Positions 1-64,000 of a DNA stretch of 64,000 nt are shown in pieces; within the stretch, counting starts at the first letter, position 1, and the number at the start of each line of letters is the position of its first letter. The position numbers and the translations under genes were made by a program. The stretch comes from Cycas panzhihuaensis (lineage: Eukaryota > Plantae > Cycadophyta). The DNA lies in the NCBI GenBank assembly GCA_023213395.1, contig CM041465.1, forward strand, positions 160,091,741 through 160,155,740, in the 5' to 3' direction. Below the pieces are notes generated by a model. The model was not told the origin of the DNA, ran no database searches, and was given only the letters and a program-made list of their open reading frames with translations.

Positions 1-3000
1 TATGATATAGCCCTAGAAGAAGACACTTGACGTGGGTGTAAATAAGCAGGTGGGTAGGCCCCCCCTAAAACTAATTAGAGAGCAAGAGGTGGCAGCCTAG
101 GTAGATCAAGGTAGCCAGAAAATACTAAATAATGCCTTTCTAGAAGGGCCTAATCTCTGATCTAGAATAGATAGAAGAGACCGATTGAAAGAGGAATCTA
201 GTGAAGTTTGGAAGCAAAGAAGAAGGAGATGAAAATAATATCATGGAATGTAAGGGGACTGAATGCCCCCTCGAAATAGAGAATTGTTAGGGATATGAGG
301 GTTAGACATCACCCAGATTTAATGTTTCTATAGGAAACAAAGTTAAGCATGGAGAATGGGCAAAGGATCAGAAACAAAATATGGAGGAAAGTAGAGGGCA
401 TAAATATAGGCTACACTCAAGGAGCAAGGGGTCTAATGGTGCTATGGGATTTAAATGTTTGGTTTAGAAAAATTCACTTAGCAGAGGATTCCTTTGTCTC
501 TGTGTGGCTAACTCACAGAAGTAATAATCTCATATGGCTTTCCACTAATGTCTATACCCCAAACCTTCAAGAGGCTAGGAAAAGGTTATGGGACAGGATA
601 CTAGAAGTCCATAGGGACTACGGTGCCCCTTGGCTGTTGGCGGGTGACTTCAGTACAGTGTTGTGTCCAAGTGATAAAAGAGGGGGTACAGATGGATGGA
701 CCAGTAGCATGAACAAGTCTAGGGGCTTCTTGCAATAAGGGGGTTTAGAGGACATGAAGCTTAGGGGGGCTTCATATACCTAGTCCAATAAGCATATTGG
801 GGAAAGTCTAATCCAAATCAGACTTGATAGGGTATTGGTCAATTATGACTCGCTGAGATGTTTTCAGGACTTTACCTTAGAGGCTCTTCTGAGAATAAAC
901 TCTAATCACTCTCCACTTCCTTTTCAATTTTCGGATCTAGAAAAATTTAACGGGTCTCCTTTTAGGTTCGAAATAATATGGCTCAAACATCCTGATCTCC
1001 GTAACATGATTGAGGAATGGTGGGGTGTTCAAATATGTGGCCATGCTATGTATAAGTTCTCGAAGAAATTACACTGGGTAAAAAGGTAAGTAAAGGTATG
1101 GAATAAGGAAGTATTTCAAAACATACAGGTACTCAAGGACAAAACCATATTGGATATACAAGAGATTGGGGATAGGATACAGTGGGAGGGTAGATCCATA
1201 GATCTCGATAAGACCAAAAAGGAATTGGTCAAAACCCTGGAGGAGATTCCTATCAAAGAGGAAATACACTGGAGGCAAAAATCTAGGGCATTATAGCTAG
1301 CCGAGGGTGATAGAAACACTAAATTCTTCCATATGACCACTGTAAAGCATAGAGCGAATAACATAATAACTAACCTATAGAGAGAAGATGTCTCGACAGT
1401 AAATTCCATGGAGGACATGAAGGAACTGGATAGAAATTACTTTAAGGATCTATTTACAAAGCCGCTAGATGGTGATATGGATAGAAGGAAGGACTTTCTA
1501 AATAACATCCCCAGATTGGTGAACGATTCTCAAAATGCAAGGTTGATGACTCCTCTCACACAAGATGAGGTTAGAAAGGCTCTCTTTGATATGAAGAGAG
1601 ATAAAGCTCTGGGCCCCGATGGATTCCCTCTGGGGTTCTTTTAGGAGATTTAGGATATCATAAAGAGTGACCTCATGGAGGCACTTCAAGAATTCTTTGT
1701 AAATCATAAGATCCTTCAGGAATGGTAGGCAACATTCCTTATTCTTATTCCTGAAAAAGAAGGGGCAAAGAAAATGGAGGAGTACTGTCCCATTAGTCTC
1801 TGCAATGTTAAGTATAAGATTATAACTAAGGTTCTGGCCAATAGACTTAAGAAGATAATGTCGAATATTATCTCTCAGAACCAGGATGGATTCTTACATG
1901 GAAGACAGATCTACAATGGCTTCATAGTGGTCCATGAAATAATGCATTCAGTCAAGGAAAGGAAGGAGCTTGCGATGCTCATTAAAATTAACCTTACAAA
2001 GGCCTTTGATAGGGTCTCTTGGGATTGCCTTATGGAATGCCTTGAAGCATTAGCTTTGGGGAATTATGGTGGACTTGGATTAAGCTCTGCATAGGTAGCC
2101 CACAATACTCATTCATTATCAATTGGTCCTCTTCTGGGTTTTTCCTAGGTTTTAGGGGTTTGAGACAAGGTGATCCTATCTCTCCCCTTCTCTATATAAC
2201 TATGGCCAAAATGTTGGGAAGAACTATGGAGGCTGCTAGAAGATAGGGGATTATTAAAGGTATAAAGCTGACATCAGGGGTGGATAATGTCATTCACCAT
2301 CAATTTATTGATAACAATATCCTTTTAGGGAAGGCAGCCATTAAAGAGGTATGCAAATTTAAGGAGATCTTGGGACATTTCGAGAGGGCTATGAATCAGA
2401 AAATTAGCTTAAACAAAAGCAACATTTACTTTATAAACACCCCGGGAGGCACCTAGGGTAGGATAACCAGGATTTTAGAGATGGGCATTAAGAAGCTACC
2501 CACAACTTATCTTGGTTTGCCCCTCTTGGATGGTAAAATGTCCAAGGAAATGTGGAACCCCCTCATCGACAGGATGCAAAGGAAGCTGGCTAGCTAGAAA
2601 GATGCCCTCCTAAGTCTAGTAGGGAAATTATAGCTTGTGGCTTCTACACTCCAGAGTATTCCAGTATACTGGATGACTATCTTTAGATTGCCATTTGGAA
2701 TCTCAGCTACTATTGAAGCCATCCAGAAGGATTCCTATGGTCTAGGGTAGAGGACAAAGATAGGATTCACCTGGTAAGCTAGACCAATGTATGTACTCCA
2801 AAATGGGTCGGCAACCTTAACTTGAGAAGGATCCCAACTTTTAATGCTGTTTTGGGGGATAAATTAGGATGGTGTATCGTCAAGGGGGGAGAGAGACTAT
2901 GGGAGAAGATTCTCAAATAAAAATATCTTCAAGATGGTTCTTTCATTGAAAATCTCCCTCCCTTGGCCAGCTCAGCTATTTGGAGAAGCGCCCTTAAAGC

Positions 3001-4411
3001 TTGGAATGCCGTCAAAGAAGGGCTAAAATGGAGATTGGGTGATAGTAGAAACATTAAGTTCTGGGAAGATATGTGGTGCTGTGACAAGGCCTTAAAATTA
3101 TTCCCAGATCTTGTCCTTGCCCAGGATTACTGCGTGCAGACATATGGATCCCTAGTGAAGGCATATTGGATGGGGATAAGGAGAGATAGAAGATGGAGAA
3201 ATTTCGAGGAAGTCTAGGGGGAGCAGCTTCTCCAGCATAACCTTTCCAAAATCAAAAGTATCATGGATAAAAGTTATATTCTAAGGATGCCCTCCCTGGA
3301 TACTGTCGTGTGGCCTTCAAGTCCAACTGGGGAATACGACGCCAAATATGGTTACCATTTCTTATGCATGGTTAGAGGGACCAGAAGAATGAATTACTTG
3401 AAGGTATATGGAAGCTCTTACTTATTCCCAAGATTGCAATGTTTTGGTGGATCTATTTAAAAAACAGAATCCTTATTGTAGATAACCTCAAAAAGAGAGG
3501 TTTCCATATGACTAACAGATGTATCCTATGCTACAAAGGGGAAGAATCCTTGGACCACATTTTACTCGGATGCCCATATTCGAGAGAGGTATGGGGGATG
3601 CTACTGGATAAACTAGAGGTGTGTTGGAAAGGTAGTCAACTAATGGTTTGCTTAGCAAAGCCCATTCAAAAGCAATGTCTTAAGCAGTATTTAAAAGAGT
3701 GCATTTCTGATACTGTCATGGAACATATGGAAGAAAAGAAACAGAGGAATCTTCCAAGGGAGCCAGATGGACCAGTATACGATTTTCAGTAAAATCTCCA
3801 CGGACATTAGGGAAAATATTAGAAACATTAAGGAGAAACACACCATCATGATAGAAAATAGAATCCTATTAAAATGGGGTATCGAGCCAATATATGTAGT
3901 TGCCAAGGTAAGACTTAGCCGTTGGTTGCCTCCGGAGGAATCCTGATTAAAAATTAATTTTGATGGTGCATCAAAAGGGAACCCTGGAGAAGCAGGGGGA
4001 GGGGGTATATGTAGAGGCAACCTTGGAAATCCTATATGGGCCTTCGCTGACTATTATAACCACCAAATAAACCACTATGCAGAAATAAATGCCATGCTTA
4101 AAGCTATTGACCTAGCCCTTGTTGGTTGTTCCAGGTGATTGGAAATTGAGGGTGACTTAGAGACGGTTATCAATTCGCTGAAAGGCTTAGTCATCTAGGA
4201 TTGCAGATTTTAGTCCATGATCAATAACACAAAGGAGAGTCTTAAGGGGTTGGAAGATGTTTCGATAAAGCACACGTTAAGAGAATGAAACAAAGCAGCT
4301 TACTATTTGGCAAACTGGGGGGTTAGGCAAAAGGAAGACACCATTTGGAGATATGACTTTCCTAAGGAGCTCATGGTTCTGGTTAAGAAGGATAAGGTTC
4401 AAGATAGCTAG
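1..4411 (+). mobile_element. L1-clade LINE (5' part outside window): ORF1 C-terminus plus decayed ORF2 with endonuclease, RT, zf-RVT and RNase H domains
   Basis: ORF1 tail reads VGRPPLKLIREQE...GSQKIL and stops at 158-160. ORF2 starts MKIISWNVRGLN at 229. The true 3' end is not defined and may extend past the Copia insertion to about 14540. Confidence 0.93.
229..4411 (+). pseudogene. LINE ORF2 pseudogene
   Basis: Motifs in order: SWNVRG, ETK, LAGDF, RLDRV, SNHSP, GDRNTKFFH, KALGPDGF, PISLCNVKYKIITKVLANRL, KAFDRVSW, LRQGDPISP, QFIDN (YADD equivalent), YLGLP, CILC..ESLDHILLGC, KINFDGASKGNPG, IEGD. Many TAG/TGA stops and frameshifts. Confidence 0.93.
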
Positions 4412-4780
4412 CCAAGGGACTTGTCCTCGCGAAATTGTTTCTTTACCTAGACCGTGGGGTTGTCACGGTCATCTATGACTGGGAAGCTTAAAGTTTATTG
4501 ATGTACTAAGTTGTGGGACCCTGTTTTAAACCCACTTATAACTCATTTTTACCTTATCAAAAACAAAATGTAACCTTTGAGGGGTAATAGAGGTCATAAA
4601 ATTCATAGACAAAATCTCTATTGATCTCATCTTGGCCTTGTTTAAAAGAGAAGAGGACTTTAGCCCCACTCTTAAATGGTCATGCAACAATGAAATAATT
4701 AATAAATGAGTTGACCAATTACTAAAAGTAGGTGATAAAGTAGGAGGGAAGGTGATAGAACCACTTAATGGCATCATCCT

Positions 4781-5223
4781 TATGAGAATAGGCACATGCA
4801 TATCATCATAGGATTAAATTAAATATAAAACCATAGGAAAACAAATGATATTACACATGTACACAGGTTGATAGGTGGAAAACCCTTTCTGGGGAAGAAA
4901 AACCACCTCCATAAGTTGTATTTTTATTAAGAATAACTGTAAACAGATTACCATGCACTGAAACTACCTAACCATCAAACTAGCCTTTAAAAAGGCATTC
5001 AAAGCCCTCCTAGATTCATGGAACCATCTCCTTGAATCTAGGAGATGAATTTATACAAAGAAAGGTTCGTTGAAATGCAGTTCCATATTTCAACCACCTT
5101 TCACATAAGATAAATTAATAAACATTAAAGTTTAAATATTATGATAACTTAAATACACATTTAGACATGTGACTTAAATATAAACTTTTAAAGGAATATA
5201 AAAATTATATTAACATTCTAACA
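4781..5223 (-). repeat. 3' LTR of Copia element 1
   Basis: Direct repeat of 11943-12387; ends TCTAACA and is followed on + by TCCCCCTTT (PPT on minus). Confidence 0.95.
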
Positions 5224-5306
5224 TCCCCCTTTAATGTAAACTTTTGTGCTGTAGAAAAAGAAAGTCTTCATCACGATGATCCCCCTTTGATGGAGACTTC
5301 TTTTAT

Positions 5307-8300
5307 CTACAATAAATCTCTGAGATTTAGAAAATTTACTTTAGTTAAAGACTTCGTAAGAATGTCAGCAATCTATAGATCTGTTGGACAATAAGACAAA
5401 GAAACAAGATTATCAGTAACTAAATTACAAATAAAATGCTGATGTAATTTAATATGCTTAGTCCTAGAATATGAAACTAGATTTGTAACTATAACAATTG
5501 CACCTTGATTATCAACTTTAAGTTTAATAAAAGAGTTTAGAGACAGACCAATTTTATTTAGTAAAGATTTGAGCCAAAGTGCTTCTTTACCAGCTTCAAT
5601 AAATGCACGATATTTCGTTCCAGTTGTGGATAAAACAAGTGCCTACATTTTCTTACTAGACCAAGTGATAGGTGAGGAATCTATAAAAAATACATAACTT
5701 AAAGTAGATTTGCAATCATTTATATCACCTGCCCAATCAGAATCAGTATATCCAGTTAAAGATAGAGGTTTATTGCAAAAATTATAAGTTAAACTATAAA
5801 AAATAGTATGCTTTAGATAGTATAAGATATGTTTAGCTACTTTCCAATGAGATTTGTGTGGTTGTTGCATATAACGGGAACATAAAGTGACATCATAGGA
5901 AATGTCAGGACGGGTGTGAGTTAGATAGATAAGACTACCAATTAGTTGTCTATATAGTGTAGAGTCACATAAAGGTGATGAACAATCAGTAGATAGCTTA
6001 ACTCCTGATTGTAACGGATTAGATATGAGTTTAGCATTTTCCATATTAAACCACTGAATTAAGTCTAGAATATACTTAGGTTGAGATATAGTTATATTTG
6101 AATGATTTTGATAAACTTGTAGACTAAGAAAGTAATGCAGTAGACTTAAATTGGTCATTTCAAATTTGGTCATTAAAGTAGATTTTAAATGATGAATATG
6201 ATTGGTTCATGATCCAATAATGATAATGTCATCAACATAGAGGATTAGAATAGTAAGATTTTTATTTTCATGTTTAAAATAAAGATTTGGATCCTTAATA
6301 CATCTACTATATCCAATCTGAATTAAATAATTGTTAACTTTGGTATACCAAGATTAAGGAGCTTATTTTAAACCATAAATTGATTTCTTAAGTTTGCAAA
6401 CTAAATTAGGATTTTCAATAAATCCAGGTGGATGGGACATATAGATCTCTTCTTTAAGATCACCATTCAAGAAAGCACTCTTAACATCCATTTGATGGAT
6501 TTCCTAACTAAATTTGGCTGCTAGAGAAATAATTATTTTGATTATATTTATTTTTGCAGTAGGGGCAAAGGTTTTATTATAATCAATGCCATCTATTTAT
6601 GAAAAACCTTTTGCAACAAGGTAAGCTTTATATTTTTCAACTGCGCATGTTGAGTTATATTTTATCCTATAGACCCATTTACAGTCAACTATATTTTTCC
6701 CAGGTGGGAGAGGAACAAGATCCCAAGTTGAATTTTTAATTAAAGCATCAAATTCAATCTGCATAGTGTCCTACCATACAAAATTGTTGCTAGCTTGTTT
6801 AAATGTTCTGGGATCATTGTTATCCATTATTTTTGCCATTAAGGCAAAATTAGCATGTAGTTTTTGGGCATATGTATGCATGATATTGGTAGAATTACCT
6901 ACATCAGATCTAGCATCAGCAAGTATTTTCATTACCCAAATAAGTTGCTTGTGAGTAACTATTTCTAAAGATGCAGATTGATTTGATGAACTAGCCTGAA
7001 GGGAAGGATCTATATCAGTAGGTTCAGATAGAGTCCAATTTTGGACTTGAGTTGATAAGGATTCTATAACTTCTGGATCAGCTTGTTTGCTAGATGGGTC
7101 AACCAAATAGGTATTGGTTAACAAACTTTCAACAAGAAGTTCTACATAAGTAGATATTGAAGAAAATCCTTCTTCATCAAATATTATGTCGTGTAAAATA
7201 GAAATTTGATGCGTGACTGGATCTAAGAGTCTATGAGCTTTACTCTCTTCGCTGTATCAAACGAATATATATTTTTGACTTTTTTTTGTCTAATTTTTTA
7301 CGTTTTTTATGAGGGATGTATCCCCACGTAATACTGCCAAAGATTCGTGAATGATTGATAGATGGTTTTCTTCTAGACCATTTTTGTTCTAGAGTAACAT
7401 TCTGTAGACATTTACTAGATAAACAATTTAATAAATAGTTAGAGCAGTTAATTGCTTCTGCTAATAATTTTAGATCTAGATTCTTTGCATGTAATATGTA
7501 ATGAGTCATCTCAATAAGAGTATGATTTTGTATTTAGCAACACCATTTTGTTGAGGTATGTATGCAATAGAATGCTAGAACCAAATTCCATGTGATTTAT
7601 AGAAAGAAGTAAATTTTCCACTTAAATATTACTTTGCATTATTAGATCAAAAAATTTTGATTTTTGAATTTGATTGATTTTCCACTAGCGTTTTGTATTC
7701 AATGAAAATGTCAAACATTTGAATATATGTTTTGAGCATGTAAACCCAATATTTTCTTGAATAATCATCTATAAATATAATAAAATAATGAGAACCTGAG
7801 TATGATGTTACATGAAAGGGTCCACATATATCAGAGTGGGCAAGTTCAAGTGGAGCAGTTGCTCTAAATTGACTTTTATGTGGAAATGAATCCATGTGTT
7901 GTTTACCTATCACACAGGCTTTACAAACACCATAAACAGTGTTTAAGGGTGGTAGACCATGAACCATTTCATGCTTCTTTAAATATTGCAGTTTGCCATA
8001 ACTTGTATGGCCAAATCATGCATGCCAAAGTTTGCTGACTGAGTCAAATTTGGTAATAAAGGCACTAAAAGATTTTGATTTGTTATTTTGTAGACTTGTT
8101 AGACTATAGAGACCTATGTTATGATCAACAAGTCTTGAGGCAATACATTTGAATTTGTTTAATGGTTCCTTAATGATAAATTTATTTTTCTAGAATTCAA
8201 CGACAAGGTCTTTCTGGCAGATTTGATAGACAGAGAGTAGGTTTGGTAATAAACTAGGTACATAAAAGATGTCATTTATTGAACTATCTTTTAAGATGAC

Positions 8301-9500
8301 ATCACTTAATCCTTTGACTTTAAGTTAATTACCACTTCTGCAATAAATCTCTTCTTTAGAGTTCATTTTGGATTGATAAGTGGTTAAATTTTTCAGGTGT
8401 CTAGTCATATGATGGGATGCACCAGAGCCAAGGATCCACTATGGTGGTTGATTTGTAGGGGCAACAAACGTAGAAGTTATTGCTACTAAAGAGCGATTAT
8501 GAATTTGATGATTTTGGGGTCATGATTGAGAATGGGATTAAGGTCAATTTTGTAATCCCTTGTAATCTTTCCATGCTTCTAAAGCTATTCTACTTTTACA
8601 GATATCAATAGTGTGGCATCTTTTATGACAATAGGCACAACTAGTATTCTGAGAAGAAGTTACATTGTTCTTATTATGAAAGAACTAATTAGAAGTATTA
8701 TGGTGTTTAGTTGGACCAGAATACTTAACATTATTTTATAAATTAGATGGTGAACCTCTATGAGGTTTCTAAAATTTTGGATTATTATGAAAATTATTCT
8801 ATTATTTATTTTTAAATTGTAGCTTAGTTTTGGAAAATAAAACCTGTGAAGGATCTTTTAATGTGCCTGTTTGAATTAACATTGTCTGATATTTAATTAG
8901 TTGGTTTGTCAACTGATTGAATGTTATAGGTGGGTTACCAGCTTGTTGTCTTGCAGTTTTGTAGAGATTAAAGTATTTTGGTAGTTTGTTTACTGCAAAA
9001 CGTATGAGTGTATCATCGTCTCTAGCATGCGTGATTATTTTCTCAGTATCACCTTCTTTAGTTTTAGATTTGACGTAATTTCCTAGATCTTTATTAATTA
9101 ATTGAATTTTACTTAAAAAAACCTCAACATTGGAAAAATTATCAAAAGTAAGGTTATACAATTGCTATTCTAGGATAGCCACTTGATGTGTATCTACCTT
9201 GTAATATTTTTCTTGTAAGGTTTTCTAGATAGTGGCCAAGTCATCTGTTTCAGAAAACTACCAACTGATTTCTGGTAAGAGTGAGTTTAATATGGTGCGT
9301 AAGGCTATATTTAAGTTCATCAAATATACCATATAACTCTCTGTAGCATCTTCTTTTGGTTTCTTAAATTCACCTATCACATATCGCCATATCTTTTGCT
9401 GTTTAAGTTGATGAGATATGCGATTCCTATAGTCGACATAGTTTGAGTCAGTTAATACTGAAATTAGAACGCAGGCAGTTGTCCCTGGCATTAATGCCAT
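5307..9500 (-). pseudogene. Copia gag-pol pseudogene
   Basis: Gag MALMPG...LTDSNYVDY...IWRYVIG; protease W(I)LGSGASHHMT; integrase CKACVIGKQH...AHSDICGP...FIDDYSR; RT YRQLIGSLIYLTHTRPDI; RNase H GYTDSDWAGD, ADILTK. Interrupted by stops. Confidence 0.95.
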
Positions 9501-10341
9501 ATTGGGAGTTATGAGGTTTGATTGAAGATTAAAGAATATGAAGGTGATTGAAAAAAAAATCACTTACTAAAAGTACTAATCATTAGATTAATTTAAAAGG
9601 CATAATTTTTTAAAAAATGAAAAAGAAAGTATTGTAATATACATTACTTGCTTTTCCCTTAAACAAATAATGACATGTTCTTAAACAAATATCCTCCTTA
9701 AGAAATAGTCCCCTTTGATAAATAATCCCCTTTGATAAATAGTCCCCCTTTAACAAACAAATTAGTTACTCATACTCTGAAAAAATAAACAAATCCTTAG
9801 AGAAATAAAAAGTCCCCCTTGATTAAAACAGTCCTAATAAAAAAGTTCCCCTTAAAAAATAAATGTTTGCTAAAAAAGAGTTTTATTGATTATCAAGCAA
9901 ATTAAATTAAAGAAAATTTTACTGATTAGAACATAACTCTAATGTTGAAAGAGATTAAAATATTCAAATATTTAATGGGGTTTATAAAGAGTTTTTATTG
10001 ATTAAAAATGAAAATTTAATTAAAAATATATTAATATATTAAAGAGGTATTTTGCATTGGGAAGATACATTGCTTTTAATATTAAAATAAAGGGAGATTA
10101 ATATAGGGGGGATATTAAAGGAAGGTTTATATCAACATTAAATGAAGTTATAAAGAGGACTTATTTAGCATTAAAAAAAAAATATAGTTAGGGAGGGTGA
10201 TTATAATAAATATAATAAAAGGAGGGTTTGATATAATTAACAAAAAAAAAAAAAAAAAGCATATTATTTTATAATAAGGGAGGGAAATTAAAATATATAG
10301 AGAGTATTGATTTAGCCGAATTTGATTAGGCTTTAAAAAGT

Positions 10342-10366
10342 ATATATATATATATATATATATATA
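10342..10366. repeat. (TA)n microsatellite
   Basis: Direct TA run in the AT-rich leader of Copia 1. Confidence 0.9.
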
Positions 10367-11930
10367 TGTAATATTGAGAGGGAGTTAGATTTAAAAGTAG
10401 AGAATATAGTTAAGGGAAGGTCAATTGATTTAAATTTTAAAATGTAATAAAGTTTTGATTATTAAAAGGTATTAAGAGTAGACGATTAGTATTATTTTGT
10501 AAATCAAATGCTATAGGGAGGAATTAATTAAGTATAGGGGAGGGGGGATAAAATTTTATTTAAATTAAAATAAAAAAAGAAAATAGAAAAAAACCTAAAC
10601 GGGTAGACAGACTCGACGGACTATTTTGTTTTAACAAAGAAAATTAGAAATAAATCAAAATTGAAGTACGGGAGGGGGGGGTTAGGGTAGAAACCCTACT
10701 TACCTAGTTATGATGATGGCACTCACTCCATTGTATGTAGGATTAGCTTAAGAGGAAGATGGAGATGGTGTTCTAGAGAATGGGTGACTGACAGAGGAAG
10801 GTCTCGTAGGTTTAGCTCAAGGAGGAGCAGCTTGGAGGATGAACAGACTCAGAGCACAGAGGACGAACAAACTCAAAACTCAATCAAGAAACAGAGGCTT
10901 TGATCACATCACATATGGCTTCAACAATCTCTCATTCGTTAGTGCTTTGCTCTGGTTTTCTTCTTGAAATGGAGAATTTGTATGAAGGACCCCTTGATAA
11001 TCCTTTGCAAATGCAATTAGAAATTGTAATTGTGATGGGCCATTGATGTTATATATTTCAAAAATGATTCTTGCCTCTGATAAAGGTCAGTTCTTTGCAT
11101 TTTGGCCATGTGTTTTTAGGTATAATTGTAACTAGCATGTGTCTTTAGCTTGGCATCAGGCGTTCTCTTGTCATTTAAGACCTTCTCTTGATGTTGTCTT
11201 CAAAGCATTAGTTTTGGTATATCATCATCCAGGGCTTTACTAGTGCTTCTCCTTCATTGGAGTCTTTACGAGGTCTTCTATGTTGAAAGAGGGAGGTCTT
11301 TCAGTCCATGTGTTAGAGCATCTTCTGTGAAAGAATAGGTTCATCTATGCTCAAAGATCCCAGAGCCTGTAGTGGAAATAAAAACATCGTCTACAGAATA
11401 GGTTGCTTTGCTTTTGTAAGGCCTCTATCAGTAGGTAACAGTCAGAGCTTGTGACATCCCTAAGCCTCAAACTTGGGACCACGTAGAGTAGGGTAAGTGG
11501 ATGAGTTAGAAAGGCCATAAAACTTAGTTTCTATTGAGTCCATGAGGCTTTTTGTCAAAAATATGGCATCATCCTTTCTGAAGATTCAGTTTGTTGTTGC
11601 ATTTGTTTGATAGCCATGGTCATCCACTTCTTTCTCCCTCTTTTCTTGGGTTACTTTGATAAAACCCTGGCGTGATTGTTGGAGATGATAGCCTTGTCAT
11701 TATTCTCAATAATATCTCTCTCCAAGAAACTCCCTGTTCTATATAGACAGTTTAACTTGGCTATAACTTAATCTTGATTGGTAATGGAATTGTTGCTCTA
11801 TCTTAATGGCAGCTTTTGCTGTTGTGAAGAGGTAAATGGTATGCCAAGAAAAAAATAACAAACACCTGACTAGGCAAATTCATGCAACCAACAAATTAGG
11901 CGATTAGTTCTCCACATGAAACCTAATTAG

Positions 11931-11942
11931 GCTCTGATACCA
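11931..11942 (-). promoter_or_regulatory. Primer binding site (tRNA-iMet)
   Basis: GCTCTGATACCA on + reads TGGTATCAGAGC on -, directly abutting the 5' LTR. Confidence 0.95.
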
Positions 11943-12387
11943 TGTGAGAATATGCATATGCATATCATCATAGGATTAAATTAAACATAAAACCATAAGA
12001 AAACAAGTGATATTACATATGTACATAGGTTGACAGGTGGAAAACCCCTTCTAAGGAAGAAAAACCACCTCCTTAAGTTGTATTTTTATTAAGAATAGCT
12101 GTAAACAGATTACCATGCACTGAAACTACCTAATCACCAAACCATCCTTTGAAAATTCATTTAGACAGCCCTCCTAGATTCATGGAACCATCTCCTTGAA
12201 TCTAGGAGATGAATTTATACAAAGAAAGGTTCGTTGAAATGCAGTTCCACATTTCAACCACCTTTCACATAAGATAAATTAATAAACATTAAAGTTTAAA
12301 CATTATGATAACTTAAATATACATTTAGACATGTGACTTAAATATAAACTTTAAAAAGAACATAAAGATTACATTAACATTCTAACA
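11943..12387 (-). repeat. 5' LTR of Copia element 1
   Basis: TGTGAGAA...TCTAACA; paired with 4781-5223. Confidence 0.95.
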
Positions 12388-14780
12388 ATCCTATAGTGAT
12401 TGGGGGAAGAGCTTAATGAGCACGTGGTCATATGCCTAATAGTTAATGCATGCCATGGTGAATGCCTTGATATGATTGATCAAATCTTGAGAAGAAGTAC
12501 CATCAAATTTAGGTACTTTGGAGGGATGGGGTGGTAGATTAGTCCTTAAAGCCTTGATTGAGAGGGGGCTTGAACTATAGTCCACAAAAGGCATACCCCA
12601 AGTTTGGCTAAAAAATCGATAGAGGGATAAGTAGGGGTTAGGTGAGAATAATTTATTTTAGTATAAGGTGGATAAGGAGGGATGGGATAGGTGGTATGTC
12701 CCTATTAGTAAGAAATATATGAGGGTGTCAAATAGGGGGTCCCTCATACTTGATGAGGGGGAATCATGCCTGAGTATAGGTAAACCAAGTATGGGGGTGG
12801 TCGAGGATACCTTGGCCCACCTCGCACTTGAGTGGTATAGGTAGAGGCAACGTGAGCTAGTGCCCCTTAGGGAATGGAGGTATAATGGGGTGGCATGTGA
12901 GGTGTCACAGGTAACCCTTAATAGGAGACTTAAGGTGGGATGGGTTATGTCACATAGGAAGTAGGATGCGGTAAGGTATTTTGACGAAATGTCCTTCCTA
13001 TAGGAGCAGCAACCCCATAGGGGTGGAGTGGGTCCACCCCATAAGTGGGTAAGGGGTGAAAGTCCTTATGCCTCCACTATTATGACATATAACCATGGGG
13101 GATGTAAAGTGAGGGATCCCCATGTCTTGGGTGAGGCTGAATAGGTATTCCTCCTCCTTATCCCAAGTATCAAGGATGAGGAGAAATGGTAGGGATAACA
13201 ATAGGGACTAAGGCCATGCGTAGTTAGGAAATGGTTCTTTGAAGGAGCAGAACATTTGTTGTATCCTAGGATTGGGCTAGAGTATATATGCCCTCTTCAT
13301 TTAGTGAAATTTTTATGGAAGCAGATGTCACAATTTCCTCTTGAAGAGGGGTTATGGTTGTTTGTCTAGGAACATAAGGGGGAATTAGGATAAGTCCTAA
13401 AGTAGAAGTAAAGAGTAGCCTATGGGCCCATCCAAGAGCATCTTCACTCACTAATTCAAAGTGGTCCCTTAAGGCTTCTATGGTATCCCATAAAGGGGTG
13501 TGGGTTTGGTTAAGAGGGGAGGCATAACCCCCCTTATTGATTAAGATGAATAGAAAAAGGAAAAGGACCTTATTCAGAGTCCCAAGTAAGGTCATGGGAT
13601 TAGGTCACCCCAATAATGTGGGTATGGGGGCTCACTAAGTTTTGGTAGAACTCAGATGGATCATGAAAATAATATGAAAGATCCCTACCTACATGGGTAG
13701 GATCCTCATATGGCTAGGGTGCCTCAGTTGGAGGCCAATCCTAAGCATATGAATCATATGCCCAATTAGACGAGTGAGTCATCATTAGCAATTCTTAGTC
13801 ACTCCATAAAATGAGGGTGTAATTAGGATTGCACTCCAAAGGAGGGAGCCCTTATAAATGACATGAAAAGTACCACATCCAAGGAGTTACTAACCTAGTT
13901 AGAAGTATAAAAGTGGAAGCAAGAATATTGTGCAGTGCTACACAAACACCCTCAACTAAACACAAGATGGTGGGGAAGGAAACTAATGTCTAAATACTCT
14001 ATAGACACCCCTACTAGCGAGTCCCTAGTATGATCACTAGTGAAATGCTCTAAAGGGAGATAAGTAAGAATGTTACTACCTTAGTTCACGTGTAGAGCTG
14101 AAGGTGTAAAGGCCAAACAGGGTAGGCAATTGTCATAGTGCCAACTTAGGCATCTGTGTGCTTCTTGAGCATGTTTGCAAGGGGGTTATACATATTTTTC
14201 TATGGTTGTATGCTAAACTAAGGGTAATGCAGTATGTACATGTGTGTTGAGAAATGACATGTGGTTGTGCTTTATTTATTTTATTCCTTTTGGCAAAACC
14301 CAAGGTTAACTAAAAAGGGGATTAATACACACATACCTAGATGCAAACTATCTACTCTTTTCCTTTTTAGATGCCTCTACACCCTGACCTAGTTTTTGTA
14401 TAATATCTCCTTACAAATTTAGGACCTATAACAAGTGGTCCCTCCTCACATCTTAGGTTTATGCTACATAGGATACATAAAGTCAATCCCTTATTCCTAT
14501 TGTTAATACAAATACAAATAAACTAAGATGAAAATAAGAAAAAGAAAATGTTTTCCTTATTTTATTTATTTTTTATTTTATGTGGAGAAGAAAGAGGGGG
14601 GATAACTATGAAAGACTTTTCCTTTTTTTTTTCCCTTTTTTTTAAGGTAAAAAAGAAAAAGGAAAAAGGAAGGGGTGAGAAACAGGGTAGGGAGCTCCTT
14701 TCTTTTCCTATTCCTCTTTATTTTCCAAATAAAACAAAGAAATTTCTTAGTCCTTTTGTCTTTTTTTCTTTTTCTTTTTG

Positions 14781-14781
<1 letters not shown>

Positions 14782-14813
<32 letters not shown>
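14782..14813. repeat. (TA)n microsatellite
   Basis: Direct TA run; it generates the YIYIYI stretch of ORF 14548-14871. Confidence 0.9.
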
Positions 14814-14816
<3 letters not shown>

Positions 14817-16745
14817 CATTCTAAATATGATAATAACAAGAAATCAAACTAATAAGTATATACTTGGCTAAGTGGATGATTGCTTATTGCATATGCCTAT
14901 CTCCTAATTTTCCAAGAATCTCTTAAGGGAGTAAAAGTGACCAAAGAGGCCACTATACTAAATCTAAAAGAAAATTCGACAAAAAATTAAAATAAAAGAT
15001 GATAAACAAGGCTTTAACCTTACCATTTTTGGAGAACTATTATGATGAGGATTGCTAAGAAGTTACTTGAGATAGTAGTAGGTACCTTGGAGAATTTGTT
15101 AGCTTCATTCTCCTCCCTATAACTAAATTAGAATCCTATAAGCAAAATTGCCTAACAAGAAAACCAATATCTAAATATGCCTATCCTCAAGTAATATCAA
15201 ATAAGTTCCTATACTAAATGAGATGTTATCCGAAGGAAAGTGAAATAAGCAAATAGGATCAATGGAAGTGCCTCAGAATGGATCCTATCCTCTAATATTT
15301 ATGGACTCAATAAGTGTACTTAGATGCCACCTTCCTTTATTTGCAACTTTCACAATCAATAGATGAGGAAAAAAGACAAGCAATGGAGGAAACAAATGGA
15401 AAAGGCACAAGAGAATTAGAATACCAAAAAGAAATTAGCATAAACTCTACCATTTAGCATGAACAAATGTCATAGAAATAGAAAATGGGAGCCAAAGAAA
15501 CAATCATCCAAAATGATAGAGAAGGATTACCTATCCCTCTAAAAGAATAGGGGCCAATAGCTACAAATATCTCTTTCAAGGGTCTCCAACAATAATTTGA
15601 TATGATATCTTCAAAGCTTTGATAGAAAGCTAGAAAGTGAAGCAAGGTTGTCAAAATCCTAGAATAATTTTAGCAATATAACAATAGGGTCTCAATATCT
15701 CTTAGTCTCCTCCCCTTCTAATAAAAAAAAGTGGGGATTAAGTAGATGAAAGTAAGGAGTAGGGTGGGTGGTTTTCTACCTATAATGTGGGGCAAACCAC
15801 AACCTAAAACCATGAGTTCGCTCATGATTTGATATAAATTTACTTAGGAAGAGGGAGATTTGGGTAGGATTTTGGCTTCCTTAGTCACCCAAATTTGATA
15901 GGGGCCAACTTAGGGCTAACGTAATCTACCCAGCTTCTAACAAATCAACACTAATGAGCTAATTATCATCAAAAATCCTGAATCTAGGTAGGTGATAGTT
16001 ATACTATGAACATATTTATGATACCATAAATATTTTCATGGTACCACAAAGTACTTCATGATACCATTTTACAAGAACAAATGACAATAGTTTGATAACA
16101 AATTTAATTTTTTAGTAAAAGGACTATATAACTTGGTAGAAATCCATTAATGAAGGATTTTAGGTATAGATGCAGTCAACAATACGTGGCAAAAGGATAA
16201 AAAATGGGGCTAATAGGTCAAAATAAAAGTGAAATGATGTTGTAAAAAGGGAAGATGATGCCTTTTCTAGCCTAGAGAGCTTGATGGGTGGACTAACAAC
16301 TATGAACTGGAGTTATACTCATCATCAGCTAAAAGGAACATGAGCAAGTAACTAGACCAATAAGAAAAATATGCTCCATTATCTAAAAACATGATGTATA
16401 GAGTTAATATAACAAAGAGTAGTGAAACATACATATTTATCACTAGTCTATGCCATTCTTAGGAGCCACAAAATAGTACTTATATACCTTCTTCCTTGAC
16501 CTTCCTTACCATTAAGGCATAATATGTATTGGTTAAATTTACTTCTTTTAGGAATTTCTTCATTGCCAACATAGTTTTTACCTTCCCTTCTTCCTTCATG
16601 AGCAATACCACCATGCTTATACTATCCTTTTAAAAGGTGTAATTATTATTTCTTCTATCATGACAGGTATTCCTATTATACTAACCTTCCTGGTAACATA
16701 TTACATACATCAATTATAATAATATCACACCATACCTCATTATAT

Positions 16746-17822
16746 TATTGGATGTAATATCTAATTACATAATTTACCCTATTCACACACTCTTTCATAT
16801 TCATATTCCCTATTTATATTCATGGTCACCTTGAGTTATTTGCCATATAGAAATGTGTGACATAATATAATAATTGACCCTTAAGGGTTCATACATGATG
16901 AGTAATATTATAAGTGTGGATATCATTTTTTACATAATTTGAAGTGTGACCATTCTTCCACCATTCTTTATATTTAACTTACACATACTTCATCCTTGTT
17001 ATGCTTATTATCTCATTCTTTTACTCACCTCATGTTTATTATTATAAGCATCTATCTTATTCCAACATAGTGGTATTAAAGCCCAAGGTTTGTTCCTTGA
17101 TAATAGGTGTTTTAAAGCCTAGTTCACCATCTTTTAGAGCCCATTATTTCTATTATTATAACATTTTTAAAATGTTGTTAAGGAACCTATTTAGTGTTCA
17201 TTTTTAGTGACCTACATTACATCTTTTAAAGAATCATTTTTAATATTTATTAAGGGTTGTATTTTCATGTATATTTAGAGTCTATTTTTCATTATTATTT
17301 TGAATTTTTTGTGGTTGTTTCATTATATTTTTTAGTCATGATTAAATGTTATCTTGAAGTTATTTTTAAGGATATTTAAAGTCTATTTTGAAGATATTTT
17401 TGAAGTTGTAAGGAGGAGTTTTGTTCTATAAAATAAAAATAGATGTATATATTGAAAGAATATTTTTTTGTTGACCTATTTATTAATGCATGTGGCTAGC
17501 CATCATAAAATTTGCATGTAGGTGAGTTATAGAGGTCACAAGCATTTTTTTAAATAATTAATTTATGAATCTAGAAAAATGGAGTAGATAAACCATAGCT
17601 ACAAGATTAATCACCCTATAAAAGTAGCCAATATACTACTTAAAAAATGAAGAAAATGTTATTTTTTTATAGTTCCTTAAGCCTTATTCCACATGCCTTT
17701 ACAAGTGCCCCATAACTAGGATTTTCTACTAGGATCATGACCATTACTTTAAAAAAAGGACTTCTATTGTAATAAGTAAAATAGAAAAAAATGATGAAAT
17801 ATATATATATGTGTGTGTGTGT

Positions 17823-17907
<85 letters not shown>

Positions 17908-20337
17908 TTCCTTTATTGTTGTTACTGTAAGGCTGAAAAGGATATATCTGCCTAATAAAATATATTATTTGGTTAGGTCTATAGAAGTCTTATAGCTTAA
18001 TGTTTTTTCTACTTTTGGTGTTTATATGAGTAGCCAAAAATTTTAAATATTAATGGTCTTTATTCTATAAGGATTGACATGATAGAAGTAGAGGAAAAAA
18101 CTCCCCATAGAAAGATAAAAGGGTAGATAATAATATGTTTCTTTACAGAACAAAATTATCAAAAATATATGGTATTTAATATGAACAGTAAATGCTAGAA
18201 ATCTAGCATTTGTAAGAGAAAGATGAAATCTGCCTTCTTAATTGGATGAGTTTGCTAGAGAATAGATTTGAAGTAAAGGGTTGAAGATCAAAAGCAAATA
18301 AATGATTTAAATGAATGATGGTTATCCTACATCTCAAAGTGCCTTTGTTTAAGTAATAAACACCTATTAGATAATAACACATGGATGGTCACCTATGGAG
18401 AAGAGTAAATGCATAATGAAGTAGTAAGAAACTTCTTTATAAAGACACATATAGGTAATGAGAGAGAAGCCCATCATGATTAGACATTATAGACTAAGTA
18501 GACCAAGCTATAAAAGAAAAGAATAGTGAGTGGAAACCCTTGTAGAAGTGCGAGGAAGGTGCTTATCATGCAAAGCTCCAAAAATATCTATAGAGTACTC
18601 TAGCCTACTACATAAAGATGATAGGTCACTAAATAATTCTACCTATGTAAAATATGACATAGACACACCTATAGATGAGGATAATCCCCTATACACAAAG
18701 ATGAAGACAACAAAGGTTATAGATAAAATTACCACCTCCTCACCACCATCGAGTTATCATTTTACAAACTAAAGAACAATACCTACAATACATAAAAATA
18801 GGAGGTAACCCTTATAAATATGGTGAATAATTATTTTAAAACCGTAATATTTGGGCTATAATATATATTTTTTAATTAATTAATATATTGCCAAATTTTT
18901 TTGGACCTTGGTAAATGCTAAATCACTATGTATTTGATTTAATCTTTTTTATAATTATAAAATTAGATTGGATTAAATTTGATGATTTTTAAGGTCTATA
19001 TCACCCCATTTAGTTAACCATTTAGTCATATGTGCAGCCCACGTGACTTATAACTAAGTAGTGAAAGGGGCTAAGCCCCTATTTTTGACCCCTAAAGGAG
19101 TTATGCTCACTTTTTTAGTTGTATCTTTAGCATACAGACTCTGATTTCAATTCTTTTAGTTGTGTTAGATTTATAACTAAGAGATCTTTTATTTGACAAG
19201 TCATTTAGTAGAATTTGGAGTTAATTTAAAGGAGAAAACTTAGCTCAAAACATTTTTTAAAAACTTAACTCTTTATATTTTTAAAATCATTTTTAGGCAT
19301 GCTTACTTATTTGTAAATGTTCCATTATATTTATTGCATATTATACTGATATAATATACCCCAAATAAGGGGCAAAATATAAAAATTATAATATAAGCTT
19401 AATTTATGATATTGAGAACCTATATTTCATTAAATTTATTAAACTATATCATTTAGAGAGAGTCATTTTATATTTTATTTTAAGTTACATCTACTTTTTA
19501 GTCATATTTGTGATATTATTATTAGACATTATAGATTATAATGCCATTTGTAAGGCTATTGAGGCAATTTGTAAGCCTGTAGAGTTATTTTTGAGGTCAG
19601 AGAGCCCTTTTATAAGGCCATAGAGTCTCTTATAATATATGTTTGGCTAGTGTAATTGATGATAATTACTTTATTATTCCATATTGGTAAGTGATAACAC
19701 CCATTTCTTCATGATACTCTTGCATTATTTTTTAGCTTATCTTTTTTTCTATATAGGATGGTGTAAAAAAGTGTTTCTAGGGTGAAGTTGACTTGACACT
19801 AACTATATCATATACATAGAGGAGGATCTTAGTTAATTAGTGATCATAGTTACTAGTTATCCATATGGTCTAGTGGATGGAGTCCACTTCATATGGATAT
19901 TAGTAATACTTTATGTTATTTACAATAATTTAATCCAACAAATATTTAAAAGACTAAAAATTATATTTCAATGTAATTTTTTAATTTTATGTAATTGTAT
20001 ATTATAGAAAGAAATGTTGGATATACTATTTAATTCCATTGTTTATCTCATTCACACACTCTCTTACATTATTTATATTTCATATTCATAGTCACTTTGA
20101 GTTGTATGTCATATAGAAATATGTGACAATATATAATGGTTGAACTTTAAGGGTTTCCATACATCATGAGTTGTATATTAAGTACATATATCATATTTTA
20201 TATAATTTATAATTTGGACATTCTTCCACCATTCTTTGTACTTAACTTGTGTATACATCATCCTTATTGTGCTTATTACTTCATTTTTTCACTCACCTTA
20301 TTTGTTTATTGTTATAAGCTTCCATCTTATTCTAATA
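16746..20337 (+). mobile_element. Old non-autonomous LTR element without recognisable coding sequence (LARD/TRIM-like)
   Basis: Diverged LTR pair 16746-17067 and 20015-20337. PBS-like TGGTATTAAAGC at 17071-17082. Purine tract before 20015. Degenerate TSD TATAT/TGTAG, whose removal restores the host protease reading frame. Confidence 0.85.
17799..17907. repeat. Compound (TA)(TG)n(GA) microsatellite
   Basis: Long TG run flanked by TA and GA runs. Confidence 0.95.
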
Positions 20338-22479
20338 TGTAGTATGTATTCCCAATGGTAAAGTTTACCAAATATCTCTTATCTACTACCATCTCAATCT
20401 CTTTCTTCACCCAAGAAATTTTCTAGTTATAGGATGCCTTTAATAATGTAATCCTAATTTTTCTACCATCTTAGTAGAAGCTATATTTTCATAACTTTTA
20501 CTATCAATAATAAGTTTATAAATCTTACCTCCTAAGTTGCATCTTGTCTAGAGCATATTATTGCATAACTATAAATAATCATTTTCTTTTACCTTTTCTT
20601 TTTCCTATATTTGACCTTATCTTGGTGTAATTGTGATTCTCCTCACCATTAATTTCTCCCTAGTGCTTATTATGACTTCTATAGGTAATTCCTTAGCTTG
20701 AGCCAACTTTACTCTTAGTTAATCCCCTTAATTTCTTGGTTGATCATAATTATAAAGATATTCATAAACCTTATAGCCTTATTCATTATATCTAAAGCAA
20801 ATAATAAGCCTCCATTGTGTATGACCTCCTCTACCAAAGGCTCTACCACTTTAGGCTCCTTGGAAACCTCTGTCTCTTAGTTAGTTTTAATATTGCCTCT
20901 ACTCACATCTCTTTAGAGTTATACCTTATCTCTTTAATTGATTGGATGATTATCCATGAGAGTGTTTAATGTCCCTCCTACCTCTAAGTATAATTGATTG
21001 GTCCTTTCTTACCATAGATAATTTTTTAATAAGGCTTCTATTGTCATTTACCTTTAACATAAATTAGTAAGCATCTTTAATATTATTAATTCTAAGGATG
21101 CTAAGCTTATACTTGATGGAAATATTTAGCCTATTTACATACCTAAAAGCCATATGCTCTTTTTTCTCTTCATGATTTACCCTAATAGATATCTTATAAA
21201 AATAATCTATATAGTCTTGGATACTCATCTCTCTTTGCCTCAAGTTCTAAAATTTTATAAACAAGGTTTGAGAATAGTCCACTAGAAGGAATTTTCCTTT
21301 CAATTTCTTTATCGTATTACTTTAAGTTCTAACCTTATCCTTCTCATTTATCACCATCTCCTTTTATAGGTGGTCCCACCATATTACTGTGTAACCTTTT
21401 AGCTTAGTGAATATAAGTTTTACTTTCTTTTCTTCTATTAGTTCTTATTATTCAAAGAATTTCTCTATAATGTTAAACTAGTTAATTAACTCTTTAGGAT
21501 TTATGTTACCTCTATACTATAAAACATCGAGCTTTCCTCTACTATTATTTTTTTCTAGTACTTTTAACATTCTTTCTTCATAGAATGGTTGTTCCTATCA
21601 CTCCTCTTCCTCAAGCTCCACTCTAACTTCTAGTTTTATTTCTACATCACTATCATATCTTCTTAGACCTTCTCTATTCCTTAAGAGGATCTGTTATCAT
21701 CTTATCACCACCTCTCTAAGAACGTTTACCCTCCTCTATATCTCTTACATACTTTTATTCAATTATAAAGTGCTTATAACCATCATGTTTCTTAACTTAT
21801 CCACATTCTTCCTATAAATACTTTTAAATTGCCTCTAATATTTTTCAAATAGATTTAAGAAAGATAGCATAAAAATCACCAATAGTTTGATGGAAACTTC
21901 TTCTTTCCCTCCTCTTAGAGCTAAACCATGCTCTCATACTAGATAATATATTGATAATCCCTTTAACAATATATAATAATTAAATATAAAGTGAAAATGT
22001 AAAACCAAACTTCATAGGAATACTTTTCCTTGAAAATCTTATATTTTATTCAAAGAGCTAAAAACTAATTATTTTACAACCAAAAAGTATATAAATCTAA
22101 GACCTTTGTTTATATAAAAAATTTAACTACCATCTCCTGTAATTAAAAAAATAACTTGGAGCAAAAAAACCCTAAAATAAAAATCCTTTTATTTCTTTTA
22201 TAAATTCTTAACTATTACTATTTTAAAAGTTCTCTAATTTACTTAAAAATTGACCCATGGATAGCCAAATATATCATGGACCACATGAAAACATAATTAA
22301 CAAAAAAAATCACTTACCTAAGGAAAGTAATATCTATAAGTTTTTATAAAATTAGAAAAAAAAAATAAATTACAATTTTAAGCACTTAAATTATGCATTT
22401 TAAGCCTAAATATAATTTATGGTTTCTTAATTTGTAGAAATCAAAAAGATTTTATCAATCATATTTGGTGGTACTATCC

Positions 22480-24640
22480 ATTAACTCAAGGTCTATGGGT
22501 CATAATTTTTTGGATTTTTTACCTTAATTAGGGATTATCTACTCCCCATAATAGGAAAACACCAATTCTTCAATTTATCTTAAAAAAGAGTCGATGGCTT
22601 ACTTATGAATAATTTAATAATTATTATCATCTAATAAATCTATGGTTTATAATTATTAAGACCTCCAATATGAAATATAGAAGACTCACAATATGGTCCA
22701 CTTTTAAGCTTATATTTTGATGTTCAACTAGGAATTATACTAAGAGTACCTATAAGATAGGAAGGCCAAGAGCATTATGGAAAAAGGATTTCATAATTTT
22801 AATAAAGACACCTTAGAGAAGGAAGGGAGTCACCCTACATTATAAGAATAGGATCTAGTTACTTCAATAGCTATAGTTCAAGGAAGTAATCCTCAAAGAG
22901 CATCATGAAACAACTACAACTAGACACTCATATATTCTCAAAACCTATGAAAGGAAAAGAAGATTATTCTATTAGAGAGGAATTAAATCATATGTAAAGA
23001 TTTTTATTTCTAAGTGTGAGACTTATCAAAGATAAAAGGTGGAATTAATATAAAATAAGGGCTACAACAGCCTCTAGAACAAATAGAATAAAAAAGGAAA
23101 GAAATATCTATGAATTTTATAACAGAGGATGCCCTACTTGTAGTAGTAAACTATTTGATAAAATACACATATTTTATTCTAATCTAATCATCTAATAAGA
23201 AATCCTAAATAGTTGAGGTATTCATTAAGAATATCCATAGGCTATATGGATTTCCTAAAAGGATAATCAATGACAAGGATCTAAAATTCACAAGTCAGTT
23301 CTAGAAGGACCTATTAAAATTAGTAGAGACCTAACTTTCCATAAGTATGACCTACCACCTCTAAATTGACGGCCAAATCAAAGTGGTCAATAAAAGTTTG
23401 GAGACATATTTATGGTTTTACACTAGGGACAACTAATTCATATGGGTAGGATAGATCCATCTGGATAAATATTGGTATAACATCAATTAGCATTCCTCCA
23501 TCAAAACAACATCCTTCATGACAAGAGACAACTACCTACCTTCTATACTAATGGATTGCATTCATACTACAACAAAAACACCCACAATGGAGGAGCTAAC
23601 ATTGTAATCAAAGAAAATCTTAAGAGAGATCAAACTATACTATGATACTATAAAGAATTGAGTGAAGCAATAAATAGACTTGAAGTGAATGAAAAGGTAG
23701 TTTATGGAAGGAGATTGTGTTTATGCAAAGTTATAACTATATAAGTAGATCTCTCTTAAACAATAAGAAAAGCACATATTAGCACTAAGATTTTAAAGCC
23801 CATACAAAATTTAAAGAAGGGTTAGAGAAGTAGCTTACACTCTTAATCTACCTCGAGGAAGCAACATTCATAATGTCTTCAACATGTCTAACCTAGAGGG
23901 AGAATGACTAAACTATTAGTGATAACTGAGGAGGATAATCTTGTGACTTAAAGGAATTATAGATACCTATAAGCATAAACTCAAACTATAAATATTATAG
24001 ACTACTTGATAAAATAAAAGGAACTACTTTGTTAAGAAGAAACTTGTCAAAATGAATAGTTCATCCATGATCAACCATCATTATCAATGCTTTGTAGGTA
24101 ATGTGATTTTTCTAAGGAAAGGGACTTGTTGTGATTGAATACAACTTGTATATTAACTAGAATTATGACTAATTATCAAACTTTGAATATTAGAAGTTAG
24201 ACTCAATTATTATTATTATTAAATTAGTAGTTTATTACTTATAATTAGGTAACTATCATTTATTTATAAATCATCTTTTGTGAATTAATTTATTTGGGGT
24301 CTTTTGATCATTTGGGCTATAAAGAGCTTCATTTCAGCCTTTTGTTTTAACTTTCATCTTGTATATTGAAGTAAATTTGATTTAGAATCACTTCAATTTC
24401 TTCTTCAAAATGCTCACAAGTGGACTCTTTATCACTTAGTTTTGGCATCTTGATTGTTTCTTCTTCAAACTACTCACAAGTATATTATTTCTTATTTGGT
24501 TAATAATTATCAACTAGTTCTTCTTAAATTTACTCATAATTGGACTCTTCCTTACATAATTTATGCATTTCAATTATTTTTTCTTAAGTATCTTAATTAG
24601 TTCATTTTCCTCTCTTTGATATATGATGGACTTGTAACTC
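22480..24640 (+). mobile_element. Chromovirus (Reina/Tekay-like) 3' fragment: integrase, chromodomain, PPT and probable 3' LTR
   Basis: ILKEHH...RHS.ILKTYER..RLFY.RGIK..V..FISKCETYQR (HHCC region), ISMNFI..LVVV, HRLYGFPKRIINDKD, YH..IDGQ.KVVNK.LE, and chromodomain-like YLIK.KEL...ET..NE. Purine tract then TGTTGTG at 24127. Right end approximate. Confidence 0.82.
24395..24600. repeat. ~59-bp degenerate tandem repeat (3-4 copies) in the putative LTR
   Basis: Recurring TTCTTCTTCAAA..(A/G)CTCACAAGT(GG)ACT units near 24398, 24458 and 24518. Confidence 0.7.
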
Positions 24641-25647
24641 CATAAATACTTACTAGACCATCTTTCAAAATGATTTGGCCTAAATTTATTCAAGAAAGAT
24701 CTTAAGAATGCTATTTGATACATGAACCAATAAGCTTTATTATTCTGAGTAGTATACTAATCAATAGCACCCCCCAAACTCTTTGCACTCAAGTATGATT
24801 TAAATGGCTCATAAGTTATTCCATATATATAAAGTGTAATATTATAAGATGATTCAATGTTATTCAATCATTCTATGAGTTGAACCTTTCCATTCCTAAT
24901 GAAAATTAGAATATCTATATTTCCTAAAATTTCCAAAATAATTATTTTTTAGTAAAGAATTAGAAAAAGGAATTTATATAAAAATAAAAATAAAATAGAA
25001 TTTCATAACCAAAATTAAAATAACTTATATTCTAACTATAAAAACTAAATGAATTTTAAGTATTATTAGGTTATCTAATAAATTTTAGATATTTTAGGGG
25101 GTAGTTAATAAATTTGAAGTATTATCAAGTTTAACCAAATCTATAGGTGATGTGATCCATAATCTAGATTCAAAAGATAACTAAGATAGCTTTAAAGAGG
25201 ATGTTAATGGCCAAAGCAAAGATAACCAAGCTAATTCAATGGCCTCCCTCTATTTAGGTGTGATCTTAATATAACCAATAGATCAATCCTAAGTTGTAGA
25301 GTTAGTTTTAAAATTTTAAAACTCTAAAATAATTACATTTTGACCAATCAAGGAAGATATGCTTAAAGAGAACATTGTTAGAGGGTTGACTAGGTTTTAG
25401 AAAGGTATTAACTTAATGTTAGCTAACAAGGATAGCATGGGCTATAGTGAGATTAAGAAAAATAGGGTAGACCATCTAACAAGGACATTTGTCTTAAAGA
25501 GACAACAAAAGGTGTAGAAGGTGGAATTTAGCCTCAACTATATATATATAATGACAAGATCATTATGAATAACTAGTTACATAAAAATCAAAATGCTAGT
25601 AAAGGAAATGTTAAGGCTAGGAAAATTCTTCCCCTCTAGGGTAGGAG

Positions 25648-28600
25648 ATGATTGTTATGTCTTTGTCTATAAGAGGTTTAGGTTCATCCTTCATAAAATA
25701 AATCCTAAATAAAAGAATCAGGGAATCAACTTATGATGTCCTTATTTTGCAAGAGACTAAGCTATCCACAGAGGAATTAACAAACTAGAATAATTCTTAG
25801 AATGATTGACACTACTCCACTGCAATGATTGATAATTAGGACATATTGTTATAATTTAGAGTAGTAAATCACTATAATTGATAGGTATAGTAAAAAGTAA
25901 AAATTAAATTAGATGTAAATTTTTAGTATTAGGATATAATAAAGAATTTAATATCATGAATGTATATGAGTTGAACCACCCCCACTTGGTTCAAATATGT
26001 TAGAATGTGATGGTTTAGGACTGGAGTATTAATCACCTATAAAATTAGATTTTAAGAGGAGATTTTAACCTATTGTTACATCCTAAGGAAGAGCATGATT
26101 GATAGTATTCCCTAAATCCTAATATTGGTTTACTTGTTAACATCATGGAAGATAATAATTTAGTGGGAATTAAGATAACCAATAGAATATTCACTTGTTC
26201 TAATAAAAGGTATGGCCAATATTTGATTATCTAAAGGCTTGACACATCCTTAGTGTCAAAATTAATTCCTGATTCTACTGATATGGAAGTAAGCATTTGA
26301 TCAAGGAGTATATCTGATCATGCTCCTCTCCTTCTAAAGTTTCATGCTCTACATAAGTGTAAAAACTCTTTGTTCAAGTTTAATATAATAATTATAAAGA
26401 AAAAGGATTTATTGTACCTTATCTATAAGTGGTGGGAAGAGGCTCAATTTATGGGCTCTAAAATATTTGTATTTCATTCAAAAATAAAGCTTATTGAAAA
26501 TAAGATCAAAGCTTGGTAGTAAACAATAATAAATCAAGCAAAGTAGGAGCATTAAATGGTGAAAGAGAGATTAACATTTTTAAATGACAAGTTATATATA
26601 GGGATGATTCTCTCATTATTAGACATAATGAAGCACTTTTAATCACAATGTTGGAGATCTTGGAAAGGGAGAATGATGTGGTAGTTAGAGTAATGTCTCA
26701 AATATTTTAGGAAAAATTAAGAGATACAAATTCACACTTCTTCCACAAGGCACTAAAATCCTAATAAATCTAAAATTGAATTATAGAATTAAAGACTACT
26801 ATAGGATTAATTACTCACATGGATAAAGAAATCTAAGATCAATCAAGATATCATTCTATAAATTTATTAAAAGAAGAATAAGCTGACTAAGAGATTGATT
26901 AGGATATGATATTGAATGATATTCTTAGGCCATTAAGTTTATTGATGAATGAAAATCTAACCAAATGAGTTTATTTGAAAGAGCTACACCATATAGTATT
27001 TATCCTTCAACTAGAAAAATTCACTAATTTGGATAGTTTTTAGGGAAAAAATTATTAATCTTCTTAGGATATTATCAAGGAGGATCTCCTCTATATGGTT
27101 AAGGAACCTAGAAGATTAGGTAAGATGCCTAAGGCCTTGAATTCCACTCTTATTGCATTAATCCCTAAGGGGACTTATGTGTCTAACTTGGATAGTATTA
27201 GACCTATATCTCTTTATAATTATGCTTACAAGATTATTTATAAAGTCATGGCTATTAGGCTCTAAGAAGTTTTGCCTAAAATCATATCAAGTGGACAAGG
27301 GAGGGTTGTGAAGGGCAAGCAAATTCTTGACTAAATTATTATTACTAAAGGAGCAATTCATTAAAGGAAAGTTTCTAGGATGAAATTAATGATGATTAAG
27401 CTCACTTTTACTAATTCATATGATTAGATGCACTAGGGTTTCTTGTCTTAAATTTTAACTAGGTTAAGATTTAATAAATAATGGATCCCTTGGGTGGAAG
27501 GGTGTGTAAGCACACCTTCATATGTAACTCTAGTGAATGGTTCCCTTATTGAGTTCTTTAAAGCATCTACAAATATTAGGCAAGGATGTATAATTTCACT
27601 TTCTTTATATGTGATAATGGTTAAAGATTTAAGTATATCATTATCTAATTCCCCTAACCAAAAAGAGATAAGTTGGGTAATCATAACCTCTTCTTTGGAA
27701 AATATTGTGTACATATAGTTCATTAATAATGCCCTAATTTTTATCTATCTCAAAATGTTAAGTAATGAGAGTTAAAGTAATCATTATCAAGTTTTTATCT
27801 GCATCTAAAGTCTAAATTAACTCCAGTAAATAAAATTTTATAACACTTAATTACCCTATAACTTTCTCTCAAAATTAAACTAGGTTTTTGGCTTTTAAAT
27901 GTATGATAAAAATAACTTTTTTACATATCTTAACATTCCAATTATTCTTAATAAGTGTGACTCAACCCAATGATAATCATGTTTGAATCATATTAATCAT
28001 ATAATTCAATCATGGACCTTTAAATGGCTATCATTTATAAGGGTTATTTTGATGAATGCAGTCCTTACATCCATCCCAACTTACCTTTCGTTAACGTGCC
28101 TTTCTCTAGCAAGGGTTACAAGCCACTTCAAAAGGATTATTCAAATTGTCTTATGGAGAGGTGCCTAAGATCTTAGGCATAAGAAATTTTATTTGATCAA
28201 ATTAGAGTATATTTATAAGTCTAAAGTAGTCAATGGGCTAGGTATGAGGCCATTATTATGCATTCCTTAATAGTTTAAGGCTAAGATTATTTGGTACATG
28301 ATTACAAATCTAAACTTGGGGTTTAATAGGATTATTAATGGTAAGTATTTAGGATGGTAGCCCAAAGCTATTCTAAACTCATATTATAAAATTTATAAGG
28401 CTAGATCCTCTATCTAGAAATTAATATGTATTAGTATTTATATATTTAATATAAGAATTTCTTAGTATAGTGTGAATGGAGAACATGTAAATATATAGAG
28501 AGATCTAATCTAAGGTATGGAGCTATTAAATAAGTATGATACAGTTTGTAATTTATATATGTGGTTATTGAGGAGAGGAATCAATAAGGTTTGTATCTTC

Positions 28601-28800
28601 TTCAAATAAAATCTCATGGATAAGTTCCCTATAATATTCAAGAAAGTGGAAGATTGGTAATACCTTCTAGCAAATCTTCATAAAGAATACAAGTTCTTTT
28701 AATAATAGCTTGATTATTTTAATGTGACGATTCATATGGGTAGTGATGAGATCATATAAAGTCAATTTTTTGGACCTAGTTCATATTCAATGAAGGCTAA
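25648..28800 (+). pseudogene. Second, much older LINE ORF2 (endonuclease-RT) remnant
   Basis: MIVMSLSIRGLG (SWNIRGLG-like) at 25648, LILQETK, GDFN, SDHAP, DTNSHFFH, RPISL.NYAYKII, RQGC.IS, LTSIPTY, GLGMR. Extremely stop-rich. Confidence 0.85.
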
Positions 28801-28829
28801 TTTTACATAAATATTGGTTAAACCATGAA

Positions 28830-29800
28830 TCTTAATCACTAACACATGTGACTAAGTAACTACACTATTAGTGTTGCCCATTAACTTTTGTACATTGGCC
28901 ATTTAGTCTTGCTAATAAGATTGTAGACTACTTTTGTCATCAATAATATTCTATATAATGCAACCATCATTGCCTATTTAAGGACCCAAAAATGTACATG
29001 GTGGGTTATATTGAAATAATATCAAGAGATCATACTATTATGCATTTTGGTGCCTATTTGGTATTTAAATTTTTGCTCATTTGTGTATTTAGGCTACTTA
29101 TTTTGCTAAAGTAAATGACCTAAATTATTATCTTATGTTGTTTTGATGTTTTAATTTATTATTATGTAAGGAATACTTAGGAAAGATACACTTTAAGTGG
29201 TATCATAGGTAAGTTTAGATCCATCTAAAGAAGCAAATTAGCAAAAGGGGCATACAAATTAGGAATTTTGTTTCTCTTAGTGAAATTTTAGAAACCCTCT
29301 CCTACTTTCATTTTTATTTTCTATGATACTATTATTTTCTATAATCTCATAATTAGTTATAAGTAAGTAGCAAGATCCCTCCCTCCCATATCACCTAATT
29401 GTTAGGTAGTGACCATGTGTTGGGGATCTTTAAACATCATAAAATTTATCATTTTCATCCAAGCATATATGGGTATATGCCTATACATAAAGTGAAATTG
29501 ATAACACTACTTACACATGCATTAGATAGAACCTGGCTATGGAATTAAGCCTCCACATACCTTTGGGTATAGCAAAGTACTCTTATAGGTCTCCCTTACC
29601 ATACTTAGTTTAGAAACATTATCTAACACCAGTCCTATATAATACAATGGTTAATGGTTACTGTTAAGAAGTTACTCCTTACAAACACCCCAACATGGCT
29701 ATTGTGGCTATAGGAATGGATTTCCTTCATAGTTGTGCCCTAAGAGATTGGATCAAGTAGTAGTAATGGCTAGGAAATTTATTAAGAGGCCTGCAAAACT
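28830..29800 (+). mobile_element. Remnant LTR, PBS and leader of an unclassified LTR family; related copy at about 56950-57809
   Basis: AAGTGGTATC PBS-like site near 29196. The downstream leader shares TCTTTAAACATCAT and TATGGAATTAAGCCT with 57630-57765. Confidence 0.55.
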
Positions 29801-30098
29801 AGGTGTTCCCTATTTCTTAAGTCCTAGGTACTTCCAAATATAATATAAAATTATTGAGACTATTATACATCCAAATATAAATTATTGATACTTCTATACT
29901 TGCTATTAATAATCCTAAGATACAATAATAACACCATCCTATCATATAACAATAACCTGGTCCTATAATATAATAATAATAAAAACCTATGATATAAGCA
30001 CTAAAGTCTAGATACTTCCTATCCAAATCTTTAATATAGTTTTCTAAGTCTAGTACCTAGTTAAGTTTAACATTTTATCCAACATCCACCTCACCTCT

Positions 30099-30141
30099 AA
30101 AAAAAAAAAAAGAAAAGAAGAAGAAGAAGAAGAAAAAGAAG
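30099..30141. repeat. Poly(A) and (GAA)n simple repeat
   Basis: Direct inspection. Confidence 0.85.
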
Positions 30142-31588
30142 TCCATAAGGTCACTTTAGAAAATACTTATATGATTGAAACAAACCTACACTAACAAACT
30201 TAGGACAAAAAAAATGTATCAACCCAAAAATTTTATCCTAGCCACATATACATATTATTTTAATTAATATATCACACTAATTATTTTGGGCTAGCTCAAT
30301 CTCAACCTATTTTTTAAGCAAACAATTATAGGTAGATCCTACCAATTAAAAGATCACATATAATCTCACTTGCATCACCCTGATAATCTCATTATACTCA
30401 TCATGGTGTACTAACTGGGATTATTACTAAAATTTCATTTCATCTTAGCATATTTATATCCAAGAGGTAAATAGGTTATAGACACCTCCATCCCCCACCC
30501 TTCTACTCTATTCCCAAATCTTGATTCTCATTCTTACTCTCTCATTACCTTTCTTAATAACCCTTTATTCTCTTCTTAATCTATCTTCTTTATATTTCCT
30601 TCTTTACAGAAGTAGTAGCTACAAGTGAAACGAACCCCACACAAGTTTATAGGACCCAGTCACTTGAAGCATAAGTTGTCAATATCAATACCAATGTAAC
30701 ATAAAATAAACATGAGTTATCTAAAGATATTATCAACCTCAATAATAGTCTCATAACAATGGCCAATAATTTCATAATATAGATGGTAAATGTCAATGCA
30801 GAGCTCACCAAACTTTTAGTAGTTATAGCCAACATACCCTCTTCCTCGAATATGATAAGCATATCACCTCCATTAGTACCCCTAGTAAGTGAACCATCTC
30901 TATTAGTACCACTATTACTTATAACAAGGCAAAACCTATATCATTATAAGCTTTAGCATACCCCTACTTTAACCTTATCTCAATAGGGAATCAACTAGAA
31001 CCTAGATTAATAAGTCTTAGCAATATTTTGCTCTCAACCATGTGGGCCCTAACAAGTAGTTAAACTTTACTTCTAATCACTTAGAAGGAAAGGATCACCA
31101 TTGGTTCCATTAGTGGTATAAAGAGAATCTTATTCATATATAGGCCATATTCTATAAGAACTTCTTCAAATAATATAAGAATACATAGAATCAATCCTTC
31201 TTTGGCCAACTCACTTGGCTAAAGTAAATAACTATGATTGAAATATACATAGAATAATTCTAGGCACTTCAAAATAAAGTCTCTTAGTAGCTCAACTGCT
31301 AAATGCTCATTAAGTATACCTATCTAATTAAAGATAAACATATACATGTGCCTAAAGACACTTACCCTTCTATGTAGGACACCCTCTCCATTACTAAGAA
31401 AATAGAAGCAAAGTTTGTAGTAGAGTGATAATCTAACTTTTAACAAGATTTCAATTGGTATTAATACCCCTACTCTATAGATTAATAATACCTATAACTT
31501 AAGGAGATCAACTAATAGTAACCTTCAATAGTAACACCTCTTCCTAACTAAGTTTATGTACCTTTAGAGGAGCCAACTAAAGGATAAG

Positions 31589-33840
31589 TGTAATGAACCT
31601 ATACCATATATAATAGGTTAGAAGGTTAAGGGTTAAGAAAGATAAGTTAGGAGTAGTTAATAATAGTGAAAAGATGGTATTAGATAACTTAGCGATTAAA
31701 TAGTATAATAATAGGATGATCTTGTTATAAATTTGATACCCCCATCTTATATAAGGACATTGATATGTTTAAAATATAATCTCATTGGGTTCCCTTTGGT
31801 CCCCTTTTGGTTCTCATTTGGTGCTTTCCATCTCCACCCTCCACTCTACTTGCCTCCATCTCTTTGAATTCTTCCCCTCAGCTCTTATATTGTTATGGTT
31901 ACAAGGGTTAGCCTATAATAAGTGGTATCAAAGCTAAAGTGAGGTCAATTTTTTTCATATCTTTATCCACCTATTTAAAGATACAATCTTGTGAGAAGGC
32001 TATGAAAATCCTAAATTGGTTTCTTTTATCATCCATTATGTGGCTGGGGTTTGTTAGTTTACATATATAAAATAATTTTATCTCATCTCTGTTTCAAATT
32101 CTAGTTTAGGCTTATTCCTCATTTCAGTTGGTGACCCTATTCAAGCTATGAATATATCCATTAATAGTTTAGCCTATGAGCTATAGTGGTTTGTATGATT
32201 TAGGACTTGAGCTGTAAGGTTGTTCCCATGGTTACCATCAAACTCATTTATGTGCCATTGTTATTTGTGAGTTGTATGCCCTTATGGTGTCCTTGTATGA
32301 GATAGACCTTTTCCATTACATGATAATGGCCTTGCATCTCTCTCCATAAAGCCACTATAAAGCACACTCCATAGTCCATATGGCTATCTCTAGTGAGTTT
32401 TTTTCATACCCTGCATCGCGTTCCTCCTGTTAACTACCCCATGAAGACTATGTACAACCTACTTTTTATGAAGCAACTAATAATATGCCTCTTTATATTA
32501 GCATTTTAGAGTGGGAAATAGTGATTGTCTCTAGATCATATTTATGCAGGTGATTAAAAATTATGGAAAGGAAATACAATGGCAAAGGGTGCATTAGTTA
32601 TTGTAGTTATAGCGGTTGCCATTTTGATGGTTTATAGAAAAGGTTAATGTTACAGTTCCCTACAACCAAGCCATGAATGCTTATGGTATGTGACCAACTC
32701 TCTAGATGATTGAACACTCTAGCCCAAATGACACTTTCTCTGCATGTCCCTACAAACTACCACATAAAGTCTTCTCCAAGTGCAAACTACCAACTAGGTT
32801 TAAAGTCCACAAAGTCACCCAAACTGATAAAATCAATATTAAGAAGCATGAAGAAATTTAATCAATAGACGATCTTTGTGGTGTACATAGCACTCAAAGT
32901 CTATGTTTACTATTATAATCACCACCAAACCATTCCCTCTAAGGATGCAGAGTATAGTAGGTGCTCCTATTAAAGTTAATGCTTGAGTTTTCTTTTTGTA
33001 ATCCATTGGTTATCCATGAGTTACACCTAAGTCACTTACATCTTTGATTTCTCATCTACCCATCTACTACATGAAGACAAAGATAAAGTATTGTTTGAAG
33101 AATAGAGAAGGTTGCGAAATCAAATAAAATATTTTTTATCAATAAAATCATCCCTGCATTGTATCATTCTCTATTTATAAGTAGCCAACCGAGTGATCTG
33201 ACAGAACATTGCATTGATCATCTACTAGAACATCCCACATGCCTGAGTCCCTCTCACCAAAGGAATATTTATGGCACATGAAGCATATTAATTAAAATTT
33301 TATTTGATTTGATTAAAAGTTTGAATAATTTTGTAGAAAATTTGTCATTGCAAGTTGAACACTAAAGATTGATTAGATTGCATAATTTTAACCTTATGTT
33401 AATTTTTTTTATAAAGGTTTTAAAATATTAAGATGGATTAGAATTTGGTGTAAAGTTCATGGAATACCCTTTATTCTATCCCCAGTCATATGTAGTCAAT
33501 AGAAAACCATAACTATATAGCAAAAAGGGGGCTTAATAACAATAAAAATGGTTTTGTCAAAAATTTTATACCTATTTGCATAGATTTAGTCATATCTTCT
33601 TCATACAGACTTAGGATTTAGTTATGTCAAATCCATTGGGTTCTTTGTTCTAAGGGCACCAATTTGAACTATCATATGACATATTTTAGACCTTTCTATT
33701 AGTAGATATTAAAGTTTAAAGTTGAACATTATCATTGCATGTCATTCTCAAATGTAATTATTTTAAATTTTCAACCATTCAAATTTTTTCTTATATGTCA
33801 TTGCTCTTGAGGCTATAAATTTTTTTTTTGGGCTCAAAAA

Positions 33841-33934
<94 letters not shown>

Positions 33935-35476
33935 TGGACTTAAGGGCTTATAGGAATTTACTTTCATCTTATGAAAAAAAGGTCTTCTTGATTGGTACTA
34001 TGACTATGAACACTTCCTTTTTTACTACAATGATGAACTTGACCTCACTTGCTTTGGGATGGATGATCACATTGATCCTTATGATTAGGTTATCACTTTA
34101 GAATAATTCTTTGAAGATTATTCTATAGTTTACTATCTCAAGCAGGAATATGCCAAGATCATGTTTACTATGTCATTCTTACAAGTAAATATTCATTGAA
34201 CAACTTGGGAATGGTATCTCTCACACCCAGATCTAGATTGGAAATCCTTTAGAATAGAACTTTAAAGGGAAATAAGAGCTTACCTAATTATTGAAGCTTC
34301 TACAAAAGAAGGTATATAAGACCAAGAATCTATCCAATTGGGAGAAAATGATGTGTTTCAAGATGAAATAATTTTATAGGACCATGATCACTCAAATGAC
34401 AAAAAAAGTAGGGAAACAAGGATTGAGCTACTTTATTTTAGTCTTGATGGTTCTATCATTTTTTATAATGAGCTTACATACATGCTTGCATACTTTAAAG
34501 ATCTCAACTTGATAGAATATTACAAGCTTTATTTAGGTATTCAACAATTAGAAGGTCCCCTTTAATTGTGGGCATGAGAGTGGTGCCAAAATACATATAA
34601 GCTAAATTGGAACCTCTTCTTTTTTATACTTTATTAATATATTGAAGCACTCATTCCTAACCAAAGCACTATTATAGAAGGAGAGGCCAAATAAGAAGAA
34701 GAAGGAAAAGAGGAAGTAAAAGAAGATGATAATGTAGGGGAAACCATGACTTTTCACTATGTTACATTTGAGGTAAATTTTTCTTTAGATCAATAGGTTG
34801 AAATCTCTCTATTTGAAGGTGTAAACATCAAATTAGCTCCATTAAAATTTGGGTTGTAAGAGCATTTAGGTTATCGTTTTTGTGGATTCATATACTACTA
34901 TACCACAGGCCCACATTTCTTTGGTTCTAATAATTAGACGAAGGAGTCTCTCTTTTTTGGACCACATCACCATCTATATAGACTTGTGCATCTTTTCTCA
35001 ATAACAAGATCTACAACAATAATATCTACTCATTGTCACCTTGCTAAAAACACTACTTATGACATACTAATAGTAACAGGTGGTGGGCATATATATTTTG
35101 TATTAGGATGCTTTGAGTATAAATCATTTGAGAGGAGAGGGAATGTAATGAACTTATACCACATATAATAGGTTAGAAGGCTAAGGGTTAAGAAGGATAA
35201 GTTAGAAGTAGTTAATAATAGTGAAAAAGTAGGATTGGATAGCTTAGCAATAGAATAATATAATAATGAGGTGATCCTCTTATAAATATGACACCCCCAT
35301 CTTATGTAAGGACACTAATATATTTATAAATATAATCTCATTGTATTCCTTTTGATCCCATTTTGGGTTTCATTGGGTGCCCTCCATCTTCACCCTTCAC
35401 TCCATTTGCCTCTATCTCTTGGTATTCTTCCCCTTTAATCTCATATTGTTATGATTATAGGGGTTGGATTATAACA
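31589..35476 (+). mobile_element. Non-autonomous Gypsy-derived LTR element with gag-like remnants
   Basis: LTRs 31589-31920 and 35144-35476. PBS TGGTATCAAAGC at 31923-31934. PPT GAGAGGAGAGGGAA at 35130-35143. Two gag-like patches near 34040-34260 and 34420-34640. No pol. No TSD visible. Confidence 0.88.
33836..33931. repeat. Compound A(n)-(TA)n-(GA)n microsatellite
   Basis: Direct inspection. Confidence 0.95.
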
Positions 35477-35608
35477 AAATACTCTGAGAAATGGACCCTA
35501 GGTCATAATAGGATGTGTAAACCTAAAAGAATGATCTATACCATTAATGTAAATTTAGAAGATGACTTAGATAATGATTATGAAAGGGACTAGCTAAGAA
35601 GTTGATGA

Positions 35609-38600
35609 TGTAGGAACTTGTTGTTGAATGAATAAGATAAAACTCACTTGTATTATTATGGGAGTGAATACCTCCTTAAATATACATGAAAGAATGTAAC
35701 CAAAACATGTACAATTAATGCATATCAAATAAGTCTCCAAATAATATAAAGAGGGGTTATAACATTCCCCTATTATAAAACATTACATTCTAATACCCTC
35801 TCTTAATATTTTATCCTTTTAAAACTATTTTATCTTTGAGACATAGGAATCAATCTCTTCCAAGTGGTTTAGTTAGGATATCAGTAATTTAGTCTTCTAT
35901 AAGATAATATGCTAAATCAATTTCTTTGTTGTGCACCTTTTCACAGATGAAATAATGGTGCACTTCTATATGCTTTGTTCATACATGTAGGATTAGATTC
36001 TTGGTCAACTTTATTGCACTCTGATTATTACAAAGCAATGTTATTGGTATCTATTGATGTTAATCTAAATCTATTAGTAATTATCTTATGCAAATAGTTT
36101 TGCATGCTATATTAATAATTGATTTATATTTTTCTTCAGTTAAGGAGAGTGCCATTGTTGGCTTTCTTTTATGACACTAGGACAATGCTGATGTACCCAA
36201 GAAAAATAGTACCCACTTATAGAACTCCCATTTTCTTTGTCTCCTACCCAGTTAGAGTCATAAAATCCTGTTAATTAAGATAATTTTTCTTTTGGACATA
36301 CTAACCTCAAGTTGATGATATCTAAGTATCTTCTTGGATATTTTCTAGTGCCTTATCCTAGGCTCTTACATATATCTAGAAACCAAATCCACTGAATATG
36401 AGATGTCTGGTCTAATAGTAGTGATATATATTAGAGTTCCAATCAGTTATCTATATAGAGTGGCATCAATTTTGGGTTCTAATTCATCAAGGACTAAACT
36501 ACAGTTTACTTTCCTAAGAGTTACACATTGATTGCAATTGTCCATTTGAAACTTAGCTAGCGAATCCTTGATATATTTACTCTATGATAGAGTGATTGAT
36601 TATTTACTTTGATTTACTTCTATCCCTAGGTAGCAGTTTAGTATGCCCAAATCTATCATCTTAAATTCCTTTTCTAGTTATTTTTTTATATTTTTGATTG
36701 ATTCTTTATCACCTCTTGTGATAATCATATTATCAACATACATACTATTATTGTGATTTTCCCATTTCTCTTTCTCGCATAAAGGCTACAATTTAAACTA
36801 CATCGATGAAAACCATTTTATGACAAATGCTTGTCAAGTCTTATATACTAAGCTTTAGGAGCTTATTTTAACCTATATAGATCCTTCTTTAATTTGTATA
36901 CTAAATATTCTTGTCCTTATTTCACATAGCCTTTTGGCTGCTTCATGTAGACCTCTTTTAGGTCTCCATTCAAAAAGGCACTTTTAACATCTAACTAGTA
37001 AATTTCCCAGTTATTTTGTACTGCCAGAGTAATTACCATTCTAACTATGATTAATTTAGCTACTAGAGAGAATGTCTCATTAAAGTCTATCCCAACAGTC
37101 TGAGTATATCCTTTTACCATAATTTTGGCTTTGAATTTTTCTATTTTTCTATCAACTCCTTACTTTGCCTTATAAATCCATTTGTAGTTAACCACATGTT
37201 TGTTAAGAGGTAATTCAACTAGATCTCAAGTTTGATTTTTAGTAATGGAGTCCATTTTTGCATCTATAGTTGTTCTCCATACTATATGTTCCTTTTCCAC
37301 TTTAAATGGTTAGGGTTCAAGGTAGCTGATTAATGCTCAATGTTGCTAACTTCTAGTCCTATATGTAAAGACATATCCCTTTCCTTCCTTGATGGTTTTA
37401 ATGTACCATCTTGGTACCCTGTTTTCCTTTTTAATATATTCCTCTAAAGTTGATCCTTCTAGTGACTACTCCTCTACTTCCTAAATCATTAGAATAGATT
37501 TAGATTCTTCTGAATCATCTTCTAATGTTATCCATAATATCTCCTCCATGGAAGACTATTTTTAAAGTACAATCCTTTCAGCTTCTTCAATTATTTAGAC
37601 TAATGGATTTTCCTTAGTGATATCTTCTTTGTTAAATACAACATCCTTGCTCATATAGATCTTATTAGTTTTAGATTCTATGCATTTTATATTTTTGAGT
37701 TCTTGTTGTATACAATCCTAATGCAATCTATGCATTTAGAATCAAGCCTAAATCTTTTTTTATCAAGGATATGAACAAATACTTGACACTTGAAAACTTT
37801 TAGATTGCTTACATCTACTTTCTTTCCTGTCCATGCTTCTTGTAGTGTGAATTCTTTGAGTTCTCTAGTTAGACTTCAATTAATTAGATAGCAAGTTGTA
37901 CTTACTACTTCTTCTTAGCAGGATTTTAAAACCTGATTGTAATGAACCATACTACGTGTCATTTCCATAATGGTCTTATTTTTTCATTTTGTAACACCAT
38001 TAGATTATGGTGTGTAAAATATTATAAACTATATTTGTATGCCATTGATTTTACAATAGTCTAAAAATTCCTTTAAAATGTATTCACCCCCACTGTTAGA
38101 TCTGATGCATTTTATGTTATATCCTAATTCAAGTTCCACTTTAGCTTTAAATTCTTTAAATGAATCAAATACTTCTAATTTATAATGGAGAAAATAAATC
38201 CATACCTTCATTAAAAAATCATTAATGGAGATTAAGAAGTATATGGAACCATTAATAGAATAGGGTGTTAGAGGTCCATATAAATCTATGTGTATTAATT
38301 CTAATTTCTCTTGAGCCTGTTGTTTACTTATTTTGAAAGGGAGATAATGTTGGTTCCCAAACTGATAGCCTTTGCAAACAAAGTAAATTGATGAAATAAG
38401 GGAGGTCCATTTATCATACCATCTAAAGGAAGATGTTTATACTTTAAATTCCATAATTTATTATTAACATCTAAGTTTACAATAGAGAATACCTTTACAT
38501 CATCATTAGGAATAATGAGATTTGAGAGTAGTTTGTAGAGGTCATTATGTTTCACCCCTTTGGTGATCATAACACCATTATTCTTCATATCCAGCACATA

Positions 38601-40757
38601 GCATTTACCTTCCTTATCAAATATGGTCCTCATTTTTTTATTGTTGAGTTAATATATAAAGAGAAGATTCATCTTTAATCTAGGTATAAGAAGGACATTG
38701 CCAATCTTTTTTATGATTCCTTATAGATCAATATCTATGGCACCCACTGTTTTAATATTCAAGAGATGCTTGTCTTCTAATTCGACTAATTTGTTAGTGG
38801 AGTAGAGCTTAAGTGAAATGAACCAATCCTCTCTTCTTGTCATGTGTCACGATACTCCAGAGTTAATATACCAAACATCTTTATCCTAAATATCTACGGA
38901 TAGGATGATAATGAATGTTGTTTCTTGATCTTCTTCATCTAGTTGCTTCTTGCTATAGTTTCTTACTGGCCTCTTCCCTCTCTAAATGTCTTCTCTCCTT
39001 TGTGGGCATTGATAAGGGTAGTGACCTTGCTATCCATAGTGATAACATATATCAAAGGCTCTATATGAACTTAATAAATAAACTAGCTTACCACATTTGT
39101 AGCACACCCTTACATCTCTAGGTGGATTCACGCACCCACAATCCCTATTCTCTGACCATCTTCCTCATGATGGACTCCTAATTTCTAGAGTTCATCCCCT
39201 TCCTCTATATTGACCTCATCCTCTAGTTCTTATATTTAATCTAGTCATAAAAGCATCTTCTAGTTCAATTGTATCTTTATATCTTTTACTCTATTGCTCA
39301 TGTCTTAACAGTAACCCAATTAGCTCATCAAGTGTCATTTCTTTAATATGATCATTATTTATTATTATATCAATACTCACATTGAATGACTTTGGCAAAT
39401 TTTCTACTATCATCTCCACTGTCTCTTGTTTTGTAATAGTTTCCCCTATACTTAATACGTCATTGTTGACTATAGTAACCTTATGAATAAATTTAGATAC
39501 TGTTTGAGTTTCTTTCATATGTAATTTGAAAAACTCTTATTTAAGAGTTATAATTCTGGCTCTATTCTTCTAGAAAAATAAGTTCTCAAATATTTTCTAC
39601 ATTTCAAGCTAGGAATTTAGTTTATTAATATAAGCTAAAAGATGATAAAAAATAGACATTTTTAGTGTTATCACCATAAGATTATTCCTTTCCTCCTAAC
39701 CGTTCAAAGTATTGTAAGCAGTTATAGGCTTTTGGTTAATTATATTTGTTAAATTCTAGGCATTTTTGGCTTGTAGAAGAGTTCCTATGATCTTGCAAAT
39801 ATGTTAATTTGAGTCAGTGAATTTATCTTGATCTCCTAAGGCCAAAATAGATGAATCCATTTTCCTTCAATAGAGACTAAGATGGCAGTGAGAGTCCATA
39901 CAAATGTATAGATTTTCATATGGATATAAAGTTCTATAGATAGGAGCAAAGAGTACGTCAAATTGAAGTACTAATCAAGATAAACTTGAATGTAAAATCC
40001 TTTTTCAGAGATCACTTTTAATTTAGGAGAAAACTAGTTTGAAAACCCTATAGGGATGACTAGGGTTTTTCTCAAAAAAACTTCAAACTAAAAAATATTC
40101 TATAAAAAATCTTAAGATTGGATTCAATCAAGTCAAAATTTACTTTAAGAGAGTTTATGAATAATTTCTTAGAGAAATTTGAGAAAAATCAGAGGAAATT
40201 TTGACTTATCTCTATAAAACCTGTGCATCTAGTAAATTAGATAAAACGACCTAAAAATGACCTCTGATTGATTCATGGAAAAAGAGAAAGTTGTTGCAAA
40301 TGATGATGTCAATCTATTGGCCAAATTTTATTGAAAATTGAGCACTTTAATTTTTATGCATTAGTATGGTTGTATAGTTTTGTACTATCTGTATGATTTC
40401 TTATGTTTGTCTTCTACACTTACACTTTACTTGATCAATTTGATAACTTGCTTCAATCAATAGTTTTCTTATGAATATAACCAATTAGTATTTTAGTTTC
40501 TAGTAAAAAATCACCTTCCTTCATAAAAAAGATCTCTCTCAAATAGGTAAGAGAACCTGCTTTGATACCATCTAGGAACTTGATGTTGAATGAATGAGAT
40601 AAAACTCACTTGTATTATTATGGGAATGAATACCTCCTTAAATATACAAGAAATAATATAACTAAAATATGCATAATTAACACGTGTTAAAAAAATATAC
40701 AAATAATATAAAGAGTGGTTATAACATTTACCTAAGATAAAACATTACATTCTAATA
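35609..40757 (-). mobile_element. Full-length decayed Copia element with short (187-bp) LTRs (Ale/Ivana-like size)
   Basis: LTRs 35609-35795 and 40571-40757. Perfect TSD GATGA (35604-35608, 40758-40762). PBS GCTTTGATACCA at 40559-40570. Pyrimidine tract after 35795. Confidence 0.95.
35830..39860 (-). pseudogene. Copia gag-pol pseudogene
   Basis: Gag MKETQTVSKFI...LPKSF...TLDELIGLL.RHE; protease WYINSG; integrase IKCIRSNSGGEY; RT TIRPDISYSV; RNase H HVEVHHYFI..TDILTKPL. Confidence 0.92.
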
Positions 40758-42479
40758 GATGAAATCCCCTCTCAATACCCTTATCATTCACAAAAACCTA
40801 AGGTTTCATTATTAGTTATCTCCTCTATGTCATACCTAAAATCCCTCTACATTAAAAGAATGCTTAAACAAACACTTATTACTATCCTAATTAATAATGG
40901 TGTGACATTGAACCTTATTTGTATATCCTTATCATGACAACTAAACCTATACATAACACCCAAAACTGGATTCACTTGTTCTCTACCTATACATCTTTCC
41001 ATCCATTATGTAGGAATAATAAAAAATATATAAATTTAAATAGCCACGTACACCCTGATGTTTAATTTCTATGCCCTATTTATAAGTGGGTTTGATGCCA
41101 TCTTTAGGGTCTAGTGGCTCTAAATATTAATCATATATAACATAAATCATTTTACCAATAATCCTTTTATATTATTTAAAGACAACCATTAGTAAACCTA
41201 TGAACTCCATGGGATACAAACTCCCCTTAATAAACTTATTTCCCTTAGTAGAATGCATTGACATTTGAATAGTAGTGTTAGAGACATAGTTTGTATCAAT
41301 GACATTAAAGTGTATACTATAACCAAACCTAAAATCTAAAATTTAATCATTAAATACTAGTCTTCCTTACATCCATCCCTACTATGACCCCTCAAGATTA
41401 TGGATTTTATCACTTAATTAAACTAAAAGAACCAGCATGATCTAATTAGCTTAAGGCCATATCGAACCTCATATTTTTAAAAGGATGAGATTAAAAGAAT
41501 AACCACTAAACTTATGGACATGAGAGTTATTAAGACAAGCAAAAGTCCTTAGACAACCCTAATTATCTTAGTCCAAAAGAAAGATGGCTCATTCTGCCTA
41601 TGTGTAGACTATAACGATCTTAACAAAATTACCATTAAAAATAAGTTCCTAGCAATTGGGATTGATGGTATATTTAATGAGATCCATAGTGCAACCATAT
41701 TTTCTAAACTTAATATTCAATTAGACTATTACCAAATCCCCATTGCCATAGAATATTACCCCAAAATTATATTTTATACACACCATGGTTACTTTGAGTT
41801 CCAAGTCATGTTCTTTGGTATTTGTAATGCCCTAACCATGTTCTAGGCCCTCATAAATAATACATTTACCCCATATTTATATAAATTCATCATTATATTT
41901 TTTAATGATGTCCTTTATTATAGCTTTCAGATGCTCCATTATCTCAAGAATTTATAAAAGATCCTCTAAATCCTTATATAATAAAAACTTTATGACAAAC
42001 TATTAAAGTATAAATTTGATGAGATAGAGCTACAATACCTAGGTCACATAATCTCCACAAAGTGGGTCTGAGTTGACCTTGATAAAATTTATAATATTAT
42101 ATCATGGCCAATACCCAAAAACTTAAAACATCTTTATGCCTTCCTTAGTCTTACAAGATTCTATAGATGATTTGTTTATAGTTATACCTCCATTACTATT
42201 TCACTAACCAACTTGCTTTATAAGTAATCATTTTAGTGGTCCCCAACACTAAAGTACACATTCAACTAACTTAAGTCCATCATAACCTTAACCCTAGTTT
42301 TGCCCACCCTAAAATTTTCACAACCATCTTAGCTTGAATGTGATACCTTAAGATTTATATGAGGTATATTATCATTATAAAAAAATTTCATCTAATTGCT
42401 TTTAAAAGTTGTAAGCTTAAGGACCAAAAGTATGGGTTGTCTACTAACCAAAAGGAGATGAATAAAAAAGGACTAAAAT

Positions 42480-44512
42480 GTATAAGTATTATTCTTTATA
42501 TCAAGAAAGGCATATCAATCATATTTCCACAATCTCCCCAATAGTAAATGGCATGCATCCATTAGGATAACATCACACCATGTCTCATCCTGATATGATT
42601 TTCTAATGCTAAATTTAACCAAGCATCTCCTATAAATAATCACCTCATTTCCTTTTCTGAACCAAGAAATGTGGTATGGATGTGGATGTGCTTTATAACT
42701 TAATCCTAACTTTTCTACCATTTCATTAGAGACCATATTCTCATAACTATAACTATCAATTATAACTTTATATACATTTCCTCCTATAGTACATCTTATT
42801 CTAAAAATATTGGTTTGCAACCATGAATCATCATCTATTTTTGCCTTTCCTTTATCCTTTATGGGTTGTTGCCTTGATGATATTCTACCTCTATATAAAG
42901 ATGATAAACCTCTTCTTATCATAGAGGGGCTTTGAGTAACATGTTTAGTTTGCTTCTCTTCTTCCCTTAATATTAATTAATATGCATCTTCTATGCTTTT
43001 AACATTATGCATGCTAAGTTCATCTTGAATTAAAAATTTTAAACTATTTATGTACCTTATAACAACTTGTTGATTTATCTCCTTATGCTCTACATGAATG
43101 GAAAGTTTATAGAACTCATGTATATAGTCTTGTACTATTATTTCTTTCTACTTTAAGTTATGAAACTTTCTAAAGAAGATTTGAGAATAATCAATTGGTA
43201 GAAACTTCTTTTTCAATTTCTTAACCATTTTAATGCATGTTCTAATCTTTTCTTTACCTTTCTTCACTCTCTCCATTTGTAAATGATCCCATCAAATAGT
43301 GCATATCCTTTTAATTTTGTGTATGCAAAATTTACCTTCTTTTCTTTAGTCATACCTTCCTATTCAAATAATGTCTCCATGGCATTTAGCTAGTCTACTA
43401 GCTCCTCTTATTTTAAACTCCCTTGGTAGTCTGGAATATCAATCTTGATTCCATCTCTCTTATCTTCAAGTGATTCTAAGAATATTTCTTCCATTATTTA
43501 TGGTTCTTATAGCTCACCATCTTTTAATCTTGTACCATCATTACTTAATGCCTCTTCTTTATTAGTATTTTCTTCACATTTTTATCTTAATACTATAGTA
43601 GCAAGTTACCCCATTCTTCTCTATAGCTCTTACAAGTTTCTGTTCATTTTAGAATAGTTTATTCTTCCTCCTTTTCTTGCCATTTTTTATTTCTCTTCTC
43701 TTTACCTTACCACTTTGGGTTCTAAAGCTTCTCTTATAAGCTTTCTATAAGGCTTCTAAACCCCAGTGAGAACTTCCTTACCCTTTTAATTAGAATACTT
43801 TATAATCTATGTAGTTTCTTAAATAAATATCTACTACAACATCTCAAACTTTTATGGTTTCTTCCTTTAACCATATAGTTAAACCATGCTCTAATACTAG
43901 ATGATGAGGATGGCCTATAAGGAAAACATTCAATCTTACATGCATAAACTTAAAGTAAGAAAATACCAAAGAATAAAGAGAGATGTTTTACTTCTAAATC
44001 TATTCCATTTAATTCAATTTACCAAAAGACAATCTAAAATTATATTTATATAAGTGAAAGTAGGAAGTCCAAAAACTTCTAACCCAAACCTTAAAAACTC
44101 CTTAATTACTTAAAATAATAAATAAAAACCACATTTTTAAGTTAAGTTCTACTAAGAAAAATTAGGCCACTAAGGGTTATTATATAAAATTAAAAGCTAG
44201 TCTAAAATTAACTATTATTTTTAGGTCTACAAAATAAATCTTAACTTTTAGGCATTTTTGGAATATTTTTTGGCTAAAAAACTATAGGTCTGAGATAGGG
44301 TCTTCAACCCATTCATAGGCCATTTTCACTTGTTGTGCTTAGATAGACATTCATTTTAGCATAGAAATGTTGAATTCTAACCACTAAGTAAAAAGTTATA
44401 CTTCAATTAATAGAACCTAAAATTTAGAGAAAAATGAGTATAAGATGAAAAGTGGTTTAAGTCATTATGAAGGTCTATATGCTTCCATATTAAATATCCT
44501 TATTGCTCATCA
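42480..44512 (-). mobile_element. CRM-like Gypsy 5' fragment: LTR, PBS and gag-protease
   Basis: ORF 42515-42922 reads IFRIRCTIGG..VIIDSYSYENMVS..HPHPYHISW..WCDVILMDACHLLLGR. PBS at 43888-43899. LTR 43902-44512 is bounded by the inverted termini TGATGAG...CTCATCA. Confidence 0.87.
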
Positions 44513-44544
44513 TAGATTTAGAGTTTTCAACCAAAGTTTTATTT

Positions 44545-47500
44545 TGTTAGGAAACATAAATATATAAATAGGATTAAGAATCATTTATGAATATAATAAA
44601 CTTGAAAAGAATCAATACATGGCACAAATAGATTTAACATAGGAACTTGGTTGGGAAAAACCCACCACAAAAATATTATTATCATATTTTTATAAATCTA
44701 TCATATTATATTGCAATGGACTTTGATCTATATTTATAGGTCATAAGTGCCTCTAATAATAATAATAATAATTAAATTTATATTTGTCAACCTAATATAA
44801 TAGATCAGCATTATCCATATAATATATCTATATTAATATTAGTTGGTAAGTGACATAAAGTCACTCTAACATCCCCTCTTAATGTAAATGTGGGGTCTTA
44901 AAGTCTTCTTAGACATTTATCTATCTTTATCCTTATTGATAGATTCTCTCTCAAGGATAACCTCATTGAACCCTAAATTTGCACAAATATTGATATAGCA
45001 ATCTTTAGTAAAAGCTTGGTGAACACATTCTTAAGTTGATTTTCACTTAGATAAAACTCAACCTATATCTTCCCTGATCTAATTTTCTCTCAAATGTAAT
45101 GGTTCTATGTGTCTTATGTGTATGATTCTTTTGAAATATCTCCAATAGTCCTTAAAACCATATAACTCTTTTACCTTGATACTTAGTCCATGAAACTCAT
45201 CTTATTTCCTTAACTAAACTAAGAAGTTGAGCCAATTGAACTATGTGAATCTCCTCTTTTGTTAAGGAATGCTGACATGATGTGACTCCTAATTATATCT
45301 AGCTACTAAAGTAAGGATTAATTAGACTATAAATAACATAGAGACTGGTGCAACTATCTTTTCATACCTGATTCTTTCTTCTTACTTGAAATCTTATATA
45401 ATAAGCTTTACCGACTTGAAAATCAACTAGGTTTTTTGAGGGAGTTAAGGGACCCAAATCCCATATAAATCACCCCTCCATAATTGTAGCTTTCCATTAT
45501 GAATATCGACTCATTAGAATCATTGGTGTCTATCACAAGTTTAGTTGGCATGTTGATCCTCATTCTTTAATCATCCTTTAGGTCTTCAACTGTTACACTG
45601 GAGTCCTTAATAGTCCTCCTAGCTTACAATGAAACACGAGGTTATAATCCATGCCTATTCTTATAATGACTTCTCATCATCACTCCCACTATGTCCTACT
45701 TCAATCTTAAATATAATGTTAGGAAATCAAACCTCTACACCTACTAAACCATGACTTAGAAAGAGAAGAAATAAAGGATAAAACCTATGTTTAGATGACA
45801 CCTCAGTATGATACATTATTAACTCTTCAACTTGATATCTGGACTAATGATAATGCTTTTCTCTGTAAATCATATAGTTTATAAGCTTTGTTTTAAACCC
45901 CATACAAATATACTTCAAATTCCTATAATTCTACTGCTATAATCTTCATCTAAGATGCATGCGCTCTAATGCACCTCAAATACATAATGGAAGCCTTTTG
46001 ACTAATCCAATACAATCTATGGAATATGCCATAAGCAACCTCAATAGGTACCTATTAAATAGTTATCACGATAACTTCTTCTATAAAACATGGAAGGCAA
46101 ACTTGTTTAATGCATTAAACACCTCCACATCTATATCATGGCACTATACTTCATTTGCAACATAATCTTACATGGGGTACATAGGACAACCACTCTCATT
46201 TATACCATGATAAAGGTAGAATTGATTTTAAAGTATCTCATTATAGACCTTTCTATTTATACTTTAATTTCATCATAACCATATAATTAAATCTATATTG
46301 GACCTAATCAAATATGTAAATATGTTGAACCGATAACTAATAAGCTATAAACCCTCAAACTAACATCAGTTCAACCATCTAAAGTATAATAGTCCACCAA
46401 CATTGATAACCATTTATACAAGCAAACTAATAAATAGAAATTCTAAACTCTTCGTCTCATACATATATGATGTAAAAAATCTTGATATAACTAAATAAAA
46501 CACCATTATATAGTGAATAAACCATATCTTTGAATAATATGTAGAATGATTTAGACCACTTCAATAAAGTTTGCTTTGCCTTATAGCGTAATATCATAAT
46601 AAAACTCACCCATTCTTACCCTCTTATCAATTAGCGATAATTCATTACCTTAATACCTCACCCATTATACTCTCTCATGTAAATACATGCTAGAAGAGCA
46701 TATAGTCACCTCATATTGCCAAATAGTCACCAATTAAGGGTGCCCAATATACTTACTTTGCCACATCTTAATGTCATCTCATATAACCATTCAAATTACC
46801 ATGACACATCACATAAAAACATGTATAATTCGTTTACTTTGACCTTATACCACTCTACTCAAATGCTAAAAAACAACGACTTGAAAATGTCATATCAAAA
46901 ACATAACTCAAGGGACAAGCTATTAATATTATCAAATAAGACTTTGATATATCCCAACAGGCATTAAAACATCTTCGATAAGATTAATACGGCTTTGAGA
47001 ATCAAAGTGCACCAAAATATTTTATAAAATAAAGGTGATCTTCTTTAATCAAAAGTGAGTGTAATAACTTTGATAAATATCAAATATCATTATGCAAGAT
47101 AAGTGACTTTATTGAAATAATATTTAATGTCAAATATGAAATATATCAAAATGGTGAAATGATATCATAAGGGTAACTTTGATTATTATCAAATGTCATT
47201 TAATATATGAAATAGTGGTGCAACTTTATAATATATACAAATATGAATTAATAAATATCAAAATAGATGATTAATATTAAAACTAATGATAATTAAATAA
47301 AGCATAAATCAAATTGTTGAGCATATAACTATACATAAATTAAGTTAGTGATTGATTAACTCATATCATTTGTGATAATATTTTAGTGACAATAAAATAA
47401 TATATAGGTGATATCAATATATTGTAGTAATTAATTATCAAAATAATTTAACATGATGTAACGCAACTACGTTAAATTATATGGATGAGGTAATATAATC

Positions 47501-48433
47501 CACGATAATTAATAATATATCATCATGCATTTAACCTAATAGTGAATAAAATATATTATCAATGACAAGCAATAAAATAATATTTTAATGTGGGAAATAA
47601 AATTTAGAGAATACCTTATTATTCACCATAAATAATCTGCGATGACCTACAATCATACCTCCATAGAGTGATGTCTCTTTGGTTAGCTCATCTTTGTGTG
47701 TATTCTCCATAGATTGTAATCTTCATATGGATCTTTTCTACTTTTAAGCTTTAAAACATAATCACCATGGCTCACAAGGGTAGATCTAGCATTAATAGTG
47801 GTACCAGGGGCTATAATAAGCTCATTAATAGCTTGTAAAGTATATGGTTTCACTACAGGAGGCACCAACACTTGTATAAACCAAAGTAATACCTTTCACT
47901 TATCTACACACCTTTACAAACTATAGAATCCTTGTAAAATAGAAAATAGAAGGCTATGAGATCTACACATGACCATCACACCTTTGTGGTTATTATTTTA
48001 GTTGTTAGATAAGTCGATCCTCAAAGGGTAAGCCAACATGACCTGGCAACTAATAATCGAATGATCTACCTAACATACACCTAATCGTGCACCTCCTCAT
48101 ACTTTAATACAATGTTAGGAAACATAAATATATAAATAGTATTTAAAATTATTTATGAACACAATAGACTCAAATAGAATTAGCACAGAGGATAGATAGA
48201 TTTGACATGGGAACCTATTTAGGAAAAATCCACCACAAAAATATTATTATCATACTTTTACAAATCTATTATATTACATTATAATGGATATTGATTTATA
48301 TTTATAGATCATAAGTGCCCCAAATAATAATATTCAGATTTATATTTGTCAACCTAATATAATACATCTATATTATTCACATAATATATCCATATTAACA
48401 TTAGTTTGTAAATGATATAAGGTCACTCTAACT
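44545..48433 (-). mobile_element. Internally deleted, decayed Copia element inserted into the integrase of another Copia
   Basis: LTRs 44545-44871 and 48113-48433. Degenerate PBS at 48101-48112. PPT at 44872-44880. RNase H end (NVFTKAF) near 45010 and integrase remnants at 45900-46250; no RT motifs seen. TSD TATTT/AATTC; its removal restores host RKMNKTLVE. Confidence 0.85.
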
Positions 48434-49432
48434 AATTCATCTTCCTAATAATTCTATTATGATAAGATATATAGGGTATAGTAAACTACCTTTAAATTCC
48501 ATAATCCTTATAGAATTGATTGAATCCATTCTAAGTATACTCTCCACCATTATTAGTTAGAAGAACCTTAATCTTATATCAACCTTCATTCTCTAATAAT
48601 TTCTTAAATTATTTGAACTAAGTAAATACTTAGATTTTTCCCTTATTAAAAAGACCCATATTTTCCATAAATAACTATCAGTGAAAGTGATGAAATATCT
48701 CACTCTACTAAGTAAGACAATAGGCACTAGTCCATAAATATATGAGTAAACTAATCCTATTTTTTCTTTATCTCTCTATGCTTTCATTTTTAGAAATGAT
48801 TCTTTATGTTATTTTTTTTAAAGTATAGGATTTACACAAATAACTTTTATTATTTCTCATAGGAAGACCATGCATTATTTTTAACTTATGCATCAATTAA
48901 AGATTGGCGTAGTTCAAATGACTCATTTGTTTATGCCATAACTTTTGTTTTGGAGATATAATAAGGAATGATCTTTGTACTCTAAAGTGTCCTTATAGTT
49001 TATATAAATTATCTTGTCTAAGCCCTTTAGCTATAACATTATTTTATTTGTCTTAGATTATGCACTATCCTTAAGCAAATTGAATAGTCATATCTTGTTA
49101 TTTAATTTTACCAACTATAATATCTTTAAATTTGTTACATATAAAATATTATCTAAATATTCTCATTCATTATTTGGTATAATGAATGGTACCTTTCCAA
49201 CTCTAGTGGCCTCCAAATTAGTGTCATTCCTAATGGTGACCTTTTGATTCACCTCCCAAATATAAAAGAACCATTTCAACCTTCTAGTCATGTATCTTAA
49301 TTTACCATAATTAATAAACTAGATATCTTATATGTCAAAACCTATTTCATATGTTGCAATAAATAATTATTTTATAATCTTAGTAAGTGTGTCCTCTATT
49401 GTATATATAACATGTCTATATTATCCTAGTAA

Positions 49433-49487
<55 letters not shown>

Positions 49488-50328
49488 TTTTTCTATTGAG
49501 GTTGTTATTAAGGCTATTGTGGATGTTGTTATTAATGTCATTCTTAACAATCATTTTTTATGTGTCCTAACTTCCTACAAGGATAACATTTTGGTATATA
49601 TTATCCCTTTTAAGCTCCTAGTCCATCCTTTTAAACCATAAGTTTAGGAGGTATATTCTTCTTTAGAATATAGGGATTCCTTCCTTTTAATCTAGATGGT
49701 AGTGCTCTAGATGATTCATCATGTATATGCTTTAATTTCTACTCACATTCCATAAGTAATGATTCTAAAGAACTAATATCCAACATCAATAATTTATTAG
49801 ATAATATCAATGTGATGGAGAAGTTCTTATGCTAGAGTGATAAACTTCTTAGTATATAGCCTATGATCTCTAAATCAATTGCTAATATTTGGTCATGAAT
49901 CAACCTTATATTTCTATATAATCAATCATGTTGCTTATCATTTATAAACTATTTAGTTGACTCTATAGATTCATGGTTCTTATGTCATCCTTATATTTAT
50001 GTAGGTTCTTCACTATATCCCATATCTACTTTGGTGTAGTAGCACCCTTAATGTGCAAAATAATGATATCTTTATTGTACATGCTGAGAAAACCAAATGG
50101 TATTCATATTTTTTATTGGTATTAAATATTAAAGTTAGAATCAATATTTAATTTTGTTTGGAAAGTAGCAATTTCAACTATAATTTTTTCAATTATAGAA
50201 TTATCCATATACTTCTAAAGATCATTCAAATGAAATAAATTTAACATATGATACTTCTAAATAATATAATTATTAAGACATAATAACTTTTTAGTAATTG
50301 TAACTATTATGCTTCCTCCACTAGCCAT
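48434..50328 (-). pseudogene. Copia gag-PR-INT fragment (host of the 44545-48433 element; element A sits in its presumed leader)
   Basis: Starts MASGGS at 50328. Integrase reads GLVYSYIYG.VP...RYFITFTDSY..KIWVFL. Continues at 44513-44544 as KTLVENSKSM. Confidence 0.8.
49435..49486. repeat. (TAT)n microsatellite
   Basis: Direct inspection. Confidence 0.95.
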
Positions 50329-51029
50329 TTTGAGTAAAAAATATGTAAAATAATTAGAAAGAAATTAAATAAATACAAAAATAAAGTATAAAAATATAAA
50401 AGTAATCAATATACATGCAAGTAGCTAGATAGTTGATATTTTACTTCCTTAGTCTATTTTTAAGTAGCTAGAATAAGTTTTATTGGAGTTAATCATCATC
50501 ACTCCACTCCCACCTTTCCAACCAGGATTGTACACCTCATCAACCTTTAATTTAGACATGTGATACTCAACATGTCGAGGTAAGTTAAGGTAACTTTAAC
50601 TTTGAGTTAAGTTAGTTTCATTTGAGTTAAGTTAACATTATTTTATTATTATTTTAAATTCAGGAGTTGAGGAGTTTCACTCCTCCCCCAAATTATAAAT
50701 ATTGAGGGGTGTGCAACCCTAGTGTCTTTAGACACTACCCTCATTTGGGAAATTTATAATGCTCACTTCTCACAATGGATTGAATACAATGCTTTCATGT
50801 GTTTGTGCTATCATGCTACATTGATCTATTGATGATTTATGATTTGTATTGATCTATTGAAGATTATTCTATGTTCTGCCCTATTCTCCTATAAAAATAT
50901 TTTTCTAACATTTGGTATCAAAGCAGGCGATTGTTGATCTGTGAAGTTTTTTAAAAAAGTAAGAAGATTTTGAGACAGATTTACTCAAGGAAGCAAAATA
51001 CTAGTTATACTTATTTTTTGCATAAAAAT

Positions 51030-51780
51030 TTCAGCGATTTTCATATATTTTTCAGCAGATTTGCTTATTATTAAGATATATTTATGCTATAACAAGTATA
51101 TTTCAGATTTTTTCACAGATTTGTGTAGATTTATGAAGGATTTCAGTAGCAAGCCATATTTGCTCAAGTCCTTTTCTCAGATTTGAGTCATATTTCTTCA
51201 GTTCTACACATTTTATCTTATATTTCATCATTATTTCAGTAGCAAGTTATATATATTTAAATTTTTTCTTATATTTAAGTTATTCCTCTTCAGATCTATA
51301 GTTTTATCATATATTTGACAGTTTACAAGTAATTTTGTTGTCTACTTATTTGATATTTTTCGCAGATCTACAAAGAATATCAGTTGCATGCAAGCTTCAT
51401 ACTATTTTTTCTTCAAGATCTGTAATTTTACTTTAAGATCTACCATATTTTTCTTAGATCTGGAATATTTTACTTAGATCTACTTGTTTCATGAAGTATT
51501 ACAACATTTTCTAGTATAGTTATTTTAGATCTGTAACATTTACTTTATATCTGCCATAGTTTTTTTTAGATCTATTATATATTTTTCTAGATCTACTTAT
51601 TTTAATATTTTCTGGTATATTTATTACAGATCTACAACATTTAGTTTAGATCTGTTATATTTCATTTCAGATCTATATTTTTTCATCATATATTTGACCA
51701 TATTTTTAAGTCTTTTCACAGATCTGTAATTTTTGGGGCATATTCAGCCTTCTAGAGAAGCATATACAACAGATCTCATT
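51030..51780. repeat. Degenerate short tandem array built on AGATCT/AGATTT cores
   Basis: More than 15 irregularly spaced (T/C)AGATCT or AGATTT motifs downstream of the PBS of element A. Confidence 0.7.
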
Positions 51781-52141
51781 TCTACAAGCCAGCACTGTAA
51801 ACTAATTTACTAGGTTCTTCATGTGTTTTTTAAAATATAAATATATACATATATTTTATTTTGATGTATTTTTGTGGATATACTTAAAAATCTAGTTATT
51901 TTTATGGATATATTAAAAAATTTGGTTTGTTTAATACATTTGAGTAAGCAGGGTGAACATATATCTCATTTTATTTAGTTACAATTATATAGATATATTT
52001 CTTATTTATTTGTTATTACTTCCTTAATATATTTATAAGCTTTGGAATCATCTACTCTATTTATGCCCTCTTTGCATTCTCCGTTTGTGTGGTCTTCCAT
52101 TCGTGGCATCCCTTTATCCACGTAATCTTCTGTGTTAACTT

Positions 52142-52292
52142 GTTATGCTTACTTGCATACCTCTAATTCCTCAGTAACTTCGGGTCCATCCCTTTCATGG
52201 ATGTATATCAATGTTTTTTTTGGCATTTTGATGCCATTCTTGTGAGCCTTGTATGATTGATTATGTGTCGTGTAATACTGAGACTTTGCCAT
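52142..52292 (-). pseudogene. RPL29: Captured 60S ribosomal protein L29 coding sequence (near complete), antisense to element A
   Basis: [48 protein letters not shown], compared with the plant RPL29 pattern [24 protein letters not shown]...GMDPKFLRNQRYARKHN. One frameshift in an A-run and two stops. Confidence 0.93.
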
Positions 52293-52450
52293 CTCCCTGT
52301 CTCCACCGTTATAAATTCGTTATTTGAGATCTTTATGTGAAGAAGTTCAGGTTCCGTTGGATATTTTAAGCTTAACAAGTGGGTTCTTGAGCACCAAAGA
52401 TTTGACCTTTGGTCATCTCTATGTACTTGGGATGGTAATTATCAATTTGG

Positions 52451-52624
52451 AGTCTTGGAACTGTCTGCTTTATATTGCTCAATATACAACCGAATAGTTA
52501 CACCTTCGAATCCTATTCCAGAAAGTTAAAACGCCAATCAAGACCCATCTTCAAAAGGATAGTGTATACCTTAGTGTTTTGAAATAGATCCATCAATAGG
52601 ATCTGTACATTCAAACTCATCATC
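52451..52624 (-). pseudogene. PGM: Captured cytosolic phosphoglucomutase C-terminal fragment, antisense to element A
   Basis: [55 protein letters not shown], compared with [58 protein letters not shown]. Confidence 0.93.
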
Positions 52625-52877
52625 TTCTCCACTGTATTTCTTTATGTTAATAGAGCTGAGAGCCATCGTATTTCTTTGTTCTTTATTCTTTATTCTTCAT
52701 CTATTTCCAAAATTACTTGGCGCTAACCTCCTTAGTCTGCATATTTGCGGTACAACATATTAGTCTATGTTGAAGTAATTGATGGTGGTACAGTTTTTTT
52801 CTTTTATAAATTTTGGAGCTCTCTGTTCCTTGAGGGAGGTGATTTATTTAATTGATCATGGCTATTATTTGTATGCA

Positions 52878-53300
52878 ATGTTCCATAGCCTTCTATAGTG
52901 ATTTCTCATCATTTTTGGGTACTTGATGATAGCCATCGATGGTTACTACATGGGCATTTTTCTGATGTATGTCACATCTTAAATCCACATCCTTGTAAGG
53001 GTAATCCTCTTCATTGTCGATCCTGCCATTGTTCACGATGAACTAAAAAGCATAGTCCATTAGACCATCATCGTATCCTTCATTATACTTAGTATCACAA
53101 CTCACCAGCTCTTGCTTGGAAAGACTGATCAAATCCTTCGTCATAATTTGATTTATTCCCATCAACAATCGCTACAACTGAGAATGCTCAGCAGCTCCCG
53201 TAAGAGCCCTGATCCTTGACCTTGACTATTGCTCCTTTGTTCCTCCAATCCACAAACTCGGGCAACTGATCTCCTTATTTAAATAGAAATTTGGTGCTCG
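52878..53300 (-). pseudogene. Captured papain-family (C1A, RD21-like) cysteine protease fragment, antisense to element A
   Basis: [31 protein letters not shown]...[90 protein letters not shown]. Includes the catalytic QGSCGSCW region and has no intron. Confidence 0.95.
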
Positions 53301-53476
53301 ATCCATTTAGGAACAAAGAATTCTCTCTTTCATGTGCTTATGCCTGACGATGTTTGAGTTTCTTGGCCCTTCCCATGCTATTGTAGATGACTGCACGACC
53401 ACCATCTGAAAGGAGGGCTAATAAGAGGCAGCAATAGAAGTTTTTTATACTCTAATCTCAAACTCAGACTAGGAAC

Positions 53477-53539
53477 AAAAGGCTAGCATCTGCTCATATC
53501 TGCACTTCTAACTTTAGTGACATACTCACGAATCGAGAA
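53477..53539 (-). pseudogene. Captured fragment with the N-terminal FSIR..WPF motif of EMF1/EMF1-like proteins, antisense to element A
   Basis: FSIREYVTKVRSADMSRC*PF matches the FSIRxYxxxxRxxDxxxCWPF motif. The match is short. Confidence 0.65.
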
Positions 53540-53692
53540 ACTTTCACTGGTGAAATATAGACACTCGGTCTGAGAAGACATCAGCATATTTTTGACAGAA
53601 ATCAATATCTGCTTCAAGATTACATAAAGTTGTAGCCATAGATTATGTTCCCTATCTTATAACCACTGAAGAATGTTGTATTCTATATGAGT

Positions 53693-53863
53693 TAGATCTG
53701 CCAAGCTGCTATTAATTAGTTGTCAATATCGAAGTCTTTATCTTCTAACACCAACTGCACCTGCTGTTACTAGTACAACTTCAAAGCTAGCTGATATTAT
53801 TTCTTTCACCTTCTCATAAAGGGAGGTAAGACGACCCAGTGCAAGCCATCCATTAGCTCTGGT
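53693..53863 (-). pseudogene. P5CS: Captured delta-1-pyrroline-5-carboxylate synthase N-terminal fragment, antisense to element A
   Basis: TRANGWLALGRLTSLYEKVKEIISASFEVVLVTAGAVGVRR*RLRY*QLINSSLADL, compared with [57 protein letters not shown]. Confidence 0.92.
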
Positions 53864-54279
53864 TTTACACGTTTTTCATGTGTTCCTCTGTAAAGAATAG
53901 CCTAGATTTGCTCCAACGTCTATAAATAAATAAATAAAAAGGAGAAAAACCCATTTCTATCTCTGCATTTGTTCATTCCAATAGCATTCTCTTATTCACA
54001 TCTTCCACTAACTTTGCTTTCATTCAACATGTTCTTCTTCTGTGGCACATTGTTTCAGTAGTTTCTCCATCGTTGCAGCGTCGTACGAGGAATTTAATTC
54101 CGCACCCATCATTTTATTTTATTTTTATTTTCTTTTCCTTTTTGTATATATAAATATATACTTATTTCCTTTAATAAGAGCGGCTCGTCTGACTCATTGT
54201 AGATTCAAACCGATTCTTTTTTATTAAGTTTTTTGTTGTTTTTTGGCTGTTTGTTAGGCGATTTCGCCCTATCTTATTT

Positions 54280-55375
54280 TATTTTTAATTTTATAAAGTT
54301 TTTCAAATTTAAACCATATTGCATAAAATTTGAGATCTGAGGTTTATTAAATACATAAGCCCCCTTGAGCTTCTGCCACTGGTCACTTATATTCTCCATG
54401 TGACCATCGTCTATCTAAAGGGGCTTTATCACTTTTACAAACTTTTATTTTTTTTATTTATTTTTTATTTTTTATTTTTACATAGGATTACTAGAGAATT
54501 TTTACCATAACTCCTCACTGAGACATCAGTTTCTTACGAAACTAGTTTCATTGGATCAAAAATTTTTTGTAGATCAATTTTCACTGGTCATATGACTAAT
54601 TTGGTACTGATTTGACCCTGTTTCAGTCGATTTAAAGTCAATTAATCATTTTTTCAGCCTTTTTTAACCTTTTTATAAAATCACTTTTTAAACTGATTGT
54701 ATTTTATTACTAGGAACCTATTTTGTACCCATATTTATTTTAAAGTGATCTACGTTTAACAAACTTCATTATCCATTTTTTATTTTATTTTTTAGAATTC
54801 ATTTTGACCACTATTTTAATCATCGAAAGTGGCACTTTAGTGGTTTTTAACCTTTTTCTTAACATTTTACCACAATAGTACTAGTTACTATTTCTACTAT
54901 AACTTTTTTGTTTGACATCCAAATTTAGTTCTGTCAGTTTTGTTGAGAATTTGACTTAATTCTCTTCAATCTAATATAGTTTTTGATATATTTTAATGTA
55001 TTTTTTTTACTGATTTTTAAATTGCTCAAAGTAGAGGTACTTTATTACTTTAGACCTACCATATTTACATTTTTTTATATATAATTTTTTAATTTTTTTT
55101 AATTAAGAATACATTGAGCAGTCCTATAATGATATTTGATTGTTTTACAGTATTTTCTAAGTATTTTATTGCCATTTTTATACAATTTTGAGCCCCCTAC
55201 TCTTGTTGTGGCTCAAAACAAGGCCTATACCTTTGATTTATCAAATCTTATAGGAACCCGTTTTCAAAATGTTTAGTTCCGTTGGATTCATATTTTATTT
55301 ATCTTCATACTCATAAAATTTCATATCATTCTAATATCATTTAGTATATTTTTAAAGCTATCAAACTTAAGGTTG
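54280..55375 (+). repeat. Shared internal scaffold, colinear with the reverse complement of 60710-61900
   Basis: For example ACTGGTCATATGACTAATTTGGTACTGATTTGACCCTGTTTCAGTCGATTTAAAGTC versus ACTGGTCATGTGACCTATTTGGAGCTGATTTGACCCATTTTCAGTCAGTTTAAAGTC. Colinear anchors continue through to TAGGAACC(C/T)GTTTTCAAAA. Confidence 0.9.
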
Positions 55376-55775
55376 TCCTCTAACCCTTTTTTTAAAAAAT
55401 TTCTTTATACTCCTTATCTTTCAAAGTAAAATATACATATATTTCAGTTTTTTCAACATTATATATTATCATCAAGGCTAAGGATTTATTGCATTTAGAA
55501 TTTATATTTATTCATTTGAAGAAAATCAAAAGGTTAAGGATTATCCCTTTTATCATTAAAGTTACATTTCAGATTTGTATTGCTAAAAAGATCTTTATTA
55601 CATGCAAATTTACTTATATATCCATCATTTCCTTATTGTGCCTAGTTGATTGACTTTCTAAAGAGCATTACATCTACTTCAAAATCTTTATTTGAAATCA
55701 TATATATTCATTATATTTATTAACCTTCTTGACTTAGTAAATGCATACTTTCATACTAAAGTTTTTCTTGATAAA

Positions 55776-56260
55776 ATGGCATAATTTTCCATTTTCAATA
55801 GCCATAACTTTTCACTATGGTATAACACTATGCACGACTATTTTATTGAACATGATCTTATAAAATATTTACAATGTGAATGTGATCTCAGTATTAAAAA
55901 AAAAATTAGAAAGAACAATAAAATTTTAGGATTATTCTTTTGTACTATTCATGATGATATATTTTCAAAGGTTTCTGAATTAACAACTTCTAAATTTGTT
56001 TGGGATACATTAATTTCTACTTATGGGGGAGATACTCTCCATGTATTTGATAATATTTTTGATGAGCATGTGAGATAGGTGACAGAACAAGTGGATGATG
56101 ATGACAAAACTAATGAAGATTCAGATCAAATGTAGGACCAACTTGCTACACAAGGATTTGATCCTCCATTTGAGCGGGAGAATGAAAATGAATCCTGTGA
56201 CATGATGGAGAATGAATATGATATGACAAAAAATAAATCTTATGATATGAAAGTTATTGA
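55776..56260 (+). pseudogene. Truncated Copia gag N-terminus with an acidic tail (element A)
   Basis: FNSHNFSLWYNTMHDYF...KNNKILGLFFCTIHDDIFSKVSELTTSKFVWDTL aligns with gag of element B (KDNKALALIFCALKDHVFQRVSELVKSKESWDTL). Confidence 0.85.
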
Positions 56261-56949
56261 TAGGAATGCTATTATTTTGAATTCAGGGGTTGAGGAGTTT
56301 CCCTCCTCCCCCAAATTATAAATATTGAGGGGTGTGCAACCCTGGTGTCTTTAGACACTACCCTCATTTAGGAAATTTGTAATGCTCACTTCTCACAATG
56401 GATTGAATACAATGCTTTCATGTGTTTATACTATCATGCTATATTGATCTATTGATGATTTATGATTTGTATTGATCTATTGAAGATTATTCTATGTTTT
56501 GCCCTATTCTTCTATAAATATATTTTTCCAACAAGTTTAAGAATATAAAATTTTAATTTTTTTTCAAAATTTTACATAAAAGTATTACATGTGACTACTT
56601 TTAGATTATAGATCTAAAAAAAATAGACATTATGGTATATTAACATATCTAAAATAGATTTTAAATTATCCAAAAATACCCCTAATACCTTGTAAACCAC
56701 ATGAGTAGGGATTGATAGGTTGAGAGCTTTGTCACAAACTCTATTTTTTTATCAAATATGACTTAATATATCCCTATCTTTGTAAAAGTTAAAAAATACA
56801 TTTATTAAAGTTTTTAATAAAATATTCTCTCAAAATATTCCCTCCAAGATCTTAAGTAGCACTTGACCTCCTCAAAAATTAAATTTTCCTCCAAAATTAG
56901 AGGCATTTCTTCAATAAATCACATTATTATTATCAATGATATCGTATGC

Positions 56950-57809
56950 TAAAGTCAATACATGTTATTACATATGAAAATGTTTAAGAACATTCCAAGG
57001 TTTAGGGCACAAGAGCATCTGATCTTATAGAGAAGTCAATGTGAAAGCCACAATTGCATGATTAAGAAAGAAAAGGTTAAGGGCAATTATTATTTTATGT
57101 GCACTAGTTATATATCTCTACCAATGGGATTAGAGTGCCCATAGTCCACCAATAGGATGCTAGTATTAATGACCATTTTTGCTTATATAAGTCTAAGCAA
57201 TTGTAAAAGTAACACTCATGCTATATTATTATCTTTTGAGAGTATACAAGAGTACATCTTATCTTTAGTGATCATTAAGCTTCCATGTGCACCTTTAATA
57301 TAATTTTGCTATTGAATCATTAATAGAGATCTATTGAGATTCTAGTTTCTTTAAAAATTATTCTTTTGTATGTAACCTCTAGTTCATATCATAGCAAGTG
57401 GTATTGGAGACAAGCTTGATAATGCTATGGAGTAGTTAGAAGCTAGAAAAGGGATTTTTTTCCCCCTTGGTGACTCTCATATCTTCTATCTTTTAGTTTT
57501 AATTTTTATTAAAGGGTAGACAACACTACTTGGTGGCTATCTTTTCCATTCCCTCCTATTGCCCCCTTAGTTCTTGGGTAGATCACTCTACATGGCAACT
57601 ACCTGCCATAGGTAAAGACCCTATCATAGGGGTCTTTAAACATCATGAAGGATATGTCATTCTTATCTAAGTGCATTGTGGCTTTTCTACCCTTACATGA
57701 AGGACTTTAGTTGACTCCATTGAATCAAGCCTTAGATATAACTTATATATGGAATTAAGCCTTAAATGATCTCTTTTAGGATTCTCCTTCCTTACTTAGA
57801 ATAGGTAAA
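56950..57809 (+). mobile_element. Remnant LTR, PBS and leader related to 28830-29800; interrupted by element B
   Basis: CATAGCA-AG-TGGTATTGGAG near 57390-57410; leader motifs shared with 29420-29555. Confidence 0.5.
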
Positions 57810-58164
57810 TGATGGATTTAGAGGAGCAAAGTAGGACTTTAGATCGAGTACATTTTGAGAAAATAGGTGATTTCTGATTATTGGTGGTGTTAAAAAACAC
57901 CAGGGAGGTATTCCCACCCTTTAAATAGAGTTTTTGGGGAGGCGACAAGTGCCATCACCCTACCTGCATGTTAGCTAATGTATAATTCAAAATATATTAA
58001 AAAAAATAACAATAATAAATAAAAGCACATACCTTAATAAAATGGTGTAAGCTCTTGGTGGCTATTAGGGGGCTCAAGGTGCCCTAGGGGCCCTCAAAGG
58101 TGGCTTTGAGGGGCCCTAGGTGCACAATTTTTTAATAACATTAGGATTATTCCTAATATTCTCC

Positions 58165-58570
58165 CCCATAAGCCCAATGTGTACGACTCCCAATTTGTCT
58201 CTAAACTTCTCAAATTTGATCTTTCCCAAAGCCTTTATAAAAATATCTGTTGCTTGATTTTCGGTGCTATAATAAGTTAACTCTATCTCATCTACTTGTA
58301 CAAGTTCTCGTATAAAGTGGTGTTGAGTCTCAATATAATTTCTTCTACCATGGAACATTAGATTTTTGGCCATTTGGATAGTGCTTTGATTGTCACACTA
58401 AATTCTAGTGGGACCTTGTTGTTTAATCTAAAAATCCTGTAAGAGTCTTCTTAGCCATATTGATTCATAAGCTCTTAAAACTGTAGCTCTATACTCTGCC
58501 TTAGTTGTGGATAAGGAAACAGTATTTTGCTTCTTTGTACTCCAAGCTACTATTATTGATTCCATACTGA
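58165..58570 (-). pseudogene. Copia RNase H C-terminal remnant
   Basis: WSTKKQNTVSLSTTKAEYRA..IWLRRLL..DNQSTI.MAKN.MFHGRRNYIET.HHFIRELV..QATDIFIKAL. Confidence 0.9.
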
Positions 58571-58812
58571 TGATTCTCAACTTGTCTCTATTGATTAGGA
58601 TTTCTTAGAGGATCTTCATGTTGTTGGGATCCTCCTTGCCTCTTTTGGTGAGTGGCTTGATATTGTAGAGAGTCTTATTTAGTTTCCTTTATAGGATTTC
58701 CATCTTTTCTCCTTGGAGGAGATTCCTTTTATCTTAAGGTTCCTGCTTGGGAGTTAGATTGAATGCAAGCCTTTGTAGCAAAGATATGTTCTAAAGATTT
58801 ATTTGTATTTTG

Positions 58813-59403
58813 CTACTCTTCTATAGACATAAGCATAGTACTAAGTTGTTCTACTTTGAGGGTACTTAGATCCTTTGATATACTAATACTAGTAGTTACC
58901 ATTTCATAATGTCGTACAACTCCTACACATCTAAGGATCCTCTCAACTACCCTTTGTTCGATTAGGATATCTCTAACTGACCTCATTTGGTTAACAATAT
59001 CTTGGACTTTGGCCATGAATTCAGTTATTGATTCATGAGGCATCATATGTAAATTTTTAAACTTACTTCTCAAGTTTTGTAGTTTAGAGGAGGTAACTCC
59101 TTCATATATTAGTTGTAAAGTGTCCCAAGATTCTTTGGACTTAACTAATTCACTAACTCTTTGAAACACATGATCTTTTAAAGCACAAAAAATAAGAGCT
59201 AAGGCTTTGTTATCCTTTTTGACATTTTCCTTGTCTATAATTTTTTTTGGATCATACAGATTTGGTCCTAATTCATTGTAATCAGTTCGCACAATGTCCC
59301 ACATGTTGTTAGGTATAAGGATGGTTCTCATCCTTCTACTCCAGTTTAGAAAATTATTTCCATCAAAATTTGGGATAATTATGTTCCCAAAACTAGACAT
59401 CAT
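58813..59403 (-). CDS. Copia gag (UBN2-type), 196-aa open frame, probably truncated
   Basis: FDGNNFLNWSRRMRTIL..MWDIV...KALALI...SWDTL...KLQNLRSKFKNLHMMPHESITEF..IVNQMRS...VVERILR...KDLSTLKVEQL...L.SIE. Confidence 0.85.
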   Translation of the reverse strand: MMSSFGNIIIPNFDGNNFLNWSRRMRTILIPNNMWDIVRTDYNELGPNLYDPKKIIDKENVKKDNKALALIFCALKDHVFQRVSELVKSKESWDTLQLIYEGVTSSKLQNLRSKFKNLHMMPHESITEFMAKVQDIVNQMRSVRDILIEQRVVERILRCVGVVRHYEMVTTSISISKDLSTLKVEQLSTMLMSIEE

Positions 59404-60709
59404 TTTGAACTAAAATTATGTTGATTAAATGTGACAAATAAGATTTTAAAAGTTAAATGTAAATATAAAACATATTTGAATTAAAATTTAAAAAAGGTTC
59501 CAATGTAAAAATTTACTTCCAAATATAACCCAAGGTTTTTTTCAAAGTTTTGAATAAGTAAACTAGGGCCTATTAAGGCTACTAGGCTCTAAGTTTAAGT
59601 TTCTCTTGGGGTAACCTTCAATTATTATCATGTTTAGTGGTGCCTTCCCACAGATGGTAGAACAGGGACCCAATATACTGGTACGTGAGCACTAGGCTCT
59701 ATATACCTCAATACGTGGGCTGCTATAAAGGTTTTTACATCCCCCTAAATTGTTGGTCCAGTTGTGCCAGACTTATACTTGGCAACAAATATAGCGATGA
59801 AGGTTCCTGAACTAAGGCACTCACCCTCTAGGTCTAGCCTTGGTCTCCAAACACCATAAAAGGAACATGTTCTACACCTCAATCTACCACCGAATACACC
59901 TGATAGCTAATAGTTGTCCTCATCCAATATGAGTAGGTCGATTAGCATGTGTGGGGTGGTAACTTTAGGGGTCCTAACCATTCCCCTTGCAAGGCTAGAA
60001 AAATAGTGTGGTTCAATTCAGGATTATCTTATTTAATGTAAAAAAATAGATTAATTAGCAATGTGGTCTTGCTTAGAAAAAAAAGGATTCCTTTTATATA
60101 ATAAAGAAAAACTTGAAAATAGAATAATAATCTCTAAGCAAGATGAAATAAATATTAAACTTTTTCAAAGAAATAAGACACTGAAATATTTTTTCAAAAA
60201 GAAAAAATGCAATGCTTCTTTAAATGAATGAAAAAAGCCTTTGAAAATTAAATAAACAAAATGTAACTTTTATAAGTGCAAGAAAGAAATGATATTTTTC
60301 AACAATGATGAATAAAAAATAAGAAAAAAACTTTCAATAAGTGAATGCCTTTTAAATAAATGACAAACTTATAGGATATAATTTCAGATAAACTTTGAAA
60401 TACAAGGAAATTTTAAATATAACTAAGATCCTCTTTAATTATGCAAGACTGAATTAAAACTTTGATGATGAAAAATAAAAAATTCTTAACCTTTCGATTT
60501 TTAAAATAAATAAATATAAACTTTTTAATGTAAGAAATCATTTGTCTTGAAGAAGATATATAATGCTGAAAACTGAAATATATATGTATATTTTACTTTT
60601 AGAAAAATAAAGAAGAAACTTCAAAAAAAAAAAATTATACCTATTTAAGTTGCAAGTCCAATTGACTTATCACTTGTTTTATGATCAATTTCTATTAGGA
60701 TATCCTGAA

Positions 60710-61900
60710 AGCTCAAGTTTAGTAGCTTCAAACTTGTACCAAATGATGTCAGAATAAAGTGAAATTATACCAATATGGAGATCAACAAAAGATTTATTTA
60801 ATGAAATTGATTGTTTTGAAAACAGGTTCCTACAAGTCAATATTTTAATGAATAAAATATACAGTCCTCTTTTTGAGGCCTAACGGGAGCCTAGGGCTCA
60901 AAATATTATAAAAATACTAGTAAAAATTTATAGAATACTGTAAAATAATCAATTATAGTTTGGAAGGTTACTCAATGTACTTTTTAATTGAAAACTTTGA
61001 GAAATAATATATAAAAAATGTGTAATTATGGTAGATTAGAGGCTATTAAGTACCTCAAATTTGATGGTTTTGAAAATCTAAAAAAATACTTCAAAACTTA
61101 TAAATAATAGTGTTAGTTTGAAAAGCAGTGAGTCATGTTCCCAACGAAACTGGCAAATTTGAATTCAGATGTAAAGCAAAAAAAGTTATAATGAAAATGG
61201 CAACAAGTACTTTTATGGTAAAATGTTTAAAAAGTGTTAAAGTGTCACTTTCATCAATTAAAATTATGATTAAAATAAATCTTAAAAAATAAAATGAATA
61301 GATAATAATAAAGTTTGTTGACAATAGATGGCTACAAAATAGATTTAGGTAGAAAATAATCACCCGGTAATAAAATATAATCTAATGAAAAATGGATGTT
61401 ATGAAAATAGTTTAAAATGGTTTTAAAAATAAATGACCGACTTTAAACTGACTGAAAATGGGTCAAATCAGCTCCAAATAGGTCACATGACCAGTCAAAA
61501 TTGCACCATAGAAAATTCTAGATGTAATGGGATAAGTTTTGGCAAAAATTGATGACTTAATCAAGAGTTATAGCTAAAAAAATCAAGTGCCTTATGTTAA
61601 AAAAAAATTAAAAATAAAAGGTAAAATGTTATATCCTTAAAATAACCCTCTTAGAATATCAACCTGAGGGTAGATTGGGTAGGGATTGAACCCAAGACCT
61701 ATCAAAAGATAAACCCCTCTAATGCCAAGAGGGTGAACTCACTCGTCAAGTTTAAAAAATAATAAACTTAAAAAATAAGGCCCCTTTTAGTAATGAGCTA
61801 AAAGACACGTGGAAGAGACACACACCCAGGGACTAAACGCCAAAAGCTTAGATCTCAAAAATTATTTAATTTAATTTAATTTTTAAAACTTTATAAAAAA
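60710..61900 (-). repeat. Shared internal scaffold of element B (homologous to 54280-55375)
   Basis: Colinear reverse-complement similarity to element A. Confidence 0.9.
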
Positions 61901-62198
61901 GTGTATATGGGTAAAAATTATCATCACGATCGTATAGATACAAATGAGGTACACTACAAATATAATTAAAATCGAAAAAGACTAAAGAAAAAAAATGGAA
62001 TCATCAATCTTAGTAGGCACACTTAAAAAATACATAGATATATACTATGGATGAAAAAATAAAAAAATAAAAAAAAAGGATTTGAGTGATTTCGCTCCTT
62101 CACCTTCATCGTTGGAATTCCTACAAGTAAAAGAGAATCGGGGAACATTAGACGAATGTGTGACAATAGTGCTAGTCCCAAACGATAAAACAGGGGGT

Positions 62199-62320
62199 AA
62201 GACTAATATTTATACAGATGGCTTAGACGACCGAGAGCATAGAACATATCTATGGTTCAATCCCACTGTTTACGTCTACACGTATTCTATATTCTTGAAT
62301 CTTTACCACATTGTGTAAGT
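62199..62320 (+). pseudogene. XTH: Captured xyloglucan endotransglucosylase/hydrolase (GH16) exon fragment ending in a GT|GTAAGT donor, antisense to element B
   Basis: KTNIYTDGLDDREHRTYLWFNPTVYVYTYSIFLNLYHIV, compared with QTNVY.NG..DREQR.YLWFDPT.DFHTYSILWN.HQIV. Similarity stops at GTAAGT (62315-62320). Confidence 0.9.
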
Positions 62321-62349
62321 TTATTAGCCTTTATTATTTGAGAGAAGCA

Positions 62350-62520
62350 ATGGTGATCGCTCAGTTGGGCAAGGGCGTTAGTTTCAGGTCATACGAGGGT
62401 CTTAGGCTAGTCCCAGTTAGCAGATCTTCCACTAAACCTTCCACCATTGGCTCAAGATGCTTTCCCTATACAAGTTTAGCGGTGAGGACAACAACCATAG
62501 TGGCTCCAAAATTCACATCA
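62350..62520 (+). pseudogene. CPN20: Captured chloroplast chaperonin 20 N-terminus (transit peptide), antisense to element B
   Basis: MVIAQL...FRSYEGLR......SLAVRTTTIVAPKFTS, compared with CPN20 MAATQL...SLDGLR...RLVVKAASVVAPKYTS. Preceded by 5'UTR-like GAGAGAAGCA. Confidence 0.75.
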
Positions 62521-62968
62521 AGAGCATCAAATAAAGGACTCAAGGGAGGGGAATGAGATTCCACTGATGGGAGAAACAACATGTAGGGGAGCAATGGGAT
62601 ACCACTAATGAGCATTAAACTTAGCCAATGAAAAGATTTTATAGGGTCAGAGAAAGAATGGGATGGCACAAGAGCAGCAAAACAAATAAATCTAGTCCAA
62701 GCCTCGATGCCCAAGTGACTAGAATGAGTGTTGATGATGCTGATAACAAGTAAGACAAGGTAGATACTTCAATCTTAGAGGATAGAAATGAAACCATGGA
62801 AATGATTACAAACTTTGATTAGACTAGTACACAAAGAAATGTTGAAAGATACTGTCAGAACTAAAACATATCAAAATGTGATTTATTAAAATACCTTCCT
62901 CTTTAAGGATAAAATTGTGCTCAATGTTGGAGCTTAAACAGCAATATTAGCTCTTTTTTGTGCAAAGG

Positions 62969-63135
62969 GATTACGTAAAGTTCTACGAAGCATTCTCGAA
63001 GAAAATTAAGTTAGGCATTCACGAGGACAACCAGAACATGGCTAAGTTAGCAGATTTGCTGAGATATTACTCTACCAAGAGTGGAGACTAGATGATAAGC
63101 TTGAAGGATTATGTGATGAAAGATGGAGATGGGGC
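62969..63135 (+). pseudogene. HSP90: Captured cytosolic HSP90 middle-domain fragment, antisense to element B
   Basis: [48 protein letters not shown], compared with [49 protein letters not shown]. Confidence 0.96.
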
Positions 63136-63339
63136 ATAACAACAAAGAACTCTCCCTTCTACCAATATTTAATTTATATGATGGTGGCTTTTATAATCAA
63201 ATGCTTTATATAAAAAAGTAAGCATAATAATGTGATATAATCTTATTAAAATAACTTGGATAATAGCATGCAGGGGGAGCAACAAGATTACAGGCCTATG
63301 GAAGCAAGGGATAACCCAAATCTATATGAGTATAGGCCT

Positions 63340-63515
63340 TTCAATAGGATCTATGTTTAGCCTGATCACACAAATACATCAAATAAACTATATTTTTAAA
63401 TATATTTATGAAAATACATCAAATAAATAAAATATATGTATATATTTGTATTTGAAAAAAAAAAACACGAAGAACCTGGTAAACTGTGACAGGTTTGCAG
63501 TGCTAACTTCTGAGT
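63340..63515 (-). repeat. Upstream shared scaffold block of element B (homologous to 51775-51970)
   Basis: AGCACTG(T/C)AAAC...TTTAC(T/C)AGGTTCTTC(A/G)TGT...AAATATATACATATATTTT...TTTGATGTATTTT occurs in both elements. Confidence 0.88.
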
Positions 63516-64000
63516 GAGAGAACGTCTTTCACAATGGATGAAACTCCAAACCGTCTTCTCCAGTGAATAGGTGAGCTTACTAGGATCTTAACTAGCAGTC
63601 ATATGCAGTTATTTTACTATATGTATGAGAAGCTAGATCAGTATGATCAAATATCAAACACTTCTTTGGCTTTAATACCAAATGATGGATTTAGAGGAGT
63701 AGAGTAGGACTTTAGATCGAGTGAATTTTGAGAAAACAAGTGATTTCTAATTGTTGGCAATGTTAAAAAACACTAGGGAGGTATTCCCACCCTTTAAATA
63801 GAGTTTTTGGGGAGGCGGTAAGTGCCATCACCCTACCTACACATTAGTTGACATATAATTCAAAATATATTAAAAAATATAACAACAATAAATGAAAACG
63901 CGTACCTTAATATAGTGGTGTCAGCTCTTGGTGGCTATTCAGAGGCTTAAGGTGCCCTAAGGGCCCTCAAAGGTGGCTTTGAAGGGCCCTAGGCACACAG

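Follow-up and report, generated by a model that had tools for sequence, protein, structure and literature searches.

How do LTR retrotransposons come to carry chains of host-gene fragments, and what places these chains at the same point in two different elements? The question is raised by a 64,000 nt stretch of Cycas panzhihuaensis DNA (GCA_023213395.1, CM041465.1, 160,091,741-160,155,740), here called the window, in whose coordinates all positions are given. A first-pass annotation had proposed that two elements, A and B, share a conserved framework and differ in the cargo of gene fragments held between its two blocks. Here, we describe the anatomy of these elements and of their cargo, and weigh how the cargo may have been acquired.

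Two Copia derivatives with a conserved non-coding scaffold

Elements A and B are old, defective, non-autonomous Ty1/copia derivatives, lying in opposite orientations and each retaining a pair of LTRs, a primer-binding site (PBS) and remnants of coding sequence:

50647-56533, +, element A, 5.9 kb
50647-50910, +, A 5' LTR, 264 bp, 95% identical to the 3' LTR (K2P 0.051)
56270-56533, +, A 3' LTR, paired with 50647-50910
50912-50924, +, A PBS of tRNA-iMet type, 12/13 match to TTGGTATCAGAGC, adjoining the 5' LTR
51400-51700, +, A-specific tandem-like repeats of about 20 nt with an AGATCT motif (TRF period 20-21; direct-repeat families)
55830-56078, +, A gag remnant (Pfam Retrotran_gag_2, 2e-6)
57807-63999, -, element B, about 6.2 kb
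63680-63999, -, B 5' LTR, beginning at the window edge
57807-58126, -, B 3' LTR, at least 320 bp, 88% identical to the 5' LTR (K2P 0.133)
63669-63681, -, B PBS of tRNA-iMet type, 11/13 match to TTGGTATCAGAGC, adjoining the 5' LTR
58813-59403, -, B gag ORF of 196 aa (Pfam Retrotran_gag_2, 1.8e-24)
58116-58580, -, putative C-terminal pol remnants in B (end of the RNase H region), ORFs read by eye

The only coding domain left in A is a gag remnant, and B adds to its gag ORF a short remnant of the pol C-terminus, which gave no Pfam match in profile searches. Both elements are gag-only and can only have moved with help in trans. The flanks of A (TATTT and AGTTT) match at three of five positions when checked for a 5-bp target-site duplication, and its 5' terminus is not sharply defined, while B has TG...CA termini and a 5' flank that falls beyond the window. 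A purine run, sought as a polypurine tract before the 3' LTR, is partial in B (about 30 nt upstream) and weak in A. At a rate of 1.3e-8 substitutions per site per year, LTR divergence would place the insertions roughly 2 million (A) and 5 million (B) years ago.

Between PBS and gag lies a long leader (3.6-4.9 kb in the two elements), and it is here that A and B are most alike. Alignment confirmed the two shared blocks of the first-pass annotation, the downstream one proving slightly longer than claimed, and each cargo is followed immediately, in the direction of the element, by a T-rich tract (two of two elements):

51775-51990, +, upstream shared block in A, 76% identical to B 63515-63340
63340-63515, -, upstream shared block in B, counterpart of A 51775-51990 (block of about 200 bp)
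54112-54136, +, T-rich tract in A, immediately after the cargo (TRF and sequence)
62052-62078, -, T-rich tract in B, A-rich on the + strand, immediately after the cargo in the element-sense direction (TRF and sequence)
54289-55622, +, downstream shared block in A, about 1.3 kb, 71-78% identical to B 61898-60397
60397-61898, -, downstream shared block in B, counterpart of A 54289-55622

The downstream block aligns in three segments (A 54289-54345 with B 61898-61843, 54457-55374 with 61618-60709, and 55411-55622 with 60613-60397), and the 72-78% identity of the scaffold compares with 48-51% in shuffled controls. It also exceeds the identity between A and B in their LTRs (53%) and in the nucleotides of gag (57%). 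The gag remnants are related, as had been proposed, both belonging to Retrotran_gag_2 and sharing 44% amino acid identity over 54 aa (E 3e-14). A non-coding scaffold that is better conserved than LTRs and gag behaves as a module. Outside it, the A/B alignment reveals a leader segment present in A and absent from B (50925-51774, which holds the AGATCT-motif repeats), and B has a GC-rich island of its own between scaffold and gag (about 59480-60020, about 41% GC, strand unassigned), lying outside the slot and without a Pfam match.

Host-gene fragments lie antisense and are confined to one slot

Between the homologous blocks, in the same interval, A and B carry entirely different cargo, with a GC content of 31-46% as against 17-28% in the scaffold. 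Six host families were confirmed, four in A and two in B:

51990-54111, -, cargo slot of A, a chain of host-gene fragments of about 2.1 kb (Pfam/PDB matches)
52064-52319, -, RPL29 (eL29), Met1 to about residue 52, contiguous (Ribosomal_L29e, 1.2e-9 on 52152-52319)
52445-52696, -, phosphoglucomutase (PGM) C-terminal domain (PGM1_C profile positions 83-107 at 3.9e-5 and 44-66 at 0.048)
52896-53274, -, papain-type (RD21-like) cysteine protease, three Peptidase_C1 pieces (profile positions 1-26, 37-75 and 77-127)
53741-53863, -, P5CS fragment, about residues 27-67 (PDB phmmer against Arabidopsis P5CS A/B, 1.8e-5 and 3.5e-5)
62079-63345, +, cargo slot of B, host fragments, about 1.3 kb
62199-62315, +, XTH fragment, residues 108-146 of poplar XET16A (GH16, 2.2e-4; phmmer, 6.3e-7)
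62350-62520, +, candidate CPN20-like N-terminus, by eye only (ATG, transit-peptide-like sequence, VAPKFTS motif)
62966-63088, +, HSP90 middle domain (HSP90 profile positions 226-266, 7.6e-14)

All six confirmed fragments run antisense to gag, and they are concentrated in the slots rather than scattered, as the first-pass annotation had held: Pfam gave host matches for 7 of 99 reading-frame pieces in the slots, compared with 1 of 101 outside, itself at chance level (Fisher p = 0.03, or 0.007 with the chance-level outside match discounted). The difference in cargo that it described was likewise borne out in extent and in content. Its list of genes held in part, in that RPL29, PGM, RD21-like, P5CS, XTH and HSP90 were recovered by Pfam or phmmer; its EMF1-like piece had no match in Pfam searches, and the CPN20-like piece had none in Pfam, in PDB or among 1.8 billion representatives. 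No supporting match was found for a further piece at 63046-63210, and an extension of the P5CS fragment to the N-terminus was unsupported on checking. The three pieces lacking support are what might favour reading all the similarities as chance or low-complexity matches with no cargo at all, a view already refuted by the six independent families recovered, at E-values as low as 7.6e-14, by collinear multi-piece matches and by the shift in GC content at the cargo.

The fragments of RPL29, PGM and the protease are collinear with their protein profiles and lack intron-sized gaps. PGM profile positions 44-107 are collinear and contiguous, and the three collinear protease pieces span profile positions 1-127 in 379 nt. 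Genes for P5CS and cytosolic PGM have many small exons, so that contiguous stretches of this kind should cross introns. The RPL29 piece, whose C-terminal continuation beyond the profile match was read by eye, carries the start codon and sequence upstream of it, an extent consistent with copying up to the 5' end of the mRNA. The XTH piece is of a different character: GTAAGT, which could be a retained splice donor, follows directly after its last codon, and about 32 residues are missing internally (phmmer against XET16A), so that not every template would have been a normally spliced mRNA.

Origin of the cargo

That several mRNAs can be captured by LTR elements through template switching is established (PMC5131818), and genes transduced in this way are usually in sense orientation (Vicient and Casacuberta 2020, PMC7264820); the uniformly antisense cargo described here therefore points to another stage of reverse transcription. 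We consider the copying of host mRNAs by reverse transcriptase during plus-strand DNA synthesis to be its likeliest origin, and give this an even chance of being correct. In this scheme the nascent plus-strand DNA, within the virus-like particle, would quit its minus-strand template in the AT/T-rich leader, copy co-packaged host mRNAs 3' to 5' while jumping from one mRNA to another, and return to the element where the downstream block opens with its T-rich tract. The product would be an intron-less, partial, multi-gene cargo, uniformly antisense and placed between PBS and gag. Its shared position would arise if the flanking blocks were needed in cis or travelled together as a recombining module, and also if the AT-rich borders favoured template switching. 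That the cargo came from RNA, that it was taken up at the plus-strand stage and that capture recurred are all inferred, and certain observations weigh against the mechanism. Cargo begins 0.3 kb downstream of the PBS in B and 1.1 kb downstream in A, which simple primer read-through at the strong-stop step does not explain. If each chain stems from one capture event, its polarity supplies only two independent observations (p = 0.25), and selection against sense inserts could also be the source of the antisense polarity.

A dedicated capture hotspot, as the first-pass annotation had envisaged, is only partly supported. The equivalent interval is occupied in two well-diverged elements, but two copies are too few to tell separate captures at a single permissive or switch-prone site from the exchange of whole cargo blocks by recombination, and repeated or stepwise uptake is hypothetical. 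A tentative and rather unlikely alternative dispenses with the hotspot altogether: capture would be rare and could occur anywhere, only inserts in a dispensable part of the leader would survive further retrotransposition, and the difference between A and B would reflect one capture per lineage or the recombinational exchange of whole cargo blocks between co-packaged family RNAs. The sample of just two copies leaves room for this, the excess conservation of the scaffold over LTRs and gag fits cis-constraint or recombination, and the passages of PMC13317346 that cite Sabot and Schulman 2007 present mosaic evolution of LTR families as well documented, but uniform antisense polarity and multi-gene chains are left unexplained.

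Capture during minus-strand synthesis, from antisense RNAs (RDR products or natural antisense transcripts) or from host cDNAs in the particle, is improbable. It would give the same polarity and the same intron-less fragments, and the aberrant-looking XTH piece would suit RDR substrates; however, it requires packaged antisense RNAs from many housekeeping genes, and the RPL29 fragment, which reaches its 5' end towards gag, agrees a little better with plus-strand run-off. Even less probable is capture at the DNA level, whether by a nested Pack-type TIR element or Helitron or as patchwork filler from double-strand-break repair in the leader. Conserved ends around variable multi-gene content are the pattern of Pack-MULEs and Helitrons, cDNA capture at double-strand breaks is known, and the possible splice donor behind XTH would suit such an origin. 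Set against this, an inverted-repeat search of A and B gave nothing but AT-rich chance matches around cargo or module, with no TIRs or Helitron termini; intron-sized gaps are absent from the fragments; and one and the same nested insertion would have to have landed at an identical point, in a single orientation, in two elements whose LTRs and gag differ.

Significance and comparison with known systems

Alongside RPL29 and PGM, the cargo derives from the HSP90, P5CS, RD21-like protease and XTH families, which are linked to stress in Arabidopsis. A bolder reading of plus-strand copying, possible and on balance doubtful, is that scaffold and slot form a distinct recombining cassette, passed among Copia backbones that are not otherwise related, in which abundant mRNAs are repeatedly recorded in antisense through a plus-strand, RNA-templated step; transcription from the LTR would then yield RNA antisense to host genes, coupling retroelement activity to host RNA silencing. 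Host-gene capture by plant LTR retrotransposons has so far been treated as sporadic, sense-oriented transduction. If true, a family-level slot filled with differing intron-less host fragments, always antisense, would imply a distinct and so far undescribed reverse-transcription step on cellular mRNAs and would be the retroelement counterpart of Pack-MULEs and Helitrons. Housekeeping and stress genes would then have numerous antisense copies driven by LTRs, and small-RNA cross-talk between element and gene could follow. For annotation, such cargo yields false gene-fragment calls and can mislead surveys of retrogenes.

Gene capture by LTR elements is itself known, and in the literature searched we found no description of antisense polarity combined with a fixed cargo position. 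Pack-MULEs, Pack-CACTA and Helitrons likewise pair a conserved framework with variable chains of fragments from several genes, their content varying among family members, but what they take up is DNA, in most cases with its introns, and TIRs or Helitron termini mark their limits, whereas A and B have no TIRs, hold protein-collinear fragments and are LTR retroelements. Large-scale presence of host genes of RNA origin in plant LTR elements is reported in surveys of Solanaceae, rice and sorghum (Kim et al. 2017, PMC5664825; Jiang and Ramachandran 2013, PMC3726574); the cases are mostly whole or large retrogenes found through annotation overlap, no conserved insertion slot is described in the passages retrieved, and term searches did not return the words 'orientation' or 'antisense'. 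The antisense additional ORFs of Grande, RIRE2 and Retand (PMC7264820) are also extra sequence conserved within LTR families, but they sit downstream of pol, ahead of the 3' LTR, do not vary within a family and have no host homologues.

In architecture, A and B resemble TR-GAG elements but are themselves of LARD size. With these two non-autonomous types (Chaparro et al. 2015, PMC4350172; sugar beet survey, PMC13570524) they share an LTR pair, a PBS, dependence on a partner and, for TR-GAG, a Copia-type gag (UBN2/Retrotran_gag_2) as sole coding domain. At 5.9 and 6.2 kb they exceed the limit of <4 kb by which TR-GAG elements are defined, and host-gene capture goes unmentioned in those papers. 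Closest in content are Bs1 and the chimeras of LTR-mediated retroposition (Tan et al. 2016, PMC5131818), defective gag-keeping LTR elements that hold intron-less parts of several host genes, for which template switching within the particle is the explanation given, and that are able to retrotranspose again, so that the mosaic itself is not new. Each of those chimeras, however, arose singly, with sense-oriented fragments that take the place of internal ORFs or are fused to them, whereas the six confirmed fragments in A and B are antisense, lie in the leader upstream of gag, and occupy the same interval, with conserved borders, in two diverged elements.

Two non-autonomous elements and their common leader scaffold

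Two LTR elements, A and B, both Ty1/copia derivatives, lie tail to tail in the final 13.4 kb of the window. As protease, integrase and reverse transcriptase are absent from both, A and B are non-autonomous, and each has an unusually long leader ahead of gag, of 4.9 kb (A) or 4.3 kb (B). At 1.3e-8 per site per year, a rate in common use, LTR divergence places insertion at about 2 million years ago for A and about 5 million years ago for B. Known RNA families gave only sub-threshold matches in the A/B region, among them an Rfam histone 3' UTR stem-loop in the 3' LTR of B (57861-57906; 26.7 bits, gathering score 34) that is probably due to chance.

Features of elements A and B
50647-50910 and 56270-56533, + strand: LTRs of A, 264 bp each, 95% identity, K2P 0.051
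50912-50924, + strand: PBS of A, tRNA-iMet type, one mismatch, two bases past the 5' LTR
51775-51990, + strand: upstream block of A
54289-55622, + strand: downstream block of A
55830-56078, + strand: gag remnant of A, 82 aa (Retrotran_gag_2, 2e-6)
63999-63680 and 58126-57807, - strand: LTRs of B, 88% identity, K2P 0.133
63681-63669, - strand: PBS of B
63515-63340, - strand: upstream block of B
61898-60397, - strand: downstream block of B
59403-58813, - strand: intact gag ORF of B, 196 aa (Retrotran_gag_2, 1.8e-24)
58580-58116, - strand: two short ORFs of B, by eye resembling the very C-terminal end of a Copia polyprotein

The first-pass annotation had proposed that A and B share two leader blocks, and BLASTN and MAFFT bear this out, with both blocks arranged alike with respect to gag, in order as well as orientation, and at 72-78% identity, against 48-51% for shuffled controls. 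Beyond these blocks, which together we call the scaffold, the leaders are unrelated: some 850 bp following the PBS of A (50925-51774) are missing in B, while about 1 kb between scaffold and gag in B is missing in A. The A-specific segment includes, at 51400-51700 between PBS and upstream block, tandem-like repeats of about 20 nt with an AGATCT core.

Between A and B, identity reaches only 53% in the LTRs (shuffles, 44%) and, in the homologous gag codons, 57% for nucleotides and 44% for protein; because the blocks exceed both, this non-coding leader segment is clearly better conserved than the parts that usually define a family. Either the scaffold is under cis-acting constraint, or its two copies diverged later than the backbones that carry them, which would make it a module that elements exchange by recombination. 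Two short motifs were considered and set aside. The 11-nt scaffold motif ATTTGAGATCT, with three matches in the window against 0.47 expected, recurs at the RPL29/PGM junction, where the extended alignment was no better than shuffles, and a short ATATACATATATTT repeat flanking the module is AT-rich and of borderline significance.

Content and confinement of the cargo

The interval between the blocks, the slot, measures about 2.1 kb in A (51990-54111) and about 1.3 kb in B (62079-63345), and carries host-gene fragments, or cargo, that are unrelated between the two elements and have a GC content of 31-46% (scaffold, 17-28%). For identification, stop-to-stop translated pieces were each searched singly.

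Cargo fragments with profile or protein matches
A slot, - strand: RPL29; Ribosomal_L29e 1.2e-9, by eye unbroken from Met1 to about residue 52
A slot, - strand: phosphoglucomutase (PGM) C-terminal domain; profile positions 44-66 (0.048) and 83-107 (3.9e-5), collinear
A slot, - strand: papain-type protease; three pieces, Peptidase_C1 positions 1-127 within 379 nt
A slot, - strand: P5CS; about residues 27-67 of the Arabidopsis enzymes, 1.8e-5
B slot, + strand: XTH; GH16 2.2e-4, residues 108-146 of poplar XET16A, 6.3e-7
B slot, + strand: HSP90; profile positions 226-266, 7.6e-14

These six names from the earlier annotation stand, whereas its CPN20 and EMF1 assignments, in the slots of B and A respectively, drew no supporting match. 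The candidate CPN20 piece shows by eye an ATG, a transit-peptide-like stretch and a VAPKFTS motif, and returned 0 hits among 1.8 billion representatives. Neither a second HSP90 piece at 63046-63210 nor an extension of the P5CS fragment to the N-terminus found support. About half of each slot is without a gene match and could represent UTRs or non-coding transcripts.

The annotation had further placed the cargo specifically between the two blocks, and a Pfam scan of all stop-to-stop pieces from the internal regions of both elements agrees with this. Within the slots, 7 of 99 pieces match five host families, compared with one of 101 in the remaining leaders, itself a weak, chance-level match to L27 (0.0043), so that host fragments are not scattered at random along the elements (Fisher's test, p = 0.03; 0.007 if the L27 match is discounted). 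A possible exception is a GC-rich island (about 41%) in the scaffold-to-gag interval of B (59480-60020), which is absent from A, has no Pfam match on either strand and could be non-coding cargo beyond the main slot.

Templates, polarity and possible routes of capture

In the fragments of protease, PGM and RPL29, the sequence runs collinear with the protein profile, free of intron-sized breaks. Plant P5CS and cytosolic PGM genes have about 20 small exons, yet their fragments here run intron-free for stretches of 120-250 nt, which would argue for spliced templates. In the XTH fragment (62140-62340), an upstream motif, LVPxD..G, seems to be joined straight to residues 108-146; this weak upstream similarity suggests an internal skip of about 32 residues, a stretch in which the catalytic motif normally lies, and GTAAGT, a consensus splice donor, directly follows the last codon. 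Given the internal skip and the end exactly at GTAAGT, an aberrantly processed transcript, with an exon skipped and an intron retained, may have served as the XTH template. Nothing points to a nested Pack-type element or Helitron, and no terminal inverted repeats were found bounding the cargo or the module.

All confirmed fragments, the four of A as well as the two of B, lie on the strand opposite to gag. Were they oriented independently, such uniformity would arise by chance with a probability of about 0.016; acquisition of each chain in a single step would leave just two observations of polarity, and p = 0.25. Directly after the cargo, in element sense, comes a T-rich tract (A, 54112-54136; B, complement of 62052-62078), and the upstream block likewise terminates in AT-rich sequence. 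In A, the piece nearest the LTR is RPL29, seemingly a near-complete small mRNA with its 5' end facing gag.

Template switching during minus-strand synthesis gives sense inserts, and Bs1 is reportedly an example of template-switch capture by an LTR element. It is established that the reverse transcriptase of LTR elements switches onto co-packaged mRNAs and that several genes can be joined in this way (Tan et al. 2016, PMC5131818), and a review of plants describes transduced genes as usually lying in sense (PMC7264820). The uniformly antisense cargo would be explained most simply, at what we judge to be about an even chance, by the plus DNA strand copying host mRNAs. Starting on the PBS side and extending into the leader, the plus strand would copy each host mRNA 3' to 5', with the ability to reach its 5' end, would then hop onto another mRNA, and would finally re-enter minus-strand DNA at an A-rich tract, T-rich in plus sense. 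The polarity and leader position of the cargo fit such a route, as do its multi-gene chains and the T-rich tract for re-entry; the route is weakened by the distance of the cargo from the PBS (0.3-1.1 kb) and by there being two copies only. The alternatives to plus-strand copying are that switching occurred onto antisense RNAs or host cDNAs, that sense inserts were selected against, or that the cargo is filler acquired at the DNA level.

Other elements and known systems

The first-pass annotation proposed that the slot is a dedicated capture hotspot. The window holds no extra replicate of the slot, since neither the three small LTR pairs listed below nor the leader island of the autonomous-looking Copia gave a host-gene Pfam match. 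A homologous-protein search with the gag of B returned nothing at E <= 1e-10, and the conserved scaffold pattern and gag protein had no match among metagenome and viral contigs.

Other elements in the window
349-4020: LINE-type reverse transcriptase and zinc-finger ORFs, 40-44% GC
4783-12387, - strand: autonomous-looking Copia; LTRs 4783-5223 and 11945-12387, 93% identity; PBS 11931-11943
16748-20345, 31589-35477 and 44545-48432: three small LTR pairs (E2, E3, E5), 3.6-3.9 kb end to end, LTR identity 78-83%
20343-21468 and 42594-43380: distant repeats near a retropepsin-like ORF
35608-40757, - strand: degenerate Copia; LTRs 87% identical; PBS 40559-40571; gag, integrase and RT frames broken

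The small LTR pairs, two of which have a tRNA-iMet-type PBS on the + strand, gave no gag or host-gene Pfam match in 51 pieces and resemble non-autonomous elements of LARD/TRIM type, with no cargo that could be recognised. The autonomous-looking Copia has a 2.4-kb leader with a GC-rich island (10500-11900, 35-40% GC), whose ten reading-frame pieces had no Pfam match.

Gene capture by plant LTR elements is known from Bs1 and from rice, sorghum and Solanaceae (PMC13317346, PMC3726574, PMC5664825), multi-gene LTR chimeras are known from animals (PMC5131818), and non-autonomous elements with gag only go by the name TR-GAG (PMC4350172). The word 'antisense' is absent from a 2026 review of plant gene capture, and neither the TR-GAG paper nor a sugar-beet survey mentions capture. 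A full-text literature search, whose coverage excludes most subscription journals and which is hence no proof, found no antisense cargo slot or 'Pack-LTR'. The general phenomenon in A and B is LTR-mediated capture, as in these systems; what is new is the uniform antisense polarity of the cargo, its flanked and conserved place within the leader, and the fact that the scaffold out-conserves the elements' own LTRs and gag.

What the first reader, a model, noticed from the sequence alone, without database searches (positions are those of the whole stretch)
52142..63135. All eight identifiable captured fragments are antisense to their retroelement
Seen: PBS/PPT and gag set A on + and B on -. All five A fragments are on - and all three B fragments are on +. 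If orientation were random and independent, the chance of 8 of 8 antisense is 1/256. Fragments in one element may not be independent, and I may have missed sense-strand pieces. Established: simple RT template switching between genomic RNA and mRNA during minus-strand synthesis yields sense-oriented captures. Inference: the options are a different mechanism, selection against sense pieces in the leader (upstream AUGs, splice or polyA signals), or a function in which the element transcript is an antisense/siRNA source against host genes.
Basis: partly seen in the sequence, partly recalled or inferred. Interest (0 to 1): 0.85.

Follow-up and report, generated by a model that had tools for sequence, protein, structure and literature searches.

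The report
Backwards host-gene pieces in two retrotransposons
Two old, defective plant copia-type retrotransposons each carry a chain of decayed host mRNA pieces that lies backwards to the element; this is real and unusual, but it amounts to two capture events, not eight, and nothing shows a function.

Summary
The observation largely holds. Element A (50644-56533, + strand) and element B (57810 to the window end, - strand) are non-autonomous Ty1/copia-type LTR elements. PBS and gag fix the strand of both, and a PPT does so in B.

Seven host-gene pieces have tool support, and all are antisense to their element:
- A: RPL29, phosphoglucomutase, papain-type protease, P5CS.

None of 30 sense-strand pieces matched any family convincingly.

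The 1/256 figure does not hold. Each element carries one head-to-tail chain of intron-less mRNA pieces. Two pieces keep the mRNA 5' end (P5CS possibly too), as a template-jumping reverse transcriptase would leave them. Pieces in a chain are therefore co-oriented by construction, so there are two events (chance 1/4).

Both chains sit at the same place in a 1.6-kb leader scaffold shared by otherwise unrelated elements. The native leader avoids ATG and AATAAA on the element strand, and flipping the cargo would about double its ATGs. That fits a filter against sense cargo.

No RNA data could be obtained, so the siRNA idea is untested. Other unchecked notes of this scan report mostly antisense cargo, and some sense cargo, elsewhere in this genome.

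Verdict: a new variant of LTR-mediated retroposition.

The parts
50644..50910 (+). Element A 5' LTR, ending in CA
   Evidence: Direct repeat with 56270-56533, 95% identical. The 13 differences are 11 transitions and 2 transversions.
50913..50924 (+). Element A primer-binding site TGGTATCAAAGC (tRNA-iMet type)
   Evidence: Pattern search. It lies 2 nt after the LTR end.
51425..51674 (+). About 20-nt tandem repeats in A's leader, absent from B
   Evidence: TRF.
51783..51979 (+). Scaffold, upstream part (A), homologous to B 63497-63339
   Evidence: blastn 77-81%; alignment.
52100..52319 (-). RPL29 piece: 5'UTR, start codon and nearly the whole coding region
   Evidence: Pfam Ribosomal_L29e, 1.2e-9, with profile position 1 two residues after an in-frame Met. 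The rest is read by eye.
52340..52696 (-). Phosphoglucomutase C-terminal piece, running to the stop codon and a short 3'UTR
   Evidence: Pfam PGM1_C: 0.048 (profile 44-66) and 3.9e-5 (profile 83-107). PDB 0.001, residues 502-525 of 560. DNA spacing matches profile spacing, so no intron. The stop codon and 3'UTR are read by eye.
52896..53274 (-). Papain-family cysteine protease piece, mature domain positions 1-127; probably runs on to about 52763
   Evidence: Three collinear Pfam Peptidase_C1 matches (8.8e-5, 8.3e-7, 1.4e-6). 379 nt cover 127 profile positions, so no intron.
53341..53451 (-). Unidentified piece, possibly B-lectin-like
   Evidence: PDB lectin at E = 1.1 only; no Pfam match. Not established.
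53490..53975 (-). P5CS N-terminal piece; tool-supported core at 53741-53863
   Evidence: PDB Arabidopsis P5CS A and B, 1.8e-5, residues 37-77. The extension in both directions, including a possible mRNA 5' end, is read by eye.
54289..55640 (+). Scaffold, downstream part (A), homologous to B 61898-60380
   Evidence: blastn 71-76% over 1.3 kb; alignment. Element-strand ATG 6 against 18 expected; AATAAA 0 against 16 on the other strand.
55785..56075 (+). Element A copia gag remnant
   Evidence: Pfam Retrotran_gag_2, 3.1e-6. 35% amino-acid identity to B gag.
56267..56533 (+). Element A 3' LTR
57810..58139 (-). Element B 3' LTR, preceded by the PPT GGGGGAGAA
   Evidence: Direct repeat with 63680-63999, 88% identical. 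The PPT is read from the sequence.
58131..58604 (-). Element B copia RNase H C-terminal remnant; protease, integrase and RT are deleted
   Evidence: Translation, read by eye. No Pfam match.
58816..59409 (-). Element B gag
   Evidence: Pfam Retrotran_gag_2, 1.9e-24.
59540..60020 (.). GC-richer block (41%) between scaffold and gag of B, unidentified
   Evidence: GC scan. No Pfam match on either strand and no Rfam match.
60380..61898 (-). Scaffold, downstream part (B)
62175..62315 (+). XTH (GH16) piece; a GTAAGT follows its last matching codon
   Evidence: Pfam Glyco_hydro_16, 2.2e-4, profile 78-122. Sequence.
62340..62715 (+). Putative CPN20 piece (5'UTR, Met, transit peptide, start of Cpn10 domain); unconfirmed
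   Evidence: Resemblance by eye only. No hit.
62827..62967 (+).
   Evidence: PDB PRMT8/1/3, E 0.009-0.08 across 14 chains, residues about 23-42. The continuation is read by eye.
62966..63136 (+). HSP90 middle-domain piece, abutting the PRMT piece with no spacer
   Evidence: Pfam HSP90, 7.6e-14, profile 226-266. Junction sequence.
63339..63497 (-). Scaffold, upstream part (B)
63669..63680 (-). Element B primer-binding site TGGTATTAAAGC
63683..64000 (-). Element B 5' LTR, cut by the window end

Best explanation
A and B are old, non-autonomous Ty1/copia-type LTR retrotransposons of a plant. Each carries one chain of decayed pieces of processed host mRNAs, at the same position in a shared leader scaffold.

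The pieces in a chain are head-to-tail and co-oriented because a reverse transcriptase made the chain by jumping from one mRNA to the next, often on reaching an mRNA 5' end. The eight pieces are therefore two orientation events.

The chains lie antisense because the cDNA strand became part of the element's plus strand. That could happen by plus-strand DNA synthesis jumping onto co-packaged mRNAs, or by insertion of free cDNA into element DNA. Sense-oriented chains are then lost. They would load a leader that is otherwise kept poor in AUG and AAUAAA with AUG-rich sequence that carries poly(A) signals, and so would block production of full-length genomic RNA.

Shown here: the anatomy, the strands, the intron-less collinear pieces, and the strand asymmetry of the leader. 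Inferred: template jumping, the way the cDNA entered, and the filter. No present function is implied.
For: - Element strands are fixed by PBS and gag, plus a PPT in B.
- Seven pieces have tool support, all antisense. No sense-strand piece matched.
- Pieces are collinear and intron-less. Peptidase_C1 profile 1-127 fits in 379 nt. PGM profile spacing equals its DNA spacing.
- RPL29 begins with 5'UTR plus Met. By eye, CPN20 does too, and P5CS possibly. PRMT and HSP90 abut with no spacer.
- The native leader is strand-constrained. Element-strand ATG counts are 6 against 18 expected in A's scaffold and 5 against 24 in B's. AATAAA counts are 0-1 against 13-16 on the other strand.
- The cargo as it lies has 34 and 23 ATGs, which is what its composition predicts. 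Flipped, it would have 65 and 41.
- The PGM and RPL29 pieces appear to include 3'UTR (read by eye), which would carry poly(A) signals if sense.
- Multi-gene chains made by LTR-element RT template switching are published (PMC5131818).
Against: - There are only two chains here, so antisense in both has a 1 in 4 chance under no bias.
- The cargo still puts 34 and 23 ATGs and 3 AATAAA on the element strand, so any filter is weak for these motifs. Much of the AATAAA asymmetry follows from the T-rich base composition.
- Non-autonomous elements do not need gag translation.
- No parent genes were available. Splicing, junction microhomology and 3'UTR content are therefore inferred, not measured.
- The XTH piece may run into an intron (GTAAGT after its last codon).
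- How the same slot came to hold different cargo in two elements with unrelated LTRs is not explained.
Confidence: 0.5

Rival explanations
1. Mechanism alone sets the orientation. Cargo is taken up only during plus-strand DNA synthesis after the second strand transfer. The growing plus strand leaves the minus-strand DNA in the leader, copies co-packaged mRNAs, and returns. Every such capture is then antisense and lies after the PBS, and no filter is needed.
For: The cargo lies in the leader downstream of the PBS in both elements. The mRNA 5' ends (RPL29; by eye CPN20 and possibly P5CS) point downstream in the element's sense, as synthesis along the plus strand predicts. Unchecked scan notes describe post-PBS antisense cassettes in several families of this genome.
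Against: The cargo starts 300 nt (B) and 1070 nt (A) after the PBS, not next to it. A plus-strand-only insert leaves a large heteroduplex loop that must survive repair. I found no published precedent. Scan notes also list sense-strand mosaics, which this model forbids unless a second route exists.
Confidence: 0.22
2. Chance. Two chains went in by an orientation-blind route, and both happened to be antisense.
For: Effective sample size is 2, so p = 0.25. The other LTR elements in the window (C, F) show no identifiable cargo that would enlarge the sample.
Against: Many other notes of this scan on the same genome report antisense cargo in copia leaders, two of them followed up. These are unchecked leads and were retrieved partly with the word 'antisense'. 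The leader's strand asymmetry gives a reason to expect a bias.
Confidence: 0.13
3. Scaffold plus cargo is a separate mobile unit, or a module passed between families, that lies on the opposite strand. The cargo is sense relative to that unit, and 'antisense to the LTR element' only records how the module sits.
For: The scaffold is 71-76% identical over 1.6 kb between A and B. Their LTRs are unrelated (z 0.6), and their gag proteins share only 35% identity. The scaffold's antisense strand is A-rich with many AATAAA.
Against: No terminal inverted repeats, poly(A) tail, target-site duplication or Helitron ends mark the module ends. The only inverted repeat found is an AT-rich near-palindrome present twice. 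The scaffold has no coding capacity on either strand. Intron-less cargo argues against Pack-MULE or Helitron-type DNA capture. No free-standing copy occurs in the window.
Confidence: 0.08
4. Function. The element transcript serves as an antisense or siRNA source against the parental host genes, or as a shield that makes silencing the element costly to the host.
For: Antisense cargo in an LTR-driven transcript would pair with host mRNAs. In maize, TE-captured gene fragments act as siRNA sources in conflict with their donor genes (Muyle et al. 2021, as summarised in PMC13317346).
Against: The pieces are riddled with stops and frameshifts. The LTRs are 5% and 12% diverged, so long perfect matches to the parent genes are unlikely now. 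The cargo is a mix of abundant housekeeping mRNAs, as passive sampling predicts. No expression or small-RNA data could be obtained.
Confidence: 0.05

Closest known systems
LTR-mediated retroposition by RT template switching (Derr et al. 1991 in yeast Ty1; Tan et al. 2016, PMC5131818)
   Same: Intron-less pieces of host mRNAs sit inside an LTR element with both LTRs kept. Several parental genes can be joined in one chain. The chimera can behave as a non-autonomous element.
   Different: The published model switches during minus-strand synthesis and gives sense-oriented retrocopies that are co-transcribed in sense. Here every supported piece is antisense. The chains hold four or more genes. Two elements with unrelated LTRs use the same leader position.
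Maize Bs1 (Jin and Bennetzen 1994; Elrouby and Bureau 2010, as cited in PMC7264820)
   Same: A non-autonomous plant LTR retrotransposon carrying spliced pieces of several host genes.
   Different: Bs1 cargo is sense and forms a chimeric ORF with gag. Here the cargo is antisense, lies in the leader and is decayed.
TR-GAG / non-autonomous copia derivatives
   Same: LTRs, a tRNA-iMet PBS, gag retained, and most or all of pol lost.
   Different: A 4-kb leader with a scaffold and a host-gene mosaic is not part of that definition.
Pack-MULE / Pack-CACTA / Helitron gene capture
   Same: Mosaics of fragments from unlinked host genes inside a non-autonomous element. They can be small-RNA sources.
   Different: Those capture genomic DNA with introns and have TIRs or Helitron ends. 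Here the pieces are intron-less and the carrier is an LTR element. No TIRs were found.
Antisense bias of retroelement insertions inside genes
   Same: A transcription unit tolerates inserted sequence better when that sequence's processing signals point the other way.
   Different: The roles are reversed here. The retroelement is the transcription unit and the host mRNA pieces are the inserts.

Membership tests
Ty1/copia LTR retrotransposon (non-autonomous) | Pair of direct long terminal repeats | tested here: met
   A 95% identical and B 88% identical.
Ty1/copia LTR retrotransposon (non-autonomous) | PBS complementary to the tRNA-iMet 3' end, next to the 5' LTR | tested here: met
   TGGTATCAAAGC in A and TGGTATTAAAGC in B, each 2 nt after the LTR's terminal CA.
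Ty1/copia LTR retrotransposon (non-autonomous) | Copia-type gag on the same strand as the PBS | tested here: met
   Retrotran_gag_2: 3e-6 in A (+) and 2e-24 in B (-).
Ty1/copia LTR retrotransposon (non-autonomous) | Polypurine tract before the 3' LTR, and a 5-bp target-site duplication | tested here: inconclusive
   B has GGGGGAGAA before its LTR. A has only GATAGGAA. A's flanks are TATTT and AGTTT (3 of 5 match). B's outer flank lies beyond the window.
LTR-mediated retroposition (template-switch capture of mRNA) | Host-derived, intron-less sequence between the two LTRs | tested here: met
   Collinear Pfam and PDB matches with no room for introns in Peptidase_C1 and PGM. The parent genes' intron positions were not available.
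LTR-mediated retroposition (template-switch capture of mRNA) | [quoted passage not shown] | tested here: not met
   All 7 supported pieces are antisense.
LTR-mediated retroposition (template-switch capture of mRNA) | Microsimilarity between mRNA and element at the junctions | not testable with these tools
   No parent-gene DNA from this genome is at hand.
Pack-type DNA transposon or Helitron capture | Terminal inverted repeats with TSD, or 5'-TC...CTRR-3' ends with a hairpin; genomic fragments with introns | tested here: not met
   No TIRs at the module ends, only an AT-rich palindrome present twice. The pieces are intron-less.
LINE-made chimeric processed pseudogene | Poly(A) tail and target-site duplication flanking the insert | tested here: not met
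   No poly(A) or poly(T) run at either cargo border. A LINE with RT is present in the window, so the enzyme source exists.

The most novel reading that the evidence does not exclude
Copia-type elements of this genome have a regular route that loads co-packaged host mRNAs, as antisense cDNA chains, into one defined leader slot. The likely route is plus-strand DNA synthesis. The resulting antisense libraries against abundant housekeeping genes affect silencing, either of the host genes or of the element itself.
Probability: 0.1. Interest if true: 0.85.

Novelty: new variant of a known kind. Interest (0 to 1): 0.5.

Why it matters
The accepted model for gene capture by LTR retrotransposons is template switching during minus-strand synthesis, which predicts sense cargo, and a review says so explicitly (PMC7264820). 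The 2026 review and the gymnosperm survey I checked never discuss orientation.

If a per-event census of this genome confirms an antisense majority, one of two things follows. Either there is an undescribed capture route, with cDNA entering the plus strand. Or there is a strong replicative filter on what a retrotransposon leader may contain. Both can be tested with this genome alone.

It also bears on whether TE-borne gene pieces start out as ready-made antisense RNA against their donor genes.

From this window alone the evidence is two events.

Tried and rejected
- **Reads and RNA:** No read laying, expression, strand or small-RNA evidence exists here.
- **CPN20:** no match in PDB, Pfam, the Atlas or 1.8 billion representatives. 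It remains a resemblance by eye.
- **Fifth piece in A:** only a lectin match at E = 1.1. The pieces at 53310-53417 and 54023-54118 gave chance-level PDB hits.
- **More cargo in the window:** the leaders of copia C and element F gave no Pfam match on either strand, so the sample could not be enlarged.
- **Module as a DNA transposon:** no TIRs and no coding capacity.
- **tRNA or SINE and Rfam scan of 50000-64000:** nothing above threshold.
- **LTR_A against LTR_B:** no similarity.
- **Literature:** no description of an antisense bias was found. One search failed on term length.
- **Handling of broken pieces:** all broken pieces were searched separately by reference.
Full report
**Anatomy**

The window is AT-rich (26-42% GC) and packed with retroelements. 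Two direct-repeat pairs bound the region of the finding: 50647-50910 with 56270-56533 (95%), and 57807-58126 with 63680-63999 (88%). The differences are mostly transitions, 11:2 and 33:5.

Element A reads on the + strand. Its LTR ends in CA, followed by TT and then the tRNA-iMet-type primer-binding site TGGTATCAAAGC at 50913. A copia gag remnant lies at 55785-56075 on + (Retrotran_gag_2, 3e-6).

Element B reads on the - strand. Its PBS is at 63680-63669 and its gag at 58816-59409 (2e-24). An RNase H tail and the purine tract GGGGGAGAA precede the 3' LTR (read). Protease, integrase and RT are missing. Its 5' LTR is cut by the window end.

Both are non-autonomous Ty1/copia derivatives. The host is a plant: the cargo includes XTH and P5CS.

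**Scaffold and slot**

blastn of A and B against the whole window finds only one shared part apart from each element's own LTR pair. A 51783-51979 matches B 63497-63339, and A 54289-55640 matches B 61898-60380. Identity is 71-81%, and in each element the shared part lies in the element's own sense (alignments).

Between these two scaffold parts lie 2.3 kb in A and 1.4 kb in B with no similarity to each other. The LTRs of A and B are unrelated (z 0.6), and the gag proteins share only 35% identity. A leader module is therefore shared by otherwise distant elements, and it holds different cargo at the same position.

**The cargo and its strand**

I translated both cargo blocks in six frames. Stop-free pieces were searched one by one, by reference.

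Supported pieces on the antisense strand of A (window - strand):

| Piece | Evidence |
|---|---|
| RPL29e | Pfam 1.2e-9; the profile starts two residues after an in-frame Met, with 5'UTR upstream |
| Phosphoglucomutase C-terminus | Two collinear pieces: Pfam 0.048 and 3.9e-5; PDB 0.001, residues 502-525 of 560 |
| Papain-family protease | Three collinear pieces covering profile 1-127 in 379 nt |
| P5CS | PDB 1.8e-5, residues 37-77 |

Supported pieces on the antisense strand of B (window + strand):

| Piece | Evidence |
|---|---|
| GH16/XTH | Pfam 2.2e-4 |
| HSP90 | Pfam 7.6e-14 |

It rests on resemblance by eye only. A fifth piece in A has at best a lectin-like match at E = 1.1.

On the sense strands, 30 pieces gave nothing better than E = 0.027, which is chance level.

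The observation therefore stands for 7 pieces, or 8 with the by-eye CPN20. I found no missed sense pieces. Stretches that are UTR-like or too decayed cannot be assigned to a strand.

**Why eight is really two**

Within each element the pieces lie head-to-tail with little or no spacer:
- PRMT and HSP90 abut.
- By eye, about 80 nt separate what looks like the PGM stop codon from the RPL29 start codon.

The pieces are intron-less wherever this can be judged (Peptidase_C1 and PGM). RPL29, by eye CPN20 and possibly P5CS, begin at the mRNA 5' end.

This is what a reverse transcriptase leaves when it runs to the end of one mRNA and jumps to the next. Such chains are published for LTR-element RT (PMC5131818). 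Pieces in such a chain share their orientation by construction.

The independent events in this window are the two chains, so chance is 1/4, not 1/256. The other LTR elements in the window (C, E, F, G, D) gave no identifiable cargo and do not enlarge the sample.

**Why antisense**

Spliced pieces prove that sense mRNA was the template. The cDNA strand must therefore have become the element's plus strand.

The published minus-strand switching model gives sense cargo (PMC5131818), and a review states that transduced sequences usually share the sense of gag-pol (PMC7264820). Antisense cargo needs another entry route. Either plus-strand synthesis jumped onto mRNAs, or free cDNA was inserted into element DNA. 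I cannot tell these apart here.

The window does show a strand constraint on the native leader:

| Region | ATG, element strand (expected) | ATG, other strand | AATAAA, element strand / other |
|---|---|---|---|
| A scaffold, downstream part | 6 (18) | 38 | 0 / 16 |
| B scaffold, downstream part | 5 (24) | 40 | 1 / 13 |
| A cargo | 34 (36) | 65 | 3 / 10 |
| B cargo | 23 (22) | 41 | 3 / 4 |

Expected values are calculated from base composition. The cargo as it lies matches its composition; turned round, it would carry the counts in the "other strand" column. By eye, the PGM and RPL29 pieces include 3'UTR, which would bring poly(A) signals if sense.

A filter that removes sense cargo, because it blocks full-length genomic RNA, is thus the explanation with the most support in this window. 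The support is still modest. Much of the AATAAA skew follows from the T-rich composition, and the cargo still adds many ATGs.

**Rivals**

- A purely mechanistic bias (plus-strand capture only) fits the post-PBS position. It is contradicted by scan notes of sense mosaics.
- Chance cannot be excluded from two events.
- A separate module on the opposite strand would explain a scaffold shared between unrelated elements. It has no termini, tail or coding capacity.
- A present antisense or siRNA function is unlikely given the decay of the pieces.

**Context from the scan**

This scan has noted the same kind of thing many times elsewhere in this genome. Most notes report antisense cargo in copia leaders, and two of those were followed up. 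Some report sense mosaics. These are unchecked notes, retrieved partly with the word 'antisense'. I use them as leads only.

**Literature**

A 2026 review of plant gene capture and a 2026 gymnosperm survey never mention orientation. I found no description of an antisense bias.

**Verdict**

This is a real and tidy example of an unusual variant of LTR-mediated retroposition. Its statistical weight was overstated and its function is unsupported. It becomes interesting if a per-event genome census confirms the bias.

Noticed in passing
window 51783-51979 + 54289-55640 (A); 63497-63339 + 61898-60380 (B): A 1.6-kb non-coding leader scaffold is 71-81% identical between two elements whose LTRs are unrelated and whose gag proteins share only 35% identity. 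The module seems to move between copia lineages, or to be far better conserved than the rest.
   Followed up: partly
window 54289-55640 and 60380-61898: The native leader shows strong strand asymmetry. On the element strand ATG is 3- to 5-fold below the composition expectation and AATAAA is almost absent. The other strand has an excess of both.
   Followed up: yes
window 1-4600 (+): A non-LTR (LINE) retrotransposon with RVT_1, zf-RVT and RNase H domains. It is interrupted or followed at 4778 by copia element C, and is a second possible source of reverse transcriptase.
   Followed up: partly
window 4778-12387 (-): Copia element C with integrase and RT (gag by eye), 90-96% identical LTRs, and an unusually long 2.4-kb leader. 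The leader has GC-richer blocks at 10600-11800 that match no Pfam family on either strand.
   Followed up: partly
window 31589-35477 (+), 35608-40757 (-), 16890-20301 (+), 44545-48432: Four more small LTR-bounded elements (3.3-5 kb). Three have tRNA-iMet-type PBSs. E has copia gag and RT. The window is a nest of short, decayed copia derivatives.
   Followed up: partly
window 61640-61760: A tRNA-like or SINE-like stretch (GGGTTCAATCCC on the - strand) sits inside B's scaffold and is absent from A. ARAGORN and Rfam did not call it.
   Followed up: partly
window 59540-60020: A 41% GC block between B's scaffold and gag, with no protein or RNA family match on either strand. It could be further, unrecognisable cargo.
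   Followed up: partly
window 62309-62345: The XTH piece is followed at once by GTAAGT. It may run from an exon into an intron, that is, come from unspliced RNA, unlike the other pieces.
   Followed up: no
window 51831-51858 and 63389-63416: An AT-rich near-palindrome is conserved in the upstream scaffold of both elements, just before the cargo, and a related copy lies about 1.1 kb beyond the cargo. It could be a pause or break site, or mere low complexity.
   Followed up: partly
window 17700-17990 and 33850-33930: Long (CA/TG)n and (GA)n microsatellites lie inside elements G and F.
   Followed up: no
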